Shown: piece after piece, positions 1 to 64,000 of the stretch
Layout: every line of letters starts with the position of its first letter
Position numbering within the stretch: position 1 is the first letter of the stretch
Assembly: GCA_944389135.1 (NCBI GenBank)
Contig: CALXLG010000004.1
Span: forward strand, 2,413 to 66,412
Source of the DNA: an uncultured Alphaproteobacteria bacterium
GTDB taxonomy: Bacteria > Pseudomonadota > Alphaproteobacteria > Rs-D84
Length of the DNA: 64,000 nt
Direction of reading: 5' to 3'
The notes under the pieces: model-generated
Database searches by the model: none
What the model was told of the DNA's origin: nothing
Seen by the model: the letters and a program-made list of their open reading frames with translations, nothing else
Program-made: the position numbers and the translations under genes

Positions 1-501
1 GCTGATAAAATATACGATTTTATAAGTGCGGCACAATGCAATGAAAACATAACTGCAAACGAGGCTGTATCGGCACCATTATTAGAACGTTATAAAATGT
101 TAATGAGTTCTGCAAATGCTTGTTGCACAGACGGTATGGCATATTCATTAAAGCAAGCAGGTGCCACTGACGGTCTGATATATAAATTCTTGGCAGATGA
201 CGCCAACTTTTATGGGCTTGGCGCGCGTTGCTTAATGATGACAGACCAAGACTTAGATAAAAAATACCCAAATACAGCAACCGCGGCAGTCGTAGCAGAC
301 GTAAGAAACGGTTGCCTATGTCGTGGCCGTCAATGGTTTGAAGCAATGCTGGCACCATTTAAAGACGTATATAAAGCCATGCCAGAATTCAAAGATTATA
401 AGTTCTATTATACTTATACAGACGGCCTGCAGCGTGAAATAACAGTATCTGTAAATAACGATGTGCAGAACGTGTTAAATCAGCTGGCATTGTGCCCATA
501 A
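1..501 (+). CDS. Cys-rich hypothetical protein (5' end lies outside the window)
   Basis: Frame 1 is open from nt 1 with no stop until TAA at 499-501. The product is Cys-rich and a terminator hairpin follows. Confidence 0.45.
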   Translation, partial: ADKIYDFISAAQCNENITANEAVSAPLLERYKMLMSSANACCTDGMAYSLKQAGATDGLIYKFLADDANFYGLGARCLMMTDQDLDKKYPNTATAAVVADVRNGCLCRGRQWFEAMLAPFKDVYKAMPEFKDYKFYYTYTDGLQREITVSVNNDVQNVLNQLALCP

Positions 502-520
502 AAATATACCTATAAAAAAA

Positions 521-545
521 GCTCCGCATGTGCGGAGTTTTTTTA
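521..545 (+). terminator. rho-independent terminator
   Basis: Stem ctccgca/tgcggag followed by a T-run. Confidence 0.6.
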
Positions 546-570
546 TAACAATAAAACACCACAAAAATAA

Positions 571-600
571 AAAAGCCATTATTTACAATGGCTTTTTTAT
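571..600. terminator. bidirectional rho-independent terminator
   Basis: Hairpin agccatt-loop-aatggct with A-run and T-run flanks, sitting between convergent genes. Confidence 0.55.
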
Positions 601-1374
601 TTAATATCTCATCTGATTATATCCATAAGAAGTATTCTGTCTTTGCAAGTTTTCTAAATTACGCGTAACCACAACACGCATATAATCAATACAACGATTT
701 AAATCTTGACGATTTGAGCCTGCTTCCGTACATTCATTATATGCAGTATTGAATGCATCACTAACTTTAACTTTACTGTCTTTTAAATCTACATTTTTTT
801 CTAAATTATCATATAAACGCATAGTTTCCAAATCTGTTTGAATCTGCTGTTTTGCGGCACCAATGTCAGAATTGTTAATTGCTGATAAAGTTCTATCCAG
901 ATTACGTGATAAACAATTCATAACATCAGAAGTATAACCTGTGCGGCAATTTTCAGCCCCAGAAACACCGTTTTCAGCAATTCCGGCTATTCCGCCAGAA
1001 GAAGAACCGGATGATGCACCTGCTGCTTCAAGATTCGTTGTTAAAACAGCTTTCTGCAATTGCGTCTTTAAACGTTTAATAGTGGCTTCTAAGAAATCGT
1101 ACTGCTTTTCCATTTGTTGCGTTATGATTGTGGTCTTTAAAGCAACAACGTCACGTATTAATTGTTTATCTGCCTCGCTACTGGGATTAGTCGTTTTTCC
1201 TATGTTATATACATGAGTGCTACAAAGTGCCAACTCAGGATTAATTCTATCGTTTCTGCTAAGATCAGAACAACCATTATCGTCAGCATAAACAGGTAAC
1301 GCAACCACGAAAAGGCTAAGTCCCAAAAAGGTACAATTTCTTAAAACTTTAAAAATTTTCTTTTCTTTATTCAT
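601..1374 (-). CDS. secreted hypothetical protein
   Basis: N-terminal signal peptide (hydrophobic stretch ending VYADD). Contains a Gly/Ser-rich segment, coiled-coil-like regions and a few Cys residues. Confidence 0.55.
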   Translation of the reverse strand: MNKEKKIFKVLRNCTFLGLSLFVVALPVYADDNGCSDLSRNDRINPELALCSTHVYNIGKTTNPSSEADKQLIRDVVALKTTIITQQMEKQYDFLEATIKRLKTQLQKAVLTTNLEAAGASSGSSSGGIAGIAENGVSGAENCRTGYTSDVMNCLSRNLDRTLSAINNSDIGAAKQQIQTDLETMRLYDNLEKNVDLKDSKVKVSDAFNTAYNECTEAGSNRQDLNRCIDYMRVVVTRNLENLQRQNTSYGYNQMRY

Positions 1375-1384
1375 TTCTTTTTTA

Positions 1385-3334
1385 TTAGAGCATAATTAGA
1401 TAAGGTGCGCTTCTCAAACAGTCTAACTTTTTAGTCGTATCCGTAATAGCATCACAACTACACTCTACCTTGATTATGGATTTTTTTACTTCTCCACCTG
1501 CTGCTTGGCATTCTGAATCAAATGTTTCCAGCCGTTTGTATTTCTCTTTATCATATGCTTCTTCCAACTTTTTATCCGCGCGGCTTTTTCCTGTACTATC
1601 CAAGCAAGCACCACGGTCTATATCAAACACTGTATAAACATCACCACTGCATACACACGTTTTTTCCTTATCATCCCAGCGCATATAATTTTTATCTACC
1701 CCATTATTGCAAACGCATTTATCATATTCATAATTTGCGTTACTTAATGAACCACATTTCATCACTACACCATCTGCTGCAGATGAATCAGATACCAGCA
1801 ATCCATCGCTGTTAACTAATGCTTCCAACCTAGAATCAGGAACACAAACAGATGACGGTAATGTTTTTAACGAAACACTTTTCTGCAAATCTTGATATGT
1901 TGTTGCATTAACCGCACAATATTTTACAGGATTAATTGTTGTTTTTGTACCAAATGCAGAACTGCTAAATGTCGCAGGCGCATCTTGTTCAATCATTCGT
2001 TGCAAGGTTTCTATATCAATAGAAGTATCTCTCTTAAGATTACGGAACAATGCCGAATTATCCAATGCATCAGACATACAACCAATACGAATTGTGACGC
2101 CTTCCTTACTTCCATCTGGTGGATATAACCAGTTTGCATAAATTTCATCTTTTGAAGACAAGGTTTTAATCGGCTGACAGCCGCCGTCAGACATTGGAAC
2201 AATTCCACCTGGCGTACACTGCGCATTACCATATACAGTGCCTTCTGCTGTCGTAATTGCTACAGAACGCCCGTTTACACAATTTAGAGTATTATAAGTC
2301 ATCACTTGCCCGGGTCCACACAAATACTGCCCCCAGACATTACATGAATCATTTAACATTAAATAAATATCTGTAATATCAACACCAACAGTTTGTGCCA
2401 ACATCAAGGCATCATATATATCATTTAACACAGCATTATATGGGTCAAAGAACTCCATTGCCTTTTGTTTAAAGGTCTTAACACGCTTTGGCCCTGTGCA
2501 GTTATTACCAGAAGAATCGCATCCTGCATAATCATAAAGAGTATTTAGAACTGTTTTTAGTTTTTTTAATGAAACCTCTGCATTTTCTATTTCTGTTAAA
2601 ATTTCCCCTGAAATCTGCTGACGCGCCAAAACGTCTGCAGAAACACCAGCAGATGCTGCAACTGTCTGCGCCTGTGTCAAAGCCCCAGAATTTGCTGTTG
2701 TTGTAGCAGCACTGGTCGTTGCAGCCGATGCGCTTTGTTGTGCGCTATTGGCCTGTGCAATCGCCTGCGCGGTTAATTGTTTCTGTTCTTCTAATGCAGC
2801 CTGCAATTGAGCCGTCGTTTCCGCATTCTGCTGTTGCATCTGCGCCTGCATTTGTTGCATCTGGCTTTGCATTTGCTGTAATTGTTGTGCACTTTGTGCC
2901 GCTGCGGCTTGCGCTGCCGCAACCTGTGCGTCTGCCGCCTGTTGATTTGATTTTGCAGTAGAACTTGCCACAATTTGTGCAGAAATATATTCTATTAAAT
3001 CATCACCATATTGTTTACAAGAAGCATTGCTTTCAACGCACCCTGCAACAATTGGCCTTGCCACATCCATGGTCGTACAGCCACCAGAAGAACACTTTGG
3101 TTGCGCACACCTTAATATCAAAGAATTACAATTACCAAAATCTGCAACTGGTGCACTACTGCCTGCACTGGTTCTGTTGTTCATTAATGTATTCCAATTC
3201 GCATTATTAACAGCACCAGAAGTTTGATTATAAGCCGTTAAATTACTGCCAGCCGTCGTAGATACAGGCGTTCCAAACGCATCTACTGAAACTAAAGCCA
3301 ACGCAAAAACTAAAAATCTGGATATACTTTTCAT
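1385..3334 (-). CDS. secreted Gln/Ala-rich, Cys-rich repeat protein
   Basis: Start placed at MKSISRF (ATG preceded by aagagag). Has a signal peptide, a long Q/A low-complexity tract, and a Cys6 module with spacing C-x6-C-x4-C-x4-C-x12-C-x6-C. Confidence 0.55.
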   Translation of the reverse strand: MKSISRFLVFALALVSVDAFGTPVSTTAGSNLTAYNQTSGAVNNANWNTLMNNRTSAGSSAPVADFGNCNSLILRCAQPKCSSGGCTTMDVARPIVAGCVESNASCKQYGDDLIEYISAQIVASSTAKSNQQAADAQVAAAQAAAAQSAQQLQQMQSQMQQMQAQMQQQNAETTAQLQAALEEQKQLTAQAIAQANSAQQSASAATTSAATTTANSGALTQAQTVAASAGVSADVLARQQISGEILTEIENAEVSLKKLKTVLNTLYDYAGCDSSGNNCTGPKRVKTFKQKAMEFFDPYNAVLNDIYDALMLAQTVGVDITDIYLMLNDSCNVWGQYLCGPGQVMTYNTLNCVNGRSVAITTAEGTVYGNAQCTPGGIVPMSDGGCQPIKTLSSKDEIYANWLYPPDGSKEGVTIRIGCMSDALDNSALFRNLKRDTSIDIETLQRMIEQDAPATFSSSAFGTKTTINPVKYCAVNATTYQDLQKSVSLKTLPSSVCVPDSRLEALVNSDGLLVSDSSAADGVVMKCGSLSNANYEYDKCVCNNGVDKNYMRWDDKEKTCVCSGDVYTVFDIDRGACLDSTGKSRADKKLEEAYDKEKYKRLETFDSECQAAGGEVKKSIIKVECSCDAITDTTKKLDCLRSAPYLIML

Positions 3335-3422
3335 ATTCTCTCTTAAGTTTGATTTTAACATAAAAAAAATGTTATGAAAAGACAAAAAAGCACAACCCTA
3401 TAAAAAAACACCAACAAATATA

Positions 3423-5264
3423 TTGACAAATATTTATTTTGTGATAAATATTATACCAATGGTTATACAAGATGGAAAACTTTTATTTGTTGACGAAACA
3501 GACCTTGATTCACAGGGTGCCTTATACATCCCCGAAGGTGTAATTAGTCTAGACAAGAACGTAGGAAACGCAACATTAGGTCTGCGCGCAGTATATTTTC
3601 CAAACAGCCTTAAAAAAATTGATACGCCTGTTTTTTGGGATAACCCTTATCTAGAAAAAATACATTTTGGCGATGAAACCGCAGAAATAAAAGTTGACGC
3701 TTTTTGGTGTTGCCCTAAAATCAAACATCTTCGCATCCCAGAAAAATGGGAAAATCTTGGATTTTTTTTCGAACTTAATTGTTCAAATCTAAATACCGTA
3801 ATTAGACACACCAAGTCTGGCGAAGAAGTCTATAAAATAAAAACACTTGATGGCAAACAATATTATGAAAAAGCCAACAAAACTATATTTGGATACCAGG
3901 TATTAACCTTACACCCTTTACGTTTTCATAACAGCGGCACTAATGATTATTTTGCAATTTGCACAAATAAAAACCATTTTATTTCAAAATCTCTAAGCAA
4001 CACCATACAACAAGCAAAAACATATAAAATAGAGCAAGCTTTTTCTGCCGCTTTACGTATATATGAATGCAAACACCCAGAAGCTGGCGATATATACGAA
4101 ATAAAAAAATTAATATTGATGGCTTTGCACAGAACCTTGATTCATATATCTCGGATAAACTATAAGCAAAAACGTATGTTGGCACAATATTGCAAAAACA
4201 TACCGCTATACGTAACACAGCTTCAAGAAATTTTAAGCAAATATCCACGTGCAAGGAATGATTTTTACGAATTACAAGAAATATCATTAGAAGACTTGGC
4301 AGATATAATCACGCCTCGTACAGTTGATGACATAAAAAATAAAAAATGCACCAAAAAGCTAAAGAACAAACCTGTTTCGCAAGATGAAATGACCAGAATG
4401 GTACAAGAAGGCTATAAAAACCCAGGTGCGTTTCCTTATGCATGGATAAAGCAAATCGCACCGTATCGTCGTGGGGCAGCAACGGAAAAACTACATAACG
4501 CTATTCGTAAAGCTGCAATCAAGATGTATAGCCCAGATAATTATTCTGTTGCAGGGTTAGAAAAACCGATTAGCAAACTACAAAAAGAACTAAGCAAGAT
4601 AACTCATCAACCCGTCAAAGTAGAGTTTTTATCTGCTGGTAACTTTGGAAAAACCTTTACAATTCAAATTGCAGACAGCAAAAAAGACGTTCTAAAGATA
4701 TACCACAGTAATCGTTCTTATAATTATGTACACAATTGGGGTCACGATACCGAATTACAAAACTCGTTTTTATTATCTGGAAAAAAATATAAAGGCAATA
4801 TAAAATTTAGAAAAATATCTACTGCAGGTATCAGCAACCAACGTGGTGAAAGATATTTGGTATATCCTTTTATTGATGCCCCAGAATCAGAAACCACATT
4901 TGATAAAAACACATGTTTTAAACGTATTTCATTATACGATTTTAATTCATCTGAAAATTTATTAGGCAACACAATAATAGATGCCGGTGCAATACAAATA
5001 AATAAAGATATATGGAACCTTGATAAAAATACGACAAAAATATTAAGAACCGTACTATATCAATCGTGGGATGATTTAGGTTTTGTTTTAAACAACTATA
5101 CAAACGAAGAAATAAAAACAGTAACCGATTTAATAATAAACAAATTAAAAGAAAGAATGCCAGGGAATCCAAAAACCGACAAGCAGGCTTTTAGAAATTA
5201 TAAGCAACTTAAAGCCAAGGCAGATTTTCTAAGGAATAAATTATACTCACGTGGATGCAGATAA
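3423..5264 (+). CDS. hypothetical protein with BspA-type leucine-rich-repeat-like N-terminus
   Basis: The N-terminus has repeated IPEGVxSL / IPEKWENL segments of about 23 aa, resembling BspA-type LRRs. The rest has no recognisable motif. Confidence 0.5.
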   Translation: MTNIYFVINIIPMVIQDGKLLFVDETDLDSQGALYIPEGVISLDKNVGNATLGLRAVYFPNSLKKIDTPVFWDNPYLEKIHFGDETAEIKVDAFWCCPKIKHLRIPEKWENLGFFFELNCSNLNTVIRHTKSGEEVYKIKTLDGKQYYEKANKTIFGYQVLTLHPLRFHNSGTNDYFAICTNKNHFISKSLSNTIQQAKTYKIEQAFSAALRIYECKHPEAGDIYEIKKLILMALHRTLIHISRINYKQKRMLAQYCKNIPLYVTQLQEILSKYPRARNDFYELQEISLEDLADIITPRTVDDIKNKKCTKKLKNKPVSQDEMTRMVQEGYKNPGAFPYAWIKQIAPYRRGAATEKLHNAIRKAAIKMYSPDNYSVAGLEKPISKLQKELSKITHQPVKVEFLSAGNFGKTFTIQIADSKKDVLKIYHSNRSYNYVHNWGHDTELQNSFLLSGKKYKGNIKFRKISTAGISNQRGERYLVYPFIDAPESETTFDKNTCFKRISLYDFNSSENLLGNTIIDAGAIQINKDIWNLDKNTTKILRTVLYQSWDDLGFVLNNYTNEEIKTVTDLIINKLKERMPGNPKTDKQAFRNYKQLKAKADFLRNKLYSRGCR

Positions 5265-5283
5265 TAAAAATAAGTAAGACAAA

Positions 5284-5310
5284 ATAAAACGCCCAAACGG
5301 GCGTTTTATT
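5284..5310. terminator. bidirectional terminator
   Basis: Hairpin acgccc-aaac-gggcgt with T-run flanks. Confidence 0.6.
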
Positions 5311-8300
5311 TTATTCCATGCTGGTGGTAATAACATCACCATATACACCGAACTGTTCAGAACCGATATAACACTGCAGATGCTTACCAACTTCGTTCAT
5401 CCATTCGTCAATGGCTTCACGTTCTGCTTTATCCAACTGAGCATCCTGTACACTTTTTGTTATGTAATAGGTCAACAACCCACCACCAACACCGCCAACG
5501 ACAGAGCTAACACCTGTTGCGATTGCACGTCTTTTTGTTTCATTTTTATCCACAGTAGTCGTGGCTGTAGAATAAGCTTCATCTCTACATGCATCTGCTA
5601 ATTTATCTAATTCGGTCTTTGCTTTCGTCCTAGCTTTTGTCAGTTGATCATCTGTAACAGAACTACTATTGCTCCTTTTTTGGTCTTCAAGAGTTTTTAA
5701 AGCTGTCATTGCGTCATTGACCGTATTAATAATTGTATAAGAAACATTCAGCTCCTCTGCAACTTTGATAGCATTATCTGAATATTGCTTAGCTGTTGCA
5801 TAATTGCTATCTATATTATTTCTTGCGCTACTAGCAAGACCCGCACAATTTCCTGCACGCGCACCTAATTGTCCACTTGCAGTGTTAGCTTTTTTATTTG
5901 ATTGTAAACCGGTTAATCCACCAAAGATGTCACCTGTTGCAACAGCGTCACCAAAGAAACCGCCACCAACGCCACCACCCAGTACACCCAGTGCGGTCAT
6001 CCAACCTGCAATCTTTGGCTGCGCCTCTTTTGCGTCCTCACGGGCAGCACTGCCAACATTTGCAGAGATTTCTTCCAATACACTGGATGGTATCCAGCTG
6101 CCACATGTAAATGTATCGCCCGCTGCATAATACGCTGTTGCCCAATCGGCACCCGAACGTATCGCATCTTGGATATATTTGTCGTCTGACTGAATGTTTA
6201 TACGGATACGGCAGAACGAACCATACAAATCATTACTTGCAACGAAATCATTTGCCTGCAACCCAGATACAGTATAATTAGACGGTACCTTGTTGTTTTT
6301 CAACTTTACCCACAAGAATGTACTGCCCATATCTTTATTACCCATGATACCACCAGAATTGCTGGACATACACATATTCTGTTGTTTTGTAAGCTTTGCG
6401 TTATATTTCGCTTGTGCTTCCATTTCCAAATCTGCAATCAAATCTGTAAATATTTGCGCTTGGGCTTTGCTCTCTGCCAACTGGTCTTTTGTTACCATTT
6501 TTGCAAACATATACATACCACTTGCGTCATCACAACGCCCAGATGCACCAGAACCGTTTTGTGTTGTACACAACAAATTCCCATCTACGTCTTGGTCTTG
6601 AACCATTGTCGCAGTTGTAGATACGTTATATGTACCAGCATCTAACCAACCTTGGCGAACACTGCCGGAACTGCCCCAAGAACTTGCCGAACTTGCATTA
6701 CCAGCCTGTGCACGAGCCATTTCAGCCTTGATATGTTCTGCACAATTTGGATCGGCTTGGACTGTATTTATACACAAACCTAAAATAATTGTATGATCCA
6801 AAACACCACCGACCTTATTCATACTGGCATTAAACGCATCATCGTTCGTATTGGTCAATGATGAATATATGTCTGTACGGTTACGATAACAATTCTGATA
6901 ATCTGTACCACACTGCACTTTAACACAGTTTGTCGCAGTTAATTTGCAATTTTGTTCCATCTGGTCTAATGCACTTTGACTATAAGAAGACGCCAATCTT
7001 GCATTCAAAGATGCAACAACACCAACTGGGTCACCACCGTTATCTGCAGATGTAAACAAACGATCAAACAAGCTGTTGCCATTATTAAATATGTTGATTG
7101 TTATCGCACTACCTTCGGTTGCGTCTAATTTTGCACCAGCATATTGACATGCAATATCATTATTAACAACAGCTTCGCACTCTGATTTTATTGTTTCCAA
7201 AGTACTTGGGTTCGTAACACCTTTTACTGTATTTGAATTGTTAAAAGCAGATGCATAACACGCAGCCCCGCTACCTTCGCCACATGCCAACATTGCACAT
7301 GAAGAAATAGTTTCAGAACAACGCTTCTTCGCTTCTTCATCAAACTGTACAATCAAATCGTCAATCTTTACGCTTAATGATGCATTCATACGTTTTTCAT
7401 ATGCTTCAGAAAACATTTCTGTATGATTATCAGGATCTTGCAACTGAGATGCACTTGGCATAGCACCATTTCCAATTAACGTCGCATAACAGTACTGATT
7501 TGTACCAATAGTATCCATACACTCGTTGCTTAAAAAGTCTTTTACAGAACTTTTTGTTGTTGTCGTCGCACCGCCATTATCAGATGCGCTTTTTTCCTGC
7601 ATTTTATCTGCGGCATCTGCCAATGCAGTTGCGCTTCCTTCTTTACATCTATATGGATTGCTGGCACATGCGTTTAAGAAACATTGGTCAATAACTTTAT
7701 AACATGTAGAAACCGCGTTAACTGCCGCCAATGCCCTACCTTCAGAAATTAAAATACCAACACGACTGTCTGCCGTTGGGTTTGCAGACGTGTTTGTTGT
7801 ACCAAACAATTCTTTGATACCATCACTTTGGCAACGCGCCAAGGTTGATTCACAGAATAATTTTTGCTTCTTGAATTCGGTATCGCTTGTACACAATTCA
7901 AAATCAGAACCACAAACGTCTGATTTCTGCAAACAACTTGTATATTTCTTTACACAGTCGCTTGTATCATAACGATTGCTTATTTCAGCCGCAGAAATTA
8001 ACTGTCCCAAGACACTGCCTGCCGTTGGGTAAGTATATTCACCACTTGAATTCTTTGTTGCCAATGCGGTTTGACTGCTTGTACCAAACAAAGAGTTTAT
8101 ACCAGAAGCATTACACATTGCCAACGTACCAGAACATACCGCCTTTCTAGAAAAGAACAGCGTGTTATTTGTACATTCTTCAAAATTACTGCCACAAGCA
8201 TCGCTTCCTTTCAAGCATTCTGTGTATGCATCAATACACTCGGAGTTTTCTAATAAACTTGACGTGGTCGCCGTCGTTCCTGTTGAACTAGAAACATATG

Positions 8301-8433
8301 CGGTCATCGTCGGCATACGAGATATAGCAGTACCAACAACACTTGGACGCGCAGTCAAGGCATACGCCACAGGAACAATGCTAAAAACCGCCATAAAACC
8401 AATTGTTTTTTTAAGAAGATTCATTAGACTCAC
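5311..8433 (-). CDS. large secreted Cys-rich surface protein (1040 aa)
   Basis: Signal peptide present. Two tandem Cys6 modules (aa ~66-107 and ~160-201) with identical spacing. Gly-zipper-like segments near the C-terminus. Confidence 0.55.
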   Translation of the reverse strand: MSLMNLLKKTIGFMAVFSIVPVAYALTARPSVVGTAISRMPTMTAYVSSSTGTTATTSSLLENSECIDAYTECLKGSDACGSNFEECTNNTLFFSRKAVCSGTLAMCNASGINSLFGTSSQTALATKNSSGEYTYPTAGSVLGQLISAAEISNRYDTSDCVKKYTSCLQKSDVCGSDFELCTSDTEFKKQKLFCESTLARCQSDGIKELFGTTNTSANPTADSRVGILISEGRALAAVNAVSTCYKVIDQCFLNACASNPYRCKEGSATALADAADKMQEKSASDNGGATTTTKSSVKDFLSNECMDTIGTNQYCYATLIGNGAMPSASQLQDPDNHTEMFSEAYEKRMNASLSVKIDDLIVQFDEEAKKRCSETISSCAMLACGEGSGAACYASAFNNSNTVKGVTNPSTLETIKSECEAVVNNDIACQYAGAKLDATEGSAITINIFNNGNSLFDRLFTSADNGGDPVGVVASLNARLASSYSQSALDQMEQNCKLTATNCVKVQCGTDYQNCYRNRTDIYSSLTNTNDDAFNASMNKVGGVLDHTIILGLCINTVQADPNCAEHIKAEMARAQAGNASSASSWGSSGSVRQGWLDAGTYNVSTTATMVQDQDVDGNLLCTTQNGSGASGRCDDASGMYMFAKMVTKDQLAESKAQAQIFTDLIADLEMEAQAKYNAKLTKQQNMCMSSNSGGIMGNKDMGSTFLWVKLKNNKVPSNYTVSGLQANDFVASNDLYGSFCRIRINIQSDDKYIQDAIRSGADWATAYYAAGDTFTCGSWIPSSVLEEISANVGSAAREDAKEAQPKIAGWMTALGVLGGGVGGGFFGDAVATGDIFGGLTGLQSNKKANTASGQLGARAGNCAGLASSARNNIDSNYATAKQYSDNAIKVAEELNVSYTIINTVNDAMTALKTLEDQKRSNSSSVTDDQLTKARTKAKTELDKLADACRDEAYSTATTTVDKNETKRRAIATGVSSVVGGVGGGLLTYYITKSVQDAQLDKAEREAIDEWMNEVGKHLQCYIGSEQFGVYGDVITTSME

Positions 8434-8538
8434 TCCATACTTATTGTTTCAGTATAACATACTTTTATCATTTGATAAAGAAAAAATATTCAATATTTCA
8501 AAACTTTAAAAATAAAAAATAGGGTAAAACCCTATTTC

Positions 8539-9498
8539 CTACCCTATATCATCTAAGATACTTTTTAGCTCTTGCATATCATCAGGCATTCGTGCCTTAA
8601 AGTGCATCTCTTGTCCTGTAACGGGGTGCTTGAAATCTAAAATTTCCGCATGCAGCATCTGACCGTCATGTGTTTTTAAGAACTCTAACAATTCTTCATT
8701 TTTCACACTGCCTAATCTGCTGGCACCACGCCCATAAATCGGGTCGCACAAAACAGGAAAACCATGCGATGATAAATGAACCCTTATCTGATGTGTACGC
8801 CCTGTTAATAAATTGCACCTGAACAAAGAAACCCCTGCACGCGTCCAAGCATCCGACACAACAACCTCGGTATGTGCAGGTTTACCCCCAGACTTTACCA
8901 TTGTCATCTTCTGACGATTTCTTGAAGACCGGGCAATATTACCCGTAATATCAGCACTTTCCCAATTTGGCACCCCCCAAACAAACGCCAAGTACTTTCT
9001 GGTCAAGTCGTGTTCCGAAAATGTTTTGACCAATCCACGAAAAGCCGCATCAGACTTAGCAAACACCATAACACCACTGGTATCTTTGTCCAAGCGATGC
9101 ACAACCCCAGGTCTAACCGCCCCACCCAGCGCAGACAAATGGGTATAAGCCAAAATATTTTGAACTAGCGTTCCTGTTTTATTCCCTGCAGACGGGTACA
9201 TCACCACACCACGGGGCTTGTTAATCACGATAATATCATCATCTTCATATAAAATATCTAAATCAAAATCTGAAGATATATTTTCAGCTGCAACATCCGT
9301 TTCTCTTTCAGGCACAAAAACATCTATACAATCGCCAGGACGTAAACGCTGAGAAAATTTTACGTCATTTCCATTTAATAAAACACAAAACTTTTGAATC
9401 TCGCTGCGTGAAAAATCACCCATTTTACTTACTAAAAATTTATCTAAACGATTGCCAGACTCTTCTTCGGGCACAACAAACTGAATTTTCTTTTCCAT
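8539..9498 (-). CDS. rluD: 23S rRNA pseudouridine synthase, RluA/RluD family
   Basis: HRLDKDTSGVMVFAK catalytic motif and an S4-like N-terminus. Confidence 0.85.
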   Translation of the reverse strand: MEKKIQFVVPEEESGNRLDKFLVSKMGDFSRSEIQKFCVLLNGNDVKFSQRLRPGDCIDVFVPERETDVAAENISSDFDLDILYEDDDIIVINKPRGVVMYPSAGNKTGTLVQNILAYTHLSALGGAVRPGVVHRLDKDTSGVMVFAKSDAAFRGLVKTFSEHDLTRKYLAFVWGVPNWESADITGNIARSSRNRQKMTMVKSGGKPAHTEVVVSDAWTRAGVSLFRCNLLTGRTHQIRVHLSSHGFPVLCDPIYGRGASRLGSVKNEELLEFLKTHDGQMLHAEILDFKHPVTGQEMHFKARMPDDMQELKSILDDIG

Positions 9499-9505
9499 AT
9501 AAAAC

Positions 9506-10000
9506 CTACTTATATTCTTCCCAGTCCTTTCCTTTTTTGCAATCGGATAATTTTATTGTTAGTTCGCGCCCGTTTGCTTCTACTGGGCATGTTAACAATC
9601 CTGTACTAACGGCTTCGTCTGCATCCCTTGTTGCATTACGCCAAGTAAAATTTATTTCTTCTGGTGGATAAAGACATGCAATACGTAACTCGCCATCATG
9701 CTTATCATTTGGTCCCAACCATATACGAACACCTTCACCAAGTCCATAACAAGGAAAACCGTCCAAATAATACAAAACCAACCCTTTGCCTATCATATTA
9801 GAAGACAAAGAAGTGAATTTCCCACGATATTCATAATAAAGCATACCCGTAAGTCCTTGCCAATCTGTACTGGTAGAAAAAATACTTACACGTGGCAAAG
9901 GTTGCTGCTGAGGCGGAGTATCCGTATTTGTACCAGAATCTGCCGCAAAAGAATTAAAACCGAAAGAAATTAAAAATAATACAAGTAATATTTGTTTCAT
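9506..10000 (-). CDS. small secreted 4-Cys protein
   Basis: Start at MKQILL, preceded by an agggggg ribosome-binding site. Signal peptide ...NSFAADS. Overlaps the upstream gene, suggesting coupling. Confidence 0.5.
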   Translation of the reverse strand: MKQILLVLFLISFGFNSFAADSGTNTDTPPQQQPLPRVSIFSTSTDWQGLTGMLYYEYRGKFTSLSSNMIGKGLVLYYLDGFPCYGLGEGVRIWLGPNDKHDGELRIACLYPPEEINFTWRNATRDADEAVSTGLLTCPVEANGRELTIKLSDCKKGKDWEEYK

Positions 10001-10013
10001 TTCGTCCCCCCTA

Positions 10014-10526
10014 TCATTTTTCCAATTCAACAGCTATCTTCTTTACACCCTGAACAGGAACGGACAACACATGTAAAAAATTTGCATCTGCCCCAGAATC
10101 TAATAAAGTTGCAGGCGGTAAAAACTTCTGTCTATCCAGAATTTTATCGTTTTCATCATAAGATATAATTATTACCCCAGGAACACCGTATATTTGTTCT
10201 GACCTATTATGAACACTGCCACTTACCACAAAGTGAACGATGCCGTTATCATCTGTAATTGTTTCTATTTCGGAAATTTCTGCCACCAATGGATTTTCAC
10301 GAATTTCTTTTATCTGATGCTGTGCCATAACCGCAACTGCAAACACAACTGCAGACAACAAAGCACATATAGCAGCAATAAAAGTTAACCACACGTTTTT
10401 ACGTGGAGGCTTTTGAACAACCCACACATTTCCGCACACAGCGCACTTAACAGGCGCCTTTGGCACATTGTCCAAATTATATTCTGTTTTACAAAAATCA
10501 CATACTGTTTTCATACGACGATTCAT
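10014..10526 (-). CDS. zinc-ribbon (CxxC...CxxC) plus DUF3426-like single-pass membrane protein
   Basis: N-terminal CDFC...CAVC zinc ribbon, then one TM helix, then a C-terminal beta-rich domain. Confidence 0.5.
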   Translation of the reverse strand: MNRRMKTVCDFCKTEYNLDNVPKAPVKCAVCGNVWVVQKPPRKNVWLTFIAAICALLSAVVFAVAVMAQHQIKEIRENPLVAEISEIETITDDNGIVHFVVSGSVHNRSEQIYGVPGVIIISYDENDKILDRQKFLPPATLLDSGADANFLHVLSVPVQGVKKIAVELEK

Positions 10527-10534
10527 AGCATATT

Positions 10535-11851
10535 TTATTCCAATTTCAACATCCGATATTTTGCCCTGACTTTATTTTGTATTTCTTGCAACGCATTCAT
10601 ATAATCAGATACTGTCGCATTTTTATTAGACGATACCGCACCAAATATTTTACCGCTTTCTGTATCCGAAGCATTTTCCATATAAACAGCCAAAGACGCT
10701 AATCTGTTTAATTCTTCAAAAATAATATCTTGCATATTTGCAACACCAGACACAACATCCCAATAATATGCGGGGTTAACAGAATCTTGTATCAAGCTGC
10801 GCACAACTAAACGTGGTGTAATAGAACCAGTAAAACCAACAGTGACATACAAAGCATCGACGCTGCCAAAGGTCATATCTATATTTCTATTAACTTTCAG
10901 TATCGTAGGGTCATCTTCGTTATAAACAGAAAGACCACCCAATGTCATATTGTTAACCCACAAATCCCCCGTAGTAAAACTGCTAAATTTTGCAGTATCT
11001 GCCAAGCTAAGAGTTCCGTAAACCTCCATTGTTCTAGAATCCGATGTAAGTATTCCAGAGACTGTTGCACTTGCACTTTCAAATGGTTGATCCAGCGTTA
11101 TCCTGTTTTCAAATATAACATTGTCTGCGACTGCAACCCCCATTGTCAAAGTCTCGTCAAACTGCGCCGCCTGCGCATTGAAAAAAGCAGCATTATTTAT
11201 ATTATGCCCACCAAGATTTAAACCGGAAAGCATCGTTGCATCTGCAGAATCTTTTGACGGAACACGCCATAAATATAACGCGTTATCACGATTTACAGAT
11301 GTTGTTTCTACAATACCACCAGAAACATTTACACCTAAATCGACCGCGTCTGTATGCCATGCGCCAAAACTTCCATATGCACGATTACCTTCTATAAATC
11401 CCATTGAATCACCACCTAATGCAACGATTTCACGTGTCCGCATAGGCGTTATCTCTTCTGATGAAAAAACTATTACCCCTTGCAAAGTTGCCTTACCGTC
11501 TAAATCATTTGACTTCAAAATACGCAACTGATAATCATCTCCTGCACTTAAGACCAAATCAGGTGAAACACCATAATCTTGCAATTGTGCCATTTCTACA
11601 CGTGTAATATTTCTGCCGACAGTATTTAATAAAGTTTCTCTATTATCCAAAATATACCGTTCAAGCGCATCTTGGATGCTTTCCATCTGACGCGTTATCG
11701 CAATATTTTCTGCACGCATAGCCGCATTTTGTTGGTACTTAAAAATAAAAGGCATTATTATCGCGGCCAGCGCAATGCTCATCAACAATTCTATCAGCAT
11801 ACTTCCTTTCTGCGTACCATAAAAAATTTTACTTTTAAAACGCATTTTCAA
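10535..11851 (-). CDS. large prepilin-like (pseudopilin-like) protein, paralog 3
   Basis: Class III signal: basic leader, Gly, then SMLIE with Glu at +5 and a ~20 aa hydrophobic helix. 438 aa in total. Shares the LxGLNLGGxxINN motif with its two neighbours. Confidence 0.6.
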   Translation of the reverse strand: MKMRFKSKIFYGTQKGSMLIELLMSIALAAIIMPFIFKYQQNAAMRAENIAITRQMESIQDALERYILDNRETLLNTVGRNITRVEMAQLQDYGVSPDLVLSAGDDYQLRILKSNDLDGKATLQGVIVFSSEEITPMRTREIVALGGDSMGFIEGNRAYGSFGAWHTDAVDLGVNVSGGIVETTSVNRDNALYLWRVPSKDSADATMLSGLNLGGHNINNAAFFNAQAAQFDETLTMGVAVADNVIFENRITLDQPFESASATVSGILTSDSRTMEVYGTLSLADTAKFSSFTTGDLWVNNMTLGGLSVYNEDDPTILKVNRNIDMTFGSVDALYVTVGFTGSITPRLVVRSLIQDSVNPAYYWDVVSGVANMQDIIFEELNRLASLAVYMENASDTESGKIFGAVSSNKNATVSDYMNALQEIQNKVRAKYRMLKLE

Positions 11852-13046
11852 TTTCCTTTGGTTGCGCAGCCTGCCAGCCCTTTGACATTATGACAGAAAA
11901 TTCTTCATTTATCGGCGCAGCAGGAACAGACGCACGCGATAAATTTAATTCTGCAAACCGAGGCGGTGTCAAAGAAGGAAAAGACCAACTACCTAATCTT
12001 ATCGGCACAGTTGTAGACATCAATAATTCACCAGATACAGTTAACCCAAAGTTATCATAAAAAGTTATTTCTTCTGCAGATATATATGATGTAGTTAAAC
12101 TATGTGCAGTAACCCCCGTAAAACCACTAATTGTACGAATAGAATCTGATTTTAAGACTAAATTATTTGCGACGTTTACAGAGTTTAACACAGTTGCTCT
12201 ATCAGTTATTATGCGACCATTTGTTGTATACTTTTCACCGTTTAATTTGTCAGCATAAATATTACGAAAACCGGAAACATCATCAGAAATTCGCATCGAA
12301 CCAAATGTAGCCTGATCTGCATCTAAGTTAGCACCCGATGAAAAATAAATTACATTTGACAGTATGCTACCCGTTTCAATAAAAGAAGACGAAATATTTT
12401 GCACCTCGGCAGACTTTGCAACAACACCACCAACATCATATACTTTATTTTTCCCAAGATTTAAATCTCTTAACATAACATTTAAATCGTCTTCACCCAT
12501 TTTTGTACGATGCAAATATTTTGTTTTATCTTCACCATTTATATCACGCGATATTTTATAAATTAAATTACCTGGTTTAAAATCTGGTGCAGAAACCGCC
12601 CACAAATCACCATATGCAATTCCATCACTGCCAACAACAGCCGCATCTGAACCAATGTGCTTTGCCACCTGCGAAGTACGCAGTAAACTATTATCTAAAT
12701 CAAACGCTAGGTAAACATCAGTAATTGTTGCACCGTTTACAGCATATTTATCTATAAACCCAGCAACAGGAAACTCAGAAATATTATCCAGTTCTTCATC
12801 AGCTAACCTTATCTGTGCAATATCTGGCCAAGAAGCTTGATTTAATCTTATGAAGTTTAGTACAGAATCCCTTAGCTCTACTATTTTATTAGCAGTTGCC
12901 ATATCACGCAATTCATTATTAGTTTCAGATATCTGACTATATAAAATAGGCGTAGCCAAGGCAACAACCGCCATTGATAAAATGACCTCAAGAATACTAG
13001 AACCCTTAGATTCATCAGAAAAAATTCTATAATTACATACAGCCAC
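11835..13046 (-). CDS. large prepilin-like protein, paralog 2
   Basis: Leader ...SKG, then SSILE with Glu at +5 and a hydrophobic helix. 403 aa. Overlaps the downstream gene by 17 nt. Confidence 0.6.
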   Translation of the reverse strand: MAVCNYRIFSDESKGSSILEVILSMAVVALATPILYSQISETNNELRDMATANKIVELRDSVLNFIRLNQASWPDIAQIRLADEELDNISEFPVAGFIDKYAVNGATITDVYLAFDLDNSLLRTSQVAKHIGSDAAVVGSDGIAYGDLWAVSAPDFKPGNLIYKISRDINGEDKTKYLHRTKMGEDDLNVMLRDLNLGKNKVYDVGGVVAKSAEVQNISSSFIETGSILSNVIYFSSGANLDADQATFGSMRISDDVSGFRNIYADKLNGEKYTTNGRIITDRATVLNSVNVANNLVLKSDSIRTISGFTGVTAHSLTTSYISAEEITFYDNFGLTVSGELLMSTTVPIRLGSWSFPSLTPPRFAELNLSRASVPAAPINEEFSVIMSKGWQAAQPKEIENAF

Positions 13047-14409
13047 TTTTACCTTCCAACAAGCATCTTTTTATATCTATTCTTTTTTCTAGTCTTTGCC
13101 AAAATACATACTGACACAATATATATTGCGACAAAGATTTTTGATTGTAGCGCCCCTCTAATTCATTAACTATAGACCTGCAATCAACAGTCTTTGATTC
13201 ATCTGAGGCTGGGTCATCAATTATTTTAAAAACGCTATTATCAATAGAGTCTAACAAAGCATCAGGCAAAACAGAAGTCCCCGCAGGACGTATATCTAAA
13301 ACAACCGCCCCGGTTTCACCTTCGTTCAATGCACTTGATGTCTGATCACGCATTGTTATATTTGATGCAATCATAGTGTTTGTTTCTATACCACTACGCG
13401 TATTATATTCTAATTCATCTGGATCTATAAAAACATCCTGACCACGTGAAGCGTTAATATACGAATTCAATTCTAAACGTTCTACACTTAAATTAATATT
13501 ATCCGTAATAACATCACCTGCAACATACCAATCTGTCGGACCAGAAAAACTTGTTCTGCCCGCAGTCATTGCGAAATCATACACAGATGCGCTGTTTGAA
13601 GTAAAATTACCAGTATCCCCAAATTTAGAAATTGTTTTTGTATTTACATTACCAACACTTAATGTACCACGTGTAACAGACAAAGCCGCCTCACCCGAAT
13701 AACTTTGAAAAACGGCTTTTTCTGACGCCATAACTTCAATGCTATTTCTAACCTTTCTGCCATTTTCTTCACCGAATAAACTCAAAGTATTAAATTGCCC
13801 TGTTTCAAATTCGCCACGTCTTGCAAAAATCTCGCCTATATTGTTTATAGAAAAACCACCCATATCTAAATCTGTCAGAAAAGCACTGTTTTCTAAATTA
13901 GTTTCATTTCTTTTTACAACATCAGAATAAACATCATCCAGCGCAAGCCCAACAACTATATTTTTCCCGTCAACAGCTGCGTAAAAACCTATTCTGCGTG
14001 CTAGTTCAGCCAACTGTAATTCTGTTAAATCACCACCAGAAAGTTGCAGATACGCACTTACCTCGGTTGCAGACTTATTTATTACCAAAGAAATATTTTG
14101 TCCCAAGGCAGTACGTGGAACAAAACCAAGTGGCAAACCATAAGACTCCAATAAATCAGAAAAAGCGTTTCCAGATAAGACCGTTTGATTATATGGTAAA
14201 TTATTTGCCTGCTCGCGCACAAAAATTCGGGCCGCAGTTTGTGCAAGCTCTACCTTCCTAGTAGAAGAATACATCTGGGCATCCATATCTCTTACGGCAA
14301 GTCTTTGTGCAAAAAACGGAATAAAAGCAAATATCAGCGTAAACGCCAGCAAAGCTTGCAATAAAAAATTTCCACTCTGCTTTTGCAAAAAGGCACCTCC
14401 TACACGCAC
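13033..14409 (-). CDS. large prepilin-like protein, paralog 1 (Gln at +5)
   Basis: Leader ...KQSG, then NFLLQ followed by a 21 aa hydrophobic segment. 458 aa, with a C-terminal Cys cluster. Overlaps the next gene by 14 nt. Confidence 0.5.
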   Translation of the reverse strand: MRVGGAFLQKQSGNFLLQALLAFTLIFAFIPFFAQRLAVRDMDAQMYSSTRKVELAQTAARIFVREQANNLPYNQTVLSGNAFSDLLESYGLPLGFVPRTALGQNISLVINKSATEVSAYLQLSGGDLTELQLAELARRIGFYAAVDGKNIVVGLALDDVYSDVVKRNETNLENSAFLTDLDMGGFSINNIGEIFARRGEFETGQFNTLSLFGEENGRKVRNSIEVMASEKAVFQSYSGEAALSVTRGTLSVGNVNTKTISKFGDTGNFTSNSASVYDFAMTAGRTSFSGPTDWYVAGDVITDNINLSVERLELNSYINASRGQDVFIDPDELEYNTRSGIETNTMIASNITMRDQTSSALNEGETGAVVLDIRPAGTSVLPDALLDSIDNSVFKIIDDPASDESKTVDCRSIVNELEGRYNQKSLSQYILCQYVFWQRLEKRIDIKRCLLEGKSGCM

Positions 14410-14530
14410 AGAATAGCAATCAAAAAAAAATATTGCAATCAGTTTTAAGATACTTTATCATTCAAATCGTTGAAGAACGATAACGAGAGAAAACGTTATT
14501 TAAATATTTCCTTATTAACAAAGAAAAAAA

Positions 14531-14848
14531 ATGCAAAACAAAAAAAATCAATCATCTGTTGGAATGATGATTCAACGTTGCCATAAGTGGCGCCAAAAAA
14601 GAAAACAGTATATGGACCAAGCGCGTCAAACAAGTGACGAAATAGAACGTGAACGCTTAATGCAAGCCGCAGAACACTATGGTCGCATCGTTAATGCAGA
14701 ACAAGGTAAAATAGATTCTACGCGCGACCCAAAAGAAAAAGTTCCTTCTATTGACGAAGCATTGGAAACATCTGAAATAACAGATAACGTTGATGCAACA
14801 GATGAAGAAGAAGCTGCTTTCCCTGATTTTATAACAGACTTAAAATAA
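14531..14848 (+). CDS. DUF4167-like small protein with acidic C-terminus
   Basis: The AAEHYGRI motif resembles the conserved AEHYxRI of alphaproteobacterial DUF4167 proteins. Confidence 0.4.
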   Translation: MQNKKNQSSVGMMIQRCHKWRQKRKQYMDQARQTSDEIERERLMQAAEHYGRIVNAEQGKIDSTRDPKEKVPSIDEALETSEITDNVDATDEEEAAFPDFITDLK

Positions 14849-14925
14849 CAGCATAAAAAATTAACGCTTTTAATTGTTGAAATTTATACCCTTTTTGCTA
14901 TTCTTTCACTAAAGGAAGATTTAGC

Positions 14926-16464
14926 ATGAGTGATAATTATACAGTTTTAGCGCGAAAATATCGCAGTCAAGATTTTCAAACTCTTATTGGTCAAGATGTT
15001 TTAGTAAAAACTTTAACTACTGCTATTAATACAGGGCGAATTGCTCATGCTTATATTTTTACGGGTATTCGTGGAACAGGTAAAACAAGTACCGCCAGAA
15101 TTTTAGCAAAAGCATTAAACTGCTTATCTTCTGACGGTCCAACTGCAACACCTTGTGGAAAATGCGAAAATTGTCGCGCCATTGCAGCAGGTCAACACAT
15201 TGACGTTCTTGAAATTGACGCGGCGTCGCACACAGGTGTTGATAATATGCGTGATATCTTAGACGCTGCCCAATACAGACCAACAAACGGCAGATATAAA
15301 GTATATATAATTGACGAAGTACACATGTTATCTACAAGTGCTTTTAATGCATTGTTAAAGACGCTCGAAGAACCACCTGCACATGTAATTTTTATCTTGG
15401 CAACGACAGAAATACGAAAAGTTCCTGTAACTATTTTATCACGTTGCCAACGCTTTGACTTGGTTCGCGTTCCTGTAGAAACACTAAAAAAGCACTTTGC
15501 ATGGATTGCAGAACAAGAACACATAGAATTATCTGATGCAGCAAATGAATTGTTAGCGCGTGCAGCAGACGGCTCTGTCCGTGATGGTTTGTCTTTATTA
15601 GACCAAGCAATTGCGCAAACTGGCGGACACGTTGATGAAAAGTCTGTACTTGATATGTTAAAGCGTGCAGACAGGGGCGTGGTTGTTGAATTTATGAAAA
15701 CTTTATTATCAGGCAATACTGCTGCTGCCCTTGAAAAAGTTGACGAGATTTATACAAACGGTGCAGACCTTTCCATGTTATTAAACGATATGATGGAATG
15801 GACTCATTGGGCAACGCGTATGCACCCTGCTTTACACGCTGGTGAAACAAATAGCTCACCTTATACCGCGGACCAACGCGAACAAATTTATGAAATAGAC
15901 AACAAAGTTTCTATTAATACTTTATCCAGAATCTGGCAGGTTATGGTCGCGTCAGTTTCCGAAATGCAGGCTGCGGGAAATCAAAAACAATGCTTTGATA
16001 TGTTGGTAATAAGATTAATGCATATTGCTGACATGCCTTCTGTGCCAGAAATATTAAAGCAGCAAGCGTCAAAACCATCTGCACCAATTACAGAAAAGCA
16101 ATCTCAGACAGAAACCAAAAATGATAAAATAAAAATTTCTTCTGCAGAAGATTTAGCGAACGCGTTACAGAAAGCCAAAGAAATTTTATTATATTCTTAT
16201 TACAGCAGTAATATAGAAATTGTAGAATTCAGCGAAGGAAAAATAAAATACTTTGACCGTAAGGGCGATGCAGATTTTGCACCAAAACTTTCTGCTTGGT
16301 TGTGCGATAAAACTGGATGCACTTGGGTATTAGAACGTGCACAAGAATCTTTGCACACGCATACTGTGACAGAAAAGAAACAAGAAGAACTGGAAGCAGA
16401 CCCAATGGTTGCCAGCGCAATGAGTCTTTTTGAAGACGCAGAAATTGTTGGCGTATCTAAATAA
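14926..16464 (+). CDS. dnaX: DNA polymerase III subunit gamma/tau
   Basis: GIRGTGKTS Walker A motif, the zinc motif CGKCENC, and clamp-loader boxes. Confidence 0.9.
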   Translation: MSDNYTVLARKYRSQDFQTLIGQDVLVKTLTTAINTGRIAHAYIFTGIRGTGKTSTARILAKALNCLSSDGPTATPCGKCENCRAIAAGQHIDVLEIDAASHTGVDNMRDILDAAQYRPTNGRYKVYIIDEVHMLSTSAFNALLKTLEEPPAHVIFILATTEIRKVPVTILSRCQRFDLVRVPVETLKKHFAWIAEQEHIELSDAANELLARAADGSVRDGLSLLDQAIAQTGGHVDEKSVLDMLKRADRGVVVEFMKTLLSGNTAAALEKVDEIYTNGADLSMLLNDMMEWTHWATRMHPALHAGETNSSPYTADQREQIYEIDNKVSINTLSRIWQVMVASVSEMQAAGNQKQCFDMLVIRLMHIADMPSVPEILKQQASKPSAPITEKQSQTETKNDKIKISSAEDLANALQKAKEILLYSYYSSNIEIVEFSEGKIKYFDRKGDADFAPKLSAWLCDKTGCTWVLERAQESLHTHTVTEKKQEELEADPMVASAMSLFEDAEIVGVSK

Positions 16465-16477
16465 AGGCAATAAAAAT

Positions 16478-16936
16478 ATGAGACAAGAATCTGGACGTTC
16501 TTTAATTGAAATTATGGGGGTTTTGGCAATTGCTGGCTTAATGAGCGCCAGTGCAATCGGCGTTTATAACGTTATTAGAAATAACCAAATTAGAAAGATT
16601 GCATCTATGGAAATAGAGCAGATTGTAAAAAACACAAAATTACTAATGGAAATGCGTGGTGATTATACTGGTTTGTCCGTTGATTACTTAATCTCTGCGG
16701 GTGCATTAAAAACTAACAAAGCGCCAATTGGTGCATCTAATTGGTCAGTAGAACCTATTAATAATGGTGCTGGTTTTTCTATTAATTTAACAGGTTTAAC
16801 ATCTGGCGAATGTCAATATTTTTCAGCAACAAAACCAAAATGGGCCACATCTATCATAGTAAACGGTATTGAAACAGATATTAATACAAACTGTTTTTCA
16901 ACTAACACTAACCAAATTTCTTTTACGGTTGAATGA
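16478..16936 (+). CDS. type IV pilin-like protein
   Basis: ATG at 16478 preceded by aagg. Prepilin motif G/RSLIE with Glu at +5, about 150 aa, and a C-terminal Cys pair. Confidence 0.6.
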   Translation: MRQESGRSLIEIMGVLAIAGLMSASAIGVYNVIRNNQIRKIASMEIEQIVKNTKLLMEMRGDYTGLSVDYLISAGALKTNKAPIGASNWSVEPINNGAGFSINLTGLTSGECQYFSATKPKWATSIIVNGIETDINTNCFSTNTNQISFTVE

Positions 16937-17613
16937 AAAGTATAAATAAAGGTCTTTTATTTTTAGGTTCTTTAATTCTTGCAGGCTGCATGCAATATCA
17001 CAGTCCTGACCGTAATACATGGGCTTACTATCTAAACGGTGCCAGCTTTACAGACATGACAGAAATGTCACGCATTGCAAAAAGACCTGTTTATTTGGGG
17101 GCTGGTGGAAAATTAGTAACAGAACAAAACACGTCCCCACAAATGGATTATGGTGATAAAACCACAAACGATAATGCAGTCAGTGTACAATATATGGCAG
17201 AGCTGGAATATACGCTATATGATGCTTTACGCAAGCCAGGAATTTCTGTTCAACGTGCGGGAACTGATGTTGTTGTAATACTTGTCCGAGACGCGCTGAT
17301 GGAATTAAATGTTGCAGATATTTCAGAAACAGGTGCAGATACGCTTAAAACGATTTCAAAGATACTAAAAGAATATGATGCAACATTTATTGAAATTGCA
17401 GGATATACCGACGCCATGAAAAATCAACAGGCTGCAAACGCTTTATCTTTAGACATGGCGCAACGTGTTGGCGTTTATCTGTCCCAACACGGAATAAATA
17501 CGGCACGAATGTTTATTGTAGGTCGCGGTTCCACACGCCCCATTGCCGCCCAAGATGATATTGGCAGATTAACAAATAGACGCGTTGAAATACGTATTGT
17601 GCCCGCAAGATAA
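16933..17613 (+). CDS. OmpA-family lipoprotein
   Basis: ATGA start/stop overlap with the pilin gene. Lipobox LILAGC. C-terminal OmpA-like peptidoglycan-binding domain (GYTD...RRVEI). Confidence 0.7.
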   Translation: MKSINKGLLFLGSLILAGCMQYHSPDRNTWAYYLNGASFTDMTEMSRIAKRPVYLGAGGKLVTEQNTSPQMDYGDKTTNDNAVSVQYMAELEYTLYDALRKPGISVQRAGTDVVVILVRDALMELNVADISETGADTLKTISKILKEYDATFIEIAGYTDAMKNQQAANALSLDMAQRVGVYLSQHGINTARMFIVGRGSTRPIAAQDDIGRLTNRRVEIRIVPAR

Positions 17614-17689
17614 ATAGGACAAGTTTCTCTTTTAATTTTATTATTTTATTGCTATACTCCAACCAGAAAACAAAACAAAGGGGAAAAAC

Positions 17690-18352
17690 ATGGTTAAAAA
17701 ATCCGACAATCCAGCAATTAAGAAATATACTAAAACAGGTATCATTGCAGCAATTGTTGTCGTTATCGCAGCTCTTGGTGCATGGGGCATCAGCGCTTTG
17801 CGTAATGGGGGCGGCGCATCTATAGAAGAAGCAATGGAAGTTGTATCTGAAGATGCAGCAAAAGCTTCTGAATTAAGCATTGCTGTAATTCGCATGGACG
17901 CAATACAAAACGAAGCAGATGCTTTAAAAGATTTGCGTAAACAAAAAGAATCTTATGAAAATAAACTACGTGATGAACTGGAAAGCAGACAGAAAGAATT
18001 AGAAAAAGAAAAAGCAGAAATTGAAAAATCTCAGGACGTATTATCTCGTGATGCTTTGCAACGTCGTGTTGTTGATTATCAAAACCGCGTAACAGAATTA
18101 CAACGCGATTTAACAGAACGCGCACAAAGCTTAGAAGTTGCTTATCAAAAGGCCTTGAATGACATTCAAACGAAACACCTTGACCCTGTCATTGAAGGTA
18201 TAATTGCAAAAAAGAATTTGTCTTTGGTAATTGATGGACGCTTTGCACGCACAGGTAAAGATGCAGAAAAATTAGATATAACAAACGAAGTTATTTCTGC
18301 ATTGAACAAGAAAGTATCCAGTGTAAAAATGGAAAAGCCACAAGGTTTTTAA
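17690..18352 (+). CDS. skp: periplasmic chaperone Skp/OmpH
   Basis: Signal-anchor followed by a coiled-coil. Sits immediately upstream of lpxD-fabZ, as in many Gram-negatives. Confidence 0.7.
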   Translation: MVKKSDNPAIKKYTKTGIIAAIVVVIAALGAWGISALRNGGGASIEEAMEVVSEDAAKASELSIAVIRMDAIQNEADALKDLRKQKESYENKLRDELESRQKELEKEKAEIEKSQDVLSRDALQRRVVDYQNRVTELQRDLTERAQSLEVAYQKALNDIQTKHLDPVIEGIIAKKNLSLVIDGRFARTGKDAEKLDITNEVISALNKKVSSVKMEKPQGF

Positions 18353-18367
18353 TTAAATACTTAAAAT

Positions 18368-18392
18368 AAAAACCGCCGCTTTGGCGGTTTTT
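18368..18392. terminator. rho-independent terminator
   Basis: Hairpin aaaccgccgc-tt-tggcggtttttt. Confidence 0.6.
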
Positions 18393-18444
18393 TATTAGTT
18401 AATATTCTGCTTTTAATTTCAAAAAAATTGGGTATAATCGCGAC

Positions 18445-19488
18445 ATGTTAAGCAAAATAAAATCTTTGTTGGCACCAGCAGCAACAAAAACAACTGCTGG
18501 ACAGTTGGCCGAAAAATTCGGCTTGGAATTACGTGGTAATCCAGAAACAGTAGTGTGCGGGGTTGCACCTATTGCAGATGCGAAACCTGGTCAGTTGGCG
18601 TTTTATTCTACGGAACAAAATAGCGCAGCGTTTAAAATTCTGCCGATTGAAGTATTAAAAAATACGCGTGCTAGTGTAATTCTGGTTCAACCAGAACAAG
18701 CAAAAAATGCGCCCAAAGGTGCGACTTTGCTGATAACAGAAACACCACGTGGCAATATTGTTAAGATACTTGGGGAAATTTATCGCGAGAAACCACGCTA
18801 TGGAATTAGTAAAAAAGCAACCGTTGAACGTGGTGTATTTTTTAGAAAGCGCAAAACGGTATACGTTGGTCAATATGCAACCATTGAACAGGGTGCAATT
18901 ATTGAAGAAGATGTAAAAATATATCCTGGGGCATTTATAGGCAGAAATGTGACAATTGGTAAAGGAACAATTATTCAAACTGGTGCACATATAGAAAATG
19001 CAACAATCGGCGCAGAATGTGTTATAAATGCTGGGGCGGTAATTGGTAAAGACGGCTTTGGATATACACGTCAAAATGGGCATAATGTTTTTATTCCACA
19101 TGTTGGTCGTGTAATAATTGGCAATCGCGTTTCTGTTGGTGCAAATACTTGCATTGACCGCGGTGCAATGACTGATACTCAGGTTGGTGACGGAACAAAA
19201 ATTGATAATTTATGTCAGATTGCTCATGGCGTTGTTATTGGTAAAGAATGCTTTTTGGCATCTGGCGTTGGCTTGGCAGGTGGCGTAGTTGTTGGCGACC
19301 GCGCTTTGCTGGCCGGTCAAGTTGGTATCGCAAATGGCGTAAAAATTGGCAATGATGCAGAAGTTGGTGCACATAGCGGTGTATTTAGAAGTGTGCCAGA
19401 CGGGCAAAAGCACATGGGATATCCTGCAGGTCCAGGAACAGAATTTATGCGCCATTATGCATGGGTAAAGAAACAATTAAAGGGTTAA
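18445..19488 (+). CDS. lpxD: UDP-3-O-acylglucosamine N-acyltransferase
   Basis: Left-handed beta-helix hexapeptide repeats; the N-terminus aligns with LpxD. Confidence 0.9.
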   Translation: MLSKIKSLLAPAATKTTAGQLAEKFGLELRGNPETVVCGVAPIADAKPGQLAFYSTEQNSAAFKILPIEVLKNTRASVILVQPEQAKNAPKGATLLITETPRGNIVKILGEIYREKPRYGISKKATVERGVFFRKRKTVYVGQYATIEQGAIIEEDVKIYPGAFIGRNVTIGKGTIIQTGAHIENATIGAECVINAGAVIGKDGFGYTRQNGHNVFIPHVGRVIIGNRVSVGANTCIDRGAMTDTQVGDGTKIDNLCQIAHGVVIGKECFLASGVGLAGGVVVGDRALLAGQVGIANGVKIGNDAEVGAHSGVFRSVPDGQKHMGYPAGPGTEFMRHYAWVKKQLKG

Positions 19489-19501
19489 ATAGGAGAAAGG
19501 T

Positions 19502-19939
19502 ATGATTGACGCAAAAGGTATTGAAAATGTAATTCCTCATCGTGGTGCAATGCGCTTGGTTGATGAAATTCGTGAATATAATGAAACCAGCGGGGTTGGC
19601 ATTAAATATGTTCGTGATGATGAATTTTGGTGTGCAGGGCACTTTCCTGGCCACCCCATTATGCCAGGGGTATTACAAATAGAGGCTTTGGCACAAACAG
19701 CATGCTTTATTGCTTTATCAAATATGGGAATAACAGGTGGTAAGACATTGGGATATTTTACCACAATGGAAAAAATAAAATTCTCGCACATGGTTATGCC
19801 AGGTGATGTTCTGGAACTGCACGTGGAATTGGTTATGTCAAAAATGAGATTATATAAATTTCACGGTATCGCAATGGTAAGCGGTAAAAAAGTGGCAGAA
19901 GCAACATTTACTGCTATTATTGACCCAACAAAAGAATAA
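19502..19939 (+). CDS. fabZ: 3-hydroxyacyl-ACP dehydratase
   Basis: HFPGHPIMPGVL hotdog motif. Confidence 0.9.
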   Translation: MIDAKGIENVIPHRGAMRLVDEIREYNETSGVGIKYVRDDEFWCAGHFPGHPIMPGVLQIEALAQTACFIALSNMGITGGKTLGYFTTMEKIKFSHMVMPGDVLELHVELVMSKMRLYKFHGIAMVSGKKVAEATFTAIIDPTKE

Positions 19940-19958
19940 AAACAAAAAACAATATTTA

Positions 19959-19986
19959 AAAATGCCCAAATGGGCATTTTTTATTT
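19959..19986. terminator. bidirectional terminator
   Basis: Hairpin aaatgccc-aaat-gggcattt. Confidence 0.6.
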
Positions 19987-22200
19987 GATTGGTTCTAGTA
20001 CTTTTATCTCTTTCGTTTGCGGTATATATATCTTTGGAACGCCCGAATAACCCAACGCAGCGTGATGAGACGGTATTAAAAACTCTGGCAACGGACTGCA
20101 TTCACCCATCGCCATATAACTTGCCAGGCGCGGGTCATTAAATGCGTATTGTTTGTCCGCTTCTATTGGTCTGTGATACCACCCTTGGAATATTACAAGC
20201 TGTTTTTTATCATCCAATTTCATGATATCCATAGGCGAATAAAGCAATTCTTCACTGGTTTCTTCTTTATCTTTACCGTCTGGACCTTTGACAGTTTTTA
20301 CCTTCATCTTATACCCCATCATTTCAGAAAAGCGTTTTGCTGTATCTGGGTCGTTTTGACGCAAAACTATCTTTGCCGCAGTCGTAGATATAATTGTTGC
20401 AGCCGCATCCGCACCATATTTTTCCTGTATCTGATGTAAGTCCTGACCAATAATCAAATAAGATATCTTTTGACCACGTCCCAAATCAGGTCCTTGGATA
20501 ACTGCCTGCAACTTTTGCATTTTTGGCATTTCATCTAAAACAAATAGTACAGGATATGGTCCTAACTTATGTCCATTATTTATTGCCTCTGGTTTATTCG
20601 CCAACAAGAAATTACTCATCAATTCAATAAATATACCTGTTATCGGATTTAACGCCTGTGCATCAACCATATTTATTGATAGGTAAACTGTTACAGGTTT
20701 TATCTTGCCATCGCGTGGGTCTTTTAGACCACGCAAATCTTCAAAGTGAAAATCGGAATGGCTTGTTCTGTTACGAACGGCCGCATTGCGGAATATGCCA
20801 AGCCCCGCCATAATCGTTGATAAAATAGAACCACGTTCTTTATCAGGCGTGTTCGCCAGTTGCGTTAATTCAAGGATTGCACGATGCGCATATGCATAAC
20901 GACGCGCCTCGTCCACAGCATTTGTAAACAAATCTTTCATTGGGTCTGCCATCATGACCATTTGGTCACCTTGGCGACGACGCTCTTCTAATTCTTGCCC
21001 AATACTTATTTGGCTGGCATTTAACCAATCTAAAATCATTGATAAAGACGCCTCTTTACCAACCCATGCAGGTGGTATATGTTCCCATGTACCAATATGA
21101 ACATAGTTTGTTTCATTTAATTCCCCACGTTGTAATAATGCATGTGCAGCATATGCATTTGGGTCTGTCATCATTGATAAATAATAATCAGATAAAACAG
21201 CAGCATCTTCTTCGTCAAACGTACCTGACTTTATACGCGCATAGAAATAGTCATCTGCACGCGCACGTTCTACTTTTGAAACCATAAACTGAATTAAACC
21301 AGACAAACCAGCACGACCAGAAATAGTCCAGTGCGGGTCAGCAGAAGAACCGGCCGCATCAGGCACTAAAACATTACAAATTGAATCAATATACAAATCA
21401 CGTTGTTCTTGATTAAATGGTACATGTTCTGGTGACAATGGATTCCAAGACGGGTAATAAATGCCACGTTCTGGGTCATCCTGCCCAGCCCAATTCATAA
21501 TAAACACCGGACCAATTGTTGAACGATATGCAGACGATATCTGTTTAAGTTCAGGTTTTGGGTCATTAATAATCATTGATACTGTATTACAGTCAAAAAT
21601 TGTCGGCAAAACAACTCCATATGTTTTACCAGTTCCTGGGGGGGCAACACACAGCGCAGACAAGCATTCGTTCATCATAAGTGGCTTTTTCTTAAAGTAG
21701 CCAAGCACCATCATAAAGCCCTTAAACAATCCCATTTTTTCAATATCTTCTTTCGTCGCTTTATTAGACGATTTTTCTGCAAATTTATCGTTACCATATG
21801 GATTGAACTCTTTAACCAATGTGCTGTCCGCCATAAAATAATATGCAATTATCGGCAAAAGTGGTGTTATACACGCCAAGTCCGTTCGCATTACTGTACG
21901 TGTCATCCATGCAGGAATTTCTGCCAAGACAGAAAGCCCCCCACTGTACAACATATTTTGCAAATAAATACTGGTCCACTTTGCAGATGCCGGCGACCAA
22001 CCATATCGCCATATATGCTCTATGATAAAAGACAAAGCAAAAGCCAGCGCACAAACCAGCCATATTCCAATTGCCCAACGCAAAGACCAAAACAGCGATG
22101 CCATCGGCGTTCGCATATTTTCTTTATATGCGCTGGACTTGAATATATTCAAGCCTTTGGAGCTGCCACCTGCGGATAAAATCTTGAACTTCTCGACCAT
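19981..22200 (-). CDS. type IV secretion coupling protein (TraG/VirD4/DotL family ATPase)
   Basis: N-terminal TM segments, Walker A APPGTGKT, a DPKPEL box, Walker B LFVLDEMP, and a GQDLHQIQEKYG box typical of T4CPs. Confidence 0.65.
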   Translation of the reverse strand: MVEKFKILSAGGSSKGLNIFKSSAYKENMRTPMASLFWSLRWAIGIWLVCALAFALSFIIEHIWRYGWSPASAKWTSIYLQNMLYSGGLSVLAEIPAWMTRTVMRTDLACITPLLPIIAYYFMADSTLVKEFNPYGNDKFAEKSSNKATKEDIEKMGLFKGFMMVLGYFKKKPLMMNECLSALCVAPPGTGKTYGVVLPTIFDCNTVSMIINDPKPELKQISSAYRSTIGPVFIMNWAGQDDPERGIYYPSWNPLSPEHVPFNQEQRDLYIDSICNVLVPDAAGSSADPHWTISGRAGLSGLIQFMVSKVERARADDYFYARIKSGTFDEEDAAVLSDYYLSMMTDPNAYAAHALLQRGELNETNYVHIGTWEHIPPAWVGKEASLSMILDWLNASQISIGQELEERRRQGDQMVMMADPMKDLFTNAVDEARRYAYAHRAILELTQLANTPDKERGSILSTIMAGLGIFRNAAVRNRTSHSDFHFEDLRGLKDPRDGKIKPVTVYLSINMVDAQALNPITGIFIELMSNFLLANKPEAINNGHKLGPYPVLFVLDEMPKMQKLQAVIQGPDLGRGQKISYLIIGQDLHQIQEKYGADAAATIISTTAAKIVLRQNDPDTAKRFSEMMGYKMKVKTVKGPDGKDKEETSEELLYSPMDIMKLDDKKQLVIFQGWYHRPIEADKQYAFNDPRLASYMAMGECSPLPEFLIPSHHAALGYSGVPKIYIPQTKEIKVLEPIK

Positions 22201-22256
22201 TGTGTTATATTATAACAGAAAAATATTAAATTATAAATCAGGAAATAATAAAACTT

Positions 22257-22913
22257 GTGAAAAATATCCCACGAATCTTTATAGAACAAAATTTACAAGC
22301 CGGAATCAAAATTCCAGTTGAAAAAGACACCTCTCATTACTTAAAACACGTAATGCGCAGAAATGATTGCTTATGCTTTAATAACGGGAATGAATTTACT
22401 GCCACATTATCAGATGACGGTAAAAGCCTGTTGGTCGGTGATAAGACAAACCATTTAGACCCATCAAACGAAATTACTTTATATTTTTCACCAATAAAAC
22501 GGCTGGATGATTTATTAAATATGGCAACGCAAATGGGCGTAAAAACTTTACAACCAGTAATTACAGAGCGTACCACAGCACAACACATCAACTGGGACAG
22601 AATGAAAAAAATAATAATTGAAGCCGCTGAACAATCAAACCGCAATAGCGTACCAAGCTTGTTACCACCAAAGAAGTTTTCTGAAATTAATTTATCTGAA
22701 ATTGTTTTTGCAGACGAACGTGCAGCATACGGCAAAGCAACCGCAAATATACCCGAAGGTGTAAAAAATATTCTTGTTGGCCCAGAAGGTGGTTTTTCGG
22801 ATGCAGAATTTGATAAACTCGATAAAGCGGGCGCTATTGGAATAAGCCTTGGGCAAACAATTCTGCGGGCAGAACTGGCCGCAGCCATAGCACTTAGTAA
22901 AGTATTAAAATGA
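22257..22913 (+). CDS. rsmE: 16S rRNA (uracil1498-N3)-methyltransferase
   Basis: GTG start. GPEGGFS motif of the RsmE family. Confidence 0.8.
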   Translation: MKNIPRIFIEQNLQAGIKIPVEKDTSHYLKHVMRRNDCLCFNNGNEFTATLSDDGKSLLVGDKTNHLDPSNEITLYFSPIKRLDDLLNMATQMGVKTLQPVITERTTAQHINWDRMKKIIIEAAEQSNRNSVPSLLPPKKFSEINLSEIVFADERAAYGKATANIPEGVKNILVGPEGGFSDAEFDKLDKAGAIGISLGQTILRAELAAAIALSKVLK

Positions 22914-23608
22914 AAACACGTATTGCTAAATTTATTGCAGATGCTGGTATTGCTTCTAGACGTAAAGCCGAAGAGCTTATTGAACAGGGCGCTGTTAGCG
23001 TTAATGGCGCCATAATTAATACCCCTGTATATTTTATTGACGATAATGATGAAGTAAAAGTAAATGGTGTCAATGTATCAAAAAGAACTTCTTCCGAATT
23101 ATATGCTTTTCACAAACCTATAAATACAATGACCACGACCAGCGACCCTAACGGACGTAAAACAATTTATGACTGTTTACCTGATGAATATAAAAATCTA
23201 AAGTATGTTGGCAGATTAGACTATAAAACAACTGGACTGTTATTATTAACAAATGATGGTGCACTTGCAAAAAAATTAACGTTGCCATCTTCACATATAC
23301 CGCGTGTATATATTGCAATCGTTAATAAAATTAATTTACAAGGTTTAGAAAAAGCCAAATCTGGCATTACCGTTGACGGAATATCATATCGCCCGATGAA
23401 AATAGATGTCGTAAGCGAAGATACCATACGTGTAGAAGTCACAGAAGGAAAGAAAAATGAAGTACGAATTGTCTTACGCGCATGTGGATGTCCTGTTAGA
23501 AAATTACACCGAATATCTTTTGGAAATATAGAACTAGGAAATTTGTCGGTTGGAAAAATTCGTAAAATTTCACAGAAAACAATTGACGCAATGATAAAAA
23601 CTCTCTAA
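22910..23608 (+). CDS. pseudouridine synthase, RsuA/RluB family
   Basis: S4 domain and the GRLDYKTTGLLLLTNDG motif. Confidence 0.75.
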   Translation: MKTRIAKFIADAGIASRRKAEELIEQGAVSVNGAIINTPVYFIDDNDEVKVNGVNVSKRTSSELYAFHKPINTMTTTSDPNGRKTIYDCLPDEYKNLKYVGRLDYKTTGLLLLTNDGALAKKLTLPSSHIPRVYIAIVNKINLQGLEKAKSGITVDGISYRPMKIDVVSEDTIRVEVTEGKKNEVRIVLRACGCPVRKLHRISFGNIELGNLSVGKIRKISQKTIDAMIKTL

Positions 23609-23635
23609 TATTTAATCTAAGGAAGGGAGTTTCAT

Positions 23636-24634
23636 ATGAAAAAAAATATCTCTAAGAAAAATTCTGCTGCAAAGAAACAGGTAAAACAAATTACAAAACC
23701 TGAAATTCGTGCAAAAGAAGCAAAGCAACCATGCACAAGTTCTTGGTCTGCATCTGTTTACATTTACTGGTTTATCATTTTATTTTTCATCGCGGCAACA
23801 TTTTATATTCTAGGTCGCAGTCATGGTTCTTTTGTTGACACACAACCAACACAAAATGTTGAAATAACAGAAGAAGCACTATTGCAACCATCTGATTACT
23901 ATGAAAGTGGTAAAACAAAATTATTGGCTGGGAATATCGATGAAGCAATTACAGATTTAACTGTTGCTATTGATTCTGGAAACGCCAACGTTGATACTTA
24001 TATTTTACGTGGCGAAGCATACATGCAATCTGCAAATTACAGAAAAGCATTAGAAGATTTTAATACAGCAATTGAAAAAGACCCTGTAAATGCAATTGCA
24101 TATTATGATCGTGCATTGTTAAATATTCGTTTGGAAGATTATACCACTGCATTAAACGATATAAATAATGCTTTGGCTGCACAAACAGCAAACCCAACAC
24201 AAATTTTACAACTACGTGATTTGTATGCTAAACGTGGTCAGTTAAATCTATGGTTAAAAAATTGGGAAGGTGCAATTGCTGACTATACAAATTCTTTATC
24301 CCGTCCTGATGGTATAGTTAGCCCTTCCGTTTATGCAGAACGCGCAGAAGCGTACACTGCATTAAATAACTATACAGAAGCAATTAATGACTACACTTCT
24401 GCAATTCGCGTAATTTCAGAACAAATACAAGGTGCAACAACTGCAGAACAACGTGAATCTTTGTCCAGCAGTGCAATGTCTTACTTTGAAAAGTCAGCGG
24501 CATTAAATTTGGCATTGAATAATATTGATGCTGCTCGTTCTGATTTGGAATCTGCGTACACAATTGCGGCTGCGTTAACAGATACAGCCAGCATGGAAAG
24601 ATTGCAAGGTTTGATAAATGACCTGCAACAATAA
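23636..24634 (+). CDS. TPR-repeat membrane-anchored protein
   Basis: Basic N-terminus, one TM helix, then TPR-like repeats. Confidence 0.45.
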   Translation: MKKNISKKNSAAKKQVKQITKPEIRAKEAKQPCTSSWSASVYIYWFIILFFIAATFYILGRSHGSFVDTQPTQNVEITEEALLQPSDYYESGKTKLLAGNIDEAITDLTVAIDSGNANVDTYILRGEAYMQSANYRKALEDFNTAIEKDPVNAIAYYDRALLNIRLEDYTTALNDINNALAAQTANPTQILQLRDLYAKRGQLNLWLKNWEGAIADYTNSLSRPDGIVSPSVYAERAEAYTALNNYTEAINDYTSAIRVISEQIQGATTAEQRESLSSSAMSYFEKSAALNLALNNIDAARSDLESAYTIAAALTDTASMERLQGLINDLQQ

Positions 24635-24648
24635 TAAAAAAAAAACAA

Positions 24649-24679
24649 AAAAGAACCGCATTTTCGCGGTTCTTTTTTT
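24649..24679. terminator. bidirectional terminator
   Basis: Hairpin aagaaccgc-atttt-cgcggttctt with T-run. Confidence 0.6.
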
Positions 24680-24694
24680 ATTACTCTTTATGCA

Positions 24695-25723
24695 TTAAAA
24701 AGTTAAACGCATACCGACCGCTAAGAAAGGCGTATCCGTTGTCAAACCAATTGACGTCCAACCATCTAAATACTCACTGTACTTATATCTAAAAGAAGCA
24801 ATAACCGTGTGATCCATATAATCTTTGACATCACGGTTCCAAACACCTGTATCAGAAAAGATATAAGTCAAAGAAATACTATATTTCAAAAGGTCATAAC
24901 TTACCCCTGTACCAACTGCCAAACCGTCCGACACAGGTCCAACCGGCTTTTCATCATAAATTAAACGCGCCGACAGTCCCCATATCCAACTGTTATATTG
25001 TAAATTCATACCACCTGAAATTTGTGCACGCCAATCTGCGTTTACCAAAGGAGTATAAGAATCTGTACGATAATTATCAGGCGAATCCATAAAAGACGCC
25101 CCGAAAGAAAACGCCGTTTTTATTTTGCCGTTTGGCTGTCTAATTTTTAATCCGGCATCTATCGCATATTTATAATCATCTGTAATACCAGCTAAAGACA
25201 GCCCATATTGCACCCCATTTGTCGGCACGGTTGCCAAATTCATACGCAATGCACTGCGTCCTGTTGTTAATATCGTATCTGAAATAACAGGCCCGTTTGG
25301 TGATATTTTTTTATAAAACAGTGGCTTATCATTTACCCGCAGTCCCCCAACATCAGGCAGCCCAACACCTAATTTACGTGCAATAGAATCTGTAAAACCA
25401 AGTTCTATACGTCCCAGCTCCCTATGTTCCCAGAAAGTAAATGCTTCTCTAAAAAATTTATCTTCATCAATAGCGGCTGCATCTATAGCATATACTAACC
25501 CTAATGTCTGCCCAGAATATACTGCATAATTCATCTGCCCGCGCACACGCCAATCGCCAATAAATTCTGGTGTATCAAATTCTGGTTCTAACAAACCAGC
25601 TGTGCCATAACCGTTTAACTTAAACGCAAAGCGTCCATTGTTATATTGCAACGCCTGGGCAGTGCTTGAAAACACACCAACCGACGCAACTGCTGCCAAA
25701 GCTGTTTTAAAAATCCGGTTCAT
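24695..25723 (-). CDS. outer-membrane beta-barrel protein (porin-like)
   Basis: Signal peptide. Alternating amphipathic beta-strands. C-terminal aromatic residue (ends RLTF). Confidence 0.55.
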   Translation of the reverse strand: MNRIFKTALAAVASVGVFSSTAQALQYNNGRFAFKLNGYGTAGLLEPEFDTPEFIGDWRVRGQMNYAVYSGQTLGLVYAIDAAAIDEDKFFREAFTFWEHRELGRIELGFTDSIARKLGVGLPDVGGLRVNDKPLFYKKISPNGPVISDTILTTGRSALRMNLATVPTNGVQYGLSLAGITDDYKYAIDAGLKIRQPNGKIKTAFSFGASFMDSPDNYRTDSYTPLVNADWRAQISGGMNLQYNSWIWGLSARLIYDEKPVGPVSDGLAVGTGVSYDLLKYSISLTYIFSDTGVWNRDVKDYMDHTVIASFRYKYSEYLDGWTSIGLTTDTPFLAVGMRLTF

Positions 25724-25728
25724 ATAAA

Positions 25729-26637
25729 CTATCCTTGCGTTTCTTTTAAAATTGCATCACGTAATTTATTAAACGCCCTTTCTTCAATCTGTCTTACTCG
25801 TTCACGAGATATACCATATTTTTGTGATAAAGACTCTAATGTTGCGACAGGTTCAGACAACCGACGCGCACGGAGAATTTCTCTATCTCGTTCAGGCAAA
25901 AGTTCTAAATTTCTACGTAACAAATCGTATCCCTTGCGACGCAGTTCCATTTGTTCTATCGTATCTTCAACACTTACTTTTTCATCTGGCATATTTGATA
26001 ATACATCGCGACTATCCGAATCAGCATGTGCCGGTGCATTTAAAGAAACATCCCTAGCAGAAATTCGCGTAGACATACGTTTTACATCGTTTTCAGGAAC
26101 ATTCAAATAATTTGCAATTTGTTTGGTTTGTTCATCGGAAAGATTGTTGTCAATTATCCCCAACGCCCTTTTTGCACGCGCCAAGTTAAAAAACACTCTT
26201 TTTTGATTCGCTGACGTACCTATTTTAACAATTGACCAATTGTTTAAAATTGTTTCGTATATTTCTGCTTTTATCCAAAACATTGCGTATGTAGAAAAGC
26301 GAAACCCTTTTTCTGGGTCAAATTTTTGCAGTGCCTGCATCAAACCCATATTACCACTGGCTATTAATTCCGAAACAGGAACACCGTAATTTCTAAAATC
26401 ATACGCAACAGATACGACCAGCCTTAAATGACTGGCTAATAATTTTTCAGCCGCGTCTTTATCTTGATTTTGTACCCATTTGTTCGCATATTCATATTCC
26501 TGTTCTGCCGTTAAAATTGGGAACTTTTGTATAGTATTTATATATTGTGCCAACCCAGCCTCGTCGCTGACGCCACGGGCAGCAACCAAGCTTTGATTTT
26601 GTGGTACAGGTAAAGCTTTCTTGATTTGCTTTTTCAT
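25729..26637 (-). CDS. rpoH: RNA polymerase sigma-32 (heat shock) factor
   Basis: Sigma-70 regions 2 and 4 plus the RpoH box QKRVFFNLARAKRAL. Confidence 0.85.
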   Translation of the reverse strand: MKKQIKKALPVPQNQSLVAARGVSDEAGLAQYINTIQKFPILTAEQEYEYANKWVQNQDKDAAEKLLASHLRLVVSVAYDFRNYGVPVSELIASGNMGLMQALQKFDPEKGFRFSTYAMFWIKAEIYETILNNWSIVKIGTSANQKRVFFNLARAKRALGIIDNNLSDEQTKQIANYLNVPENDVKRMSTRISARDVSLNAPAHADSDSRDVLSNMPDEKVSVEDTIEQMELRRKGYDLLRRNLELLPERDREILRARRLSEPVATLESLSQKYGISRERVRQIEERAFNKLRDAILKETQG

Positions 26638-26702
26638 AACTTTTATAGTATACCAATAAAATAAGAATTATCAAGGCACCAATAAATACAGGAGATTTTT
26701 CC

Positions 26703-27353
26703 ATGGCATCAATTTTGGAAAGAAATAAAAACGTAAAACCAAAGAAAAAGACTCAAGAAGAATACGCAGAAGACGCATTATATCGCGAAGTCTGGGAAGA
26801 AGTTAATAATGAAAAGACACAGGCTTTTATCAAGAAATATTCCAAGCATTTAATTGCGGGTGCCTTGGCAATATTAATTATCGCAACGGCTATTCAAATT
26901 GGCGTTCAAACACACAGAAACAACAAAATCGCCATTGCAACAAACTATGAAAATGCAATTGAAAATGTTGACGCAAATGCGCTGGCTGCAATGTCAGAAA
27001 ATGCTTCAGGGGCAACTGCTGATTTGGCTTTGTTCCAAGCTTACTTACTAGACAACGATACGGCAAAAATTGAAAAGCTTGCAAACGAGGGAAATACTCG
27101 TGACTTTAGAGACCTTGCAAAAATACATGTCATAGGTATAAAAGGCGATGATATGACTGCCGAAGAAGTTGAAAAATATCTGGAATCATTGAATACAGAC
27201 AAATCACCTTTTTATTATACCAGTCGTTTGCTTGTTGCTAAAAAATATCTAAGTGCAGGAAACTCAGATAAAGGTAATAAAATTTTAGATGAAATCATAA
27301 ATGATAAAGATGCTCCGGCTGTAATATCTGCAAACGCCCAAGCATTAAAATAA
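26703..27353 (+). CDS. YfgM-like tetratricopeptide membrane protein
   Basis: N-terminal cytoplasmic segment and one TM helix. Conserved position upstream of bamB-der. Confidence 0.5.
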   Translation: MASILERNKNVKPKKKTQEEYAEDALYREVWEEVNNEKTQAFIKKYSKHLIAGALAILIIATAIQIGVQTHRNNKIAIATNYENAIENVDANALAAMSENASGATADLALFQAYLLDNDTAKIEKLANEGNTRDFRDLAKIHVIGIKGDDMTAEEVEKYLESLNTDKSPFYYTSRLLVAKKYLSAGNSDKGNKILDEIINDKDAPAVISANAQALK

Positions 27354-27362
27354 GGTAAACAA

Positions 27363-28097
27363 ATGCAAAAGAAAATAGCTTTTCTATGTTGCTTATTGGG
27401 TGTGCTATCTGCTTGTTCAGAACATGACCCAATATTACCTGGAACACGTACAGCAATATTTGATGACACTAATTTGAAGGTATTAAATCAGGACGTTCCT
27501 GATTTGCCAGAACAAATTACAGCAGAAATACAAACAGAATGCCCGTACACACAAGATTCTTCTAATGTTATCTGGAAAGGGGACAGAAAAATATTTAGTG
27601 GGTTCCCAACCAGTAATTCCGTGAAAAGCAATCAAAGCCCAGTATGCAGCAATGGATATGTTTATGCAGGCTTAACAACTGGTGAACTGGTAAAAGTAAA
27701 TCCGACAAACAGAAAAATTATATGGATTGCGGACATATATAAAACTAGCAATATGACAGGTGGTGCGTCTATCTTAGACATAATTGCACCAGTTGTCATA
27801 AAAGGAAATTATGTTTATGCAGGCGGTCTGGGCGATGCTTTCTGTAAAATAAACGCGTCTTCTGGTGATAAAAAATGGTGCTTACCCATAGGGGTTGCTG
27901 TTCCATTTATTACAACAGATAAAGTTTCTTTTGTTGTCGCAACAGACAATCAGCTATATGCAATAAGAAACTCTGATGGGGCAATATATTGGCATACAGC
28001 AATAGAAAAGCAAACTGCGCCAACATATACTGAAAAAACAATAACTGTTGGACGGCAAAAAATAAATGCAGAAACAGGAAAAATAATAACAAAATAA
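27363..28097 (+). CDS. BamB-like PQQ-repeat lipoprotein (short, 244 aa)
   Basis: Lipobox LSACS. About three PQQ/WD-like blades (YVYAG...KW repeats). Too short for a full 8-blade BamB. Confidence 0.5.
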   Translation: MQKKIAFLCCLLGVLSACSEHDPILPGTRTAIFDDTNLKVLNQDVPDLPEQITAEIQTECPYTQDSSNVIWKGDRKIFSGFPTSNSVKSNQSPVCSNGYVYAGLTTGELVKVNPTNRKIIWIADIYKTSNMTGGASILDIIAPVVIKGNYVYAGGLGDAFCKINASSGDKKWCLPIGVAVPFITTDKVSFVVATDNQLYAIRNSDGAIYWHTAIEKQTAPTYTEKTITVGRQKINAETGKIITK

Positions 28098-28134
28098 AAA
28101 CCCACATTTGTGGGCTTTTATTTTTATTCATTCT

Positions 28135-28728
28135 TTATAGCAAGCACGCTAATGTTGCACTTGTGTTTTTCAGCATAAACCAACCTATACGATAGTCTGT
28201 TGCATAAACTGTTGCCAAGAACAACGCAAGAATACCGATAACGATAATAACATTTGCTTTCTTACCACGCATACAATACAAAGCAATATTATAAAACAAG
28301 AATAAAATATACACATCAACCAACAAACTAATAATCCACATAGATGTGCAATTAAAAGCCAGTGCATTTAAAACCAATATAACCGGATAAATAAAGAATA
28401 CTGATGCCAAACCTTTTATAGCAATTTCCCAGTCCCTTTCGCCGCCTGTAATTTCAGACACCAGCATTAACAAACCACCCATAACGAACAATAACGCAAC
28501 CGCCAAAACAGGTACAATTACTATTGCAGTAAATACGGCACTGATTGTGATTGTTGCCCCACCGATTAATCTTAATAGCAATACCAACACGCCGCCTAAC
28601 AAGCCATATATAAAGGCCTTAAACATTGCTTCTTCCATATTACCGTCAGCAACAATCTTTGTAAAATAACGTTTCGGGTTAATCAAAATATCTTTAATAT
28701 GTATTAATGTCTTTTTTATTTTCTTCAT
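28135..28728 (-). CDS. Yip1-domain integral membrane protein
   Basis: Five predicted TM helices and a Yip1-like N-terminus. Confidence 0.5.
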   Translation of the reverse strand: MKKIKKTLIHIKDILINPKRYFTKIVADGNMEEAMFKAFIYGLLGGVLVLLLRLIGGATITISAVFTAIVIVPVLAVALLFVMGGLLMLVSEITGGERDWEIAIKGLASVFFIYPVILVLNALAFNCTSMWIISLLVDVYILFLFYNIALYCMRGKKANVIIVIGILALFLATVYATDYRIGWFMLKNTSATLACLL

Positions 28729-28794
28729 AAAATCACCCCCATTGATTATTTATATTTTTGCTTTATAATAAAAAAAAATCAATGGAAAAAAGAT

Positions 28795-30126
28795 ATGTTT
28801 AGAATAACTATTGCAGGACGCCCAAACACAGGTAAGTCCACTTTATTTAACGGCTTAACAGGTACGCGCGATGCGTTGGTGCACGACCGTCCTGGTGTTA
28901 CACGTGATACAATCGGTGGCAATATGCGCGAGCGCCCATATGAAATATTTGATACAGCAGGTCTGGAAAACGCTAAATCAGGCATTGCCTTAGATTCTAC
29001 GAATATGGCAATCGAAGCTATTGTAAATGCGAACGCAGTTTTATTCGTTGTAGATGGGCGAACAGGGCTTACGAACGAAGACTTAGATTGGGCGCGCCTG
29101 GTCAGACGAAAAACCAAAGCGCCTGTATTGCTGCTTGTAAACAAAGCTGAATCTGGTAAACGTTTGGGAGATACTCATGAGTTTTATAAACTTGGTTTCG
29201 GTGAACCTGTATTAATTTCTGCAGAGCATAAAAAGGGCTTTGATGAAATATATGAATTCCTAGATAAAATTGCTGGCAACGCCGAAGCTATTAAACCAGC
29301 GCACCCCGCACAACAAAAATTAAAAGTTGCGGTACTTGGGCAACCTAATGTGGGAAAATCTACACTTGTGAACCGCGTTCTTGGTGAAAAAAGACAAATC
29401 GTAATGGACGCCCCTGGAATAACCAGAGATACTGTAAAAATTCCAACTAATTTTTACGGGCGAAATATAATAATTATGGATACAGCCGGTCTACGTAGAA
29501 AAGCGGGTGTTAAAGATGATGTTGAAACTTTATCAGCATTAAAGTCTTTGGATGCAATAGACAAGGCAGACGTTGTCATATTGGTTGTAGACGCAACAAA
29601 AAACATTGAAAATCAGGCTTTAGGAATTGCGGCACGTGTATATGACGCAGGTAAAATATTATGTGTTGCACTGAACAAGTGGGATTTAGTTGATGCAACA
29701 GAACGCGATGAAAAGTTATTAAAGTTAAAGCATCAATTTACAAACTCGTTTCATCAAATAATAAAACCACTAATTCTAGCTATATCTGCAGAAACAGGGA
29801 CAGGCGTACAAAATATGTTTCGCAGAATATATGAACAATGGGATATATCTAACAGTGATGCCCCAACAAGTTTGATTAATAGAATTGTTGAAAAATTAAT
29901 AGAAACCAGACAACCACCTATGTCTAGACTTAAACGTCCAATGAAAATAAAATTTGCTCGTCAAACAGGGCGTCACCCGATGAAGATAACAATAAATGTC
30001 GGGGGCGCATCGGACATACCGGAATCTTATACAAGATACCTTCGTCGTGGTCTGGCAGAGGCATTAAAATGGGAACACTTGCCTATTGTAATTGAGTATA
30101 AAAAAGAAGATAATCCATTTGATTGA
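28795..30126 (+). CDS. der: ribosome biogenesis GTPase Der (EngA)
   Basis: Two tandem GTPase domains (GRPNTGKST and GQPNVGKST) plus a KH-like C-terminus. Confidence 0.9.
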   Translation: MFRITIAGRPNTGKSTLFNGLTGTRDALVHDRPGVTRDTIGGNMRERPYEIFDTAGLENAKSGIALDSTNMAIEAIVNANAVLFVVDGRTGLTNEDLDWARLVRRKTKAPVLLLVNKAESGKRLGDTHEFYKLGFGEPVLISAEHKKGFDEIYEFLDKIAGNAEAIKPAHPAQQKLKVAVLGQPNVGKSTLVNRVLGEKRQIVMDAPGITRDTVKIPTNFYGRNIIIMDTAGLRRKAGVKDDVETLSALKSLDAIDKADVVILVVDATKNIENQALGIAARVYDAGKILCVALNKWDLVDATERDEKLLKLKHQFTNSFHQIIKPLILAISAETGTGVQNMFRRIYEQWDISNSDAPTSLINRIVEKLIETRQPPMSRLKRPMKIKFARQTGRHPMKITINVGGASDIPESYTRYLRRGLAEALKWEHLPIVIEYKKEDNPFD

Positions 30127-30212
30127 TAAACAATCAATCTGTACCGACATAGTAACGACCTGTTATCCGCAGGTCGTTTTGCCTTATAAAAAGACGCCCC
30201 GAAGGGCGCTTC

Positions 30213-32618
30213 TTATAGTTTTGCACGAACTTCTTCTACTTCATAGCATTCAACTCTGTCGCCTTCTTTTAAGTCATTATACTTATCAAAAGACATACCG
30301 AATTCAACACCAGCGCCAGAAACTTCTTTTACTTCATTCTTTTCACGACGCAGTTCACCGATTTTCCCATCGTATATAACAACATTATTACGCAACAAAC
30401 GAACAAAAGCATCTTTCTTTATAACGCCTTCTGAAACACGGCACCCCGCAACACGAACGCCTTTGCCAACCGTAAACAACGCAATAACGTCCGCATATCC
30501 AATAAAGTTCTCTTTCTTTTCTGGTGCAAGTTTACCAGATAAAATTTCTTTAATTTCATCCGTTATACGATATACAACACTGTGATATCTGATATCAACC
30601 CCATTAGAACGTGCCATATCACGAACCATACTATCTGCACGAACGTTAAACGCAATTATGACCGCACCAGATGCAGACGCCAGACGTATATCACCTTCAG
30701 TAATCTGACCAACACCAGAAGACAAGATTTCGACACCAACTTTATCAGTATTGATATCTTTCAACATATCTGTAATGGCTTCCACACTGCCCTGCACGTC
30801 TGCGCGCAAAACAATTGGTAAAATCAGCTTTTTGTTTTCATCACGCTTTGCAAATAATTCTTCCAAAGAAGAACGTTTTACAGTATTTGCTTTATCTTTT
30901 GCTTTCTGTGCACGATATGCTGCAACTTCGCGAGCCTGCGCTTCTGTTTCCATAACACGCAATTCATCACCGGCACTTGGCACGCTATTAAACCCAAGCA
31001 CAACCGCAGGTTGTCCAGGTTTAACAGATTTTACACGTTCACCAGCTGAATTAATTAAACCGCGTACACGACCAAAAGTTTCACCTGCCACAAAAACATC
31101 ACCTATGGATAATGTTCCTTGACGCATTAAAACAGTTGCAACCGCACCCAAGCCCTTTTCCATTTTTGCTTCAACGACATATGCAACCGCAGGCATATCT
31201 GGGTCTGCTTTTAAATCCATAAGCTCGGCTTGTAAAAGAATCGCTTCTTCTAACTTATCCAACCCGATACGTTTAGTCGCAGAAATTTCAACACACTGAA
31301 CATCACCGCCCATTTCTTCTACTTGCACTTCTTGCTGTAATAAGTCTGTCTTAACACGCTGTGGATTGGCTTCTGGTAAATCAATCTTGTTAATAGCAAC
31401 GATGAAAGGCACTTTCGCTGCACGAATATGATTAATCGCTTCAATTGTCTGTGGCATTATAGAGTCATTTGCCGCAACAACCAAAACAACTATATCCGCC
31501 ATTTGCGCACCACGTGCACGCATCGCTGTAAAAGTTTCGTGTCCAGGGGTATCCAAGAACGTAATCATCTGACCAGATTTTGATTTAACCTCATACGCAG
31601 AAACATGTTGTGTAATACCACCTGCTTCACGTGCCGCAACATTTGAATTACGAAAAGCATCTAACAAAGATGTCTTACCGTGGTCAACGTGACCAACAAC
31701 AGTTACAACAGGCGCACGTGGTTTTAAGTTTTCTGGATTAGGTTCACGTTCCAACTGATCAGAATAAGGCTTTACATCAACACGCTTTACCTTTGCCCCG
31801 AACTCAGTTGCAATAAGTTCGGCCGTATCAGCATCAATAGACTGGTTCTGTGAAGCCATCATACCCATTTCCATCAGCTTCTTTATAACATTACCAACCT
31901 TTTCTGCCATTGCTGCAGCCAAATCTTTAACCGTAATTGTATCACCCAAAGAAACAACATGTTCCACTTTTTGTGGTGCAGAAAATACTGCACGTGCTTT
32001 TTCACGGAAACGTTTTAACGAAGCTTCTGAACGACGACGATTTGCCCCACGCAAACCAATTTCATCATCGTCATCGTCTTCACCCCCAATTACGATATCA
32101 TGCAAAGAAATTTTACCTGATTTTTTAAAGTCTTTTTTATTATTGAATTTAGATGGTCTGTCATCGTCTTCATCGCGAGATGACTTTCCACCTTTAGAAG
32201 CAAACTGTCCTGCAGGTTGAGAATATTGTTTTTTTGGCGACACTTTTTCTGCAGGTGCTGGTTTTTCTTCGTCTTCTTGAACATTAACAGCATTATTTTC
32301 ACGTGCGGCTAATTGTTCTTTTACCTGTTCATATTCACGATTTTCACGTGCAATTTCTGCTTCACGAGCTTTACGAGCTGCTTCTTCTTCAGCTTCACGT
32401 TTTTTACGTTCTTCTTCCCTTGCACGTGCAGCCTCTAAAACAGCACGCAATTTTTCATCCGCCGCATTTTTTGGGGCAGCTGGTGCAACAGGTTCTTCAC
32501 GCAATTCTTTGCTGCCAGGTGCAACAACACGACGACGGCGTTCTACAAATACCGCATCGCCTTTTTTGCTTTGAACAGCATCTACTGTCACAGATTTTCC
32601 AAGTGTTAGTGTCGCCAT
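30213..32618 (-). CDS. infB: translation initiation factor IF-2
   Basis: [13 protein letters not shown]-domain and a charged N-terminal region. Confidence 0.95.
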
Positions 32619-32649
32619 ATTTTAACCTTTATCTGTAATTAATATATCT

Positions 32650-34188
32650 TTATTCTTCGCCCTGAGTAATTCCATAAGCTAATTCACGTGATTTCATTAT
32701 AACACGCCCCGCCAAACGTGGACTAATGTTATCTTCGCCAACAATCTCTATCAATTCGTCAGAAGACAAATCAGCCAAATCTTCCAATGATTTTATACCA
32801 GCTTTACCAAGTTGCATTATCATTGGACGCTTTATAAAGTCAAAGTTCAATAAATCGTCTGACATACCTAACTTATGCCCTTCTTCTTTATAATCTTCTT
32901 CTTGTTTGGTCAGATAAGCTTTTGCACGATTTTGTAATTCTGTCGCCAGCTCTGCATTAAAGCCTTCGATGCTTTCAAGTTCGCTTAAATCAACAAATGC
33001 TATTTCTTCTATTGTTCTGAAACCTTCTGTTATCAGCAAATGAGCTAACATTTCATCAACGTCCAGACCACGTATAAACAATTCTGTCTTTTCTTTTACT
33101 TCTTTTGCACGACGTTCTTGTTCTTCGGCTTCATTCATAACATCAATATTCCAACCTGTTAATTGTGTTGCCAAACGAACATTCTGACCACGACGCCCAA
33201 TCGCCAAAGACTGCTGATCTTCTGTAACAACAACTGCAGCACTGCGAGTGTCTTCATCAACAATGATTTTTGCAACTTTTGCAGGTTGCATTGCATTAAC
33301 AATAAATACTGCAGGGTCTTCGGAATACAAAATAACGTCTATTTTTTCACCATGACATTCATTAATAACTGGTTGTATTCTTGTTCCTTTGATACCAACT
33401 GTCATACCAACTGCATCAATAGATGGGTCTTGTGTTTCAACAGCAATCTTTGCATGTGAACCCGGCGCACGTGCAACAGACTTTATTTTGATTATTCCTT
33501 CATAAATTTCCGGAACTTCTTGTACAAACAACTTTTCCATAAACATTGGATGGGTACGCGTCAAGAATATCTGTGGACCAGAATTAGAACGTGCAACGTC
33601 CATAATCAATGCGCGAACACGATCACCTACTGCTAAACGTTCACCAGGTATCAGTTCTGAATTCTTTATATACCCTTCTGCTTTTCCATTAATATCAACA
33701 AAAACATTACCGAACTCAATACGTTTTACAACACCACTAACGATATCACCAATATTGTCTTTGAATTCTTCATACTGACGCCCTTTTTCTGCATCACGAA
33801 CACGTGCCGTCATTATCTGACGCGCTGTCTGGAACGCCATACGTCCAAATTCTGGTTCTGGTAACGGATCTTCAACAATATCACCAACCTGCGGATTTTT
33901 AGCGTACTTTTTCGCCTGTTCAACCGTCAGCATTGTGTTTGCATCATAATCTTCGCCTTTTGATTCAGGAGATTCAATGACTTCAAACAAACGTTTTACA
34001 TAAATCGCACCATTTTTACGGTCAATCTGCGCTGTAATGTTAAATTCTTCACCATATTTATGTTTTGCAATTTTTGCAATGGCCGCCTCTAGTGATTCTA
34101 TAACAATATCACGTTCTATCTGTTTTTCCTGCGCCAACGAGTCAATTGCTAGCAATAAATCTTGGCGTGGCATAGAGACAAAAGACAT
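32650..34188 (-). CDS. nusA: transcription termination/antitermination factor NusA
   Basis: S1 domain, two KH domains, and a C-terminal duplicated HhH region. Confidence 0.95.
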   Translation of the reverse strand: MSFVSMPRQDLLLAIDSLAQEKQIERDIVIESLEAAIAKIAKHKYGEEFNITAQIDRKNGAIYVKRLFEVIESPESKGEDYDANTMLTVEQAKKYAKNPQVGDIVEDPLPEPEFGRMAFQTARQIMTARVRDAEKGRQYEEFKDNIGDIVSGVVKRIEFGNVFVDINGKAEGYIKNSELIPGERLAVGDRVRALIMDVARSNSGPQIFLTRTHPMFMEKLFVQEVPEIYEGIIKIKSVARAPGSHAKIAVETQDPSIDAVGMTVGIKGTRIQPVINECHGEKIDVILYSEDPAVFIVNAMQPAKVAKIIVDEDTRSAAVVVTEDQQSLAIGRRGQNVRLATQLTGWNIDVMNEAEEQERRAKEVKEKTELFIRGLDVDEMLAHLLITEGFRTIEEIAFVDLSELESIEGFNAELATELQNRAKAYLTKQEEDYKEEGHKLGMSDDLLNFDFIKRPMIMQLGKAGIKSLEDLADLSSDELIEIVGEDNISPRLAGRVIMKSRELAYGITQGEE

Positions 34189-34356
34189 TCGGTTTCTCCT
34201 TGTTTTTGTTTGTATTTTACTGAAAGAGCGGGGCTTTTCAACCCCGCTCTTAAAAAACTTTTAAGAACTTAGTGTTAAGTATAACAACGAATCGCAAAAA
34301 CGCAAGAATTTTCTACAAAAAATCCCCCAAACTCATGATTTTTTTACTAAATATAT

Positions 34357-34385
34357 TTGACGCTAAGTCTTTTGGGCTTTATACT
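34357..34385 (+). promoter_or_regulatory. candidate sigma-70 promoter (TTGACG-17-TATACT) for lptF/G
   Basis: Near-consensus -35 and -10 hexamers with 17 nt spacing. The -10 ends 7 nt before the ATG at 34393, so the transcript may be leaderless. Confidence 0.3.
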
Positions 34386-34392
34386 GCGCAAT

Positions 34393-35451
34393 ATGAAGAT
34401 AATCAATAAATATTTCTTGCGTCAATTAATTGGCATTTTCATTATGCTGTTGCTTGTACTTACCGGCCTTGCCTGGATGGTACAATTGATGTCTATGATG
34501 AAATTTTTATTAAACTATGGTATAGACTTAACTAGTTTTCTGGGTTTAACCTCATTAATGATTCCTTTTATAGTCTCTATCATCATACCTTTCGTAACGT
34601 TTATCACAATAATTTTTGTTTATAACAAGCTAATCACAGACAATGAAATTACTGTAATGGCGGCATCTGGGCTTTCCCCGAAACAAATTGCAAGACCAGC
34701 TTTGATTGTTGCAACAGTCTTGGCAATTCTACACTTTATATTAAATATATGGATTGTGCCTATATCTCAGGCTAAGTTTTATAGCACACAATGGAACCTG
34801 CGTTATGGTCTGGCCCATATGAAACTGCAAGAATCTGCATTTACACAACTGGCAGATGGGCTGGTGGTATATGTTGATAAAGTATCCGGACATGATTTAT
34901 CACAAGTAATGCTATCTGATATGCGCGATGATGGCACACCAATAATTATATTTGCAGAAAAAGGAAAGCTTGTTGCGACACCACGCGGTCTATCAATTGT
35001 AATGTCTAATGGTTCTTTGCAAACAACAGGTAATGCGATAACTACGGGTACATTTAATACTTTTGATATGGATTTAAATGTTGCTGATAAAGAAGGCGAT
35101 TCTGCTTTTAAAGTTCGTCGCGTTTCAACATCTTTATTACTTCAATCTATATTTGATTCTCCTTCACAAAAACAACACAAAATGGTTCTTACAGAACTTG
35201 CAACTAGATTTTTTGGACCTTTAATGAATATCTTTTTAGCCGTTTTATGTACATTGATTTTATTAAAAAGCTCATTATTACGCAGGCGCGCAAGTATGGC
35301 CCCAGCTGTTGCAGTTGCAGCAATGGCTGTTGCAATGTCTTTGTTTATGTCCGCTTCTAATATGATTGGTAGTTTAACAGAATTCGTGTTAATGGCTTTT
35401 GTCTTGCTATTAACATTGGGGTTATTATTATTCTTATTGTTTAGGAAATGA
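34393..35451 (+). CDS. LPS export permease, LptF/LptG family
   Basis: YjgP/YjgQ-type TM topology. MKIINKYFLRQL N-terminus. Confidence 0.75.
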   Translation: MKIINKYFLRQLIGIFIMLLLVLTGLAWMVQLMSMMKFLLNYGIDLTSFLGLTSLMIPFIVSIIIPFVTFITIIFVYNKLITDNEITVMAASGLSPKQIARPALIVATVLAILHFILNIWIVPISQAKFYSTQWNLRYGLAHMKLQESAFTQLADGLVVYVDKVSGHDLSQVMLSDMRDDGTPIIIFAEKGKLVATPRGLSIVMSNGSLQTTGNAITTGTFNTFDMDLNVADKEGDSAFKVRRVSTSLLLQSIFDSPSQKQHKMVLTELATRFFGPLMNIFLAVLCTLILLKSSLLRRRASMAPAVAVAAMAVAMSLFMSASNMIGSLTEFVLMAFVLLLTLGLLLFLLFRK

Positions 35452-37463
35452 AAAAAATAATTTTTGCATCTTTGTTGTGTTTTCTAAACGTTATTGCATA
35501 CGGCGCTACTTCCATTGATATAAATACACCGAAAACGATTACTGCCGATAAAATTGAATACGATTTAAATACAGACACAATAAAAACATCTGGCGAAACA
35601 GAAATAACAAATACATCTGGTCAAAGAATGACTTTAACAGATTCTTATATAACAAAAGACGGTTCTAGTCTATCAGGTAATGATATACAATTATGGTTAG
35701 GCAATCATGTTTATATAGAATCTGACAACATTACACGTGAAGGTGCCGATACGATTGCTCTTGATGCAACATTTACCGCCTGCGATAATTGTGATGCATA
35801 TGGCGATGCATGGAAAATTTCAACAACTAAAATAATTCACGATATGGATCGCAGGATGTTAAGTTTCTATAACCCTGTGCTATGGACTTATGACATACCT
35901 GTATTTTGGTTGCCTGTATTTGAAATGCCTGACCCTGGTATAAAATATAAAACGGGTTTTTTAATGCCTGATTTTGAATCAACTAATAACATGGGGACTC
36001 AAATAAATATACCGCTTTATATATCTATATCAGACACCCATGACATTACTTTTACAACATCATATATTACGCAAGAAAACCCTTTGTTTCAAATAGAACA
36101 CAGGTTAAATATGCCTCATTCTGAATATAGGACAAGTGGTGCCTTTACTCATAACAAGGAAGGCGAAAACCGCTGGTATATATTTAATAACGACGTCATA
36201 GAACTGGGTGAATACGCACGTGCAACAATCTTCTTGGAAAGAGCATCCGATAAAACATTTTTACAAAAGTACGGCTTTTATGATGACCAACCATACTTAG
36301 ATTCTGGTGCAACCTTAGAATTATTTGGGCAATCTGGTTATGTTGTTGCAGATGCACATATCTTCCAAGAACTGCGTAGCGCAACAGGCATTTATTCTGC
36401 ACCTTCAGGAAACATATTACCGAACATACGTGGCGTTTATCAAACAGCCCCAATATATAAAGAAACTTATGCGACATTTAGCACGGATATATTAGGAATT
36501 TCTGGGGACGGAACATCTTCGCAACGATTGGTTGGCGATGCCAGAATTACTTCACCATGGACACTATGGGGCGGGAACCGTTTAACAGCAAGTGTGTCTG
36601 CCCGATATGATGTATATAATTTTGACAAAACACAAATGGTTAATATGCAGGAATTTTCTGGTTTAAAAGACCGCTTTTTACCTAGTGGTTATTTAGAATG
36701 GGGTTTGCCTTTATTCAAACCAGGGAACAACTGGACGCAAGTAATTGAACCAAAAGCAAGACTGACAGTTATGCGCACAACAGAAGAAGACCAATTGGCA
36801 TTAAACAATGATTCGGCTGGTGCCTTCTTATCTGACACAACATTATTTTCAGATAACAGATTTGCAGGTTTAGACTTGTGGGAGAACGGTACGTATGCCG
36901 ATTATGGTGTTCGCTGGGCAGCGTTTAACCCAAACGGGAAATCTTTTGAATTATTCTTAGGGCAAACATATGATTTTGAAGAACGTGCTTCAACTGACCC
37001 AAACAGTGGTTTTCATAATGGTGCATCAGACTATGTCGGTCGCATAAAGTATAATAATATGAAATGGGTTAACTTTGCCAGTCGCTTCAGACTGTCCCAA
37101 GAAGATTTGTCCTTAAGTCATATGGAAACCTCTGCTATTATTGGGAACTCTAATAATTTTATTAATATTGGTCATATTTGGTCACAACGTTTTATAGATT
37201 CTCAGACACTTGCGGATGATATAAACGAAATAACCGCAGGTGTTGGAATTAAGTTATCAAATCGTTGGTCTATACGATTTAATGCAATTTACAATATGAC
37301 TTTTGATAAGTTTCAAAGACATTCTGGTGGTATATTCTATAATCACCCATGTTATTATTTATCTGCGGAATATCGTCATGATAACGCAGTTAAAGAAGAT
37401 TATGTCGGTACAACAACTTTCCAATTCAGATTTGGAATGAGCATTGATGGACAAAGATATTAA
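35448..37463 (+). CDS. lptD: LPS-assembly outer membrane protein LptD
   Basis: OstA-like N-terminal domain and a large beta-barrel. Sits downstream of lptF/G. Confidence 0.85.
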   Translation: MKKIIFASLLCFLNVIAYGATSIDINTPKTITADKIEYDLNTDTIKTSGETEITNTSGQRMTLTDSYITKDGSSLSGNDIQLWLGNHVYIESDNITREGADTIALDATFTACDNCDAYGDAWKISTTKIIHDMDRRMLSFYNPVLWTYDIPVFWLPVFEMPDPGIKYKTGFLMPDFESTNNMGTQINIPLYISISDTHDITFTTSYITQENPLFQIEHRLNMPHSEYRTSGAFTHNKEGENRWYIFNNDVIELGEYARATIFLERASDKTFLQKYGFYDDQPYLDSGATLELFGQSGYVVADAHIFQELRSATGIYSAPSGNILPNIRGVYQTAPIYKETYATFSTDILGISGDGTSSQRLVGDARITSPWTLWGGNRLTASVSARYDVYNFDKTQMVNMQEFSGLKDRFLPSGYLEWGLPLFKPGNNWTQVIEPKARLTVMRTTEEDQLALNNDSAGAFLSDTTLFSDNRFAGLDLWENGTYADYGVRWAAFNPNGKSFELFLGQTYDFEERASTDPNSGFHNGASDYVGRIKYNNMKWVNFASRFRLSQEDLSLSHMETSAIIGNSNNFINIGHIWSQRFIDSQTLADDINEITAGVGIKLSNRWSIRFNAIYNMTFDKFQRHSGGIFYNHPCYYLSAEYRHDNAVKEDYVGTTTFQFRFGMSIDGQRY

Positions 37464-37474
37464 AGGATAGAGAG

Positions 37475-38299
37475 ATGAAGCGTTCTTTTTTAACATTTTT
37501 ATCTTGCTGTTTTCTAACCTTGCCTGCTTTTTCTGCAAGCGTGGTTGCCAGCGTAAATGGAACACCAATTACCGACACAGACATTACAGCCCGAACAACT
37601 CTTATGAATAAACAAGGCAAAACGTCAACAGACAATCGAAAACAAGCACTACAAAACATAATTGATGATAATGTCAAACTAACTTATGCGTCAAATTTTG
37701 GTGCGGTGCCTGATGACGAAGATGTTGAAAAAGAACTAAAAAAATTAAATCTGGGCGATTTGTCCGCTTCAGAAAAAGCAATGGCAAAATCCGCAATGAA
37801 GGCAGATATTGCATGGCAGATAGTTGTTGCAAGAACAGTTCTGCCAACAATAGAAGTATCTAAAGAAGACATAGCCGCAGAAAAATCAGAACTTGCACGT
37901 GAACATGGATTGCCTATTGAAATGACTATTGTCAGACTTGTTGATATACCAGCAGACGTTGCAACAAAATTAACAAAGCCGAAAAGTTGCGATGCCGCAA
38001 TAAAAATGGCCGAAGATTTAGGTGGCGTGCCACAAAAATTCACGGCAGTTCAATATGAACTATCCGAAGACATTCGAAAACGAGTTGTAGACCTGCCAAA
38101 GTTGACGTGGTCTCCAGTTGTTGACCGTTCGGTATTACTTGTGTGCAGTACTAAAAAAACAGACGAGTATGGAAAATTAGACGAGATAATCAAGCAAAAT
38201 GCTATGTATAAGCAAGCTATGTTTATCGCAGACCAACAACTAAAACAACTACGTCGCAAAGCGGTTATTGTAATAAATGATGATAGGTATGAATTATGA
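37475..38299 (+). CDS. SurA N-terminal-domain-like periplasmic chaperone
   Basis: Signal peptide. Conserved position after lptD. No obvious PPIase domain. Confidence 0.5.
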   Translation: MKRSFLTFLSCCFLTLPAFSASVVASVNGTPITDTDITARTTLMNKQGKTSTDNRKQALQNIIDDNVKLTYASNFGAVPDDEDVEKELKKLNLGDLSASEKAMAKSAMKADIAWQIVVARTVLPTIEVSKEDIAAEKSELAREHGLPIEMTIVRLVDIPADVATKLTKPKSCDAAIKMAEDLGGVPQKFTAVQYELSEDIRKRVVDLPKLTWSPVVDRSVLLVCSTKKTDEYGKLDEIIKQNAMYKQAMFIADQQLKQLRRKAVIVINDDRYEL

Positions 38300-39396
38300 A
38301 GCCGGTATTATTTAACTTTTCTGATGCGGAATTAACAGACTTTATTGAAAAACTGGGGCAACCTAAGTTTCGTGCTAAGCAAATTCGTGAATGGTTATTG
38401 CGTGGCGCACCAGATTTTGCGTCTATGAAGAATTTGCCAGAAAAATTGCGTAAAGAATTAGATGAAACTGCACAAACACTGCCTGTGAAAATTGTAAAAA
38501 AATTAGAATCATCCGATGGTCAAACTACTAAGTTCTTATTAGAACTAAATGATTGCGAACAAATAGAATGCGTTTTAATGCGAACAAGTTATGGCAATAG
38601 CGTATGTGTAAGTTCTCAGGCTGGTTGCGCAATGGGTTGTAAATTCTGTGCCAGTACCCTTTTAGGCTTAAAACGTAATCTGACAGTAAATGAAATATTC
38701 TCGCAAATTCTGATTGCACAATGGGAATTACGAAACGATAAAAATTCAGAACGTTCAATTCATCCAAATGGTGACGCTAATAATGGCGATGTGTCTCATA
38801 TTGTTGTTATGGGAACGGGGGAACCTTTGCAAAACACAGAAAATGTTATTGGTTTTATAGAACGCGCAAATAAAGATATGGGTATAGGCTGGCGCAAGAT
38901 AACAGTTTCTACTTGTGGCATTGTACCTGGAATTAAAGATTTAACAGCATGGGGCAGACCTATAAACCTTGCAATATCCCTGCATGCACCAACAGATGAA
39001 TTACGCAGTCAAATTATGCCGATTAATAATAAATACAAATTATCAGAAGTTTTGGACGCAGCTTTTGAATTTTCAGACCTGCATAATCGCCAACTGATGA
39101 TAGAGTATATATTACTTGGTAAAAAGAACGATAAAGGCGAAACAGAACTGTTTAACTGCGATACAGAATATGCAGAAAAGTTGTCTGAATTATTAAAAGA
39201 CAAAAATTGTATGGTAAACTTAATTCCTTGGAATGCTGTTGATGAACGTGATTTTGCATCACCTTCGGGAAATGCGGTTCATAGGTTCCAAGATATTTTA
39301 ATAAAAAATGGGATTCACACCAGAATAAGACGCGAACGCGGGCAGGATATAGGGAGTGCTTGTGGGCAATTGCGTCTAAACAACAAAAAGATATAA
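38296..39396 (+). CDS. rlmN: 23S rRNA (adenine2503-C2)-methyltransferase RlmN
   Basis: Radical-SAM CAMGCKFC motif. The N- and C-termini align with RlmN. Confidence 0.9.
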   Translation: MKPVLFNFSDAELTDFIEKLGQPKFRAKQIREWLLRGAPDFASMKNLPEKLRKELDETAQTLPVKIVKKLESSDGQTTKFLLELNDCEQIECVLMRTSYGNSVCVSSQAGCAMGCKFCASTLLGLKRNLTVNEIFSQILIAQWELRNDKNSERSIHPNGDANNGDVSHIVVMGTGEPLQNTENVIGFIERANKDMGIGWRKITVSTCGIVPGIKDLTAWGRPINLAISLHAPTDELRSQIMPINNKYKLSEVLDAAFEFSDLHNRQLMIEYILLGKKNDKGETELFNCDTEYAEKLSELLKDKNCMVNLIPWNAVDERDFASPSGNAVHRFQDILIKNGIHTRIRRERGQDIGSACGQLRLNNKKI

Positions 39397-39397
39397 A

Positions 39398-40144
39398 ATG
39401 CAACTACGTTATATAACCTGCTCTGACCCACGTGAAGACACCCCTATTAAAGATATCTTGCGCCTGTCGCAAATTTTGCCAAATGTAGAAATCGCGGTGC
39501 AAGCCCACCCATCAAAAATGTCTTTTGATATGCCTAGGCGCAAATGGTTTGAAACACTTTTGAAAGAATCTTTATCCATGCCAACAGCACCAAATCTTGC
39601 CGTGCATGTAAACTTAGACTGGTGTGATAAATTCTGTCAGGGAAATCTAGCACCGGAATTAATAGACTTTTTCTTTTTACTTCGTAAAGATGGTATGCCT
39701 GCGATTCGTCGTTGGCAAATAAATATACACGGCAGTAAAACAAAATTATTTAAAACAGAAAACATTGGTAAATTAATGAAAAATTATCCTAATCGTGAAT
39801 TTATTTTTCAATATGGAGCATCTGAATACCACAGAATGCAAAGGCTTGATAAAAACGCCGCAAACTTCTCGTTATTATATGACACATCAGGTGGTGCGGG
39901 CAAACTGACAAAGAACTGGCGCGCACCTTTATTTGAGAAACATCCACAAGGTTATGCAGGTGGCCTGTCACCAGAAAATGTGGTACAAAACCTTGATAAA
40001 ATTTCAAAAGTTGCAGGCAGTCGCACAGATATATGGATTGATGCAGAAGGGAAATTAAAAACACCAGGGACAAAAACATTTGATATAAATCGTGCAAAAC
40101 AATATATAAATGCCGCCGTACGCTGGCAACAAAAACAAAAATAA
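39398..40144 (+). CDS. phosphoribosylanthranilate isomerase (TrpF)-like TIM-barrel protein
   Basis: DTSGGAGKLTKNW...GYAGGLSPENV...IWIDAEG resembles the TrpF C-terminal phosphate-binding motifs. Confidence 0.35.
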   Translation: MQLRYITCSDPREDTPIKDILRLSQILPNVEIAVQAHPSKMSFDMPRRKWFETLLKESLSMPTAPNLAVHVNLDWCDKFCQGNLAPELIDFFFLLRKDGMPAIRRWQINIHGSKTKLFKTENIGKLMKNYPNREFIFQYGASEYHRMQRLDKNAANFSLLYDTSGGAGKLTKNWRAPLFEKHPQGYAGGLSPENVVQNLDKISKVAGSRTDIWIDAEGKLKTPGTKTFDINRAKQYINAAVRWQQKQK

Positions 40145-40174
40145 AGAACCCGCAAATGCGGGTTTTACTTTTTT
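40143..40174. terminator. bidirectional terminator (acccgcaaatgcgggt hairpin)
   Basis: Perfect hairpin with a T-run. A near-identical copy lies at 40815-40846. Confidence 0.6.
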
Positions 40175-40782
40175 ACTACTTCAGGGTCTTTTTTACGCCC
40201 CCTTGTATGGGTTTTCTGATAAGCGCGTCGTTGTTTTGTTATCTCGTATAAAACAATCCCTGTCGACGTTGCTAAATTTAAACTTTCAATTATCCCATAC
40301 ATCTCTATACTAACACACGCAGCACTGCGAGAAACAGCCAAATCGCTAATACCACGCGCCTCGTTCCCGAACCATACTGCCAAACGTTTTTGCGTAAAAT
40401 CACCGTTTTGTAATATCACATTTGTTTTTCCCTTTATATGAGGCGATGTTACAATAGATACATATTTATTTTTCTCTAAGTGATTTAAGCAATCTTGCGT
40501 TGATTTAAACTTTTTAACAAAAGTCCACTTTATCGCAGAAACAGACGTCTTTAATAAAGTTTTATTATTTCTCATATTTTCCCACTCTGCAGGAATACGA
40601 TTATAGGGGTCCACAATATATAATTTCTCAACCCCCAGCGCATTAATATTTCTTATAACTGTACCAATATTTTTTAAATCACTGGGTTCTTCTAAAACAG
40701 CTATCAAATTCTTACATCTGCCGGTTTTAGCATAATTGGCTTTTTGTCTTAATCCGAATAACATACATAATCCCCTTTGCAC
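40165..40782 (-). CDS. SpoU/TrmH-family RNA 2'-O-methyltransferase
   Basis: SPOUT motifs (NIGTVIRN...LGVEKLYIV). Confidence 0.7.
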   Translation of the reverse strand: MQRGLCMLFGLRQKANYAKTGRCKNLIAVLEEPSDLKNIGTVIRNINALGVEKLYIVDPYNRIPAEWENMRNNKTLLKTSVSAIKWTFVKKFKSTQDCLNHLEKNKYVSIVTSPHIKGKTNVILQNGDFTQKRLAVWFGNEARGISDLAVSRSAACVSIEMYGIIESLNLATSTGIVLYEITKQRRAYQKTHTRGRKKDPEVVKK

Positions 40783-40814
40783 GAATCATATCAGCTAATA
40801 TAAACAAGTAAAGA

Positions 40815-40846
40815 AAAACCCGCAAATGCGGGTTTTGTTTTATTTA
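40815..40846. terminator. bidirectional terminator (second copy of the same hairpin)
   Basis: aaaaacccgcaaatgcgggttttgtttt. Confidence 0.6.
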
Positions 40847-41487
40847 TTTGGAATAATTTTTATTTCAACACGACGATTTTGCTGGCGCCCCTCGGCCGTT
40901 GAATTAGAAGCTATTGGATTAGATGACCCCAGCCCCATAATTTCAAATCTGGACGCCTTTACACCCTGCCCTTGCAAATATGCCGCAACCGCACTTGCGC
41001 GTTGTTGCGACAAAGTCTGATTGTATTGTGCTGTACCTGTGCTGTCTGTATAGCCCAATACCATTACAGTAGAGTTATCATATTTATTCAATACTTTTGC
41101 AACAGAATTTAATGTCGCATAAAAACTTGCGTTTATATCTGACGAATCTGTCTTAAAAGTAATATTACCTGGCATAATCAAACGAATACTGTCATTATCA
41201 CGAACAACACTTACACCGGTTGAAGCCAGTTCCTGACGTAATTCAGCCTCTTGTACATCCAAATAATAACCAACACCACCACCAAGTGCAGCACCAGCCA
41301 ATCCACCAACCAATGCGCCTTTACCACTATTACCAGCAACCAAAGCCCCTGTAGCTGCACCAGTTGCAGCACCAATTGCAGTTCCCCATACTGCTTTAGA
41401 GGTTTGTGCCTCCCCCGTATAAGGATTTACTGTCGCGCATGCACTTAGCATAGAAGCAATCATTAAACCTGCTAATAATTTTTTCAT
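40840..41487 (-). CDS. OmpA-family lipoprotein with glycine-zipper region
   Basis: Lipobox MLSAC. GxxxG-rich segment. C-terminal OmpA domain (GYTDSTG...RRVEIKI). Confidence 0.7.
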   Translation of the reverse strand: MKKLLAGLMIASMLSACATVNPYTGEAQTSKAVWGTAIGAATGAATGALVAGNSGKGALVGGLAGAALGGGVGYYLDVQEAELRQELASTGVSVVRDNDSIRLIMPGNITFKTDSSDINASFYATLNSVAKVLNKYDNSTVMVLGYTDSTGTAQYNQTLSQQRASAVAAYLQGQGVKASRFEIMGLGSSNPIASNSTAEGRQQNRRVEIKIIPNK

Positions 41488-41960
41488 AAATCATTCTCCT
41501 TTCTTTTGACCATACTATTGTAATCATAATATTTAAAAATTTCAAAAAATATTATAAAAAAAGGAATCCATCCAAATAATTTACATTTTATCGTTAATGT
41601 ATAGTATCCATAATCAACACATGTATGATTCCGTTGTCTTTGGTTATACCTGTTTTATAACTTCATTATCCGCACAAATAGCAAAATCAGCAAATTATAT
41701 GATGTTATCGGAAGATTTGTACAAACACATTTTAGATGTTTTATATCTATAATTTACATTTCTGTAAATATTACAACCTATTCACAAGAATCAAGACGAT
41801 TACTCTTTAATCAGTTTACCCCCATATTATTGCTTGATTTTTTTGATATATTTATTCATACTTTTACATAGAGTCCACATGGGAAATGGGTTCGGGTCCT
41901 TCAAAAAGATCATAGTTTGTAGCAATGTGATTCTCATATTGCAATCCCGCACGGTAAAGT

Positions 41961-41982
41961 GGCGCGGAAGCGCCTTTTTATT
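41961..41982 (+). terminator. rho-independent terminator (ggcgc-GGAA-gcgcc plus U5)
   Basis: Perfect 5 bp GC stem with a GNRA-like loop and a T-run. Located inside the leader of the lipoprotein operon. Confidence 0.5.
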
Positions 41983-41986
41983 GATT

Positions 41987-42115
41987 CCCCGCCTTTGGTC
42001 GGGGAGCCGTCGGTTATAAAACAGGGCTTGCCCGAAAACTGGCGGGGTCATTTTACAAACTATGATTTTTTGAACTCCCCGACCGTCAAATTCCATTGGC
42101 GGTCTTATGTTTTTT
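41987..42115 (+). promoter_or_regulatory. candidate attenuator/riboswitch-like leader
   Basis: Terminator hairpin 42081-42104 plus U-run lies just before the ribosome-binding site. An alternative 8 bp pairing (41997-42004 ggtcgggg with 42077-42084 ccccgacc) and a local hairpin (41987-42003) give mutually exclusive structures. Confidence 0.35.
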
Positions 42116-42133
42116 AAGAAAGGAGTCGGTAAG

Positions 42134-43504
42134 ATGCAAAAATTTATGCTTTTGACTAGTATTTTAGTTTTATCTGCATGTGGAGGAGGCTCAGGTGGTA
42201 GCTCTGCCAATAGCACAACGCCACCTACTAATCCAGAAATCCCCACTGGGACAATATGGCAAGAACCAACTGTATCAGAGGATGTCGCCAACAGTAATAA
42301 GCAAATTACAAGTATGCGATCTGCAATTAGCAATTCAACCAAAGTTGTTGCATATGTAGAAGAACAACTTGAATCATTTATAGAAACAGCTTCTGTATCC
42401 CAACCTACATCGTTAAATACTACTAATCGTGCAGCTTTTACATGGATGGCACCAAGTACAGGCAACAACTTATCAAAAGATGAACAAGCACTGGAAATCT
42501 CTAAATTAAGTGAATGGTTGCTATTAGATACAACTACAGAAGAAGATATCGTAGCAGTTTTTAATCACGACAAACAAAAGTTGCATAAAGCGATGCATGT
42601 TTTAAGTAAAGGTAACAATCCATGCTTTATTGGCGGAAGTGCAACTGAAACCGCTGCTTGCTTTAAAAATACCTGGGTACAAAATAACAGCTCTGCAATT
42701 GAAGAATTTGAATCAAACGGAAAATTAGAAACGTTTAATTTAAATGATATAGATTTCAAAATGATAGAAGGTAACAAAACAGAGACTTTTGAAATAGTCG
42801 TTAACGAAAACGGAAAAATTACGGGATTGCATTTTAGAGACAAAAACAGGGAACGTATTGGTGATTCAAATGATTTTGATTTTGTTGAAATGTTAGGACC
42901 TGATGATGCCAAAGTTGAAGTTCAAGCAAAATTGTCTTATGAAAGTCACGGTAAAAACATAGGAACAAGCGGTTTAAAATATGCGGATTTTGGTTTGTTA
43001 CGTTTTAATTCCGAACAACCGGGGTTTGAATTTGAAGAAATTATGCCATATGCCGGTGGCTATGAGGCCAAACGAATAGATAAATCTGACATTGAAAATA
43101 CAGTAACATTTAATGGTCACGCAATTGGACAGGCGGGTAATACAGAATTGGCTGACGACAGCGCAACGTTGGTATTTGATAAAGCCAGTGGTGACGAGAC
43201 ATTTTCAGCTTCATTTGATAACTGGTACGACATCAATGTAGTAAAGAATGATACAGGAATCATATTTACATTCACAGGCGACGCCAAAGATGGACCAACT
43301 TTATCTACCCCGACAATAAGTACACCTGGTGGAACCAATGGTGATATAGAAATCATTGGATTTGAAACGGCATACTATGGTGATTCCAAATCTCCATCAG
43401 AAGCTACTGCGTTATTTAATTATTCACAGGATGTAAATGGTCTTGGTGGCGAAAACGCCGACTATACACATGTCAATATTAGCTTTGGTGGCAAGGCAGA
43501 ATAA
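42134..43504 (+). CDS. surface-lipoprotein candidate (TbpB/fHbp-like)
   Basis: aggag ribosome-binding site 8 nt upstream. Lipobox LSAC followed by a GGGSGGSS flexible linker. C-terminal beta-rich domain. Confidence 0.5.
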   Translation: MQKFMLLTSILVLSACGGGSGGSSANSTTPPTNPEIPTGTIWQEPTVSEDVANSNKQITSMRSAISNSTKVVAYVEEQLESFIETASVSQPTSLNTTNRAAFTWMAPSTGNNLSKDEQALEISKLSEWLLLDTTTEEDIVAVFNHDKQKLHKAMHVLSKGNNPCFIGGSATETAACFKNTWVQNNSSAIEEFESNGKLETFNLNDIDFKMIEGNKTETFEIVVNENGKITGLHFRDKNRERIGDSNDFDFVEMLGPDDAKVEVQAKLSYESHGKNIGTSGLKYADFGLLRFNSEQPGFEFEEIMPYAGGYEAKRIDKSDIENTVTFNGHAIGQAGNTELADDSATLVFDKASGDETFSASFDNWYDINVVKNDTGIIFTFTGDAKDGPTLSTPTISTPGGTNGDIEIIGFETAYYGDSKSPSEATALFNYSQDVNGLGGENADYTHVNISFGGKAE

Positions 43505-44845
43505 TTGAAACGCGGTCTTTTAATATTAATCATACTAATTCTGCCCAATGTTGTTTGGGCAGAATTAAATAAAGAAAAAGAATTTATAGTCTCCGCATTG
43601 GATGCGGTAAAACTGGCGGGAAAATTCGTTGAACATGGCGATTATGGTAATGCTTTGCAAATTCTGAACAAAATGCCCCCATTACAAAACGCCTCACTAG
43701 AAATAGAACGTTGGTTTTTATTGGCACAAATAGCATCACGAAAAAATGATTTTGATACTGCAATAGACATCTATAAAAAAATCTTAAACGCTCAACCAAA
43801 CTTAGCAAGAGTCCGTTTTGATTTAGCTGTATGTTATATGAAAATAGGTCAATGGTCGCGTGCAGATTATCATTTGCGATTGGCAATGTCAGGAAAAGAT
43901 TTACCAAACAACATCAAAAATTTGATGAATTACTATCGCTATATAATTCGTCAAAATAAAAATTGGAATATTTGGTTTAATTTCGGGGCCGCACCAGATA
44001 ATAATATAAACTCATCTGTTGGTGGCGAAGAGTGCGTGATGACGATGTTCGGAAAAATGTGTCGCCAATTACCCGATCCTGTTTCTGCAATAGGGTTTAA
44101 CTTTTCTGGTGGCGGAGATTATGAATTTAAACTATCTGACCAATGGCGATGGAAATCAAATACCGATATTTATACAAATGTATATAATCAACACAATTTC
44201 GATGACTTATATCTATCTTTTGGCACGGGGCTACGATACATATGGTCGCGAGGTGATGTGGGGCTGACTACAATCGGTGCAAGGCGATGGTATGGTTGGG
44301 AAGAATATAATTGGTCTTTGGGGGCAAAATTAGATACGAATTATGATTTCAATCGCAAGTTATCGGGTAGTTTGCATTTTAGATTTATGAATAATTTCTA
44401 CGATGATTTCGGCGAATATCTAGATGGGCAGACATATAGCGCAACAGCTAGATTATTTTATTCTCTGAATTCATCTATGTATCTATCACTACGTAGCGGA
44501 ATTGAACGCGAAACTACTAAAATTTCTTTGTATTCTAATTGGCGTCCCAGTGCAGCAATTGGATTTGGTGCCGAATTACCATACGGGATACATATTTATT
44601 TAGAGCCGAGTATCTACATGGCATTCTATGATGCGCCAAGGTGGACTATACAAAACGACAAATTTTCACAAATTATAGAACATAGTTATACAACTCGATA
44701 TGCGATATCTATATCAAATAATAAATTAGATATATGGGGTTTTGTTCCAACGTTGACGTTCAGTTATACAAAACGAGAATCTAATATATGGCAAAGGGAA
44801 TACAATAAAACCGCCATTGAATTTAGTATGCAACAGCGGTTTTAA
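43505..44845 (+). CDS. TPR plus C-terminal beta-barrel outer-membrane protein (Slam/DUF560-like)
   Basis: TTG start immediately after the upstream stop. Signal peptide, then an N-terminal TPR region, then a beta-barrel ending ...MQQRF. Confidence 0.5.
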   Translation: MKRGLLILIILILPNVVWAELNKEKEFIVSALDAVKLAGKFVEHGDYGNALQILNKMPPLQNASLEIERWFLLAQIASRKNDFDTAIDIYKKILNAQPNLARVRFDLAVCYMKIGQWSRADYHLRLAMSGKDLPNNIKNLMNYYRYIIRQNKNWNIWFNFGAAPDNNINSSVGGEECVMTMFGKMCRQLPDPVSAIGFNFSGGGDYEFKLSDQWRWKSNTDIYTNVYNQHNFDDLYLSFGTGLRYIWSRGDVGLTTIGARRWYGWEEYNWSLGAKLDTNYDFNRKLSGSLHFRFMNNFYDDFGEYLDGQTYSATARLFYSLNSSMYLSLRSGIERETTKISLYSNWRPSAAIGFGAELPYGIHIYLEPSIYMAFYDAPRWTIQNDKFSQIIEHSYTTRYAISISNNKLDIWGFVPTLTFSYTKRESNIWQREYNKTAIEFSMQQRF

Positions 44846-45370
44846 TGTTGTTTTAATACCCTTTACCTAAAATTATAGGGTGCTGCAGAAATCTCCCTTG
44901 CGACCAGTTATATAAACTACAGCCCTAGAAATATTTGGGAAAAACTTAAACAGGTTTCACATTTTCATTGGCGCTAATATGCGATAGAACATCACAAAAC
45001 GATTCTTGCATATGAACCATTTGCTATGATATTTAACATCTTACAAATAGTTTTCTGTTATTTTGCGTTTTCTTTCATCTTGATTGTTTGTATCATACGA
45101 AATCAATAACTATCATATACAGTACGACAATAATGCATCTATCAAATGGTCGTGAAAAACCGGTCTTAACAAAAAAAAACACGAAAACTCTAAGTTCTGA
45201 TAAAAACATGGGTATATAGATGGAAATATAAACATAATTACGAAAATAGCATCAGCCCAAAAATCATAGCAAGCAACAAAGAACTATATAAGACATACGA
45301 ACAATATACAAATATCTCAACTTGGCGTACCTGTCTGCACGAAACATAGTTTATTGCCACATACCATAGT

Positions 45371-45393
45371 CAATGCATCAAAAAAGCCCACAG
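45371..45393 (-). terminator. rho-independent terminator on the minus strand
   Basis: Hairpin gcccgc-tgtctgt-gggc followed by a T-run on the minus strand. Confidence 0.45.
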
Positions 45394-45459
45394 ACAGCGG
45401 GCTTTGTATGGTATACCTTAATCATACCGTAATTCTGGTGGATGCCATGGGACTGCTGC

Positions 45460-45645
45460 GCCACCTTGCAAAATCGCCCGTTGGGCGTATTTATGCGGTG
45501 CGGCTCCCTCGCACGGCGTTGTCACGCCGGCTGCGGGGCATTCCTGACGGCTCGATTACGCTTGACGCTTATCTCGCCTAGTCATTGTCAAACCCCTTAC
45601 TTCGGGGGTTTTCGTCCCACATCCCCATGCACAAAATAAAATCGC
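45460..45645. repeat. GC-rich hairpin cluster with an exact 18-nt duplicated hairpin (aaaatcgcccgttgggcg)
   Basis: Copies at 45460-45477 and 45628-45645. A further hairpin (aaacccc-ttacttc-gggggttt) lies at 45589-45610. GC content is far above the surrounding DNA. Confidence 0.5.
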
Positions 45646-45666
45646 CCGTTGGGCGATTGTATTTTG

Positions 45667-45743
45667 TGGTGGATGTTGAGGGACTCAAACCCCCGACCCT
45701 CTCGGTGTAAACGAGATGCTCTAATCAACTGAGCTAAACATCC
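45667..45743 (-). tRNA. tRNA-Val (anticodon UAC), CCA-encoded
   Basis: Cloverleaf folds by hand: acceptor GGATGTT/AACATCC, D-stem GCTC/GAGC, anticodon loop TTTACAC, T-stem GGGGG/CCCTC, 3' ACCA. Confidence 0.9.
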
Positions 45744-45791
45744 GAAACAGTGGCCTAATAATAAACCATTTTTTTTCGTTTGTCCAGTTTT

Positions 45792-46091
45792 TTATTCAGG
45801 CATCGGCATACCTGCTGTTGCTTCACCCATAACCTCGTCTATCTTCGCATCAGCTTTTGCTTTGGCATCACGGTATGCCGCCACTACAAGCTCTGCCACA
45901 GCCGCCGCACCACGAGCCATAACATCATCACGAATTTTCAAATCAAATAAATCATATTTCCCAGATATATCTATTATACACGCCCCGTCTTCTGCAATAC
46001 CCTTTATATGCATACCACCTAATTTTTCTTGGGCTGCAGAAACTTTCTCTTGCAAAGCACTTGCTTGTGCCATCAATGCTTCCATATCCAT
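45792..46091 (-). CDS. ybaB: nucleoid-associated protein YbaB/EbfC
   Basis: Typical YbaB length, with an N-terminal ALMAQASALQEK helix and GGAAAV motif. Confidence 0.8.
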   Translation of the reverse strand: MDMEALMAQASALQEKVSAAQEKLGGMHIKGIAEDGACIIDISGKYDLFDLKIRDDVMARGAAAVAELVVAAYRDAKAKADAKIDEVMGEATAGMPMPE

Positions 46092-46141
46092 ACGAATCTC
46101 CTTTGACAATATTTCACCCCGCAACCGCGGGGTGATATATA

Positions 46142-48310
46142 TTATTTTTCTATTTCTTTACCTGTTTTCTGGTCAATACCAACCATAGACATACGTGTTT
46201 TTCCACGTTTGTCTGCACCAAGGTATCTTACGAAAACTTTATCGCCTTCTTTGATTTTGGTGTCTTCTATCTTTGCGATTCTTTCACCTGTTATTTCAGA
46301 GATATGAACCATAGATTCAAAACCATTCAAGATTTTTACAAACAGACCAAAATCTTTGATACCAGATACTGTACCTTCATAAATTACACCAACTTCTGGT
46401 TCAGCAACAATGTCTTTGATGCGCTTGATTGCTTCATCTGCCTCTTCTTTAGAAGTTGCCATAATTTTTATTGTACCATCATCAGATAAATCAATCTGTG
46501 TATTCGTTTCACGTGTTAAGGCCTGTATAACAGAACCACCCTTTCCGATAACGTCGCGAACTTTATCTGGATTGATTTTCATGGTATAAGCCTGAGGGGC
46601 AAATTCAGAGACGTGTTTACGTGGTGCTTTGATTGCTTTTTCAATCTTGCCCAAGATGTGCATACGCCCTTCTTTCGCTTGCGCCAAAGCTTTTTCCATA
46701 ATTTCAAATGTAATTGATGTGATTTTAATATCCATCTGCAAAGCAGTGATACCGTCTTTTGTACCAGTTACCTTAAAGTCCATATCACCAAGATGATCTT
46801 CATCACCTAAGATATCTGTCAAAATAGCGTAATCATCACCTTCTTTAATCAACCCCATTGCGATACCTGCAACTGGACGCTTTAGTGGTACACCACCATC
46901 CATCATGGCAAGTGTTGCACCGCATGTTGTTGCCATAGATGAAGAACCGTTTGATTCCAAAATATCAGATACAACGCGAATAACATAATCAAATTCGCTG
47001 CGGCTTGGAACCATTGGATGAACTGCACGCCATGCCAAGTTTCCATGACCTATTTCACGACGACCCGGTGATTTCAAACCTTTGGCTTCACCAACAGAAT
47101 AGCCTGGGAAGTTGTAATTCAAGATGAAATCACGTTCTTCTTCACCATCCAAAGATTCTATTGGCAATGCATCTTTGCCACCACCAAGCGTCAAAGAAAC
47201 CAAAGCCTGTGTTTCACCACGTGTAAACAACGCAGAACCGTGTGCACGTGGCAATACACCCAATTCAATTTCAATTGGACGAACCGTCTTATTATCACGA
47301 CCGTCAATACGTGGTTTCCCTGCTAAGATATTGCCACGCATAATACGAGCCGTCAAATTTTCAACAATTTCATCTGCCCAAGATTCCAATGTAGATGTAG
47401 CGGTTGTTGTTTCTGGGAATAATTCTGGGATACGTGCTTTTGCTTCTGCATGAATATTACCCAAAGTTTCCAAACGAACCAACTTTTCTTTTATCTGCAA
47501 TGCGGCTTCTATTTCACCAGCAAAAGATTCAAAATCTTTTTGCATTGCAACATATTCTGCTGATAATTCTGGTGTTGCCCAGCGTTCTTTACCCGCTGTT
47601 TCAGCTAATTCGTTAATAGCTTTAATAACTGCTTGTTGTGCATCAAAACCGAATTTAACCGCACCAAGCGTTGTTGCTTCGTCCAATTCACCGATTTCTG
47701 ATTCAACCATCAAAACACCGTCTTTTGTTGCAGCAACAACCAAATCCATTTCTGAATCTTCGGTTTCTTTCTTTGATGGGTTTAATAAATACTTACCGTC
47801 TTTATAGCCAACACGCGCTGCACCAATTGGTCCTTGGAAAGGAACACCTGATAAAGCCAACGCTGCAGAAGACGCAATCATCGCCAAAATATCTGGTTGA
47901 TTTTTCTTATCATAAGAAAATACCTGAGCAATTATTTGAACTTTGTTTTTGAAAGTTTCTGGGAACAGCGGACGAATAGGTCTATCAATTAAACGTGCAA
48001 TTAAAGTTTCTGCAGTTGACGCCTTACCTTCACGTCTATCACGAGAACCTGGGATACGACCCGCAGATGCAAATTTTTCTTGATAATCAACAGTTAACGG
48101 GAAGAAATCTTGCCCTTCGACAGCCGTTTTTTCAGCACAAACCGTTGCCAGAACCATTGTGCCACCCATTGTTGCAAGCACTGAACCATTAGCCTGCTTT
48201 GCCATACGACCTGTTTCCAGGCGCAATGTTTCATCACCATATTTTATTTCAACCGCAACTGGATTATTCAGATGCGTTTTTTCGTCTTTATTAAATAAAC
48301 CAAATAACAT
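46142..48310 (-). CDS. pnp: polynucleotide phosphorylase
   Basis: Two RNase PH domains, a KH domain and an S1 domain; the N-terminus aligns with PNPase. Confidence 0.95.
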   Translation of the reverse strand: MLFGLFNKDEKTHLNNPVAVEIKYGDETLRLETGRMAKQANGSVLATMGGTMVLATVCAEKTAVEGQDFFPLTVDYQEKFASAGRIPGSRDRREGKASTAETLIARLIDRPIRPLFPETFKNKVQIIAQVFSYDKKNQPDILAMIASSAALALSGVPFQGPIGAARVGYKDGKYLLNPSKKETEDSEMDLVVAATKDGVLMVESEIGELDEATTLGAVKFGFDAQQAVIKAINELAETAGKERWATPELSAEYVAMQKDFESFAGEIEAALQIKEKLVRLETLGNIHAEAKARIPELFPETTTATSTLESWADEIVENLTARIMRGNILAGKPRIDGRDNKTVRPIEIELGVLPRAHGSALFTRGETQALVSLTLGGGKDALPIESLDGEEERDFILNYNFPGYSVGEAKGLKSPGRREIGHGNLAWRAVHPMVPSRSEFDYVIRVVSDILESNGSSSMATTCGATLAMMDGGVPLKRPVAGIAMGLIKEGDDYAILTDILGDEDHLGDMDFKVTGTKDGITALQMDIKITSITFEIMEKALAQAKEGRMHILGKIEKAIKAPRKHVSEFAPQAYTMKINPDKVRDVIGKGGSVIQALTRETNTQIDLSDDGTIKIMATSKEEADEAIKRIKDIVAEPEVGVIYEGTVSGIKDFGLFVKILNGFESMVHISEITGERIAKIEDTKIKEGDKVFVRYLGADKRGKTRMSMVGIDQKTGKEIEK

Positions 48311-48505
48311 TTATTTCTCCATTTTTTAAGTTTAATAAACGCGAAGAAAAATTATTCGTTTTTGCACTCTGACAAAGCGCAAGAAAGAACAATTTCCCCT
48401 TCGCAAATTCAATTATAAAAGATATTTACCTGTTTGCAAATAATTTAATGGATATTGTATATATTATTGTAATATAATAGTGATATAAGAACGGAATTAA
48501 ATAAA

Positions 48506-48871
48506 ATGAAAAAAATAAAAAAGTTATTGTCCGCATTTATCATTTGCAGCATATGTACAAGCTATTCTTATGCCGCTAATTTAACTTGTAATAACTTAAG
48601 CCTTTGTCGAGTAAAATGCTTAACAACTTTTCCGGACGGATATTGCTGTACAGCTTTAGGAAATCAAGGAACTAGTACCACATGTCCAACAGGCTGGTCT
48701 CTTAATTACCAAGGCATATGTTCTAGGAATCCAACGGAAGAGGCTGATTCTATTGGATACTATACACAAACATATTCATCTTGTAGTCCTACAACCACTT
48801 ACTATGATTGTTACTACAACCAACCTAACAGTGTTATTGGAGAGACTTGCGTAAAATGCGGGCATATGTAA
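48506..48871 (+). CDS. small secreted Cys-rich protein (12 Cys)
   Basis: Signal peptide. Many Cys with YY motifs. Confidence 0.5.
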   Translation: MKKIKKLLSAFIICSICTSYSYAANLTCNNLSLCRVKCLTTFPDGYCCTALGNQGTSTTCPTGWSLNYQGICSRNPTEEADSIGYYTQTYSSCSPTTTYYDCYYNQPNSVIGETCVKCGHM

Positions 48872-49153
48872 ATGAAAAAAATTATACTTTTACTTTTTAT
48901 TGTATTTAGTGTTACATCTGCATTTGGTGCATGTGCGCCCCTTTCAAAAACATATACTGCATGCAAACCTGGTTATTATTTAGAAAACGGACAATGTAAA
49001 AGATGTCCTGATGTTAACGGGGTTTACGGAACAACAGTTGATAGAAATACAGGTGATATAAACTCTTGTTATTTGCCAAACGGCACAACAGGAAGTAATA
49101 CTTACGGCAGTTATGATATAGTAGGAAGTTGCTATATATATCCGCAGCAATAA
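48872..49153 (+). CDS. small secreted Cys-rich protein, likely a paralog of the upstream gene
   Basis: ATG immediately after the upstream stop. Signal peptide. CKPGYY...CKRC pattern. Confidence 0.5.
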   Translation: MKKIILLLFIVFSVTSAFGACAPLSKTYTACKPGYYLENGQCKRCPDVNGVYGTTVDRNTGDINSCYLPNGTTGSNTYGSYDIVGSCYIYPQQ

Positions 49154-49183
49154 AAAAACCGGCATTTGCCGGTTTTTTATTTA
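49153..49183. terminator. bidirectional terminator
   Basis: aaaaaaaccggc-attt-gccggtttttt. Confidence 0.6.
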
Positions 49184-49449
49184 CGTAGACCTAATTTCTT
49201 AATCAGTTCTTCGTATTCCGCTGGATTACGTTTCTTTATGTAAGCCAACAGTTTCTTACGACGATTAACCATTAACAACAAACCACGTTTTGAATGTTCG
49301 TCTTTGTGGTTATCTTTCATATGTTTTGTTAAATTGCGAATACGTTCAGTTAAAACGGCAACTTGTGCTTCAACGGAACCACCATTGTCTTTTTCACTTG
49401 ATTTAAACGCATTAATCAATTCTGTCTTTTTTTCTTTTGTAATGGACAT
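49177..49449 (-). CDS. rpsO: 30S ribosomal protein S15
   Basis: Full-length alignment to S15 (LTERIRNLTKHMKDNHKDEHSKRGLLLMV). Confidence 0.95.
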   Translation of the reverse strand: MSITKEKKTELINAFKSSEKDNGGSVEAQVAVLTERIRNLTKHMKDNHKDEHSKRGLLLMVNRRKKLLAYIKKRNPAEYEELIKKLGLRK

Positions 49450-49467
49450 TACTTTTTCCTTTTTTAT

Positions 49468-50379
49468 TTAAATTGTTCGTTTAGGACGTAAAAATCCGCC
49501 TTGAACCACACCTATCCCAACAAAGTCTTCGTTGCTGTAAACACGACGTAGCCCATCGTTCACATCCGTTTTGATAAAACCACCGTTTCTATAAAACTGC
49601 GCGCTTTTATCGTCCAGATTTTGAACCGGAATGTCCCCCAGCCCAAAATCAATTGGTTTCAAGTATTCCTTGAAATCTGCCTTATTATTAAACAGATTTT
49701 CTAAAAAATCAAGTTTTACCGCACTTTTGATATCAACCCCATTTGTCCGAACTCTTCGTATCATATTTACAGTCGCAATCGTTCCGCACTTTTTTGCTAT
49801 ATCACGTGCCAGCGCACGAATATATGTTCCACGACTGCACACAACACGAAAAGTCCAAGTATCATCCGTTTTTTCAATAAAATCTAATGAATAAATAAAT
49901 ACACGACGTGCCGGAATTTCTATTTCTTTCCCGCTACGTGCCAAGTCATACGCCCGCTGTCCGTCAATATGCACAGCACTAAAAGCTGGTGGCACCTGCT
50001 CTATTTCACCAACAAAAGATTTAGTGGCACTAACAACTTGTTCTGTATCTGGAATTATATCTGTACGCGCAATTTCCGCCCCTGTTATATCAAGGCTATC
50101 TGTTTCAAACCCAAATTGCAGTGAAAACAAATATTCTTTTTTACCGTCAGAAACATCTTCTATAAAAGGTATCATCTTTGTGGCACTGCCCAGCGCAATT
50201 GGCAAGACACCCGATGCCATTGGATCAAGTGTACCAATATGTCCAAAAGTTTTTGCACCAAAAATATGTGCAATGCGCCCGCCTGCACTGCGACTAAACA
50301 TACCCGAAGGTTTATCTAAAATTATCCAACCAGAAGACAATTTAACGCACCTTAAGAACCATTTTTTGATTGCTGACAA
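49468..50379 (-). CDS. truB: tRNA pseudouridine(55) synthase TruB
   Basis: GHIGTLDPMASGVLPIALGSATK motif. The start codon is non-ATG; an alternative TTG at 50340 lies 1 nt after the upstream stop. Confidence 0.85.
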   Translation of the reverse strand: MSAIKKWFLRCVKLSSGWIILDKPSGMFSRSAGGRIAHIFGAKTFGHIGTLDPMASGVLPIALGSATKMIPFIEDVSDGKKEYLFSLQFGFETDSLDITGAEIARTDIIPDTEQVVSATKSFVGEIEQVPPAFSAVHIDGQRAYDLARSGKEIEIPARRVFIYSLDFIEKTDDTWTFRVVCSRGTYIRALARDIAKKCGTIATVNMIRRVRTNGVDIKSAVKLDFLENLFNNKADFKEYLKPIDFGLGDIPVQNLDDKSAQFYRNGGFIKTDVNDGLRRVYSNEDFVGIGVVQGGFLRPKRTI

Positions 50380-50845
50380 ATTCTAAAAATTCATCAATCT
50401 TTGTTTTACCATTAACAACAGCAGGTGTTTCTTGACTCAAAGTCTTTGGATTGATAACTATTATTTCTTCGTTTTTAGGTACAGAAAATCTGTGTGTAAT
50501 ATAAGAATTACGACGTAAGAAAGGCACTTCTAAGTTATAAACATCGTGCTTTGGTAATTCCACAATTTTTTCAACATTGCGCCCAACCCATATTGTTGGT
50601 CCCCAGATAATTTCTGTTTTCGCTTTGTGCCCTTCTATATCAAAAACAAATCTATACCCTAATTTGAAAACAGGAGGATTTGCATTTATAGAAACATTTG
50701 CTGTTATTGGTTTGCCTGTTGAAGAATATATTTTTGTAAAATTAAACTGTTCTATGAATTTTTTTACTTCTTCTGAATTTGAAAACTCTTTATAAATAGT
50801 ATTATATAAATTCGTTTCAAAAACAAAACTTGGTTTTATTTTCAT
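50342..50845 (-). CDS. hypothetical protein, tandem paralog A
   Basis: Shares an N-terminal FxFxTxxYNxxYKEF pattern and an IxWGP motif with the adjacent ORF. Confidence 0.5.
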   Translation of the reverse strand: MKIKPSFVFETNLYNTIYKEFSNSEEVKKFIEQFNFTKIYSSTGKPITANVSINANPPVFKLGYRFVFDIEGHKAKTEIIWGPTIWVGRNVEKIVELPKHDVYNLEVPFLRRNSYITHRFSVPKNEEIIVINPKTLSQETPAVVNGKTKIDEFLEFVSNQKMVLKVR

Positions 50846-50856
50846 TTTATAACCTT

Positions 50857-51351
50857 TTATCTATATTTTAACTTATAGCTTTCTTTAGCCGCATGTACCA
50901 GAAACTTAACAAGTTCGGTCTTTGGTTTTTTGCGCTTTGGCCATATCTGTCGCATAGAAACAAGGTCTATTATGGCGTCTGCCATATTTTTATTAAATCT
51001 TATTTCTTGATACTCACGATAAACAACACTAGAAACATCAGATGTTTCTTTTTTATCCATAGGTACTTTTACAAAAATTCTGCCTTTTGCATCTTCTCTA
51101 ACCTCAGACCCAACGATAAACCTTGGCCCCCACTTTATATTAGATTTACAAAAGTCGCCATTTACATGCACCCCAAAACAACACCCCAACTGAAACTCGG
51201 GTAGTCCCGTTGGAACATTGCTAATTGCATGAGATTGCATAAAATCAAAACTATGTAAAAAATTTTTTAACTCATCAGAGCTATAAAACTCTTTATACTG
51301 CGGATTATAGAACGGTGTTTTAAATATGAACAAAGTCTTTATACGCACCAC
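50857..51351 (-). CDS. hypothetical protein, tandem paralog B
   Basis: Paralog of 50342-50845, similar in length with shared motifs. Confidence 0.5.
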   Translation of the reverse strand: MVRIKTLFIFKTPFYNPQYKEFYSSDELKNFLHSFDFMQSHAISNVPTGLPEFQLGCCFGVHVNGDFCKSNIKWGPRFIVGSEVREDAKGRIFVKVPMDKKETSDVSSVVYREYQEIRFNKNMADAIIDLVSMRQIWPKRKKPKTELVKFLVHAAKESYKLKYR

Positions 51352-51361
51352 TTATTTTCCT

Positions 51362-53893
51362 TTATCCGAATAAGTTTAACTGTTTTTTTGCCTCTGGTTG
51401 CGAAACTTTCGTTTGCGCATGCGTCTTTTTTACCGGTTTTTCCGGCAAATCTTGACACAATGTTGCATTATGCTCCTCCAACCCGGCTAGAACGTTTTCA
51501 GCACGTAAAACGACCGATTCGGGCATTCCCGCCATTTTTGCCACATGTATACCATAAGACCGATTCGCAACACCTGCAACAATTTTATGCATAAATATTA
51601 TTTCATTATTATGTTCACGTACATCAATCGTCAAACAAGAAACATTTTGCAGTTGCCCTTTTTCACACCCAACCAATGTCGTCAATTCATGATAATGCGT
51701 TGCAAACAAAGTTCTTGGTTGCAGGTCATTTAGATATTCTAAGACCGCCTGTGCAATTGCCATACCGTCATAAGTTGCTGTACCGCGCCCTATTTCATCA
51801 AAAATTATAAAAGATTCTTTTGTTGCACGGCGTAGAATATTTGCAGTCTCGCTCATTTCCACCATAAATGTAGATTGTCCTGCTGCCAAATTATCTGATG
51901 CACCCACGCGACTAAATAGCTGGTCACAAATACCAATTGTTGCACGCGTTGCCGGAACAAAAGACCCCATATGCGCCAAGACAACTAACAGCGCATTCTG
52001 TCGCAAATACGTTGATTTACCAGCCATATTTGGCCCAGTTAATAAAGCAATTGATTTCAAATTTAAATTACAATCATTCTTTACAAAATTATCACCACGT
52101 CCTCGTAGAACAAACTCTATAACAGGATGTCGCCCGCCAACAACATCAAAAGCTGTATCTTCTGTAATTGCCGGCCTTACCCATGAATATTTGTCTGCAA
52201 CAACAGCCAGCGAATACCAAACATCTAAATCAGCCAACAATTCTGCCGTTGATAATAAATCGTCTGACGCAGCGCGTATTTTATTAATTAATTCTGAAAT
52301 TATATCAGCTTCTATTGCGGCAGACTTTTCAGCAGCACTTCGAACATCATTATCTAAATCTATCAATTTAGCAGTGGTAAAGCGCACATTCCCTGCCATC
52401 GTTTGACGATGAATAAAACCAGATTCTGGTTTCATTAGGCTATCTGCCCTAGCACTTGGTACTTCTATAAAATACCCTAAAATATTATTGTATTTTATCT
52501 TTAAAGTATGAACACCCGTTATTGTTGCATACTCTGCCTGCATACTAGCAATCGTTTCTTTTGCGCCATGTGCCAGCCCACGCATATGATCCAAAGAAAT
52601 ATTAAAACCACTTCTTATAACGCCACCATCACGAAAGAATGTCGGTAATTCATCTGCCAGTGCAGAACTTAACTCTGCCGCCAAATTATCATGCGTTTTA
52701 ATTTCAGAAAACCTAGCAGCAAAATTAGCGTCCAAGCGGGTCGCCAGCATTTTTGCATTCGGTAATTCTATTAAAAAGTCTGCAATATGACGCATATCAC
52801 GTGGTGTACCGCGCCCTGCTAATAATCTTGATAAACTGCGCCCAACGTCTGGAACAGATGACAACATAGCAGCGACACTAGTCATCACATCTGGATTTAT
52901 CAAAAAGTGCCCGATATGTTCTTGACGGCGCTGTATCTCGCCAATATCACCAGACAATGTACGCAAATAAGAACGTAATTTTCTAGCACCTGCCGCTGTT
53001 TTTGTATTATCCAAAACATCTATCAAACAAGTTCCACCGTCATTAATTGGCGCATCTATTTCTAAACTTTTCCAAGTCGCAGAATCTATTAACAGTTGTC
53101 GGCCAGATTTATAAACATATGGTGCACGAAAAGCAATTGATGCGCCACGCTGTGTATTAAACAAATACCCCGCAAGCAATGCCACTGCACTTTGAGAATT
53201 TTGTATATCATCGTCTGTCCGAACCGTGCCACCAAAAACCTTTGAAACAATCTGTCCGATATCAGCACGTCTATATAACTTTTCATAAACAGGGGTTGTT
53301 TTGAAAACATCACGCAGATGCATTATTGTTTTTTCTTCCGCCAAAGCTTCTGGATAAATAACTTCTGCAGGATTAATTCGAACCAAATCATCCAAAACAT
53401 CTGCAGTTTGCCCAACAAAGAACTCACCCGTTGAAATATCGCACCCTGCAATATCAAATTTTCCGTCCAGCAAAGCAACAACAGATACCAAGAAATTTGA
53501 GTTCTTTGGCGTTAATAAATTCTCATCTGTCAACGTACCTGGCGTTAATACACGAATTACTTTTCGTTCAATAAATTTATGACCACGCGCCTTGGCTTCG
53601 GCCGGCGTTTCCATTTGTTCTACCAGTGCAACCCTGAACCCTGCCCTGACAAGACGTCCAAAATAATTATCCGCTGCATGCCAAGGAATACCACACATTG
53701 GTATATTTTCACCGTCACCGTCCGTACCACGTTGAGTTAAAACTAAACCTAAATTTTCGCTTATTATTTTAGCATCTTCAAAAAATGCCTCATAAAAATC
53801 ACCCAAGCGGAACATTAACAACGCATCCGGATTTTCCGCTTTCATATCAACATATTGTTGCATTACTGGGGTTAATTTACTTTTATCCGCCAC
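51362..53893 (-). CDS. mutS: DNA mismatch repair protein MutS
   Basis: Walker A GPNMAGKST, the MutS domains, and an FATHYHELT motif. Confidence 0.95.
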   Translation of the reverse strand: MADKSKLTPVMQQYVDMKAENPDALLMFRLGDFYEAFFEDAKIISENLGLVLTQRGTDGDGENIPMCGIPWHAADNYFGRLVRAGFRVALVEQMETPAEAKARGHKFIERKVIRVLTPGTLTDENLLTPKNSNFLVSVVALLDGKFDIAGCDISTGEFFVGQTADVLDDLVRINPAEVIYPEALAEEKTIMHLRDVFKTTPVYEKLYRRADIGQIVSKVFGGTVRTDDDIQNSQSAVALLAGYLFNTQRGASIAFRAPYVYKSGRQLLIDSATWKSLEIDAPINDGGTCLIDVLDNTKTAAGARKLRSYLRTLSGDIGEIQRRQEHIGHFLINPDVMTSVAAMLSSVPDVGRSLSRLLAGRGTPRDMRHIADFLIELPNAKMLATRLDANFAARFSEIKTHDNLAAELSSALADELPTFFRDGGVIRSGFNISLDHMRGLAHGAKETIASMQAEYATITGVHTLKIKYNNILGYFIEVPSARADSLMKPESGFIHRQTMAGNVRFTTAKLIDLDNDVRSAAEKSAAIEADIISELINKIRAASDDLLSTAELLADLDVWYSLAVVADKYSWVRPAITEDTAFDVVGGRHPVIEFVLRGRGDNFVKNDCNLNLKSIALLTGPNMAGKSTYLRQNALLVVLAHMGSFVPATRATIGICDQLFSRVGASDNLAAGQSTFMVEMSETANILRRATKESFIIFDEIGRGTATYDGMAIAQAVLEYLNDLQPRTLFATHYHELTTLVGCEKGQLQNVSCLTIDVREHNNEIIFMHKIVAGVANRSYGIHVAKMAGMPESVVLRAENVLAGLEEHNATLCQDLPEKPVKKTHAQTKVSQPEAKKQLNLFG

Positions 53894-53905
53894 GACAAAT
53901 TCCGT

Positions 53906-54106
53906 TTATGCTTGTGTACTTACCTTCAACGTTTCTATTTTTAACTCTGCTTCTTTTAACAACTGCTCACAATAAGCTTTTAATTTTATGCCCTGCTCAT
54001 ACGCAGCAACAGAATCAGCCAAAGACAACTCCCCTGCTTCCATTTTTTTTACAAGTTCTGTTAATTGTTTATACGCTTCTTCAAAAGATAACTTTTTATC
54101 GTCCAT
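53906..54106 (-). CDS. xseB: exodeoxyribonuclease VII small subunit
   Basis: LSFEEAYKQLTELVKKMEAGELSL matches the XseB helix-hairpin. Confidence 0.6.
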   Translation of the reverse strand: MDDKKLSFEEAYKQLTELVKKMEAGELSLADSVAAYEQGIKLKAYCEQLLKEAELKIETLKVSTQA

Positions 54107-54197
54107 AACACGTCCCTTTTTCTTATTAGAGAACATACAAAATTAAAATAAAAAACGCAAATGAAATAAAAAAAATTCCCGTATAAAACGGGGATTT

Positions 54198-54710
54198 TTA
54201 TTTTGCCGGTGCAATCAATATAGACTTTGTTCTTTCGTCTGGTTTTGACTTAGTTTCCAATGTCCCTTTATCACCGACTAACTCTAATATTCTGGCAAAC
54301 AATTCAGGAATTGCATCTTTTCCACGCGCCAAAACTTTTTTTGACCCACGCGTCATAACAGAAATTTTTACCTTATTGCCTTCGCCTAAGAATTCAAAAA
54401 CTTTTTTTAACTTTATGTTCAAGTCATTTTCTTCAATAAAAGGTTTTACCCAAACTTCTTTGACTTCAACTGTCTTCTGATTTTTTCTGGCTTCACTGGC
54501 ACGCTTTTTTTGTTCGTACTTAAACTTGCCGTAATCCATTATCTTAACAATAGGTGCATCTGCATTTGCATTTAGTTCTACTAAATCCAACCCTTCATCT
54601 GCAGCCAACTGTAAAGCCTGCGCTGTTGGCATAACACCCAAATTCTGACCAGTTGCACTAATTACTTGCACCGCTTTTGCAAATATACGATTGTTTATAC
54701 GTGGTCCCAT
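54198..54710 (-). CDS. infC: translation initiation factor IF-3
   Basis: The N- and C-domains align with IF-3 (IVKIMDYGKFKYEQ). Confidence 0.85.
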   Translation of the reverse strand: MGPRINNRIFAKAVQVISATGQNLGVMPTAQALQLAADEGLDLVELNANADAPIVKIMDYGKFKYEQKKRASEARKNQKTVEVKEVWVKPFIEENDLNIKLKKVFEFLGEGNKVKISVMTRGSKKVLARGKDAIPELFARILELVGDKGTLETKSKPDERTKSILIAPAK

Positions 54711-54785
54711 GTCCCGACGATTATCACGGTTAAATGTTGGTTTAATGGTATACTCCTTTTTGATTTATGCGGAAATTATTAACTA

Positions 54786-55559
54786 TTAATCAAAACTTTT
54801 CAACAAATTTTGCACTGTTTGCAATGCTGTCCATGCATCTCTTTTTGCTGTTGGTTTTAACATCAAATAATTTGGATGAAATATTGGAACACAAACCGCA
54901 CCAGAATCTAAGCTTATAACCTCGCCATGACTTTTAGGCAAAGCCACACCAGCAATTTCTATTGCCGCCAAAGTACCTAACGTTAATAAAACATGCGGAT
55001 TTAAAAGATTTAGTGCTTTTTTAACAAACGGTTTTGCTAAATCTAATTCACTTCTATTAGGCGTTCTTCCACCAGGTGTTCGCCAAAATATCAACGGCAA
55101 AATAGACACATTTTCACGCGTCATACCAATTGCCATCAGCATTTTGTCTAACAAATCACCTGCCCCACCAGACAAAATCTTACCACTTGCATCATCTTCG
55201 CTGCTGGGTACATCTGTGATTATAACCAAACCATTAGGGTTACTTGCGACATGTGGTAAAACAACATTCGTTGCCCCCGCACGTAACGGATGGTTAAATT
55301 CAGCAATCATTCTATTAAGTGCCGCCATATCATTTGGGCGTGCCGCCATAGCCGCCGCAGTATCTACAGACATAGGCGCAATTGGCATAACAGGTGGCAC
55401 AATAGACGTTTGTGTTCTGGTAGACAAAGCAATATCTATATTCTTTTTATCGCCATTTGCATCAGATAAAACATTTTGTGTTTTAACCATAAACGAATTA
55501 TCTGTCAATTCCCAACGTACACCAGCCAGAACTAAATCTTGTAAATCAACATTACTCAC
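54786..55559 (-). CDS. uracil-DNA glycosylase superfamily (family-4-like) protein, divergent
   Basis: GKILSGGAGDLLDKML matches the family-4 UDG motif B region. The GEGPG catalytic motif and the Fe-S Cys ligands are absent. Confidence 0.45.
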   Translation of the reverse strand: MSNVDLQDLVLAGVRWELTDNSFMVKTQNVLSDANGDKKNIDIALSTRTQTSIVPPVMPIAPMSVDTAAAMAARPNDMAALNRMIAEFNHPLRAGATNVVLPHVASNPNGLVIITDVPSSEDDASGKILSGGAGDLLDKMLMAIGMTRENVSILPLIFWRTPGGRTPNRSELDLAKPFVKKALNLLNPHVLLTLGTLAAIEIAGVALPKSHGEVISLDSGAVCVPIFHPNYLMLKPTAKRDAWTALQTVQNLLKSFD

Positions 55560-55636
55560 TTTTGATTTCCCTTGATTTTTTCAACCTTTTATTATAGACT
55601 AAAACACGAGCAACAAAAACTCAAGGGAGTATTTTC

Positions 55637-56053
55637 ATGAAAATTAAAAACTTTGCTTTGTTGGCTGGTGTTGCAGGTATGTTGGCCGCTTGTGGTGGTT
55701 CTAGCATTGTTGAACCAGCTGATTTGAACGATCAACGCGTTTTCTTCGCGTTTAACTCATCTGAAATATCAGAAGACGCACAGAATAATCTGTTGGGTCA
55801 ATCTTTGTATATGAAGAGCCACCCAGAAACAAAAATCCAAATTGCTGGTAATTGCGACGAACGTGGTTCAACAGAATATAACTTAGCTTTGGGCGCACGC
55901 CGTGCAAATGCTGCAAAGAAAGTTTTGGTAGAAGACGGTATTGATTCTAAACGTATTTCTACAATTTCTTACGGTAAAGAACGTCCATTAGTAAAAGGTA
56001 CAGGCGAAGAAGTCTGGAAATGGAACCGTAATGCTACAACAACAGTAAAATAA
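55637..56053 (+). CDS. pal: peptidoglycan-associated lipoprotein
   Basis: Lipobox LAAC. OmpA-like domain with NCDERGSTEYNLALGARRA. Confidence 0.8.
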   Translation: MKIKNFALLAGVAGMLAACGGSSIVEPADLNDQRVFFAFNSSEISEDAQNNLLGQSLYMKSHPETKIQIAGNCDERGSTEYNLALGARRANAAKKVLVEDGIDSKRISTISYGKERPLVKGTGEEVWKWNRNATTTVK

Positions 56054-56076
56054 TTGTTGTATAAAAAACATAATAA

Positions 56077-56106
56077 AAACACCGGTAAATACCGGTGTTT
56101 TTATTT
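56077..56106. terminator. bidirectional terminator
   Basis: acaccggtaaataccggtgt flanked by A- and T-runs. Confidence 0.6.
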
Positions 56107-56976
56107 GGTTAACTTTTCAATTAATTCTTGCATTTGCATGCGCGTTGCAAACGAAAGAACTATTTGCCCTGCCCCACCACGCTTTTCTTGAAGTTTAACA
56201 GGCACACCTAATACGGACTTTATTCTGTTTTCTATATCCTTTACAGTATCCGCATCTATTGTATTTGAACTATGCGCACGACTTTTTACTGACCTAGCAG
56301 ATATTTTTACCTTTTTTTCGGTTTCTGCGACAGACATCTTATTCGCAATAATTTCATGCGCCAACGCAACGGGATTTTCTGCAACCGCAATCGTTCTAGC
56401 ATGAGATGCCGATATCTTCCCCTGCTCTACCATTTCTTTTACCTCTGCCGGTAATGCAATCAAACGCAAAGAATTTCTTATATAACTTTCTGATTTGCCA
56501 ATAAGCCTTGAAACATCCGCTAATTCATAGCCACATTTATCCATCAGGTTTTCATACGCAGCCGCTTCTTCTATTGGATTCAAGTTTTCACGTTGAACGT
56601 TTTCTATCAACGCAATTTCCATTGCGTTTTCATTCGTTATATTTTTTATTAATGCAGGTATTTCATTCAAACCAGCCATTTTACTGGCACGAAAACGCCG
56701 TTCACCTGCAACAATTTCATACATATACGGTCGTCCTGTTACAGAACGTAATAATATTGGTTGCAGTACACCTTTTTCTTTTATTGATGCCGCCAATTCG
56801 GCTAATTCAGAATCAGAAAAAGTTTTACGTGGCTGGTCGGGATTTGCCCCAATTTGCACCAATGGAATTTGTTTAACAACCACACGTTCACTGCCAGTTA
56901 AAATTGAAATATCTGGAACACTTCCCATTTCTTCTTTTAAATCTGCCAAGCCACGTCCTAATCCAAACTTTGACAT
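56101..56976 (-). CDS. parB: chromosome partitioning protein ParB
   Basis: ParB box GERRFRA and a helix-turn-helix. Confidence 0.9.
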   Translation of the reverse strand: MSKFGLGRGLADLKEEMGSVPDISILTGSERVVVKQIPLVQIGANPDQPRKTFSDSELAELAASIKEKGVLQPILLRSVTGRPYMYEIVAGERRFRASKMAGLNEIPALIKNITNENAMEIALIENVQRENLNPIEEAAAYENLMDKCGYELADVSRLIGKSESYIRNSLRLIALPAEVKEMVEQGKISASHARTIAVAENPVALAHEIIANKMSVAETEKKVKISARSVKSRAHSSNTIDADTVKDIENRIKSVLGVPVKLQEKRGGAGQIVLSFATRMQMQELIEKLTK

Positions 56977-57752
56977 TACTGAACCTCTTTTTCAATTTTT
57001 TGAACAACTTCTGTTGCAACACGTAAATAAGCCTGTGCACCCGAAGAATTAAAATCATAAAACAAGGCCGGCTTTCCATGACTTGGCGCCTCTGACACAC
57101 GAACATTTCTTGGAACAACAGTCTTAAAAACCTTATCACCGAAAGTACTTCTAACATCATCTTCTACAGCGCGCGTCAACCCATATCTTTTATCATACAT
57201 CGTCAACAACACACCTAAAATATCCAATTCTGGATTCCATTTATTTTTTATTTCTTTAATAGAATTTATCAGATGACTTATACCTTCCAATGCATAGAAC
57301 TCGCACTGCAACGGAATAATTACATGATTTGCCGTTGTTAAAGCATTCAAAGTCAAGAAACCTAACGCAGGTGGACAATCTAACAATATATAATCATAAT
57401 GTTCCATTATAGGTCTTAACGCATCACGCAATCTGTATTCACGATTTTCAATATCCAACAAATCAACTTCTGCACCGGCCAAAGCCATAGAAGACGGTAA
57501 AATATGCAATCCTTGCACCGCAGTAGACAATATATTATCTGCCGCATTTGCAGTCCCCATTATAACGCCATAAACACTCTGACGATGTGAAGCACGAACA
57601 AAGCCAAGTCCTGTTCCGGCATTTCCCTGTGGGTCTAAATCTATTAAAAGAACTCTTTTTTTAATTGCTGCCAATGACGCGGCTATATTAATCGCAGTTG
57701 TTGTTTTCCCAACACCACCTTTTTGATTTGCAAAAGCTATTATTTTCGTCAT
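56976..57752 (-). CDS. parA: chromosome partitioning ATPase ParA/Soj
   Basis: Deviant Walker A KGGVGKTT. Confidence 0.9.
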   Translation of the reverse strand: MTKIIAFANQKGGVGKTTTAINIAASLAAIKKRVLLIDLDPQGNAGTGLGFVRASHRQSVYGVIMGTANAADNILSTAVQGLHILPSSMALAGAEVDLLDIENREYRLRDALRPIMEHYDYILLDCPPALGFLTLNALTTANHVIIPLQCEFYALEGISHLINSIKEIKNKWNPELDILGVLLTMYDKRYGLTRAVEDDVRSTFGDKVFKTVVPRNVRVSEAPSHGKPALFYDFNSSGAQAYLRVATEVVQKIEKEVQ

Positions 57753-57876
57753 ACTTTCCTTCCAAACAAGTATTAAAAATTTCTAACAAAAATAGAATAT
57801 AAAAAACACACCACACACGTCAAGAAAATTATATTTAAAAAAATAAAAATATACTTAAAACAATACATTATCCAAA

Positions 57877-57987
57877 ATTTCATATGAAATAAAAACATTA
57901 TTACATAACATAATAAAAGTACAAAAACCGGCATTTTAATAAAAAACAGCTAAAAGCAATAAGTTATATTTTGTTTCATATGAAATT
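57877..57987. promoter_or_regulatory. two parS-like palindromes (TTTCATATGAAA core)
   Basis: Exact 13-nt repeat tttcatatgaaat at 57878-57890 and 57974-57986. Copy 2 (tGTTTCAtaTGAAAtt) resembles the parS consensus tGTTTCACGTGAAACa. A DnaA-box-like ttatccaaa lies at 57868-57876. Confidence 0.35.
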
Positions 57988-58546
57988 ACTGCACATTTTC
58001 AATAATTATTATAAACCCATCGCCGGTTTTTGACGGAATCAATTTATAATCAAACTTATACTTTTTTTGTGCCGTATCAATTTCTGTTTTTATTTCCCGG
58101 CCTTTTAATAAAAAAAGCCGGCATTTTGTTTTAGCAACATAATCTAAAATTTTTACCAATGGTGCAAACGCACGCGCCGTAAACACAATATTTTTATTTT
58201 TTCGGGGCAGGGCAGCCACATAATTTTCCACGCGTCCATTATAAATCGTCAAATTATCCAACGACAAAGACATTTTAACCGCATTTAAAAACGCCGCTTT
58301 TTTACCGATAGATTCTATACAAACAACATTCCATCCAAGTATTGCAAGTACAACCCCAGGAAAGCCCGCACCACTGCCCAAATCTATAACATTAACATCT
58401 TTAGGCAAGACGTCAGCAAGCTGCGCCGAATCAGCAAAATGCCTGTTTTCAATGTCATTTAAAGTGCTGGGGGCGACCAAGTTTATTCGTTTTGACCATT
58501 CGCGCAGCAATTGTGCATATAAAATAAATTTCTCTTTATTATTCAT
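57986..58546 (-). CDS. rsmG: 16S rRNA (guanine527-N7)-methyltransferase RsmG/GidB
   Basis: SAM-binding DLGSGAGFPG motif. Adjacent to parA as in many genomes. Confidence 0.85.
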   Translation of the reverse strand: MNNKEKFILYAQLLREWSKRINLVAPSTLNDIENRHFADSAQLADVLPKDVNVIDLGSGAGFPGVVLAILGWNVVCIESIGKKAAFLNAVKMSLSLDNLTIYNGRVENYVAALPRKNKNIVFTARAFAPLVKILDYVAKTKCRLFLLKGREIKTEIDTAQKKYKFDYKLIPSKTGDGFIIIIENVQ

Positions 58547-58572
58547 AAAGATTATTGTAGCATAACTTTCAC

Positions 58573-60189
58573 ATGAAAAAAGCAGAATCTTTATTTACAG
58601 GCATTGCATTGGTTGCCGTTATTGCAGTAATGGGGGGTGCCTTATGGTACCACAACCAAAAAGACAATGCATCGATTAACAATATTTATCCAACAACTAA
58701 GTATGGTGCATTTCTTGCCGCACAGCATGCTATTTATGTCAATGACTTTGAAAATGCTGCTAAATTCTCGGCAGAATTAAAAGACGTTAACTATACAATT
58801 GTACAAAATACTAAGTTTATTTCAGAATTTCTTAGCGGCAAAATGCCAGAAGAGGTAGAAATTCTAAAAGACGAAAAAGCGACAGCTTCTCGTCTTATTT
58901 ATGATGCTTACCTTCTGACTAAAGACAATTGGAAAGAATTGTATAATCGTCATAAAAAAGATGAGTCAGCACTTGCCGCACCACTAAGAATTTGGTCTTC
59001 TGTTGCGACAGAGCACGAAAAAGACGCATTAAAATTTATAGACGATTTGCCTACAAATAACTCTTGGAAAGATTTTGTGCGTGGTCAAATCTATGCAGAA
59101 AAAGGCGATGCAGAAAAAGCAGCAGAATATTTTGCCAAAGTTCATGTAGATTTTATGAATATTAACGACTACTTATATGTAATGTCGTTTTACCGCCACA
59201 ATAATATGACAGACGCAGAAAACGCATTACGCGACAGTTTTATTGCGCGCCCAGGTGGTATGTTCATGTCAGATTATAACAATGTACCAGATTGGTCTTT
59301 ATATTCTGGTTATAAGAACGCGCTGGCGTTTAGTTTAATTCAGAACGTTTCGCACACACAAATAATGATGTATTCTGACTTGGCAATATTATTACTACGC
59401 TTTGCACAAATTACAGGCCCCAGTTTTGACGCAGAAAATGATGCAATAAATTATTATCTAGGACAATTCTTTTATAATAATGCAGGTGATTACAAAAAGC
59501 ATTTTAAGCAACTTGAACCAGAAAGCCCTTTCTATTTGTTTTCTGTTCTACGCATTGCAGAAAAAAACGGGGACATTCGCACTTTGGAACGTGCTGTAAA
59601 AAAGAATCCGCTTTTTGTTCCTGCAGTAAATAAATTAATCGCTTATCATATACAAAACGGCAATAAGCGCCATGCTTTAAAAATTATAAATATGGCATTG
59701 GAACACGAAAATTTGAACGAAATAGGGCGTGCTTTTTTCTTAAAGAGCAGGGCACAAATATATTACGTTTTTGACGATTTAGATAAAGCGCAAGCAGACC
59801 TACACGAAGCGTCCGTTGTTTTACCTTTAGATAGTGAAATACTATCTTTACAGGCAAAAATATGGGCAGCGCAAAACCGTGAAATAGAAAACGCATACGA
59901 TTACGCAATGATGCTTGTGAAGCAAAATCCGACAGATATTTTTGCATGGGATACCCTTGGATACGTTGTTGCAGTAAGGGAAAGCCCCGAAGAAGCACTT
60001 AGCTTATTATCACGCGTTGGTGAAATTGCTATGACTTGTTCATCTTTGTTTGAACAGTTGGGCGATTTATATATGAAAACAGGAAATAAAAAACTTGCAC
60101 GAGATGCCTATATTCGTGCAATTGAATTATCAGACGATGGTTTAACAATTGTTCCAGAACTTAAAAAGAAACTAAGGAAAGTAAAATGA
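58573..60189 (+). CDS. TPR-like membrane-anchored protein
   Basis: One N-terminal TM helix. Helical repeats. Confidence 0.45.
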   Translation: MKKAESLFTGIALVAVIAVMGGALWYHNQKDNASINNIYPTTKYGAFLAAQHAIYVNDFENAAKFSAELKDVNYTIVQNTKFISEFLSGKMPEEVEILKDEKATASRLIYDAYLLTKDNWKELYNRHKKDESALAAPLRIWSSVATEHEKDALKFIDDLPTNNSWKDFVRGQIYAEKGDAEKAAEYFAKVHVDFMNINDYLYVMSFYRHNNMTDAENALRDSFIARPGGMFMSDYNNVPDWSLYSGYKNALAFSLIQNVSHTQIMMYSDLAILLLRFAQITGPSFDAENDAINYYLGQFFYNNAGDYKKHFKQLEPESPFYLFSVLRIAEKNGDIRTLERAVKKNPLFVPAVNKLIAYHIQNGNKRHALKIINMALEHENLNEIGRAFFLKSRAQIYYVFDDLDKAQADLHEASVVLPLDSEILSLQAKIWAAQNREIENAYDYAMMLVKQNPTDIFAWDTLGYVVAVRESPEEALSLLSRVGEIAMTCSSLFEQLGDLYMKTGNKKLARDAYIRAIELSDDGLTIVPELKKKLRKVK

Positions 60190-61049
60190 AAGTCGGTATA
60201 ATAGGGGCAGGGGCGTGGGGAACTGCGTTATCTTTTATCTCAGCACGTGGTGGCGCAGATGTTATATTATGGTCTTATGACGGTGAATATAAAAATTTTG
60301 ATGGTGTTGAAAAACCTAATAACTGGTCTGTTACATCAAATTTATCTGATTTACAAGATTGTGATGCATGGTTAATTGTTACACCTGCCGCATATTTTCG
60401 CGAAACAATTAAAAAAGCAGCGGCTTTTTATAACAATCAGCCAATAATTATTTGCACCAAGGGTGCGGAAAGTTCTACTGGCGATTTTATGTCAGAAATA
60501 ATAAAAAAAGAACTGCCTGCTGCTGTTAATTTTGGCGTATTATCAGGTCCACAATTTGCGGCAGAAGTTGCACGTGGTGTTCCAACGGGCTCTACACTGG
60601 CGGGAACAGAAATCGCAATCAATGCAGGCAAACAAATATTAAATAAATTACATTTAACCACCAGCAACGATGTAATAGGTGCAGAAGTATGTGGCGTTGG
60701 AAAAAATGCTGTTGCCCTTATTTGTGGGTATAACTCTGTAGCATCTGGCGGTGAAAACGAACGTGCAATGATATTTACTCTTGCATGGAACGAAGTTATG
60801 AACATAGGATTAGCAAGTGGCGCACAGATGAAAACGTTCTTAGATTTGTGCGGAATAGGCGACTTGTTTTTATCAGCGACATCCGCAACCAGCAGAAACT
60901 TTGCTGGTGGCATGGCAATAGCACGCGGTGAAAAGCCAGAAGGAACAGTAGAAGGGATATTTGCGCTGCATGGTCTTATAAGACGAGCAGGGGCATTAAA
61001 TGTTGATACACCTATATTAAAAGAAATGTTAAAAAAATTAAATATATAA
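60186..61049 (+). CDS. gpsA: glycerol-3-phosphate dehydrogenase [NAD(P)+] (short form)
   Basis: KVGIIGAGAWGTALS Rossmann motif. Confidence 0.8.
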   Translation: MKVGIIGAGAWGTALSFISARGGADVILWSYDGEYKNFDGVEKPNNWSVTSNLSDLQDCDAWLIVTPAAYFRETIKKAAAFYNNQPIIICTKGAESSTGDFMSEIIKKELPAAVNFGVLSGPQFAAEVARGVPTGSTLAGTEIAINAGKQILNKLHLTTSNDVIGAEVCGVGKNAVALICGYNSVASGGENERAMIFTLAWNEVMNIGLASGAQMKTFLDLCGIGDLFLSATSATSRNFAGGMAIARGEKPEGTVEGIFALHGLIRRAGALNVDTPILKEMLKKLNI

Positions 61050-61078
61050 AAAACCGGCAAAAGCCGGTTTTTTTTTAC
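61048..61078. terminator. bidirectional terminator
   Basis: aaaaccggc-aaaa-gccggtttttttt. Confidence 0.6.
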
Positions 61079-62292
61079 TCATGTCTCAGACTATCTATTG
61101 GGTTTAATTTAGCCGCTTTTCTAGCTGGCACAACGCCAGATGCAAGACCAACAACAACCGCAACCCCCACAGAAACAACTACTGGCCACGCACTAAACGG
61201 AACAGAATATCCAAGAACGAATCTACCGATTCCTTGTGATAAACCAACACCTAATAGCATACCTGCAATAGAACCGATAAACGAAATCAATATAGATTCG
61301 GACAAGAATTGCGTTATTATATGTCTTTCACGTGCCCCGATTGCTTTACGTATACCTATTTCATGCGTACGTTCTGCAACAGATACAAGCATCATGTTCA
61401 TAATACCAATTGAACCGACCAATAAAGATACTGCGGCAATTGCAATCAATAACATTGTCATATAGCCAGTAACGGTATTCATTGCCTCCATAACCTGCTT
61501 CATATCCATAATTTGAAAATCATCTTCTTCATCATCTGCCAGTTTATGTCTTTCTCTTAGCAAAGCAGTCATTTGCTCGATTGCAAGGTTGTTATCCGCA
61601 TCTGCATAAAGTTTCAACGTAATCATATTTACAGAATTAGGAAAACGACTACCTTGCAAACGTTTCTTTAATGTCGTTATAGGTATTATAACCATGTCGT
61701 CTTGGCTGCCCATAGCAGAATCACCGCGCTCTTTGGTAACCCCTATAATCACAAAAGGCATGTTCTGAATACGAATTACCTCGCCAACAGGGTTCTCTGG
61801 CATTTGCAATTCTTCTGCTGTTTGTGGTCCAATTACAGCGTATGTAGATGCATTACGAACTGCCGACTGATCAAAAAACGTTCCGTACTTCATTTCCAAA
61901 TTCTGAACAGTCGCATAACCTGGATACGCCCCGACCATAGAAGAGGACCAGTTTTGGTTACCATAAATTACCTGCGCTGCTGCATTTTGTACGGGGCTGG
62001 CCGCCGCAACATCTGGTAATTGCGCAATAAATTCTGAGTCTTGAATCGTTAATGTTTGACGATTTCCTGTTCTAACGCCGGCACTTTGTGCTGCACCAGC
62101 ACGTATCATTATGGTATTTGTACCCAGCGAAGAAAACTGGTCATTTATCTGCTTGGATACAGTTTCACCAACAGCGACCATTATAACAACCGCCATAACA
62201 CCGATAACAATACCAAGAACTGTTAAAAACGAACGAATCTTATTTCCACTGATGGACAACCAAGATTCTTTTAAAATGTCATTAAATGTCAT
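61075..62292 (-). CDS. ABC transporter permease, FtsX/MacB-LolC family
   Basis: N-terminal TM helix, a periplasmic domain, and three C-terminal TM helices of FtsX type. Confidence 0.8.
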   Translation of the reverse strand: MTFNDILKESWLSISGNKIRSFLTVLGIVIGVMAVVIMVAVGETVSKQINDQFSSLGTNTIMIRAGAAQSAGVRTGNRQTLTIQDSEFIAQLPDVAAASPVQNAAAQVIYGNQNWSSSMVGAYPGYATVQNLEMKYGTFFDQSAVRNASTYAVIGPQTAEELQMPENPVGEVIRIQNMPFVIIGVTKERGDSAMGSQDDMVIIPITTLKKRLQGSRFPNSVNMITLKLYADADNNLAIEQMTALLRERHKLADDEEDDFQIMDMKQVMEAMNTVTGYMTMLLIAIAAVSLLVGSIGIMNMMLVSVAERTHEIGIRKAIGARERHIITQFLSESILISFIGSIAGMLLGVGLSQGIGRFVLGYSVPFSAWPVVVSVGVAVVVGLASGVVPARKAAKLNPIDSLRHE

Positions 62293-62300
62293 GTTTATAC

Positions 62301-63047
62301 CTATTTTCCTGTATGTTTTAATAATACTTTTTCATCTTTTGGGACTTTGCCATCGTATGTTATTCTGCCGTCATAAATATGTATTAAACGGTTAGAGTAT
62401 TGCGCAATTTCAAATTCATGAGTAATCATTACAATCGTTATACCCATTTCTTCGTTTAATTTCTTGAAAAAAGTCAGAATTTCATTACCCATTTTACTAT
62501 CCAAAGCCCCCGTTGGTTCGTCCGCCAAAATTAACTTTGGATTACCCGCCAATGCACGTGCAATTGCCACACGTTGCTTCATACCACCAGATAATTGCGT
62601 AGGTAAATAAGATTCAAAATTTTCTAACCCTACACGCTTTAACATTTCGCGTGCACGATGCAATCTTTCTTCCATAGGTAGCCCACGATACATCAATGGC
62701 AACATTACATTGTCTAAAACACTTCGCTTTGAAAGCAAATTAAACTGCTGAAATACGAAACCAACATATTCATTTCTAACTATGGCTAATTCGTCCGCAG
62801 AAAGATGTGTCACATCTTTACCATACAGTTTATATGTACCACTTGTCGGAGTATCTAATGCACCAATTATATTCATACACGTAGATTTGCCACTGCCAGA
62901 TGGTCCCATAATAGAAACGAATTCACCTTGATTTACATCAAATGTGATATCAAATAAAACCTGTTGTTCGCCCCCCATTTCAACAGGAAAACTTTTACAG
63001 ATTTTGTCCATTGATATTATGTTTATTTGTTCTTTATTTTTCTTCAT
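62301..63047 (-). CDS. ABC transporter ATP-binding protein (MacB/LolD-like)
   Basis: Walker A GPSGSGKST, signature LSGGMKQRVAIARAL, and Walker B ILADEPT. Confidence 0.85.
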   Translation of the reverse strand: MKKNKEQINIISMDKICKSFPVEMGGEQQVLFDITFDVNQGEFVSIMGPSGSGKSTCMNIIGALDTPTSGTYKLYGKDVTHLSADELAIVRNEYVGFVFQQFNLLSKRSVLDNVMLPLMYRGLPMEERLHRAREMLKRVGLENFESYLPTQLSGGMKQRVAIARALAGNPKLILADEPTGALDSKMGNEILTFFKKLNEEMGITIVMITHEFEIAQYSNRLIHIYDGRITYDGKVPKDEKVLLKHTGK

Positions 63048-63140
63048 AAACCACTCTCTCTTTACGAAAAGATTATATCATTTGAAACAAAAATTTTTAT
63101 AAAAAATAATTAAAAACCGGTTTTCACCGGTTTTTTGTTT

Positions 63141-64000
63141 TTACCTTGGTGGACCCATACGTACACTTGACGAAGACGAAGAAGTTTGACCATATCTGCC
63201 AATAATGACTCTATCCCCTTCTTGTATATCATCAGAAATAATTTCTGTTTCTGTCGCTGTAACCAGTCCTTTTTCATATGGCACCAGTACGACCGTCTGA
63301 ACACCGTTTACATCACGCAGAATTGCTAAATGAGTTTTTGGTGTTGCTTCACCTGCATCCTCGACAATACCGTCAAAGCTGCGTAAAATAAGAGCAGAAT
63401 TCTGAACTTTCCAGATATCATCCTTTTCTGATATCAATATTGTAACAAAAGCAGTCATACCAGGTTTTAAACGCAAATCGCTGTTATCTACATCAATAAC
63501 AACCGTATAAACAACAACGTTTGATGTAATTGTTGGCGACAAACGAATCTGGCGAACTTCACCTTCAAAAGTTTGTGTTGGATATGCATCAACAGTAAAT
63601 GTTACTTTCTGACCTTCGGTTATCATACCAATATCAGCCTCTGATACAGCTGTTTCAATTTGCATTTTTGATAAATCTTCCGCAATTGCGAATAAATCAG
63701 GTGTCTGGAAAGACGCCGCAACAGTCTGTCCAACGTCAACCTGACGTGAAATTACCGTACCGTCAACAGGTGAAGTAATTGTAGCATAGCCTAAATTCGT
63801 AACGGCTCTATCATACTGAGATTTCATACGATTTACGGTCTGCTCCGCCTGTTCATATGTTGTTTGAGATTGTTCTAATTCCGCACGTGCAATAAAACCG
63901 TCATCAAACAAAATCTTATTACGTTCATATTCACTTTTTGCATAATTGCGTTGGGATTCGGCGCTTACTAAAGAAGCATAAGCTTCATCAACAGACGCTT
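63141..64000 (-). CDS. periplasmic adaptor (HlyD/MacA family), N-terminus beyond the window
   Basis: C-terminal beta-barrel/MP domains of a membrane-fusion protein. The frame is open to the window end. Confidence 0.7.
   Translation of the reverse strand, partial: ASVDEAYASLVSAESQRNYAKSEYERNKILFDDGFIARAELEQSQTTYEQAEQTVNRMKSQYDRAVTNLGYATITSPVDGTVISRQVDVGQTVAASFQTPDLFAIAEDLSKMQIETAVSEADIGMITEGQKVTFTVDAYPTQTFEGEVRQIRLSPTITSNVVVYTVVIDVDNSDLRLKPGMTAFVTILISEKDDIWKVQNSALILRSFDGIVEDAGEATPKTHLAILRDVNGVQTVVLVPYEKGLVTATETEIISDDIQEGDRVIIGRYGQTSSSSSSVRMGPPR

What the first reader, a model, noticed from the sequence alone, without database searches (positions are those of the whole stretch)
41961..42133. 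Leader of the lipoprotein/Slam operon with terminator/antiterminator architecture and a 3-codon uORF
The 5' leader is a GC-rich island. Two intrinsic terminators lie inside it: ggcgcGGAAgcgcc plus U5 at 41961-41982, and gaccg...cggtc plus uuauguuuuuu at 42081-42115, the latter ending 7 nt before the ribosome-binding site. The 5' half of the second terminator can instead pair perfectly (8 bp) with ggtcgggg at 41997-42004. That segment is itself sequestered in a local hairpin, ccccgcc-uuug-gucgggg. Mutually exclusive structures of this kind are the signature of attenuators, riboswitches and T-boxes. A minimal uORF, atg att ttt tga (42062-42073), abuts the antiterminator strand. This suggests conditional expression of the surface lipoprotein, for example in response to a metabolite or ribosome stalling.
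Basis: seen in the sequence. Interest (0 to 1): 0.6.

Follow-up and report, generated by a model that had tools for sequence, protein, structure and literature searches.

The report
Phage-type structured leader before lipoprotein operon
The GC-rich stretch in front of the surface-lipoprotein/Slam genes is a conserved, strongly folded RNA leader of about 250 bases whose core resembles a phage small RNA (sRNA-Xcc1); it carries two terminator hairpins and sits in front of different surface-protein genes in related bacteria and in one phage contig, so it looks like a mobile regulatory module, not a lipoprotein-specific riboswitch.

Summary
This unit has a promoter-like site, hairpin H0, a 21-bp long-range helix P0 and terminator T1. 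It also has an 88-nt three-way junction (41997-42084) and terminator T2, which ends 5 nt before the ribosome-binding site.

The junction matches Rfam sRNA-Xcc1 at 34-40 bits, below the family threshold of 53. It sits 50 nt from the start codon, as canonical members do. It also has their RCCA-like tail and their 3' hairpin overlapping P1.

Four lineages carry the leader, including one viral contig. Compensatory changes support P0, T1, T2 and arm 1. The downstream gene differs between lineages. The leader is absent from the closest lipoprotein relative and from three distant lipoprotein-Slam operons.

Folding of the full leader favours P0 plus T2. The proposed antiterminator helix P1 costs about 24 kcal/mol. 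No riboswitch or T-box matches, and the 3-codon uORF is not conserved.

Best reading: a phage-derived, Xcc1/C4/CI-like leader that terminates by default. How read-through is triggered is unknown. I rate it a new variant of a known kind.

The parts
41836..41864 (+). Promoter-like site: -35 TTGATT (41836-41841), 17-nt spacer, -10 CATACT (41859-41864), ending 6 nt before hairpin H0.
   Evidence: The same layout occurs 6-9 nt before H0 in L005, L010 and L009 (A[AC]CACT/AATACT-type -10), in L138 (TTGATT-17-TACACT) and, for the -10 only, in L139 (TATAAT). It scores 8 of 12, below the cut-off of the scan. Function is inferred.
41871..41893 (+). Hairpin H0: GAGUCC, an 11-nt loop containing GGGAA, then GGGUUC.
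   Evidence: Present in four lineages. It pairs with G.U wobbles only on the + strand; in L010 one of the six pairs is broken.
41900..41921 (+). 5' arm of long-range helix P0 (A41907 is bulged).
   Evidence: Inverted repeat I1. P0 appears in the minimum-energy fold of every chromosomal lineage. Between window and L139 there are 7 Watson-Crick double compensatory pairs plus 2 changes to wobble; between window and L005 there are 2 double compensations. The duplex with 42041-42074 has E = -34.4 kcal/mol, z = -7.5.
41922..41942 (+). Hairpin A, enclosed by P0.
   Evidence: Found in the minimum-energy folds of window, L005 and L139. Absent in the viral copy L138.
41941..41950 (+). Conserved unpaired motif GCAAUCCCGC.
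   Evidence: Invariant in window, L005, L009, L010 and L139. Unpaired in the minimum-energy folds. Role unknown.
41952..41984 (+). Terminator-like hairpin T1. Core GGCGC-GGAA-GCGCC at 41961-41974, followed by U5; the hairpin is extended by A-tract/U-tract pairing.
   Evidence: Listed by the scan. The core folds at -9.2 and the extended form at -16.2 kcal/mol. Three different stems occupy the same position in other lineages (GCACC/GGUGC in L139, CCGC/GCGG in L138), each followed by a U-rich tail.
41987..41993 (+). C-rich segment CCCCGCC. It can pair either with GUCGGGG 41998-42004 (local 'anti-P1' hairpin) or with GGCGGGG 42041-42047 (hairpin C).
   Evidence: Conserved in all lineages; it reads CCCCGAC in L138, which gives 7 of 7 pairs. 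In the full-length ensemble the hairpin C pairing has probability 0.98-1.0 and the local hairpin about 0.
41997..42084 (+). sRNA-Xcc1-like three-way junction. P1 is 41997-42006 with 42075-42084. Arm 1 is 42007-42014 with 42038-42045 and has an inner hairpin GGG-CUUG-CCC at 42024-42033. The arm-2-equivalent segment plus junction J is 42044-42074.
   Evidence: Rfam RF02221 scores 37.7 bits, E = 1.7e-4 in a 2-kb search. Relatives score 39.7, 37.8, 36.2 and 33.6 bits. The isolated 88-nt segment folds into P1 plus two arms at -35.8 kcal/mol. Arm 1 shows half-compensations and, by my reading of the L138 sequence, a U-A to C-G double change.
42054..42074 (+). 3' arm of P0. It overlaps the arm-2/J part of the junction.
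   Evidence: Same evidence as for the 5' arm. P0 and P1 cross each other, so they are mutually exclusive as nested structure.
42062..42073 (+).
   Evidence: Present in the window. It reads ATG TGA in L139 and is absent in L138. It lies inside P0 and J. I judge it incidental.
42081..42115 (+). Terminator-like hairpin T2: GACCGUCAA-AUUCCA-UUGGCGGUC at 42081-42104, followed by UUAUGUUUUUU. It shares GACC (42081-42084) with the 3' strand of P1.
   Evidence: Listed by the scan. It folds at -12.2 kcal/mol and its pair probabilities in the full leader are 0.70-0.90. Compensatory changes are G-C to A-U in L139 and A-U to U-A in L005. The U-rich tail is strongest in L139 (UUUUUU). A canonical Xcc1 copy in Aeromonas (L017) has the same overlapping hairpin.
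42120..42136 (+). Ribosome-binding site AAGGAG (42120-42125) and start codon (42134) of the lipoprotein gene. The signal peptide is MQKFMLLTSILVLSAC.
   Evidence: Sequence read and ORF list. The Slam gene is 43505-44845, matching PF04575 at 1.6e-32.

Best explanation
Window 41871-42118 is one transcribed 5' leader. It is a mobile, phage-derived regulatory module, not a device specific to the lipoprotein.

**Shown**
- The leader is conserved well above the neighbouring coding DNA.
- It is strand-specific: the G.U pairs work only on the + strand.
- Compensatory changes support H0, P0, T1, arm 1 and T2.
- Its core is an 88-nt three-way junction that resembles sRNA-Xcc1 in fold, in distance to the start codon, and in its 3' tail and hairpin.
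- The same leader precedes unrelated surface-protein genes in another bacterium and in a viral contig.

**Inferred mechanism**
- Transcription starts a few nt before H0.
- The nascent leader folds into P0 plus hairpin C. This leaves CUCCCCGACC free, so T2 (and before it T1) forms and most transcripts end before the ribosome-binding site.
- Expression of the lipoprotein and Slam then needs the alternative fold. In that fold GGUCGGGGAG pairs with CUCCCCGACC (P1) and removes the base of T2. Alternatively it needs a terminator-resistant polymerase.
- Because P0 locks P1 out by about 24 kcal/mol, switching would need an outside event. Candidates are cleavage of the leader (RNase P at the GGU start of P1 or RNase III in the 21-bp P0), a competing RNA, or a protein.
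- The released junction plus T2 may also persist as a small RNA of about 90-120 nt, as sRNA-Xcc1, C4 and CI RNA do.

The self-complementary pair P0 plays the part that the seqA/seqB or a/a' sites play in the P4 and P1 immunity leaders.
For: - **Structure beyond chance:** z = -8.6.
- **Covariation:** P0 has 7 double compensations between window and L139. T1 has three different stems. T2 has two double compensations. Arm 1 shows half-compensations and, by my reading of L138, one double change.
- **Conservation:** The core 41985-42104 is 87-88% identical to L005 and L010. Housekeeping genes at 37000-39380 are 71-72% identical, the lipoprotein gene 69%, and the 29 nt after T2 40-48%.
- **Xcc1 resemblance:** CM hits of 33.6-39.7 bits in every lineage except L138. 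The start codon lies 50 nt after P1, against 41-55 nt in most of 73 canonical phage copies. Tails are GCCA, ACCA or GUCA, and a hairpin overlaps P1 as in canonical L017. The isolated 88 nt folds as the junction.
- **Default-off energetics:** Minimum energy is -104.8 kcal/mol with T2 pair probability 0.7-0.9. The P1-forced fold is -81.0.
- **Modularity:** The cargo is an OMP beta-barrel gene in L139. In viral contig L138 it is an 82-aa ORF plus two lipoprotein genes beside a terminase gene.
- **Promoter-like site:** It occupies the same position in all lineages.
- **Literature on the analogues:** sRNA-Xcc1 is an 88-nt RNA by RACE and Northern blot (PMC2996969). C4 is cut out of a leader by RNase P at a GGW motif, and its loops pair with sites around the ribosome-binding site (PMC5320573). 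P4, P1, P7 and N15 use structurally similar RNA systems, called seqA and CI RNA in P4 (PMC3632133).
Against: - No transcript data exist, so the promoter, T1 and T2 are sequence predictions only.
- P1 and the C-rich and G-rich strands are invariant within the clade. The key antiterminator pairing therefore has no covariation support here.
- P1 overlaps T2 by only 4 nt, so a shortened P1 and T2 could coexist.
- The Xcc1 match is below the Rfam gathering score.
- The conserved canonical loop motif (ACCC-GNRA-GGGG) is replaced by GGG-CUUG-CCC.
- The canonical complementarity between arm 2 and the ribosome-binding region is not significant here (z about 0 to -1.2).
- U tracts after T2 are weak in L005 and L138.
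- The high conservation could partly reflect recombination at a shared module boundary and not selection on function.
Confidence: 0.5

Rival explanations
1. The main product is a stand-alone small RNA. The Xcc1-like junction plus T2 (about 41997-42115, 90-120 nt) would be a trans-acting sRNA made by termination at T2 and 5' processing. The lipoprotein genes would be expressed only by incidental read-through.
For: The type member is a discrete 88-nt RNA (PMC2996969). T2 with its U tail looks like an sRNA 3' end. A viral relative with the same P1 (L140) is followed 15 nt later by a strong terminator and no adjacent gene start. The isolated segment folds cleanly.
Against: No other site complementary to the arm-2/J segment exists in the 64-kb window. 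The element always lies 46-50 nt before a start codon on the same strand, so downstream genes must be transcribed through it. This reading is compatible with the best explanation and does not replace it.
Confidence: 0.25
2. The leader is a classical metabolite- or translation-sensing attenuator or riboswitch dedicated to the lipoprotein/Slam operon.
For: The three-tier alternative pairings exist and are conserved. T2 abuts the ribosome-binding site.
Against: No riboswitch or T-box model matches. The uORF is not conserved and has no ribosome-binding site. P1 is 23.8 kcal/mol above the minimum-energy fold in the full leader. The leader is absent from the closest orthologue and from distant lipoprotein-Slam operons, and it is attached to unrelated cargo elsewhere.
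Confidence: 0.08
3. The leader is a functionless relic of a phage or island junction. On this view its conservation reflects recent transfer or gene conversion, or it is a DNA-level element such as a MITE or recombination site.
For: The locus is a rearrangement hot spot next to tRNA-Val, with a partial copy of the tRNA 3' end and a HerA fragment in L010 and Slam lost in L002. Identity drops sharply at the cargo boundary. A 21-bp inverted repeat could be read as terminal repeats.
Against: Compensatory substitutions in four helices across lineages that are only 49-80% identical argue for selection on RNA pairing. G.U pairs make the helices strand-specific. The element is single-copy in the window, and two GTDB species-representative genomes each held one match to a 20-mer from the leader. 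There is no target-site duplication.
Confidence: 0.12

Closest known systems
sRNA-Xcc1 (Rfam RF02221)
   Same: Both have a three-way junction closed by a 9-10-bp G/C-rich P1 that starts with GG. Arm 1 carries an AUA(C/A)AA stretch, a 3-bp tetraloop hairpin and a following GAA. Both have an RCCA-like tail and a hairpin overlapping the P1 3' strand. Both lie on the same strand about 50 nt before a start codon and occur in mobile DNA.
   Different: The score is 34-40 bits against a threshold of 53. The inner hairpin is inverted (GGG-CUUG-CCC in place of CCC-GNRA-GGG). Arm 2 is replaced by a segment that pairs 140 nt upstream (P0). There is no significant complementarity to the ribosome-binding region. 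The cargo is a surface protein and not an antirepressor. Extra upstream modules (H0, hairpin A, T1) are present, and a U tract follows the 3' hairpin.
C4 antisense RNA of P1/P7, CI RNA/seqA of P4 and CB RNA of N15 (leader-encoded processed immunity RNAs)
   Same: In both cases a structured RNA embedded in the leader of the genes it controls carries a segment complementary to another site in the same leader. In P4 the outcome is premature transcription termination. Specificity segments vary between lineages while staying complementary (PMC5320573; PMC3632133 and the titles of its refs 60, 111 and 112; here).
   Different: There is no Rfam C4 or isrK match at E <= 10. The complementary site lies upstream only. 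The controlled genes are envelope proteins and not lytic or antirepressor genes. Processing by RNase P is untested. The details of P4 seqA/seqB/seqC are from my own knowledge plus the cited summaries.
Intrinsic-terminator attenuators (trp- or pyr-type leaders)
   Same: Both have tandem hairpins with U tracts in a 5' leader and overlapping alternative pairings (1:2, 2:3, 3:4).
   Different: There is no conserved leader peptide, no tRNA-binding or ligand-binding domain, and the antiterminator is strongly disfavoured at equilibrium.

Membership tests
sRNA-Xcc1 (RF02221) | Covariance-model score at or above the Rfam gathering score (53 bits). | tested here: not met
   Scores are 37.7 (window), 39.7 (L010), 37.8 (L005), 36.2 (L009) and 33.6 (L139) bits. 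L138 was not reported. Canonical copies score 69-73 bits.
sRNA-Xcc1 (RF02221) | Three-way junction: P1 of 7-12 bp closing two arms. | tested here: met
   The isolated segment 41997-42084 folds into P1 (10 bp) plus arm 1 plus a weak arm 2 at -35.8 kcal/mol. The CM alignment covers model positions 1-87. In the full leader this fold is not the minimum-energy fold.
sRNA-Xcc1 (RF02221) | Conserved arm-1 core AAUACAA-N-ACCC-GNRA-GGGGAAUA. | tested here: not met
   AUAAAA (AUACAA in L005) and the following GAA/AAA are kept, but the hairpin is GGG-CUUG-CCC with no GNRA loop.
sRNA-Xcc1 (RF02221) | Same-strand position 41-55 nt before the next start codon. | tested here: met
   The distance is 50 nt in the window, 49 in L005 and 46 in L138. 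Most of 73 canonical copies fall at 41-55 nt.
sRNA-Xcc1 (RF02221) | Arm 2 plus J complementary to positions -27 to -4 of the downstream start codon (as I found for canonical copies). | tested here: not met
   Canonical copies: median -18 kcal/mol, median z = -2.2. Window: -14.8 kcal/mol, z = -0.9. L005, L010, L139 and L138: z from +0.3 to -1.2.
sRNA-Xcc1 (RF02221) | Downstream gene of antirepressor type (KilA-N, BRO, ORF6N, AntA, Rha, P22_AR). | tested here: not met
   In canonical copies these six families sum to 54 matches among 62 next ORFs. Here the next genes are a lipoprotein plus Slam, an OMP beta-barrel, or an 82-aa ORF plus phage lipoproteins.
Terminator/antiterminator attenuator | Intrinsic terminator directly upstream of the regulated gene, conserved. 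| tested here: met
   T2 is found by the scan and has compensatory changes in 4 lineages. Termination itself is not testable here.
Terminator/antiterminator attenuator | An alternative helix that excludes the terminator and is reachable. | tested here: inconclusive
   P1 shares only 4 nt with T2. P1 is invariant, so it gives no covariation signal. It lies 23.8 kcal/mol above the minimum-energy fold in the full leader. Co-transcriptional kinetics and trans factors were not modelled.
Terminator/antiterminator attenuator | A sensing device: leader peptide, ligand aptamer or tRNA-binding domain. | tested here: not met
   The uORF is not conserved. No riboswitch or T-box model matches at E <= 10.
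C4 / CI / CB leader-encoded antisense RNAs | Match to the C4 (RF01695) or isrK (RF01394) models. | tested here: not met
   Neither is listed at E <= 10 for 41000-43000.
C4 / CI / CB leader-encoded antisense RNAs | A segment of the RNA complementary to target site(s) in the same leader, co-varying with them. | tested here: met
   P0: 21 bp, z = -7.5, with 7 double compensations between window and L139.
C4 / CI / CB leader-encoded antisense RNAs | Excision from the leader by RNase P or other RNases. | not testable with these tools
   Only suggestive features are visible: P1 starts with GGU, and the tail is RCCA-like (PMC5320573 for the GGW motif).
MITE / DNA inverted-repeat element | Multiple copies, terminal inverted repeats with a target-site duplication, and strand-neutral pairing. 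| tested here: not met
   The element is single-copy in the window, and two GTDB species-representative genomes each held one match to a 20-mer from the leader. The flanks differ. The helices contain G.U pairs that would be mismatches on the other strand.

The most novel reading that the evidence does not exclude
The leader is a domesticated phage 'RNA immunity' switch of the P4 CI / P1 C4 / Xcc1 type. Its hypervariable but self-complementary address helix (P0) keeps surface-protein moron genes, here a Slam-dependent lipoprotein, switched off by premature termination. A matching or competing RNA from a related phage, or RNase processing, would open the lock. Display of surface antigen would then be coupled to phage state or superinfection and not to nutrients.
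Probability: 0.15. Interest if true: 0.75.

Novelty: new variant of a known kind. Interest (0 to 1): 0.5.

Why it matters
- Surface lipoproteins exported by Slam are usually discussed as nutrient-regulated virulence factors. Here the control region is a mobile, phage-type RNA module shared with other envelope genes. This points to expression logic inherited from phages.
- The leader offers a compact test system: two terminators, a 21-bp co-varying lock helix and an 88-nt junction. It could show how Xcc1-like RNAs work, which is not established.
- The comparison set also shows that canonical sRNA-Xcc1 copies sit before antirepressor genes, with an arm complementary to the ribosome-binding region. 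This suggests the whole Rfam family acts as a C4-like immunity RNA, not as a generic trans-acting sRNA.

Tried and rejected
- **BLAST:** The leader has no match in the plasmid or phage collections.
- **First structural pattern in viral contigs:** no match.
- **Exact-protein look-up of the lipoprotein:** not on record.
- **Coding on the + strand:** The ORF through the leader (52 aa in the window, fused to the lipoprotein in L005) is rejected. Frames differ between lineages and indels shift them.
- **Coding on the - strand:** A small ORF ending ...KYIKKIK* looked conserved, but it is frameshifted in the window. Its changes are the P0 compensations.
- **HerA pseudogene remnant:** HerA homology in L010 ends near 7500-7523, outside the shared block. 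Profile and tblastn searches found nothing significant in the window or L005. The block is also present in viral contig L138, which has no HerA.
- **Island att site derived from tRNA-Val:** The tRNA-end repeats lie elsewhere.
- **Second target of the arm-2/J segment in the window:** none found.
- **Complementarity of arm 2 to the ribosome-binding region in this clade:** not significant.
- **Custom covariance model:** I did not build one from the phage set. That set was selected with the core motif, so it would be biased against this variant.
- **Error:** One constraint (the 'P1+arm1 forced' run, -62.9 kcal/mol) used a wrong arm-1 register and is disregarded.
- **Correction of an early estimate:** My eye estimate of about 92% identity was corrected to 87-88% for the core.
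Full report
**Observation**

The interval sits in the 646-nt gap between an OmpA-like gene (40840-41487, minus strand) and a lipoprotein gene. The lipoprotein gene has its ribosome-binding site AAGGAG at 42120, its ATG at 42134 and a signal peptide ending LSAC. A Slam gene follows at 43505-44845, matching PF04575 at E = 1.6e-32.

GC content rises to 0.58 at 41950-42049 against 0.18-0.37 around it. It lists 3 sites in 1.1 kb where shuffles give 0.5.

The proposed alternative pairing is a perfect 10-bp inverted repeat, 41997-42006 with 42075-42084. It shares only GACC with the 5' strand of the second terminator.

The region folds far better than shuffles. For 41940-42135, z = -4.2. For 41895-42118, the fold is -95.8 kcal/mol with z = -8.6.

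**What the scans say**

No riboswitch, T-box or leader family matches. The one relevant hit is sRNA-Xcc1 (RF02221) at 41997-42092: 37.7 bits against a gathering score of 53, with E = 1.7e-4 in a 2-kb search. It is filtered out in the whole-window scan. The plasmid and phage BLAST collections hold nothing similar.

**Relatives**

The lipoprotein is rare.
- Its 86%-identical relative (L002-L004) has a short, unrelated upstream region and no such element.
- Its 65%-identical relative (L005-L008) has the element.
- A 20-mer from the leader found only two GTDB species representatives. Both are uncultured Alphaproteobacteria MAGs (L009, L010).
- Three distant lipoprotein-Slam operons (L011, L013, L014) lack it.
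- Two more divergent copies came from pattern scans. L139 is a 241-kb metagenome contig. L138 is a 23.6-kb viral contig that also carries a terminase gene.

In L139 the next gene is an OMP beta-barrel (PF13505, 3.5e-16). In L138 the next genes are an 82-aa ORF and then two lipoprotein genes. The leader is therefore a module that travels with different envelope-protein genes. It is not a conserved feature of lipoprotein-Slam operons.

**Conservation**

| Region compared with the window | Identity |
|---|---|
| Housekeeping DNA 37000-39380, vs L005, L009, L010 | 71-72% |
| Lipoprotein region 41739-43620, vs L005 and L009 | 69% |
| Core of the leader 41985-42104, vs L005, L009, L010 | 87-88% |
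| Core, vs L139 | 79% |
| Core, vs L138 | 72.5% |
| 29 nt between T2 and the ATG, vs L005, L009, L010 | 40-48% |

**Anatomy and covariation**

This section draws.
- **Promoter-like site.** A -35 TTGATT, a 17-nt spacer and a -10 CATACT end 6 nt before the first hairpin. The same layout recurs in all lineages, with -10 variants AATACT, AACACT, TACACT and TATAAT.
- **H0 (41871-41893).** Present in four lineages, with G.U pairs that work only on the + strand. L010 breaks one of the six pairs.
- **P0 (41900-41921 with 42054-42074).** This is a 21-bp long-range helix with one bulge. Between window and L139 its distal half is entirely different in sequence yet still paired, with 7 Watson-Crick double compensations plus 2 changes to wobble. 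Between window and L005 there are two double compensations. The duplex scores z = -7.5.
- **T1.** It has three different stems at the same position (GGCGC/GCGCC, GCACC/GGUGC, CCGC/GCGG), each followed by a U-rich tail.
- **Arm 1 of the junction.** It shows G.U to A-U and U.G to C-G changes. By my reading of the L138 sequence, it also has a U-A to C-G double change.
- **T2.** It shows G-C to A-U and A-U to U-A double changes.
- **Invariant strands.** The G-rich and C-rich strands (CCCCGCC, GGUCGGGGAG, GGCGGGG, CUCCCCGACC) are almost invariant. P1 and its competitors therefore have no covariation evidence within the clade. In L138, CCCCGCC becomes CCCCGAC, which perfects the local hairpin.
- **Phage copy.** L138 lacks the P0 5' arm and hairpin A. 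It has a short local arm 2, as canonical Xcc1 RNAs do.

**Not coding**

ORFs through the leader differ in frame between lineages. A minus-strand mini-ORF is frameshifted in the window, and its substitutions are the P0 compensations. A HerA fragment upstream in L010 matches PADLOC HerA positions 402-568 of 579. It ends before the shared block, and profile searches find no HerA signal in the window or L005.

**Energetics**

- The full leader 41871-42118 has a minimum free energy of -104.8 kcal/mol. That fold contains P0, hairpin C (CCCCGCC with GGCGGGG), T1 and T2.
- T2 pairs have probability 0.70-0.90. P1 pairs have probability about 0.
- Forcing P1 gives -81.0 kcal/mol.
- P0 and P1 cross, so they exclude each other as nested structure.
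- The isolated 88-nt segment 41997-42084 folds into the Xcc1-type junction at -35.8 kcal/mol.

The equilibrium state of the intact leader is therefore 'terminator formed'. The junction fold is available only if P0 is absent or removed.

**What sRNA-Xcc1 is**

- The core motif of canonical sRNA-Xcc1 occurs in at least 120 viral contigs.
- In 83 unique copies P1 is 7-12 bp. In the 73 copies with a called next ORF, that ORF usually starts 41-55 nt after P1.
- RNAalifold finds compensatory changes in 13 of 17 pairs.
- Among 62 next ORFs the main Pfam matches are antirepressor families: KilA-N 13, Rha 9, P22_AR_N 8, AntA 8, Bro-N 8 and ORF6N 8.
- Arm 2 plus the junction strand is complementary to positions -27 to -4 of that start codon. 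The median duplex energy is -18 kcal/mol and the median z is -2.2.
- Three canonical copies from N. gonorrhoeae, a P. aeruginosa plasmid and Aeromonas score 69-73 bits. By my reading of the ORF translations, and by one BRO annotation, they precede KilA-N, BRO and ORF6N genes.
- The Aeromonas copy has a 3' hairpin, GGCCACCAU-ACUCUG-AUGGUGGUC, overlapping the last 4 nt of P1. L005 has nearly the same hairpin, GACCGCCAU-UUCUG-AUGGCGGUC.

Published work describes sRNA-Xcc1 in four settings:
- It is an 88-nt RNA in Xanthomonas (PMC2996969).
- It lies upstream of symE in integron cassettes (10.1101/2025.06.18.660453).
- It lies upstream of an ORF6N gene in APSE phages (10.1101/2020.03.17.996009).
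- It occurs in tandem copies in a Xylella island (PMC12189769).

The layout resembles the C4 RNA of P1 and P7. C4 is cut from a leader by RNase P at a GGW motif, and its loops pair around a ribosome-binding site (PMC5320573). It also resembles the P4 seqA/CI RNA system and its N15 counterpart (PMC3632133).

**How the window element compares**

It shares with the family the junction, the position before the start codon (50 nt), the GG start and the RCCA-like tail with its overlapping hairpin.

It differs in five ways:
- It scores below the Rfam threshold.
- It has GGG-CUUG-CCC where the family has CCC-GNRA-GGG.
- It shows no significant complementarity to the ribosome-binding region.
- It precedes surface-protein genes and not antirepressor genes.
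- Its arm-2/J segment pairs with an upstream site in the same leader (P0).

I therefore do not file it as a member of RF02221. I call it a divergent relative.

Six further viral contigs carry RNAs with the identical P1 but other arms and no Rfam match. One lies 16 nt before a lipoprotein gene.

**Mechanism**

The most likely reading is a cis-acting, default-off leader. P0 and hairpin C keep CUCCCCGACC free, T2 (and T1) form, and transcription mostly stops 5 nt before the ribosome-binding site. Read-through needs P1 or a modified polymerase.

Because P1 is about 24 kcal/mol uphill, a trigger outside the leader is needed. Candidates are RNase cleavage, a competing RNA or a protein. The junction plus T2 may also accumulate as a small RNA.

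These steps are inferred. Only the structures, their conservation and the modular distribution are shown.

**Verdict**

- The attenuator idea is partly supported: the architecture holds, but the sensing mechanism and the uORF do not.
- The element is a new variant of a known kind.
- Interest is moderate (0.5).

Noticed in passing
Loci L018-L136 (viral contigs); L015-L017: Canonical sRNA-Xcc1 elements sit 41-55 nt upstream of antirepressor-type genes (KilA-N, Rha, P22_AR, AntA, BRO, ORF6N). Their variable arm 2 plus junction strand is complementary to positions -27 to -4 of that gene's start codon. This suggests the Rfam 'sRNA' family is a C4-like leader/antisense immunity RNA. I did not find this stated in the papers held.
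   Followed up: partly
L140, L141, L145 (about 10216-10300 in L140); L144 4484-4570: Viral contigs carry three-way-junction RNAs with exactly the same P1 (GGUCGGGGAG...AACUCCCCGACC) and the same CCUUUG 5' flank as the window element. Their arms differ (GUAUGUCCAGG...CUAAAGG core) and they have no Rfam match. L144's copy lies 16 nt before a lipoprotein gene (MRRICITMMALGLTAC). L140's copy is followed by a strong terminator.
   Followed up: partly
window 45420-45743: tRNA-Val (45667-45743, minus strand) is preceded by a GC-rich 250-nt stretch. This stretch contains a second degenerate copy of the tRNA 3' end (TGGTGGATGccatGGGACT at 45436) and two copies of the hairpin AAAATCGCCCGTTGGGCG (45471 and 45640). 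They look like scars of repeated integrations.
   Followed up: partly
L010 6595-6642 and 6897-7436: In a related MAG, a copy of window 45627-45674 (the flank plus the first 8 nt of the tRNA-Val 3' end) and a C-terminal fragment of a defence-type HerA ATPase (PADLOC PDLC04103 positions 402-568 of 579) lie between the OmpA gene and the leader. This suggests the leader, lipoprotein and Slam block sits in a decayed tRNA-Val island.
   Followed up: partly
L002 6369-6669: The closest lipoprotein relative (86% identity) keeps only the first 85 nt of the Slam gene before the tRNA-Val flank. That strain seems to have lost Slam while keeping the lipoprotein.
   Followed up: no
L011 3849-3919; L013 2594-2757; L139 1855-1928: Lipoprotein-Slam operons and the L139 cargo cassette lie next to tRNA genes in several unrelated contigs. 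This is consistent with island-borne spread of these surface-protein cassettes.
   Followed up: no
window 41941-41950: The motif GCAAUCCCGC is invariant in all chromosomal copies and is predicted to be unpaired. It could pair with GGCGGGGU (42041-42048), as RNAalifold proposed. Its role is unexplained.
   Followed up: no
window 56055-56141 (minus strand): A sub-threshold BSnc120 hit (34 bits against 114) turned out to be an ordinary bidirectional terminator hairpin (AAAAACACCGGTATTTACCGGTGTTTTT) at a gene end.
   Followed up: yes

What the first reader, a model, noticed from the sequence alone, without database searches (positions are those of the whole stretch)
42134..44845. Surface-lipoprotein plus Slam-like (TPR plus beta-barrel) two-gene module
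Gene 1 encodes a lipoprotein (lipobox LSAC) whose mature N-terminus is a GGGSGGSS flexible tether followed by beta-rich domains. This is the architecture of TbpB, LbpB and fHbp surface lipoproteins. Gene 2 starts with TTG immediately after the stop of gene 1. It encodes a signal peptide, a TPR-like periplasmic domain of ~150 aa and a ~290 aa beta-barrel ending in ...QQRF. That is the Slam/DUF560 architecture. Slam-dependent surface lipoprotein display is characterised mainly in Neisseria, Moraxella and Pasteurellaceae. A coupled pair in this low-GC, alphaproteobacteria-like genome would extend the system and offers a candidate surface receptor, for example for host nutrient capture.
Basis: partly seen in the sequence, partly recalled or inferred. 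Interest (0 to 1): 0.7.

Follow-up and report, generated by a model that had tools for sequence, protein, structure and literature searches.

The report
Slam translocon plus surface-lipoprotein cargo
This is a two-gene operon from an uncultured gut alphaproteobacterium that encodes an outer-membrane "Slam" (type 11 secretion) pore and the lipoprotein it most likely flips onto the cell surface; it is a real but expected example of a known system, and it sits behind an unusual structured RNA leader.

Summary

One correction is needed. A variable α-helical domain of about 130-150 aa lies between the tether and the β-domains.

The pairing recurs in 8 of 10 relatives sampled, in different neighbourhoods. 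The cargo diverges much faster than the Slam (24-30% versus 46-65% identity).

The claim that this extends the system is overstated. Slams were already reported in all proteobacterial classes, and NCBI already names a 65%-identical homologue a Slam. No TonB-dependent receptor lies nearby, so nutrient capture is unsupported and the ligand is unknown.

The most interesting extra is the operon's leader RNA. It is about 240 nt long, supported by covariation, ends in a terminator, and is a sub-threshold relative of sRNA-Xcc1. At least 67 copies occur in metagenomes upstream of diverse surface and accessory genes.

The parts
41879..41993 (+). 5' domain of the structured leader RNA. It holds hairpins and a C-rich box (TTCCCCGCC, 41985-41993) that can pair with the P1 5' strand or with GGCGGGG further downstream.
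   Evidence: This stretch is conserved with L014 and L011 and, in the main subfamily, with 34 metagenome copies. RNAalifold gives 34 pairs, 10 of them with compensatory changes. The window belongs to a variant subfamily of this domain. The whole leader folds with z = -6.3.
41994..42119 (+). Core of the leader RNA (sRNA-Xcc1-like multi-stem element: P1 GGTCGGGGAG/CTCCCCGACC, plus P2 and P3) together with the intrinsic terminator.
   Evidence: The Rfam RF02221 hit covers 41997-42092 at 37.7 bits, below the gathering score of 53. My own model R1 scores 103 bits. In the alignment 99.4% of cells are paired, and 61 cells have double-sided changes against 12.9 in shuffles (0 of 500 shuffles reach it).
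42081..42115 (+). Terminator hairpin GACCGTCA...TGGCGGTC followed by a T-rich run. Its 5' arm reuses the last four bases (GACC) of the P1 3' strand.
   Evidence: The terminator scan finds it. The stem covaries across 51 copies. The overlap with P1 is read directly from the sequence.
42120..42125 (+). Shine-Dalgarno sequence AAGGAG for gene 1.
   Evidence: Read from the sequence; it lies 8 nt before ATG 42134.
42134..43504 (+). Gene 1: the surface-lipoprotein cargo (456 aa). It belongs to a family with no Pfam annotation.
   Evidence: ORF. No Pfam family matches it. It has 61 homologues in one library and 736 representatives at the 50% level in another. The AF2 model has pLDDT 85.3 and pTM 0.80.
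42134..42181 (+). Lipoprotein signal peptide and lipobox L-S-A-C (Cys16).
   Evidence: Read from the sequence; A15 and C16 are invariant in 45 homologues.
42182..42274 (+). Gly/Ser/Pro-rich disordered tether (residues 17-47).
   Evidence: pLDDT is below 50 for residues 1-37. Mean identity across the family is 0.22, with many gaps.
42275..42718 (+). Conserved SN..ITSM segment (residues 48-67) followed by a variable alpha-helical 'effector' domain (residues ~68-195).
   Evidence: DSSP shows helices at 49-195. This is the least conserved domain (identity 0.20). It is absent from the short-form relatives, which match only profile positions ~155-443.
42719..43501 (+). Beta 'handle' plus C-terminal beta-barrel (residues 196-456), with the TbpB-C-lobe fold. 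This is the presumed Slam-targeting domain.
43505..44845 (+). Gene 2: Slam / type 11 secretion outer-membrane protein (446 aa, TTG start abutting gene 1's stop codon).
   Evidence: Pfam PF04575 SlipAM matches at E = 1.6e-32 and 113.6 bits over profile positions 1-288/288. It has 561 homologues, some named Slam by NCBI. The AF2 model has pLDDT 86.3.
43595..43954 (+). Periplasmic TPR domain of Slam (residues 31-150, seven helices).
   Evidence: TPR_19 scores 33.9 bits and TPR_2 27.8 bits, both above their cut-offs. TPR_Slam scores 30.5 bits, below its cut-off of 35.2. DSSP shows the helices.
43964..44842 (+). Slam beta-barrel (residues 154-446). It has 14 long strands plus a short Cys-containing hairpin at residues 174-189, and ends in ...QQRF.
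41566..41678 (-). Decayed second copy of the leader RNA, facing the OmpA-family lipoprotein gene (40840-41487, minus strand).
   Evidence: R1 scores 23.1 bits. The conserved loops are retained but P1 is broken.

Best explanation
The region is a two-gene operon for a type 11 secretion (Slam) system and its own cargo.

Shown here:
- Gene 1 encodes a lipoprotein precursor with a TbpB-C-lobe-type handle and barrel at its C-terminus.
- Gene 2 encodes a Slam: signal peptide, periplasmic TPR domain and a 14-stranded DUF560 barrel.
- The two genes abut with no gap, and the pairing is conserved in distant relatives.

Inferred from what is established for Neisseria and Moraxella Slam1/TbpB (PMC9090332, PMC5449769):
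- It is kept unfolded in the periplasm, with Skp as the chaperone in the studied systems.
- Slam recognises it through the conserved C-terminal barrel domain and threads it to the outer leaflet, where it folds.
- The fast-evolving alpha-helical head would then be held away from the surface on a ~30-residue Gly/Ser/Pro tether.

The pair stands alone, with no TonB-dependent receptor next to it, and the head domain is the most variable part. The cargo is therefore more likely a binding protein for a host or environmental ligand (an adhesin or host-factor binder, as with fHbp or PmSLP) than a TbpB-type nutrient receptor. The ligand is unknown.

Transcription enters the operon through a ~240-nt structured leader that ends in an intrinsic terminator. 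That terminator competes with the leader's P1 stem, so expression is probably conditional (attenuation). This last step is inferred from anatomy and covariation only.
For: Gene 2:
- Pfam SlipAM matches over the full profile at 113.6 bits against a cut-off of 22.
- The model has seven TPR-type helices and 14 long strands.
- NCBI names homologues 'surface lipoprotein assembly modifier'.

Gene 1:
- The lipobox is invariant in the family, and the model is confident.

Pairing:
- An SLP-family gene is directly followed by a Slam gene in the window and its strain relatives L001-L006, and in L007, L008 (two SLPs), L010, L036 and L056. L012/13 and L014/15 show a partial Slam N-terminus at the contig end. 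The flanking genes differ among L007, L008 and L010.

Divergence:
- Cargo identity is 30, 28 and 24%, against 65, 60 and 46% for the partner Slam.
- Within the cargo, the barrel is the most conserved mature part (0.36) and the helical head the least (0.20).
- This matches the published cargo scheme of a variable N-terminal effector and a conserved C-terminal barrel (PMC12282271).

Leader.
Against: - Nothing here shows surface exposure or dependence on Slam. Those steps are transferred from other bacteria.
- The cargo has no detectable sequence similarity to any known cargo family. It has no Pfam hit, its profile finds nothing in the PDB, and hhalign against fHbp gives a probability of 0.6%. 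Homology therefore rests on a predicted fold.
- Two relatives (L009, L011; short forms or C-terminal-only matches) have no adjacent Slam.
- The strand counts come from AlphaFold models, not from solved structures.
- The ligand or function of the helical head is a guess from context.
- The 86%-identical orthologue in L012 lacks the leader, so the leader is not needed for the module as such.
Confidence: 0.85

Rival explanations
1. The module is a nutrient-piracy system of the TbpB or haemophilin kind. In this reading the cargo captures a host metal, haem or iron carrier. It would stay on the surface or be released like HphA/HrpC, and would hand its ligand to a TonB-dependent receptor encoded elsewhere in the genome.
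For: The fold is shared with TbpB, LbpB, HpuA and the haemophilins HphA/Hpl. Cluster-1 T11SS genes often co-occur with TonB and TonB-dependent receptors (PMC8406197). The organism lives in animal guts.
Against: No TonB-dependent receptor was found among the large ORFs of the 64-kb window, nor among the called genes next to the pairs in L007, L008 and L010. The protein is single-lobed and has a helical head in place of the TbpB N-lobe or the haemophilin haem pocket. The lipobox is invariant, which argues for anchoring over release.
Confidence: 0.15
2. The adjacency has no functional meaning. Gene 1 would be an ordinary periplasm-facing outer-membrane lipoprotein, and gene 2 would be a Slam serving some other cargo.
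For: Some relatives of gene 1 have no Slam next to them (L009, L011). In Neisseria, Slam1 serves cargo encoded elsewhere in the genome (my own knowledge).
Against: The start codon of gene 2 abuts the stop codon of gene 1. The same gene order recurs in 8 of 10 relatives sampled, down to 24% cargo identity and in unrelated neighbourhoods. The fold matches only known Slam cargo. The window holds only one Slam and one such lipoprotein.
Confidence: 0.05
3. Gene 2 is a TPR-plus-barrel exopolysaccharide export porin of the PgaA or BcsC type, not a protein translocon.
Against: Those weak matches cover only the TPR region (residues 17-126). The barrel matches SlipAM over the full profile. The model has 14 long strands, whereas these porins have 16 (my own knowledge), and 14-stranded barrels score higher. 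The neighbours listed include no gene recognisable as a pga or bcs synthase.
Confidence: 0.02

Closest known systems
PmSLP (PM1514, factor-I-binding fIbp) with its adjacent Slam (PM1515) of Pasteurella multocida
   Different: There is no sequence similarity. The cargo here carries an extra ~130-150-aa alpha-helical head and a conserved SN..ITSM segment, and its ligand is unknown. The organism is an uncultured gut alphaproteobacterium, not a pasteurellacean pathogen.
TbpB with Slam1 (Neisseria, Moraxella, Haemophilus)
   Different: TbpB has two lobes, binds transferrin and works with the TonB-dependent receptor TbpA. The protein here has one lobe, a helical head and no receptor gene nearby. The Pfam TbpB_B_D signature is absent.
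Haemophilin-type soluble cargo with T11SS (HphA/HsmA of Acinetobacter, HrpC/HrpB of Xenorhabdus)
   Different: Those cargos are secreted soluble haem binders whose loci also encode TonB and a receptor. The cargo here has an invariant lipobox and no receptor in the locus.
fHbp (factor H binding protein) of Neisseria meningitidis
   Different: Its N-terminal domain is beta, not helical. No sequence relation is detectable (hhalign probability 0.6%).
sRNA-Xcc1 (Rfam RF02221), compared with the leader RNA only
   Same: Both have an outer stem, an AUA(A/C)AA junction, a small GNRA-type hairpin and a second hairpin. Detection is reciprocal: Rfam's model scores 37.7 bits on the window, and my model scores 42.9, 29.4 and 17.9 bits on three genuine Xcc1 copies. 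Genuine Xcc1 also lies just upstream of an accessory gene in the same orientation (BRO-family, symE, ORF6N).
   Different: The score is below Rfam's gathering threshold of 53 bits. The element here carries an additional ~115-nt 5' domain and a built-in terminator. Xcc1 was described as a trans-acting sRNA in Xanthomonas.

Membership tests
Slam / type 11 secretion system outer-membrane protein (Pfam PF04575 SlipAM, formerly DUF560) | C-terminal DUF560/SlipAM domain scoring above Pfam's gathering threshold | tested here: met
   It scores 113.6 bits against a cut-off of 22, E = 1.6e-32, with profile positions 1-288/288 aligned to residues 154-446.
Slam / type 11 secretion system outer-membrane protein (Pfam PF04575 SlipAM, formerly DUF560) | N-terminal periplasmic tetratricopeptide-repeat domain | tested here: met
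   TPR_19 scores 33.9 bits (cut-off 25) and TPR_2 27.8 bits (cut-off 27). The specific TPR_Slam model scores 30.5 bits, just below its cut-off of 35.2. The model has seven helices at residues 31-150.
Slam / type 11 secretion system outer-membrane protein (Pfam PF04575 SlipAM, formerly DUF560) | 14-stranded beta-barrel | tested here: met
Slam / type 11 secretion system outer-membrane protein (Pfam PF04575 SlipAM, formerly DUF560) | Sec signal peptide and a C-terminal aromatic residue typical of outer-membrane barrels | tested here: met
   The N-terminus reads MKRGLLILIILILPNVVWA/E and the C-terminus ...MQQRF. F446 is invariant in 41 homologues.
Slam / type 11 secretion system outer-membrane protein (Pfam PF04575 SlipAM, formerly DUF560) | Required for surface display or secretion of a cargo protein | not testable with these tools
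   This needs co-expression and protease-shaving or flow-cytometry assays.
Slam-dependent surface lipoprotein / T11SS cargo (TbpB-like handle plus barrel) | Signal peptide with lipobox (for the lipidated class) | tested here: met
   The lipobox is LSAC with Cys16, and A15 and C16 are invariant in 45 homologues.
Slam-dependent surface lipoprotein / T11SS cargo (TbpB-like handle plus barrel) | C-terminal 8-stranded beta-barrel preceded by a beta 'handle' or pedestal | tested here: met
Slam-dependent surface lipoprotein / T11SS cargo (TbpB-like handle plus barrel) | Sequence signature of a known cargo domain (Pfam TbpB_B_D or the fHbp 'lipoprotein C' domain) | tested here: not met
   No Pfam family matches gene 1 or the 10 divergent relatives tested. 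The family profile finds no cargo in the PDB. hhalign against fHbp gives a probability of 0.6%. Membership is therefore structural, not by sequence family.
Slam-dependent surface lipoprotein / T11SS cargo (TbpB-like handle plus barrel) | Encoded next to a Slam gene | tested here: met
   The stop and start codons abut. Adjacency holds in 8 of 10 relatives sampled.
Slam-dependent surface lipoprotein / T11SS cargo (TbpB-like handle plus barrel) | Exposed on the cell surface in a Slam-dependent way | not testable with these tools
   This needs an experiment.
TbpB/LbpB proper (bilobed transferrin- or lactoferrin-binding proteins) | Two handle-plus-barrel lobes and a partner TonB-dependent receptor gene | tested here: not met
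   There is one beta lobe behind a helical domain. No receptor gene was found among the large ORFs of the window.
PgaA/BcsC-type polysaccharide export porins | Family model match over the barrel, and a 16-stranded barrel | tested here: not met
   TIGR03939 and NF008520 match only residues 17-126 (the TPR region) at E ~0.08. The model has 14 strands.
sRNA-Xcc1 (Rfam RF02221), for the leader RNA | Covariance-model score at or above the gathering threshold (53 bits) | tested here: not met
   The score is 37.7 bits in the window and 37.8 bits in L014. Genuine copies score 68.8-72.6 bits.
sRNA-Xcc1 (Rfam RF02221), for the leader RNA | Shared secondary structure and conserved junction sequence | tested here: met
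   The full model aligns (positions 1-87/87) with all stems formed. A model built only from the metagenome leaders finds three genuine Xcc1 copies at the same coordinates (42.9, 29.4 and 17.9 bits).

The most novel reading that the evidence does not exclude
The SLP-Slam operon may be switched on and off by a previously undescribed attenuator-type leader RNA. The leader is about 240 nt long and is an extended relative of sRNA-Xcc1. The same leader precedes dozens of other surface-protein genes (autotransporter, OMP barrel, Big_2, repeat proteins, lipoproteins) and accessory genes (restriction-modification, polysaccharide synthesis) in gut, rumen and termite-gut Alphaproteobacteria. If this is right, Xcc1-class RNAs are portable cis-acting leaders (a riboswitch for a global signal, or the target of an antiterminator protein) that co-ordinate a variable surface proteome, and not only trans-acting sRNAs. 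The cargo's fast-evolving helical head would then be a new host-ligand-binding effector domain of T11SS cargo.
Probability: 0.3. Interest if true: 0.7.

Novelty: new member of a known kind. Interest (0 to 1): 0.42.

Why it matters
The Slam/T11SS pathway is one of the few known routes that place lipoproteins on the outside of Gram-negative bacteria. All experimentally verified cases come from animal-associated Beta- and Gammaproteobacteria.

This locus adds a clean, conserved cargo-translocon pair from an abundant but uncultured group of gut Alphaproteobacteria. The cargo family is large (736 representatives at the 50% identity level), invisible to sequence-based annotation, and carries a new variable helical head.

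Practical uses:
- The C-terminal barrel profile built here can be used to annotate hundreds of 'hypothetical' gut-commensal surface proteins.
- The pair is small enough to test directly in E. coli.

The leader RNA matters more if it holds up. It would give a handle on how these bacteria regulate their variable surface proteins, and it would reinterpret the sRNA-Xcc1 family.

Tried and rejected
- Cobalamin or another known riboswitch in the leader: rejected. Rfam at gathering thresholds finds only a tRNA in the window. The permissive scan finds only the sub-threshold Xcc1 hit.
- Leader as a remnant of the 250-aa gene that occupies this position in L012: rejected. That gene is a relocated paralogue of window 39398-40144 (45% identity) and has no match in the leader.
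- Leader as a ligand-specific riboswitch tied to the SLP: rejected. The genes downstream of its 67 metagenome copies are very diverse.
- Leader as an obligatory part of the module: rejected. It is absent upstream of the SLP genes in L007, L008, L010 and L012.
- Within-species comparison of substitution load in gene 1 versus gene 2 across L001-L006: uninformative. Those loci were retrieved by exact identity to gene 2.
- Sequence bridges from gene 1 to known cargo: all negative.
- The genome-contig scan with the gene 1 alignment was wasted. The tool chose the lipobox as its search pattern and returned a single locus.
- The afdb50 fold library was unavailable, so the Slam model could not be compared with predicted Slam structures.
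- Search for a partner TonB-dependent receptor among the large ORFs of the window: none found.
- Signal-peptide enrichment among leader-associated genes: 24 of 42 against 18 of 57 window genes. The heuristic is crude and the result only suggestive.
Full report
OBSERVATION. Both open reading frames are present exactly as described. Gene 1 is best started at ATG 42134. An AAGGAG sits 8 nt upstream, and the earlier in-frame ATG at 42107 lies inside a terminator T-run. Gene 1 ends at TAA 43502-43504. Its product begins MQKFMLLTSILVLSAC-GGGSGGSS. The lipobox Ala15-Cys16 is invariant in an alignment of 45 homologues. Gene 2 begins with TTG at 43505, the base after gene 1's stop codon, and ends at 44845 with ...MQQRF. 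One detail needs correcting: the lipoprotein does not run from the tether directly into beta-rich domains. The AlphaFold model (pLDDT 85.3, pTM 0.80) has a disordered stretch at residues 1-37 and an alpha-helical domain at residues ~49-195. Only after that comes an all-beta region, at 200-455.

THE PAIRING IS CONSERVED AND THE CARGO EVOLVES FASTER. An SLP-family gene is directly followed by a SlipAM gene in seven further lineages besides the window and its strain relatives L001-L006. These are L007, L008 (two tandem SLPs, then Slam), L010, L036 and L056, plus L012/13 and L014/15, where the contig ends inside the Slam N-terminus. The surrounding genes differ among L007, L008 and L010. Two short or partial relatives (L009, L011) have no Slam next to them. 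Across pairs the cargo has diverged to 30, 28 and 24% identity while its Slam partner stays at 65, 60 and 46%. A within-species comparison was uninformative, because those loci were retrieved by identity to gene 2.

CONTEXT. The window comes from an uncultured, ~37% GC bacterium. Its relatives are labelled 'Alphaproteobacteria bacterium' MAGs, and at least one related locus (L056) comes from a record titled 'human gut metagenome'. The pair sits among housekeeping genes: LptF/G, LptD, a SurA-like gene, RlmN and an OmpA-family lipoprotein on one side, and tRNA-Val, YbaB, PNPase, S15, TruB and MutS on the other. It is not on an obvious island. The window contains only one such lipoprotein and one Slam. 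None of its large envelope ORFs is a TonB-dependent receptor.

MECHANISM. What is shown: the two domain architectures, the translationally abutting genes, the conserved pairing and the pattern of divergence. What is transferred from the literature: SLPs are exported by Sec, lipidated, and passed by Lol to the outer membrane. Slam1 is an autonomous outer-membrane translocon that moves unfolded TbpB across the bilayer, helped by the chaperone Skp (PMC9090332). All predicted Slam-dependent SLPs share an 8-stranded barrel (PMC5449769). My inference is that the conserved C-terminal barrel is the targeting domain and the variable helical head on its ~30-residue tether is the exposed functional end. 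The pair stands alone, like PmSLP/Slam and unlike TbpB/TbpA or the hrp/hph loci. I therefore favour a ligand-binding or adhesive role towards host or environmental molecules over nutrient piracy. This is the weakest step in the argument.

- The ~640-bp gap upstream of gene 1 contains a strongly structured stretch (41880-42140: -103.6 kcal/mol, z = -6.3).
- Rfam gives a sub-threshold sRNA-Xcc1 match at 41997-42092 (37.7 bits, gathering score 53). The same match recurs upstream of the 65%-identical homologue in L014, where it shows that the 518-aa gene call is over-extended at its 5' end. The layout also recurs upstream of a 29%-identical short-form homologue in L011.
- A degenerate pattern from the core found 67 metagenome loci. 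I estimated that about one would be expected by chance.
- The conserved element is ~230-250 nt long. For the core, 99.4% of cells are paired. There are 61 double-sided compensatory changes, against 12.9 +/- 2.8 in shuffles (0 of 500 reach the observed value) and 5-21 in slid controls. The 5' domain adds 34 pairs, 10 of them with compensatory changes. Frequent G-U pairs in P1 would be A-C mismatches on the other strand, so the element works as RNA in the sense of the downstream gene.
- It ends in a covarying hairpin plus T-run directly before the ribosome-binding site. The 5' arm of that terminator reuses the last four bases of the P1 3' strand. An upstream C-rich box (TCCCTGAC in most copies) can pair with the P1 5' strand. 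This gives four segments with 1:2, 2:3 and 3:4 pairing options, which is the logic of a transcription attenuator.
- The downstream genes are diverse: an autotransporter with PMP repeats, an OMP barrel, a Big_2 protein, a Listeria-Bacteroides-repeat protein and lipoproteins, but also a C5 DNA methylase, a type III restriction subunit and an RgpF-type rhamnan-synthesis gene. A crude signal-peptide heuristic gives 24 of 42, against 18 of 57 for the window's own genes.
- The element is not required for the module. It is absent upstream of the SLP genes in L007, L008, L010 and L012.
- Its kinship with Xcc1 is reciprocal. A model built only from the metagenome copies detects three genuine Xcc1 copies (Rfam 68.8-72.6 bits) at 42.9, 29.4 and 17.9 bits. 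Genuine Xcc1 also lies just upstream of an accessory gene in the same orientation: a BRO-family CDS 41 nt downstream in a Pseudomonas plasmid, and symE and ORF6N genes in the literature.
- Whether the leader senses a small molecule, binds a protein or is released as an sRNA cannot be decided here.

COMPARISON WITH WHAT IS KNOWN, AND NOVELTY. The module is a member of the Slam/T11SS kind. Every defining feature that can be tested in silico is met for gene 2. For gene 1 all are met except a sequence signature of a known cargo domain. It is not a TbpB or LbpB orthologue: it has one lobe and no receptor gene nearby. The taxonomic 'extension' is not new. Slams were reported in all classes of Proteobacteria. 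Sphingomonadaceae form T11SS subcluster 1C, with their own cargo architecture. Public annotation already names the close homologues. What is new is modest: a large, fast-evolving cargo family with no Pfam annotation and a helical head, in uncultured gut Alphaproteobacteria. I rate it 'new member of a known kind', with interest 0.42. The main finding is worth about 0.35, and the leader RNA raises it. The leader is the one element here that a specialist might find surprising.

Noticed in passing
window 41879-42119 (+); also L011 ~82-321, L014 3680-3919 and L016-L082: A structured leader RNA of ~240 nt, supported by covariation, ends in an intrinsic terminator directly before gene 1's ribosome-binding site. 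It is a sub-threshold relative of sRNA-Xcc1 (37.7 bits against a gathering score of 53), and detection is reciprocal. Its core matches 67 metagenome loci, upstream of diverse surface-protein, restriction-modification and polysaccharide genes. The layout suggests an attenuator or riboswitch-like switch.
   Followed up: partly
window 41566-41678 (-): A decayed second copy of the same leader points the other way, towards the OmpA-family lipoprotein gene (40840-41487). The conserved loops are kept but the P1 stem is broken (R1 23.1 bits). Strain L006 lacks window 41589-41748, which removes most of it.
   Followed up: partly
window ~45381-45635 (-): A GC-rich stretch (50-66% in a 37% GC genome) lies between tRNA-Val and the 3' end of gene 2. 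It ends in a strong minus-strand terminator (GCCCGCUGUCUGUGGGC plus U6). It folds at -105.5 kcal/mol (z = -4.25) and matches no Rfam family. It is a candidate unannotated structured small RNA.
   Followed up: partly
L014 3729-5285 and window 42107-43504: Automatic gene calls for the lipoprotein are over-extended at the 5' end. The 518-aa call in L014 runs through the leader RNA. In the window, the 465-aa ORF from ATG 42107 starts inside the terminator T-run. The start at 42134 (MQKF...) has the Shine-Dalgarno sequence.
   Followed up: yes
window 39398-40782; compare L002, L005, L006, L012: There is a strain-level gene-content difference next to the module. The 248-aa gene of unknown function and the SpoU-type methyltransferase gene between RlmN and the OmpA-family gene are absent in L002, L005 and L006. 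In L012 a 45%-identical paralogue of the 248-aa gene sits instead between the OmpA-family gene and the lipoprotein gene, where this window has the leader RNA.
   Followed up: partly
L008 4605-7722: One relative carries two tandem lipoprotein genes of this family (462 and 573 aa) in front of a single Slam gene. This suggests cargo duplication and diversification behind one translocon.
   Followed up: no
L083 1485-1570 and 1820-2707; L084 1498-1580 and 1618-2127: Genuine sRNA-Xcc1 copies in Neisseria gonorrhoeae and on a Pseudomonas aeruginosa plasmid lie just upstream of, and in the same orientation as, a protein-coding gene. In Pseudomonas it is an annotated BRO-family CDS; in Neisseria it is an unannotated 295-aa ORF that looks KilA-N-like to me. 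This fits a cis-acting leader role for the Xcc1 family.
   Followed up: partly
window 19981-22200 (-), 3423-5264 (+), 48506-49153 (+): The window also encodes a type IV secretion coupling protein (TraG/VirD4-type), a BspA-type leucine-rich-repeat protein, and two small Cys-rich secreted proteins with no family match. Two large signal-peptide proteins (1385-3385 and 5311-8433) have no Pfam hit.
   Followed up: no

Follow-up and report, generated by a model that had tools for sequence, protein, structure and literature searches.

A putative exported cysteine-rich protein pair encoded between rpsO and pnp in an uncultured alphaproteobacterium of the Rs-D84 lineage

In the window, by which we mean the whole 64-kb stretch of alphaproteobacterial DNA that was analyzed, rpsO and pnp are separated by a gap of 866 nt (48311-49176) that holds two real genes, ORF1 and ORF2. 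The reading that we favor, and to which we give somewhat better than even chances, is that the gap holds an operon of two genes that has a promoter of its own and shares a bidirectional terminator with rpsO, that the two genes are co-transcribed and specify exported, variable binding proteins, either secreted or at the surface, on which diversifying selection acts, and that ORF2 is a stand-alone copy of a six-Cys domain of ~65 residues. Observation covers the reality of the genes, the family they belong to, synteny, the divergence between alleles, dN/dS, a conserved pnp promoter and hairpin, and covariation in a leader RNA of relatives; export, disulfide bonding, a place at the surface or outside the cell, binding, and the selecting agent are inferred. 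A previous, sequence-only reading had described a gap of ~870 nt with two opposite-strand genes of 121 and 93 aa arranged head to tail, the second ATG right after the first stop; the ORF listing and the sequence agree with it, placing both ORFs on the plus strand and the ORF2 ATG directly 3' of the ORF1 stop codon TAA. The features of the locus are as follows.

46142-48310, minus strand: pnp (polynucleotide phosphorylase), the left conserved flank; 722-aa ORF with Pfam RNase_PH (4e-58), PNPase, KH_1, and S1
48340-48405, minus strand: long hairpin of 66 nt in the pnp 5' leader, from RNA folding; candidate RNase III/autoregulation stem-loop
48412-48440, minus strand: pnp sigma-70-type promoter, equivalent of E. 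coli P2; -35 TTTGCA, spacer of 17, -10 TATAAT (10/12 matches)
48449-48478, plus strand: divergent cassette promoter, TGGATA-18-TATAAT (10/12 matches)
48459-49152, no strand: hypervariable segment (allelic replacement block), from alignment of the window with relatives L060 and L008
48506-48871, plus strand: ORF1, 121 aa, putative exported Cys-rich protein (ORF listing; 77% homologue P0002)
48872-49153, plus strand: ORF2, 93 aa, putative exported protein of a signal peptide and one copy of the six-Cys C-terminal domain (ORF listing; family alignments A1 and A4)
49153-49178, both strands: bidirectional intrinsic terminator common to ORF2 (plus) and rpsO (minus); perfect 12-nt inverted repeat AAAAAACCGGCA/TGCCGGTTTTTT
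49177-49449, minus strand: rpsO (ribosomal protein S15), the right conserved flank; Pfam Ribosomal_S15 (1.9e-31)
49468-50379, minus strand: truB (ORF listing)

Layout of the rpsO-pnp gap

An assembly artefact was rejected: two independent assemblies (L001 and L002) are identical across the arrangement, and a third (L063) has the same architecture. The terminator at 49153-49178 folds at -15.5 kcal/mol on the plus strand (z -4.5) and -18.3 kcal/mol on the minus strand (z -5.6), with a U-run on both, and its palindrome is all that a repeat search returned; neither flanking direct or inverted repeats, nor a recombinase, nor a target-site duplication was found at the window cassette.

The cassette fits exactly into the interval bounded by the rpsO terminator and the pnp promoter, the latter being kept in all five genomes compared, including L017, where there is no insertion and the rpsO terminator abuts the pnp -35 box. 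The fold of 48311-48420 (minus strand) reaches -29 kcal/mol (z = -4.5, with 0/200 shuffles as stable), and both arms of the pnp leader hairpin are almost invariant among the window, L008, L009, L015, and L017. The sequence-only reading had proposed looking for a separate pnp promoter and a hairpin within 48311-48505; both are present and are retained with and without the insertion. Because the E. coli locus has a corresponding layout (PMC5029454), the hairpin may be cleaved by RNase III. The further proposal that the insertion disrupts a conserved operon stands insofar as the operon is split, but it is overstated: placed precisely between terminator and promoter, the cassette does not disable the operon, and pnp still runs from its own promoter and its 66-nt hairpin, both intact in five genomes. 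The sole thing lost is read-through from rpsO into pnp, which is probably abolished.

The two proteins and their family

Both predicted products begin with a Lys-rich n-region followed by a hydrophobic core of the Sec type, and the A-x-A-like cleavage sites read by eye (between SYSYA and ANLTC in ORF1, whose signal peptide spans approximately residues 1-23, and between TSAFG and AC in ORF2) agree with the signal peptide previously ascribed to each. Cysteines, which had been counted as 12 and 7, number 13 in ORF1, of which the signal peptide has 2 and the mature protein 11, and 6 in ORF2. The lipobox [LVI][ASTVI][GAS]C is not matched by ORF2, which reads SAFGAC (LPAM_1 at 13 bits, with a cut-off of 20), and the cleavage regions of relatives (A-Y-A/A-C, A-D-A/D-C, and A-Y-A/E-C, cleaved at the slash) are of the signal-peptidase-I type with Cys at +2. 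Because no lipobox, beta-barrel, known sorting signal, or cassette-adjacent secretion system was found, the proteins could stay in the periplasm. A Slam outer-membrane translocon 3.6 kb away (43505-44845) was considered as their exporter, but no link to the pair emerged: the gene right upstream of it (42107-43504) encodes a lipoprotein substrate of its own, and the Cys-rich proteins have no lipobox.

Neither ORF matched anything in Pfam, NCBIfam, PHROGs, or PADLOC. The (K/Y)PGYY...C...C flavor that the sequence-only reading saw in both proteins is real, but the resemblance is distant: profile-profile comparison of the ORF1 and ORF2 families gives a probability of 93% and an E value of 3e-7 over a 25-column core (TCPTGW..C.R against TACKPGYY..C.RCP), and on this evidence ORF1 and ORF2 are distant paralogues.

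Homologues of ORF2 fall into 418 clusters at 90% identity (E ≤ 1e-3), and the family of its domain comprises at least 1,275 representatives or clusters at 50% identity, without any named family. The six ORF2 Cys columns are invariant or nearly so (alignments A1 and A4), the Cys and motifs are kept across genomes of 37-50% GC, and ORF1-like genes stand directly upstream of ORF2-like genes in ~20 loci from ~12 genomes, the two overlapping by a few bases or lying up to ~25 nt apart. Because of these 418 homologous clusters, the near-invariant Cys columns, and the recurrent pairing, the ORFs are not chance reading frames, and the alternative, that they are nonconserved noise, fails. All named sources of the family are metagenome-assembled genomes of uncultured gut Alphaproteobacteria or Ca. 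Enterousia. One such assembly (contigs of 697 kb and 271 kb, 0.97 Mb) has at least 17 domain-bearing ORFs in its examined loci, and dozens of proteins of 150-340 aa per genome end in the ORF2 domain, a variable Cys-rich N-terminal part preceding this conserved C-terminal domain. The 64-kb window itself contains a single family copy. A literature search on Rs-D84 and cysteine-rich proteins found no papers.

The cassette occupies the rpsO-pnp site in the window, L060-L063, and L008, whereas in L017 rpsO and pnp are adjacent (~160 nt apart) and the cassette is elsewhere, between mutS and infC; further intergenic sites are nth-pheT (L006) and ogt-amidase (L003), and in L009, L015, and L022 the cassette is found at synteny breakpoints. 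The insertion is, as proposed, lineage specific. Its description as an acquisition needs qualifying, however, in that the cassette is not isolated but one copy of a multi-copy, clade-wide family, with GC and GC3 matching the host (GC3 of 0.29 and 0.18, versus 0.27-0.30 in neighboring genes). A mobile-element origin was dropped, as the pair has no relative in phage or plasmid collections. Relatives do show the same arrangement, which for a known family would have told against the sequence-only reading, but their genes are labeled "hypothetical" or are uncalled.

A structure model of ORF2 built from 95 sequences with AF2 is predicted as a beta-hairpin ladder (pLDDT 83.8, with residues 31-90 averaging ~90 or more). 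An AF2 run with 12 sequences had given a pLDDT of 61, too uncertain for use, and is superseded. Foldseek returned no significant match to the PDB for this model (best E 0.55, TM ≤0.35); its top, nonsignificant neighbors are the cysteine-rich domains (CRDs) of OX40, DR4, and CD40 of the TNFR superfamily, EphA2, and HER3. Searched against PDB sequences, the family profile yields weak CCP or TNFR1 matches only (TNFR1 at E 0.075). The Pfam family PF07699 (Ephrin_rec_like) matches 10 of the 95 members of A4 (best 4.4e-9) and is a precomputed annotation on P0110, P0111, and P0114; the scores of two class-B relatives, 17.5 and 21.2 bits, stay under the gathering threshold of 23.1, and window ORF2, likewise short of that threshold, has no match at E ≤ 1. 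As weak evidence, these likenesses hint that the ORF2 domain may be an ephrin-receptor/TNFR-like cysteine-rich module. Matches to the Giardia variant surface protein (VSP) family PF03302 are also weak, affecting 4 of the 95 members (best 4.8e-5; one at 14.3 bits against a cut-off of 31.4), and the family proteins end in ...C-Y-Y-S-N, without the hydrophobic tail of a Giardia-type VSP.

Allelic divergence and the leader RNA of relatives

Aligned with L060, a near-identical strain, and with L008, the window shows ~99-100% identity outside 48459-49152 and strong divergence inside, with sharp boundaries. Amino acid identities between the window and L060 are 99.2% for pnp, 100% for rpsO, and 96.6% for truB but 48% for ORF1 and 67% for ORF2; pnp is 95.3% identical to that of L008. 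Synonymous divergence (dS) is 1.5-2.1 inside the segment, compared to 0.08-0.10 in the flanks (pnp and truB). Deep alleles have omega values of 0.19-0.29. Against the L063 allele, to which ORF2 is 97% identical, ORF1 has 37.5 nonsynonymous and 5.5 synonymous differences, giving a dN/dS of 1.85 (2.6 in the mature part), a value above 1 that comes from this single allele pair and from clustered differences, as would also arise from short-patch recombination.

Relatives have, ahead of the family genes, a terminator-bearing RNA leader of 190-235 nt with covariation support; an nhmmer profile of it returns 65 matches in 63 loci, and at E ≤ 10 the window yields none. In its first state (P1-P6 and the terminator), 89% of cells are paired and 34 of 46 pairs have double changes, with a covariation score of 0.52 against ≤0.13 for slid controls; in its second, where the P5 3' arm pairs with the CCUCCUGACC beside the terminator and an ACAAU hairpin is added, 93.7% are paired and the score is 0.49 against ≤0.17. 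The leader of relatives accordingly has the elements of an attenuation leader, namely, a structured domain, an intrinsic terminator, and mutually exclusive pairing, with covariation for both states. Most leader-bearing copies have a -10 box of their own. An Rfam search over 52 kb at a permissive threshold found no family for the leader. In a search restricted to 231 nt, L060 positions 5513-5587, within its leader, matched sRNA-Xcc1 (RF02221) at 32.3 bits and E 4e-4, below the gathering score of 53, and the L042 leader gave no sRNA-Xcc1 match.

The TATAAT of the cassette promoter is kept in L060 and L008 and is where most rows of the relatives' leader alignment start. In the window, the ribosome-binding region of ORF1 follows directly upon it, and the ~190-nt leader of L060 and L008 is absent. 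By this alignment, the window allele has lost the leader with precision. With the leader gone, expression of the pair is probably constitutive, a regulatory consequence that we infer; expression from a leaderless allele is nonetheless uncertain, since the ORF1 Shine-Dalgarno sequence is weak (GGAA).

Alternative readings, proposed role, and known systems

That the gap is an expanded intergenic region whose ORFs are open by chance or are pseudogenes in decay is so improbable as to be already refuted by conservation. Gene callers often miss or misframe ORF1 homologues, ORF1 entries number 2 in a collection of 5.8 billion proteins, and the window allele has its weak ribosome-binding site, but three independent assemblies each have the two frames uninterrupted, Cys and motifs persist across the 37-50% GC range, deep alleles are constrained, and 1,275 representatives match the ORF2 family profile significantly. 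The sequence-only reading had suggested a toxin, a bacteriocin-like product, or a signaling peptide, and an explanation of this kind (a bacteriocin, microcin, toxin system, or secreted signaling pair diversified by strain competition) strikes us as very unlikely. Colicin and microcin toxin/immunity loci combine strong allelic divergence with omega above 1, as does this pair in one partner, and the products are small, Cys-rich, and predicted to be exported from tightly linked genes. The signal peptides are, however, of the Sec type rather than the double-glycine leaders of class II microcins; the neighbors are pnp and rpsO, with no adjacent ABC exporter, immunity, lysis, or modification gene; PADLOC and PHROGs searches were without match; and an immunity protein is not expected to be an exported paralogue of its toxin. 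To our knowledge, the occurrence of one domain at the end of dozens of 150- to 340-aa proteins per genome is also unlike any known bacteriocin family.

A periplasmic or envelope housekeeping function (redox, metal-binding, or structural), its variability being neutral drift at a recombination hot spot, would fit the lack of a recognizable outer-membrane or secretion signal, the many Cys, which could bind metals, and the synteny breakpoints, which indicate frequent recombination. We nevertheless consider it unlikely, because near-invariant Cys columns in a predicted beta-hairpin ladder are typical of disulfide-bonded extracellular modules, ORF1 omega values of 1.9-2.6 exceed the neutral value, those of 0.19-0.22 between deep alleles indicate constraint and not drift, and a genome of <1 Mb with at least 17 family copies is hard to reconcile with such a role. 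Quite unlikely, too, is a unit of programmed variation, with silent paralogues donating to an expression site or with a hopping cassette of promoter, leader, and gene. The many paralogues, the conserved 5' leader and 3' domain around variable sequence, the differing intergenic sites in relatives, and the synteny breaks at cassettes all speak for it. Against it stand the own -10 boxes of most leader-bearing copies, which argue that these are not silent, the window cassette's lack of flanking repeats, recombinase, and target-site duplication, and its single copy in 64 kb; moreover, within-genome paralogues in four genomes are 67-76% identical without long identical tracts, and antigenic variation by gene conversion is unsupported for that reason.

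Under our favored reading of an exported, diversifying pair, ORF1 and ORF2 would encode two Sec-exported, disulfide-stabilized small proteins, most likely a variable extracytoplasmic binding or surface pair that contacts the host, a partner cell, or a phage and whose diversity frequency-dependent (diversifying) selection would maintain. Whole cassettes would be exchanged by recombination, bounded by the conserved flanks pnp and rpsO; amino acid replacement in ORF1 would be a second route to diversity. Insertion of the cassette after the rpsO terminator and ahead of the pnp promoter would have left pnp to its own promoter and hairpin. Most relatives would transcribe the family through the leader, with its mutually exclusive terminator and antiterminator pairings, and in hundreds of clade proteins the ORF2 domain forms the conserved C terminus behind a hypervariable Cys-rich N-terminal part. 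A bolder and distinctly more doubtful proposal sees in the pair a clade-specific system in its minimal, split form: >1,000 hypervariable, exported, ephrin-receptor/TNFR-like Cys-rich proteins with which genome-reduced gut Alphaproteobacteria (Rs-D84 or Ca. Enterousia-like) would attach to, or manipulate, hosts or partner cells, the system being governed by an undescribed riboswitch-like terminator/antiterminator leader and, in the pnp-rpsO copy, made constitutive by precise deletion of that leader.

Bacteria of the Rs-D84 and Ca. Enterousia type occur widely in the guts of humans and animals. In this clade, genomes fall below 1 Mb and many biosynthetic pathways are missing (PMC12306168), implying that these bacteria depend on partners. 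An exported, fast-evolving, eukaryote-like Cys-rich family that occupies a noticeable part of so small a genome and sits at recombination hot spots is an obvious candidate for the interface with those partners. The pnp-rpsO site, because its alleles are deeply diverged and its flanks near identical, is a natural population-genetic marker; among cis-regulatory RNAs, the leader found in relatives is a strong candidate new class; and genome annotation is affected as well, ORF1-type genes being regularly missed or misframed by gene callers.

The locus resembles that of E. coli, which has P1, T1, P2, and an RNase III stem-loop, and where an opposite-strand small RNA gene, sraG (SraG), lies between rpsO and pnp (PMC5029454): the window has an rpsO terminator (49153-49178), then a separate pnp promoter (48440-48412), then a long leader stem-loop (z -4.5), kept in five genomes, and also an opposite-strand unit in the gap. 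Unlike sraG, this unit spans 650 nt and consists of two protein-coding genes in one operon; it stands upstream of the pnp promoter and does not run antisense to the pnp leader, and read-through from rpsO to pnp is probably abolished. The leader of relatives has its nearest likeness in sRNA-Xcc1, which is found directly upstream of symE in Xanthomonas integron cassettes (bioRxiv 10.1101/2025.06.18.660453). Both RNAs directly precede a gene, and the sRNA-Xcc1 model of 87 nt aligns over its full length with the leader of L060, in the 3' half of the latter: an outer G-rich/C-rich stem around two hairpins, with AAUA and CUUUG loop motifs in both. The relatives' leader differs in its length of 190-235 nt, its extra stems P1-P4, its intrinsic terminator, its occurrence in Alphaproteobacteria, and its downstream genes.

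At the protein level, the ORF2 family shares with Ephrin_rec_like and TNFR CRDs the motif C-x2-G-Y-Y-x(4-8)-C-x2-C-P-x2-G and, on the ORF2 side by prediction, an elongated, disulfide-laddered beta-hairpin module in exported proteins. The second half of the ORF2 domain (G-V-Y-G-T-T...I-T-x-C-Y-[IL]-P...G-S-D...C-Y-Y-S-N) has no counterpart in the ephrin-receptor or TNFR families, and the domain is bacterial, single copy, and strictly C-terminal; the likeness covers sequence and predicted fold and not TNF- or ephrin-like ligand binding. Giardia VSPs resemble the family as large paralogous sets of exported Cys-rich proteins with variable N-terminal and conserved C-terminal parts and rapid evolution; the ORF2 family, however, is bacterial, has neither the C-terminal transmembrane helix nor the CRGKA tail, and matches VSPs below curated thresholds, and the comparison is one of protein architecture, with no sign of mutually exclusive expression in the ORF2 family. 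Finally, although its unit is only ~0.7 kb and encodes two small Cys-rich proteins rather than a biosynthetic cluster or a filament subunit, the window locus is built like O-antigen and capsule loci and pilin and flagellin islands, with deeply diverged alleles at a fixed site, near-identical flanks, and sharp boundaries, a pattern that implies replacement by homologous recombination together with balancing or diversifying selection.

The rpsO–pnp interval of the window

The 866 nt between pnp and rpsO hold two small, Cys-rich genes on the opposite strand (window G+C, 37.9%), confirming that part of the sequence-only reading, although its Cys counts of 12 and 7 were slightly off: ORF1 has 13 Cys residues, 11 of them beyond the signal peptide, and ORF2 has 6.

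Features of the interval (pnp, rpsO and truB from the ORF listing and Pfam)
46142-48310, - strand: pnp
48340-48405, pnp strand: pnp leader hairpin (66 nt, -29 kcal/mol, z -4.5)
48412-48478, divergent: two back-to-back promoter-like sites, one towards pnp and the other towards ORF1
48506-48871, + strand: ORF1, 121 aa, in the pnp-rpsO gap
48872-49153, + strand: ORF2, 93 aa, in the pnp-rpsO gap
49153-49178, both strands: bidirectional terminator of ORF2 and rpsO, a perfect 12-nt palindrome flanked by A- and U-runs and forming a stable hairpin (z -4.5 and -5.6 on the two strands)
49177-49449, - strand: rpsO
49468-50379, - strand: truB

Both proteins begin with MKK, a hydrophobic run, and a small-residue cleavage motif (signal peptides were judged by eye). 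The ATG of ORF2 abuts the TAA of ORF1 with no nucleotide between, and ORF2 translation probably relies on coupling via this TAAATG junction.

The insertion had also been read as disrupting a conserved operon. rpsO and pnp are indeed separated, but pnp retains both its own promoter and a presumed autoregulatory hairpin: in an alignment of the pnp-upstream regions of the window and four related loci (L008, L009, L015, and L017), the -35 box (TTTGCA), the -10 box (TATAAT), and both hairpin arms are almost invariant, with the role of RNase III presumed. In L017, where rpsO is adjacent to pnp, the rpsO terminator touches the pnp -35 box, as in the Escherichia coli layout of T1, P2, and RNase III stem-loop (PMC5029454); the window cassette (the ORF1-ORF2 pair) therefore lies exactly between T1 and P2, and its only cost to pnp is the probable loss of rpsO read-through.

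A dispersed and hypervariable gene family

Homologues of ORF2 are clear, at 50-63% identity, and their six Cys columns vary little or not at all. ORF1 has a single homologue in protein databases (77% identity), but its orphan status is an annotation artefact, because an ORF1-like gene lies directly 5′ of the ORF2 homologues in their contigs and is either uncalled or called in the wrong frame (L003:5663-5989, L004:5663-5989, L005:3927-4250, and L006:5579-5962; the public call at the L003 site is a wrong-frame ORF, 5763-6047). These homologues, the conserved ORF2 Cys columns, and the recurrence of the pairs exclude chance ORFs.

Scanning relatives at one genome per species yielded 52 loci, all from metagenome-assembled genomes (MAGs) of uncultured gut Alphaproteobacteria, some named “Candidatus Enterousia,” from human, chicken, yak, deer, and other hosts. 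HMM searches over all reading frames of these loci define two classes: class A consists of ORF1-like and ORF2-like pairs (about 20 loci, several per genome), and class B of secreted Cys-rich proteins of 160-290 aa with the ORF2 domain at the extreme C terminus. An exhaustive profile search (E ≤ 1e-3) returned 1,275 ORF2-domain representatives at 50% identity, in most of the longer of which the match reaches the last residues; where the source gives a name, it is “hypothetical protein.” One MAG (697- and 271-kb contigs) carries at least 17 domain-bearing ORFs, counting fetched loci only, and the 64-kb window holds this one pair only. Profile-profile comparison (hhalign probability, 93%; E = 3e-7; core TCPTGW..C.R / TACKPGYY..C.RCP) shows the ORF1 and ORF2 families to be distant paralogues.

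Cassette positions in the window and related loci
Window, L060-L063, L008: pnp - cassette - rpsO
L009, L015: pnp - cassette, followed by unrelated genes
L022: cassette - rpsO - truB - mutS, preceded by unrelated genes
L017: cassette flanked by mutS and infC
L003: flanked by an ogt-like gene and one for an amidase
L006: flanked by nth and a small ORF adjoining pheT

Cassettes thus occupy various intergenic sites that coincide with synteny breakpoints, which suggests that recombination among dispersed copies drives genome rearrangements in the clade. Synteny with the window ends exactly at the cassette in L009, L015, and L022 (at about position 6000 of each). The cassette has a host-like base composition, its flanks in the window contain no repeats, recombinase, or target duplication, and searches of phage and plasmid collections found no relative.

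Divergence between the window and L060, a near-identical strain of essentially the same species
pnp: 99.2% aa identity, dS 0.083
rpsO: 100% aa identity, dS 0
truB: 96.6% aa identity, dS 0.102
Slam gene: 99.8% aa identity
ORF1: 48% aa identity, dS 2.1
ORF2: 67% aa identity, dS 1.5

The aligned DNA is near-identical left of ~48459 and from the terminator rightwards, with a diverged block between. Divergence of the cassette equals or exceeds that from another species, L008 (pnp dS, 0.93), so the alleles of the two strains must have separated long ago and been swapped through recombination in the flanks. L063 has a third allele, of the window type (ORF2 97% and ORF1 77% identical to the window), and its ORF1 differs from that of the window by 37.5 non-synonymous and 5.5 synonymous changes (omega, 1.85 overall and 2.6 in the mature part), clustered at the mature N terminus and the C-terminal tail. 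Between deep alleles, omega is ~0.2, so both genes are constrained overall.

The same conserved neighbourhood has a second variable insertion, a pair of paralogous genes (167 and 164 aa; 50342-51351, - strand) between truB and mutS that match nothing in Pfam, PHROGs, or PADLOC. Their identity is 98% and 91% in L060 but only 42% and 52% in L008; L017 has a single copy, and in L022 and L024, where no homologue was found, truB directly adjoins mutS.

A leader RNA in relatives

Between the cassette TATAAT and ORF1, L060 and L008 have ~190 nt that are absent from the window and that, when the two are aligned, are conserved better than the coding sequence. This element precedes nearly all family members in relatives: a single-sequence nhmmer search gave 53 matches, and a profile found 65 matches in 63 loci, 48 of them scored directly upstream of family genes.

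Leader RNA (190-235 nt, + strand; structured, with an intrinsic terminator)
L060:5417-5615
L008:5405-5602
About 60 more in L006-L059

Elements of the leader (31-sequence alignment)
P1: 5′ hairpin
P2, P3: two long-range closing stems
P4-P6: three internal hairpins, with conserved loop GAAUAUAUUGAAUAAG on P6
3′ element: intrinsic terminator

The main structure pairs 89% of cells, with double changes at 34 of its 46 pairs (covariation score, 0.52, versus ≤0.13 for slid controls). The 3′ arm of P5, GGUCAGGAGG, can pair equally well with CCUCCUGACC, a segment overlapping the 5′ arm of the terminator. Covariation supports this alternative too, taken jointly with an ACAAU/AUUGU hairpin (93.7% paired; 0.49 versus ≤0.17). 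Such an architecture is that of a transcription-attenuation switch with an antiterminator-like alternative pairing.

No Rfam 15 family matches the leader at threshold. A short-stretch search (231 nt, E = 4e-4) aligned the 3′ half of the L060 leader (L060:5513-5587, +) end to end with sRNA-Xcc1 (RF02221), which lies 5′ of symE in Xanthomonas integron cassettes, at 32.3 bits versus a gathering score of 53; a second leader (L042) gave no such match. The likeness may reflect distant kinship or convergence on a three-stem shape, and we consider the leader a candidate new cis-regulatory RNA. Copies also precede non-family genes (L036:8656-8844, L033:6473-6627, L027:5115-5289, and L040:9166-9360), namely two small HTH/XRE-like regulators, a PAP2-phosphatase-like exported protein, and a 117-aa exported protein, and the leader therefore seems to mark a regulon, not just one family.

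The profile found no copy in the window at E ≤ 10. With the leader present at this locus in both L060 and L008, the window seems to have lost it through a precise, derived deletion; alleles of the window type, L063 among them, keep the sequence on either side, and a few other ORF pairs also lack a leader. The 5′ UTR of the leaderless allele (48479-48505, +) is very short and unstructured, the Shine-Dalgarno sequence of its ORF1 is weak (GGAA, versus AGGAG in the L060 allele), and its ORF2 has no obvious ribosome-binding site of its own.

Predicted fold, possible role, and known systems

No library names either window protein, and ORF2 was not assigned to PF07699. Among 95 family members, 10 match Pfam Ephrin_rec_like (best, 4.4e-9), 4 weakly match Giardia VSP, and 2 match a TNFR-like model. 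AlphaFold2, given the 95-sequence alignment, confidently models ORF2 as a ladder of beta-hairpins (pLDDT, 83.8; residues 31-90 average ~90 or more). Searched against PDB with Foldseek, this model has no significant match (lowest E, 0.55), yet cysteine-rich domains of the TNFR superfamily, EphA2, and HER3 make up almost all of the highest-ranked entries; a profile search against PDB sequences gave marginal CCP and TNFR1 matches only. On these grounds, we describe the first half of the domain as ephrin-receptor/TNFR-like, whereas the second half (GVYGTT...ITxCY[IL]P...GSD...CYYSN) is unique.

In the account that we find best supported, the cassette is a small operon whose two products are exported, disulfide-stabilised, and ephrin-receptor/TNFR-like. 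It belongs to a clade-specific family that has expanded and is diversifying fast, and its most likely role is extracytoplasmic, as a variable component of the surface or one that binds; location, partners, and selective agent we infer. The sequence-only reading, which suggested a toxin, bacteriocin-like product, or signal, holds in part: the two exported-type Cys-rich genes are real, and the operon is split without loss of the pnp promoter or hairpin. We give a toxin or bacteriocin, like a periplasmic housekeeping function, a lower probability than the role proposed above. The same applies to programmed variation, against which the within-genome paralogues argue, being 67-76% identical with no long identical tracts and no sign of programmed gene conversion.

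The proposed binding or surface role fits the ecology of the family-carrying relatives: in “Ca. Enterousia” and throughout the Rs-D84 order, genomes are <1 Mb and lack many biosynthetic pathways (PMC12306168), and these bacteria therefore presumably depend on partners. Much of the interest lies in the family-wide context and in the leader RNA of relatives.

Elsewhere in the window (42107-44845, +), a gene for a 465-aa lipoprotein (lipobox LSAC, then GGGSGGSS; no Pfam match) is followed without a gap by a Slam-type outer-membrane translocon gene (PF04575 SlipAM, 1.6e-32, plus TPR_Slam). Surface-lipoprotein and Slam gene pairs are known from Neisseria, and this is the same kind of pair in a gut alphaproteobacterium. 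As for the cassette, its protein family lacks annotation but uses a module of a known kind, and hypervariable islands flanked by housekeeping genes are likewise a known pattern.
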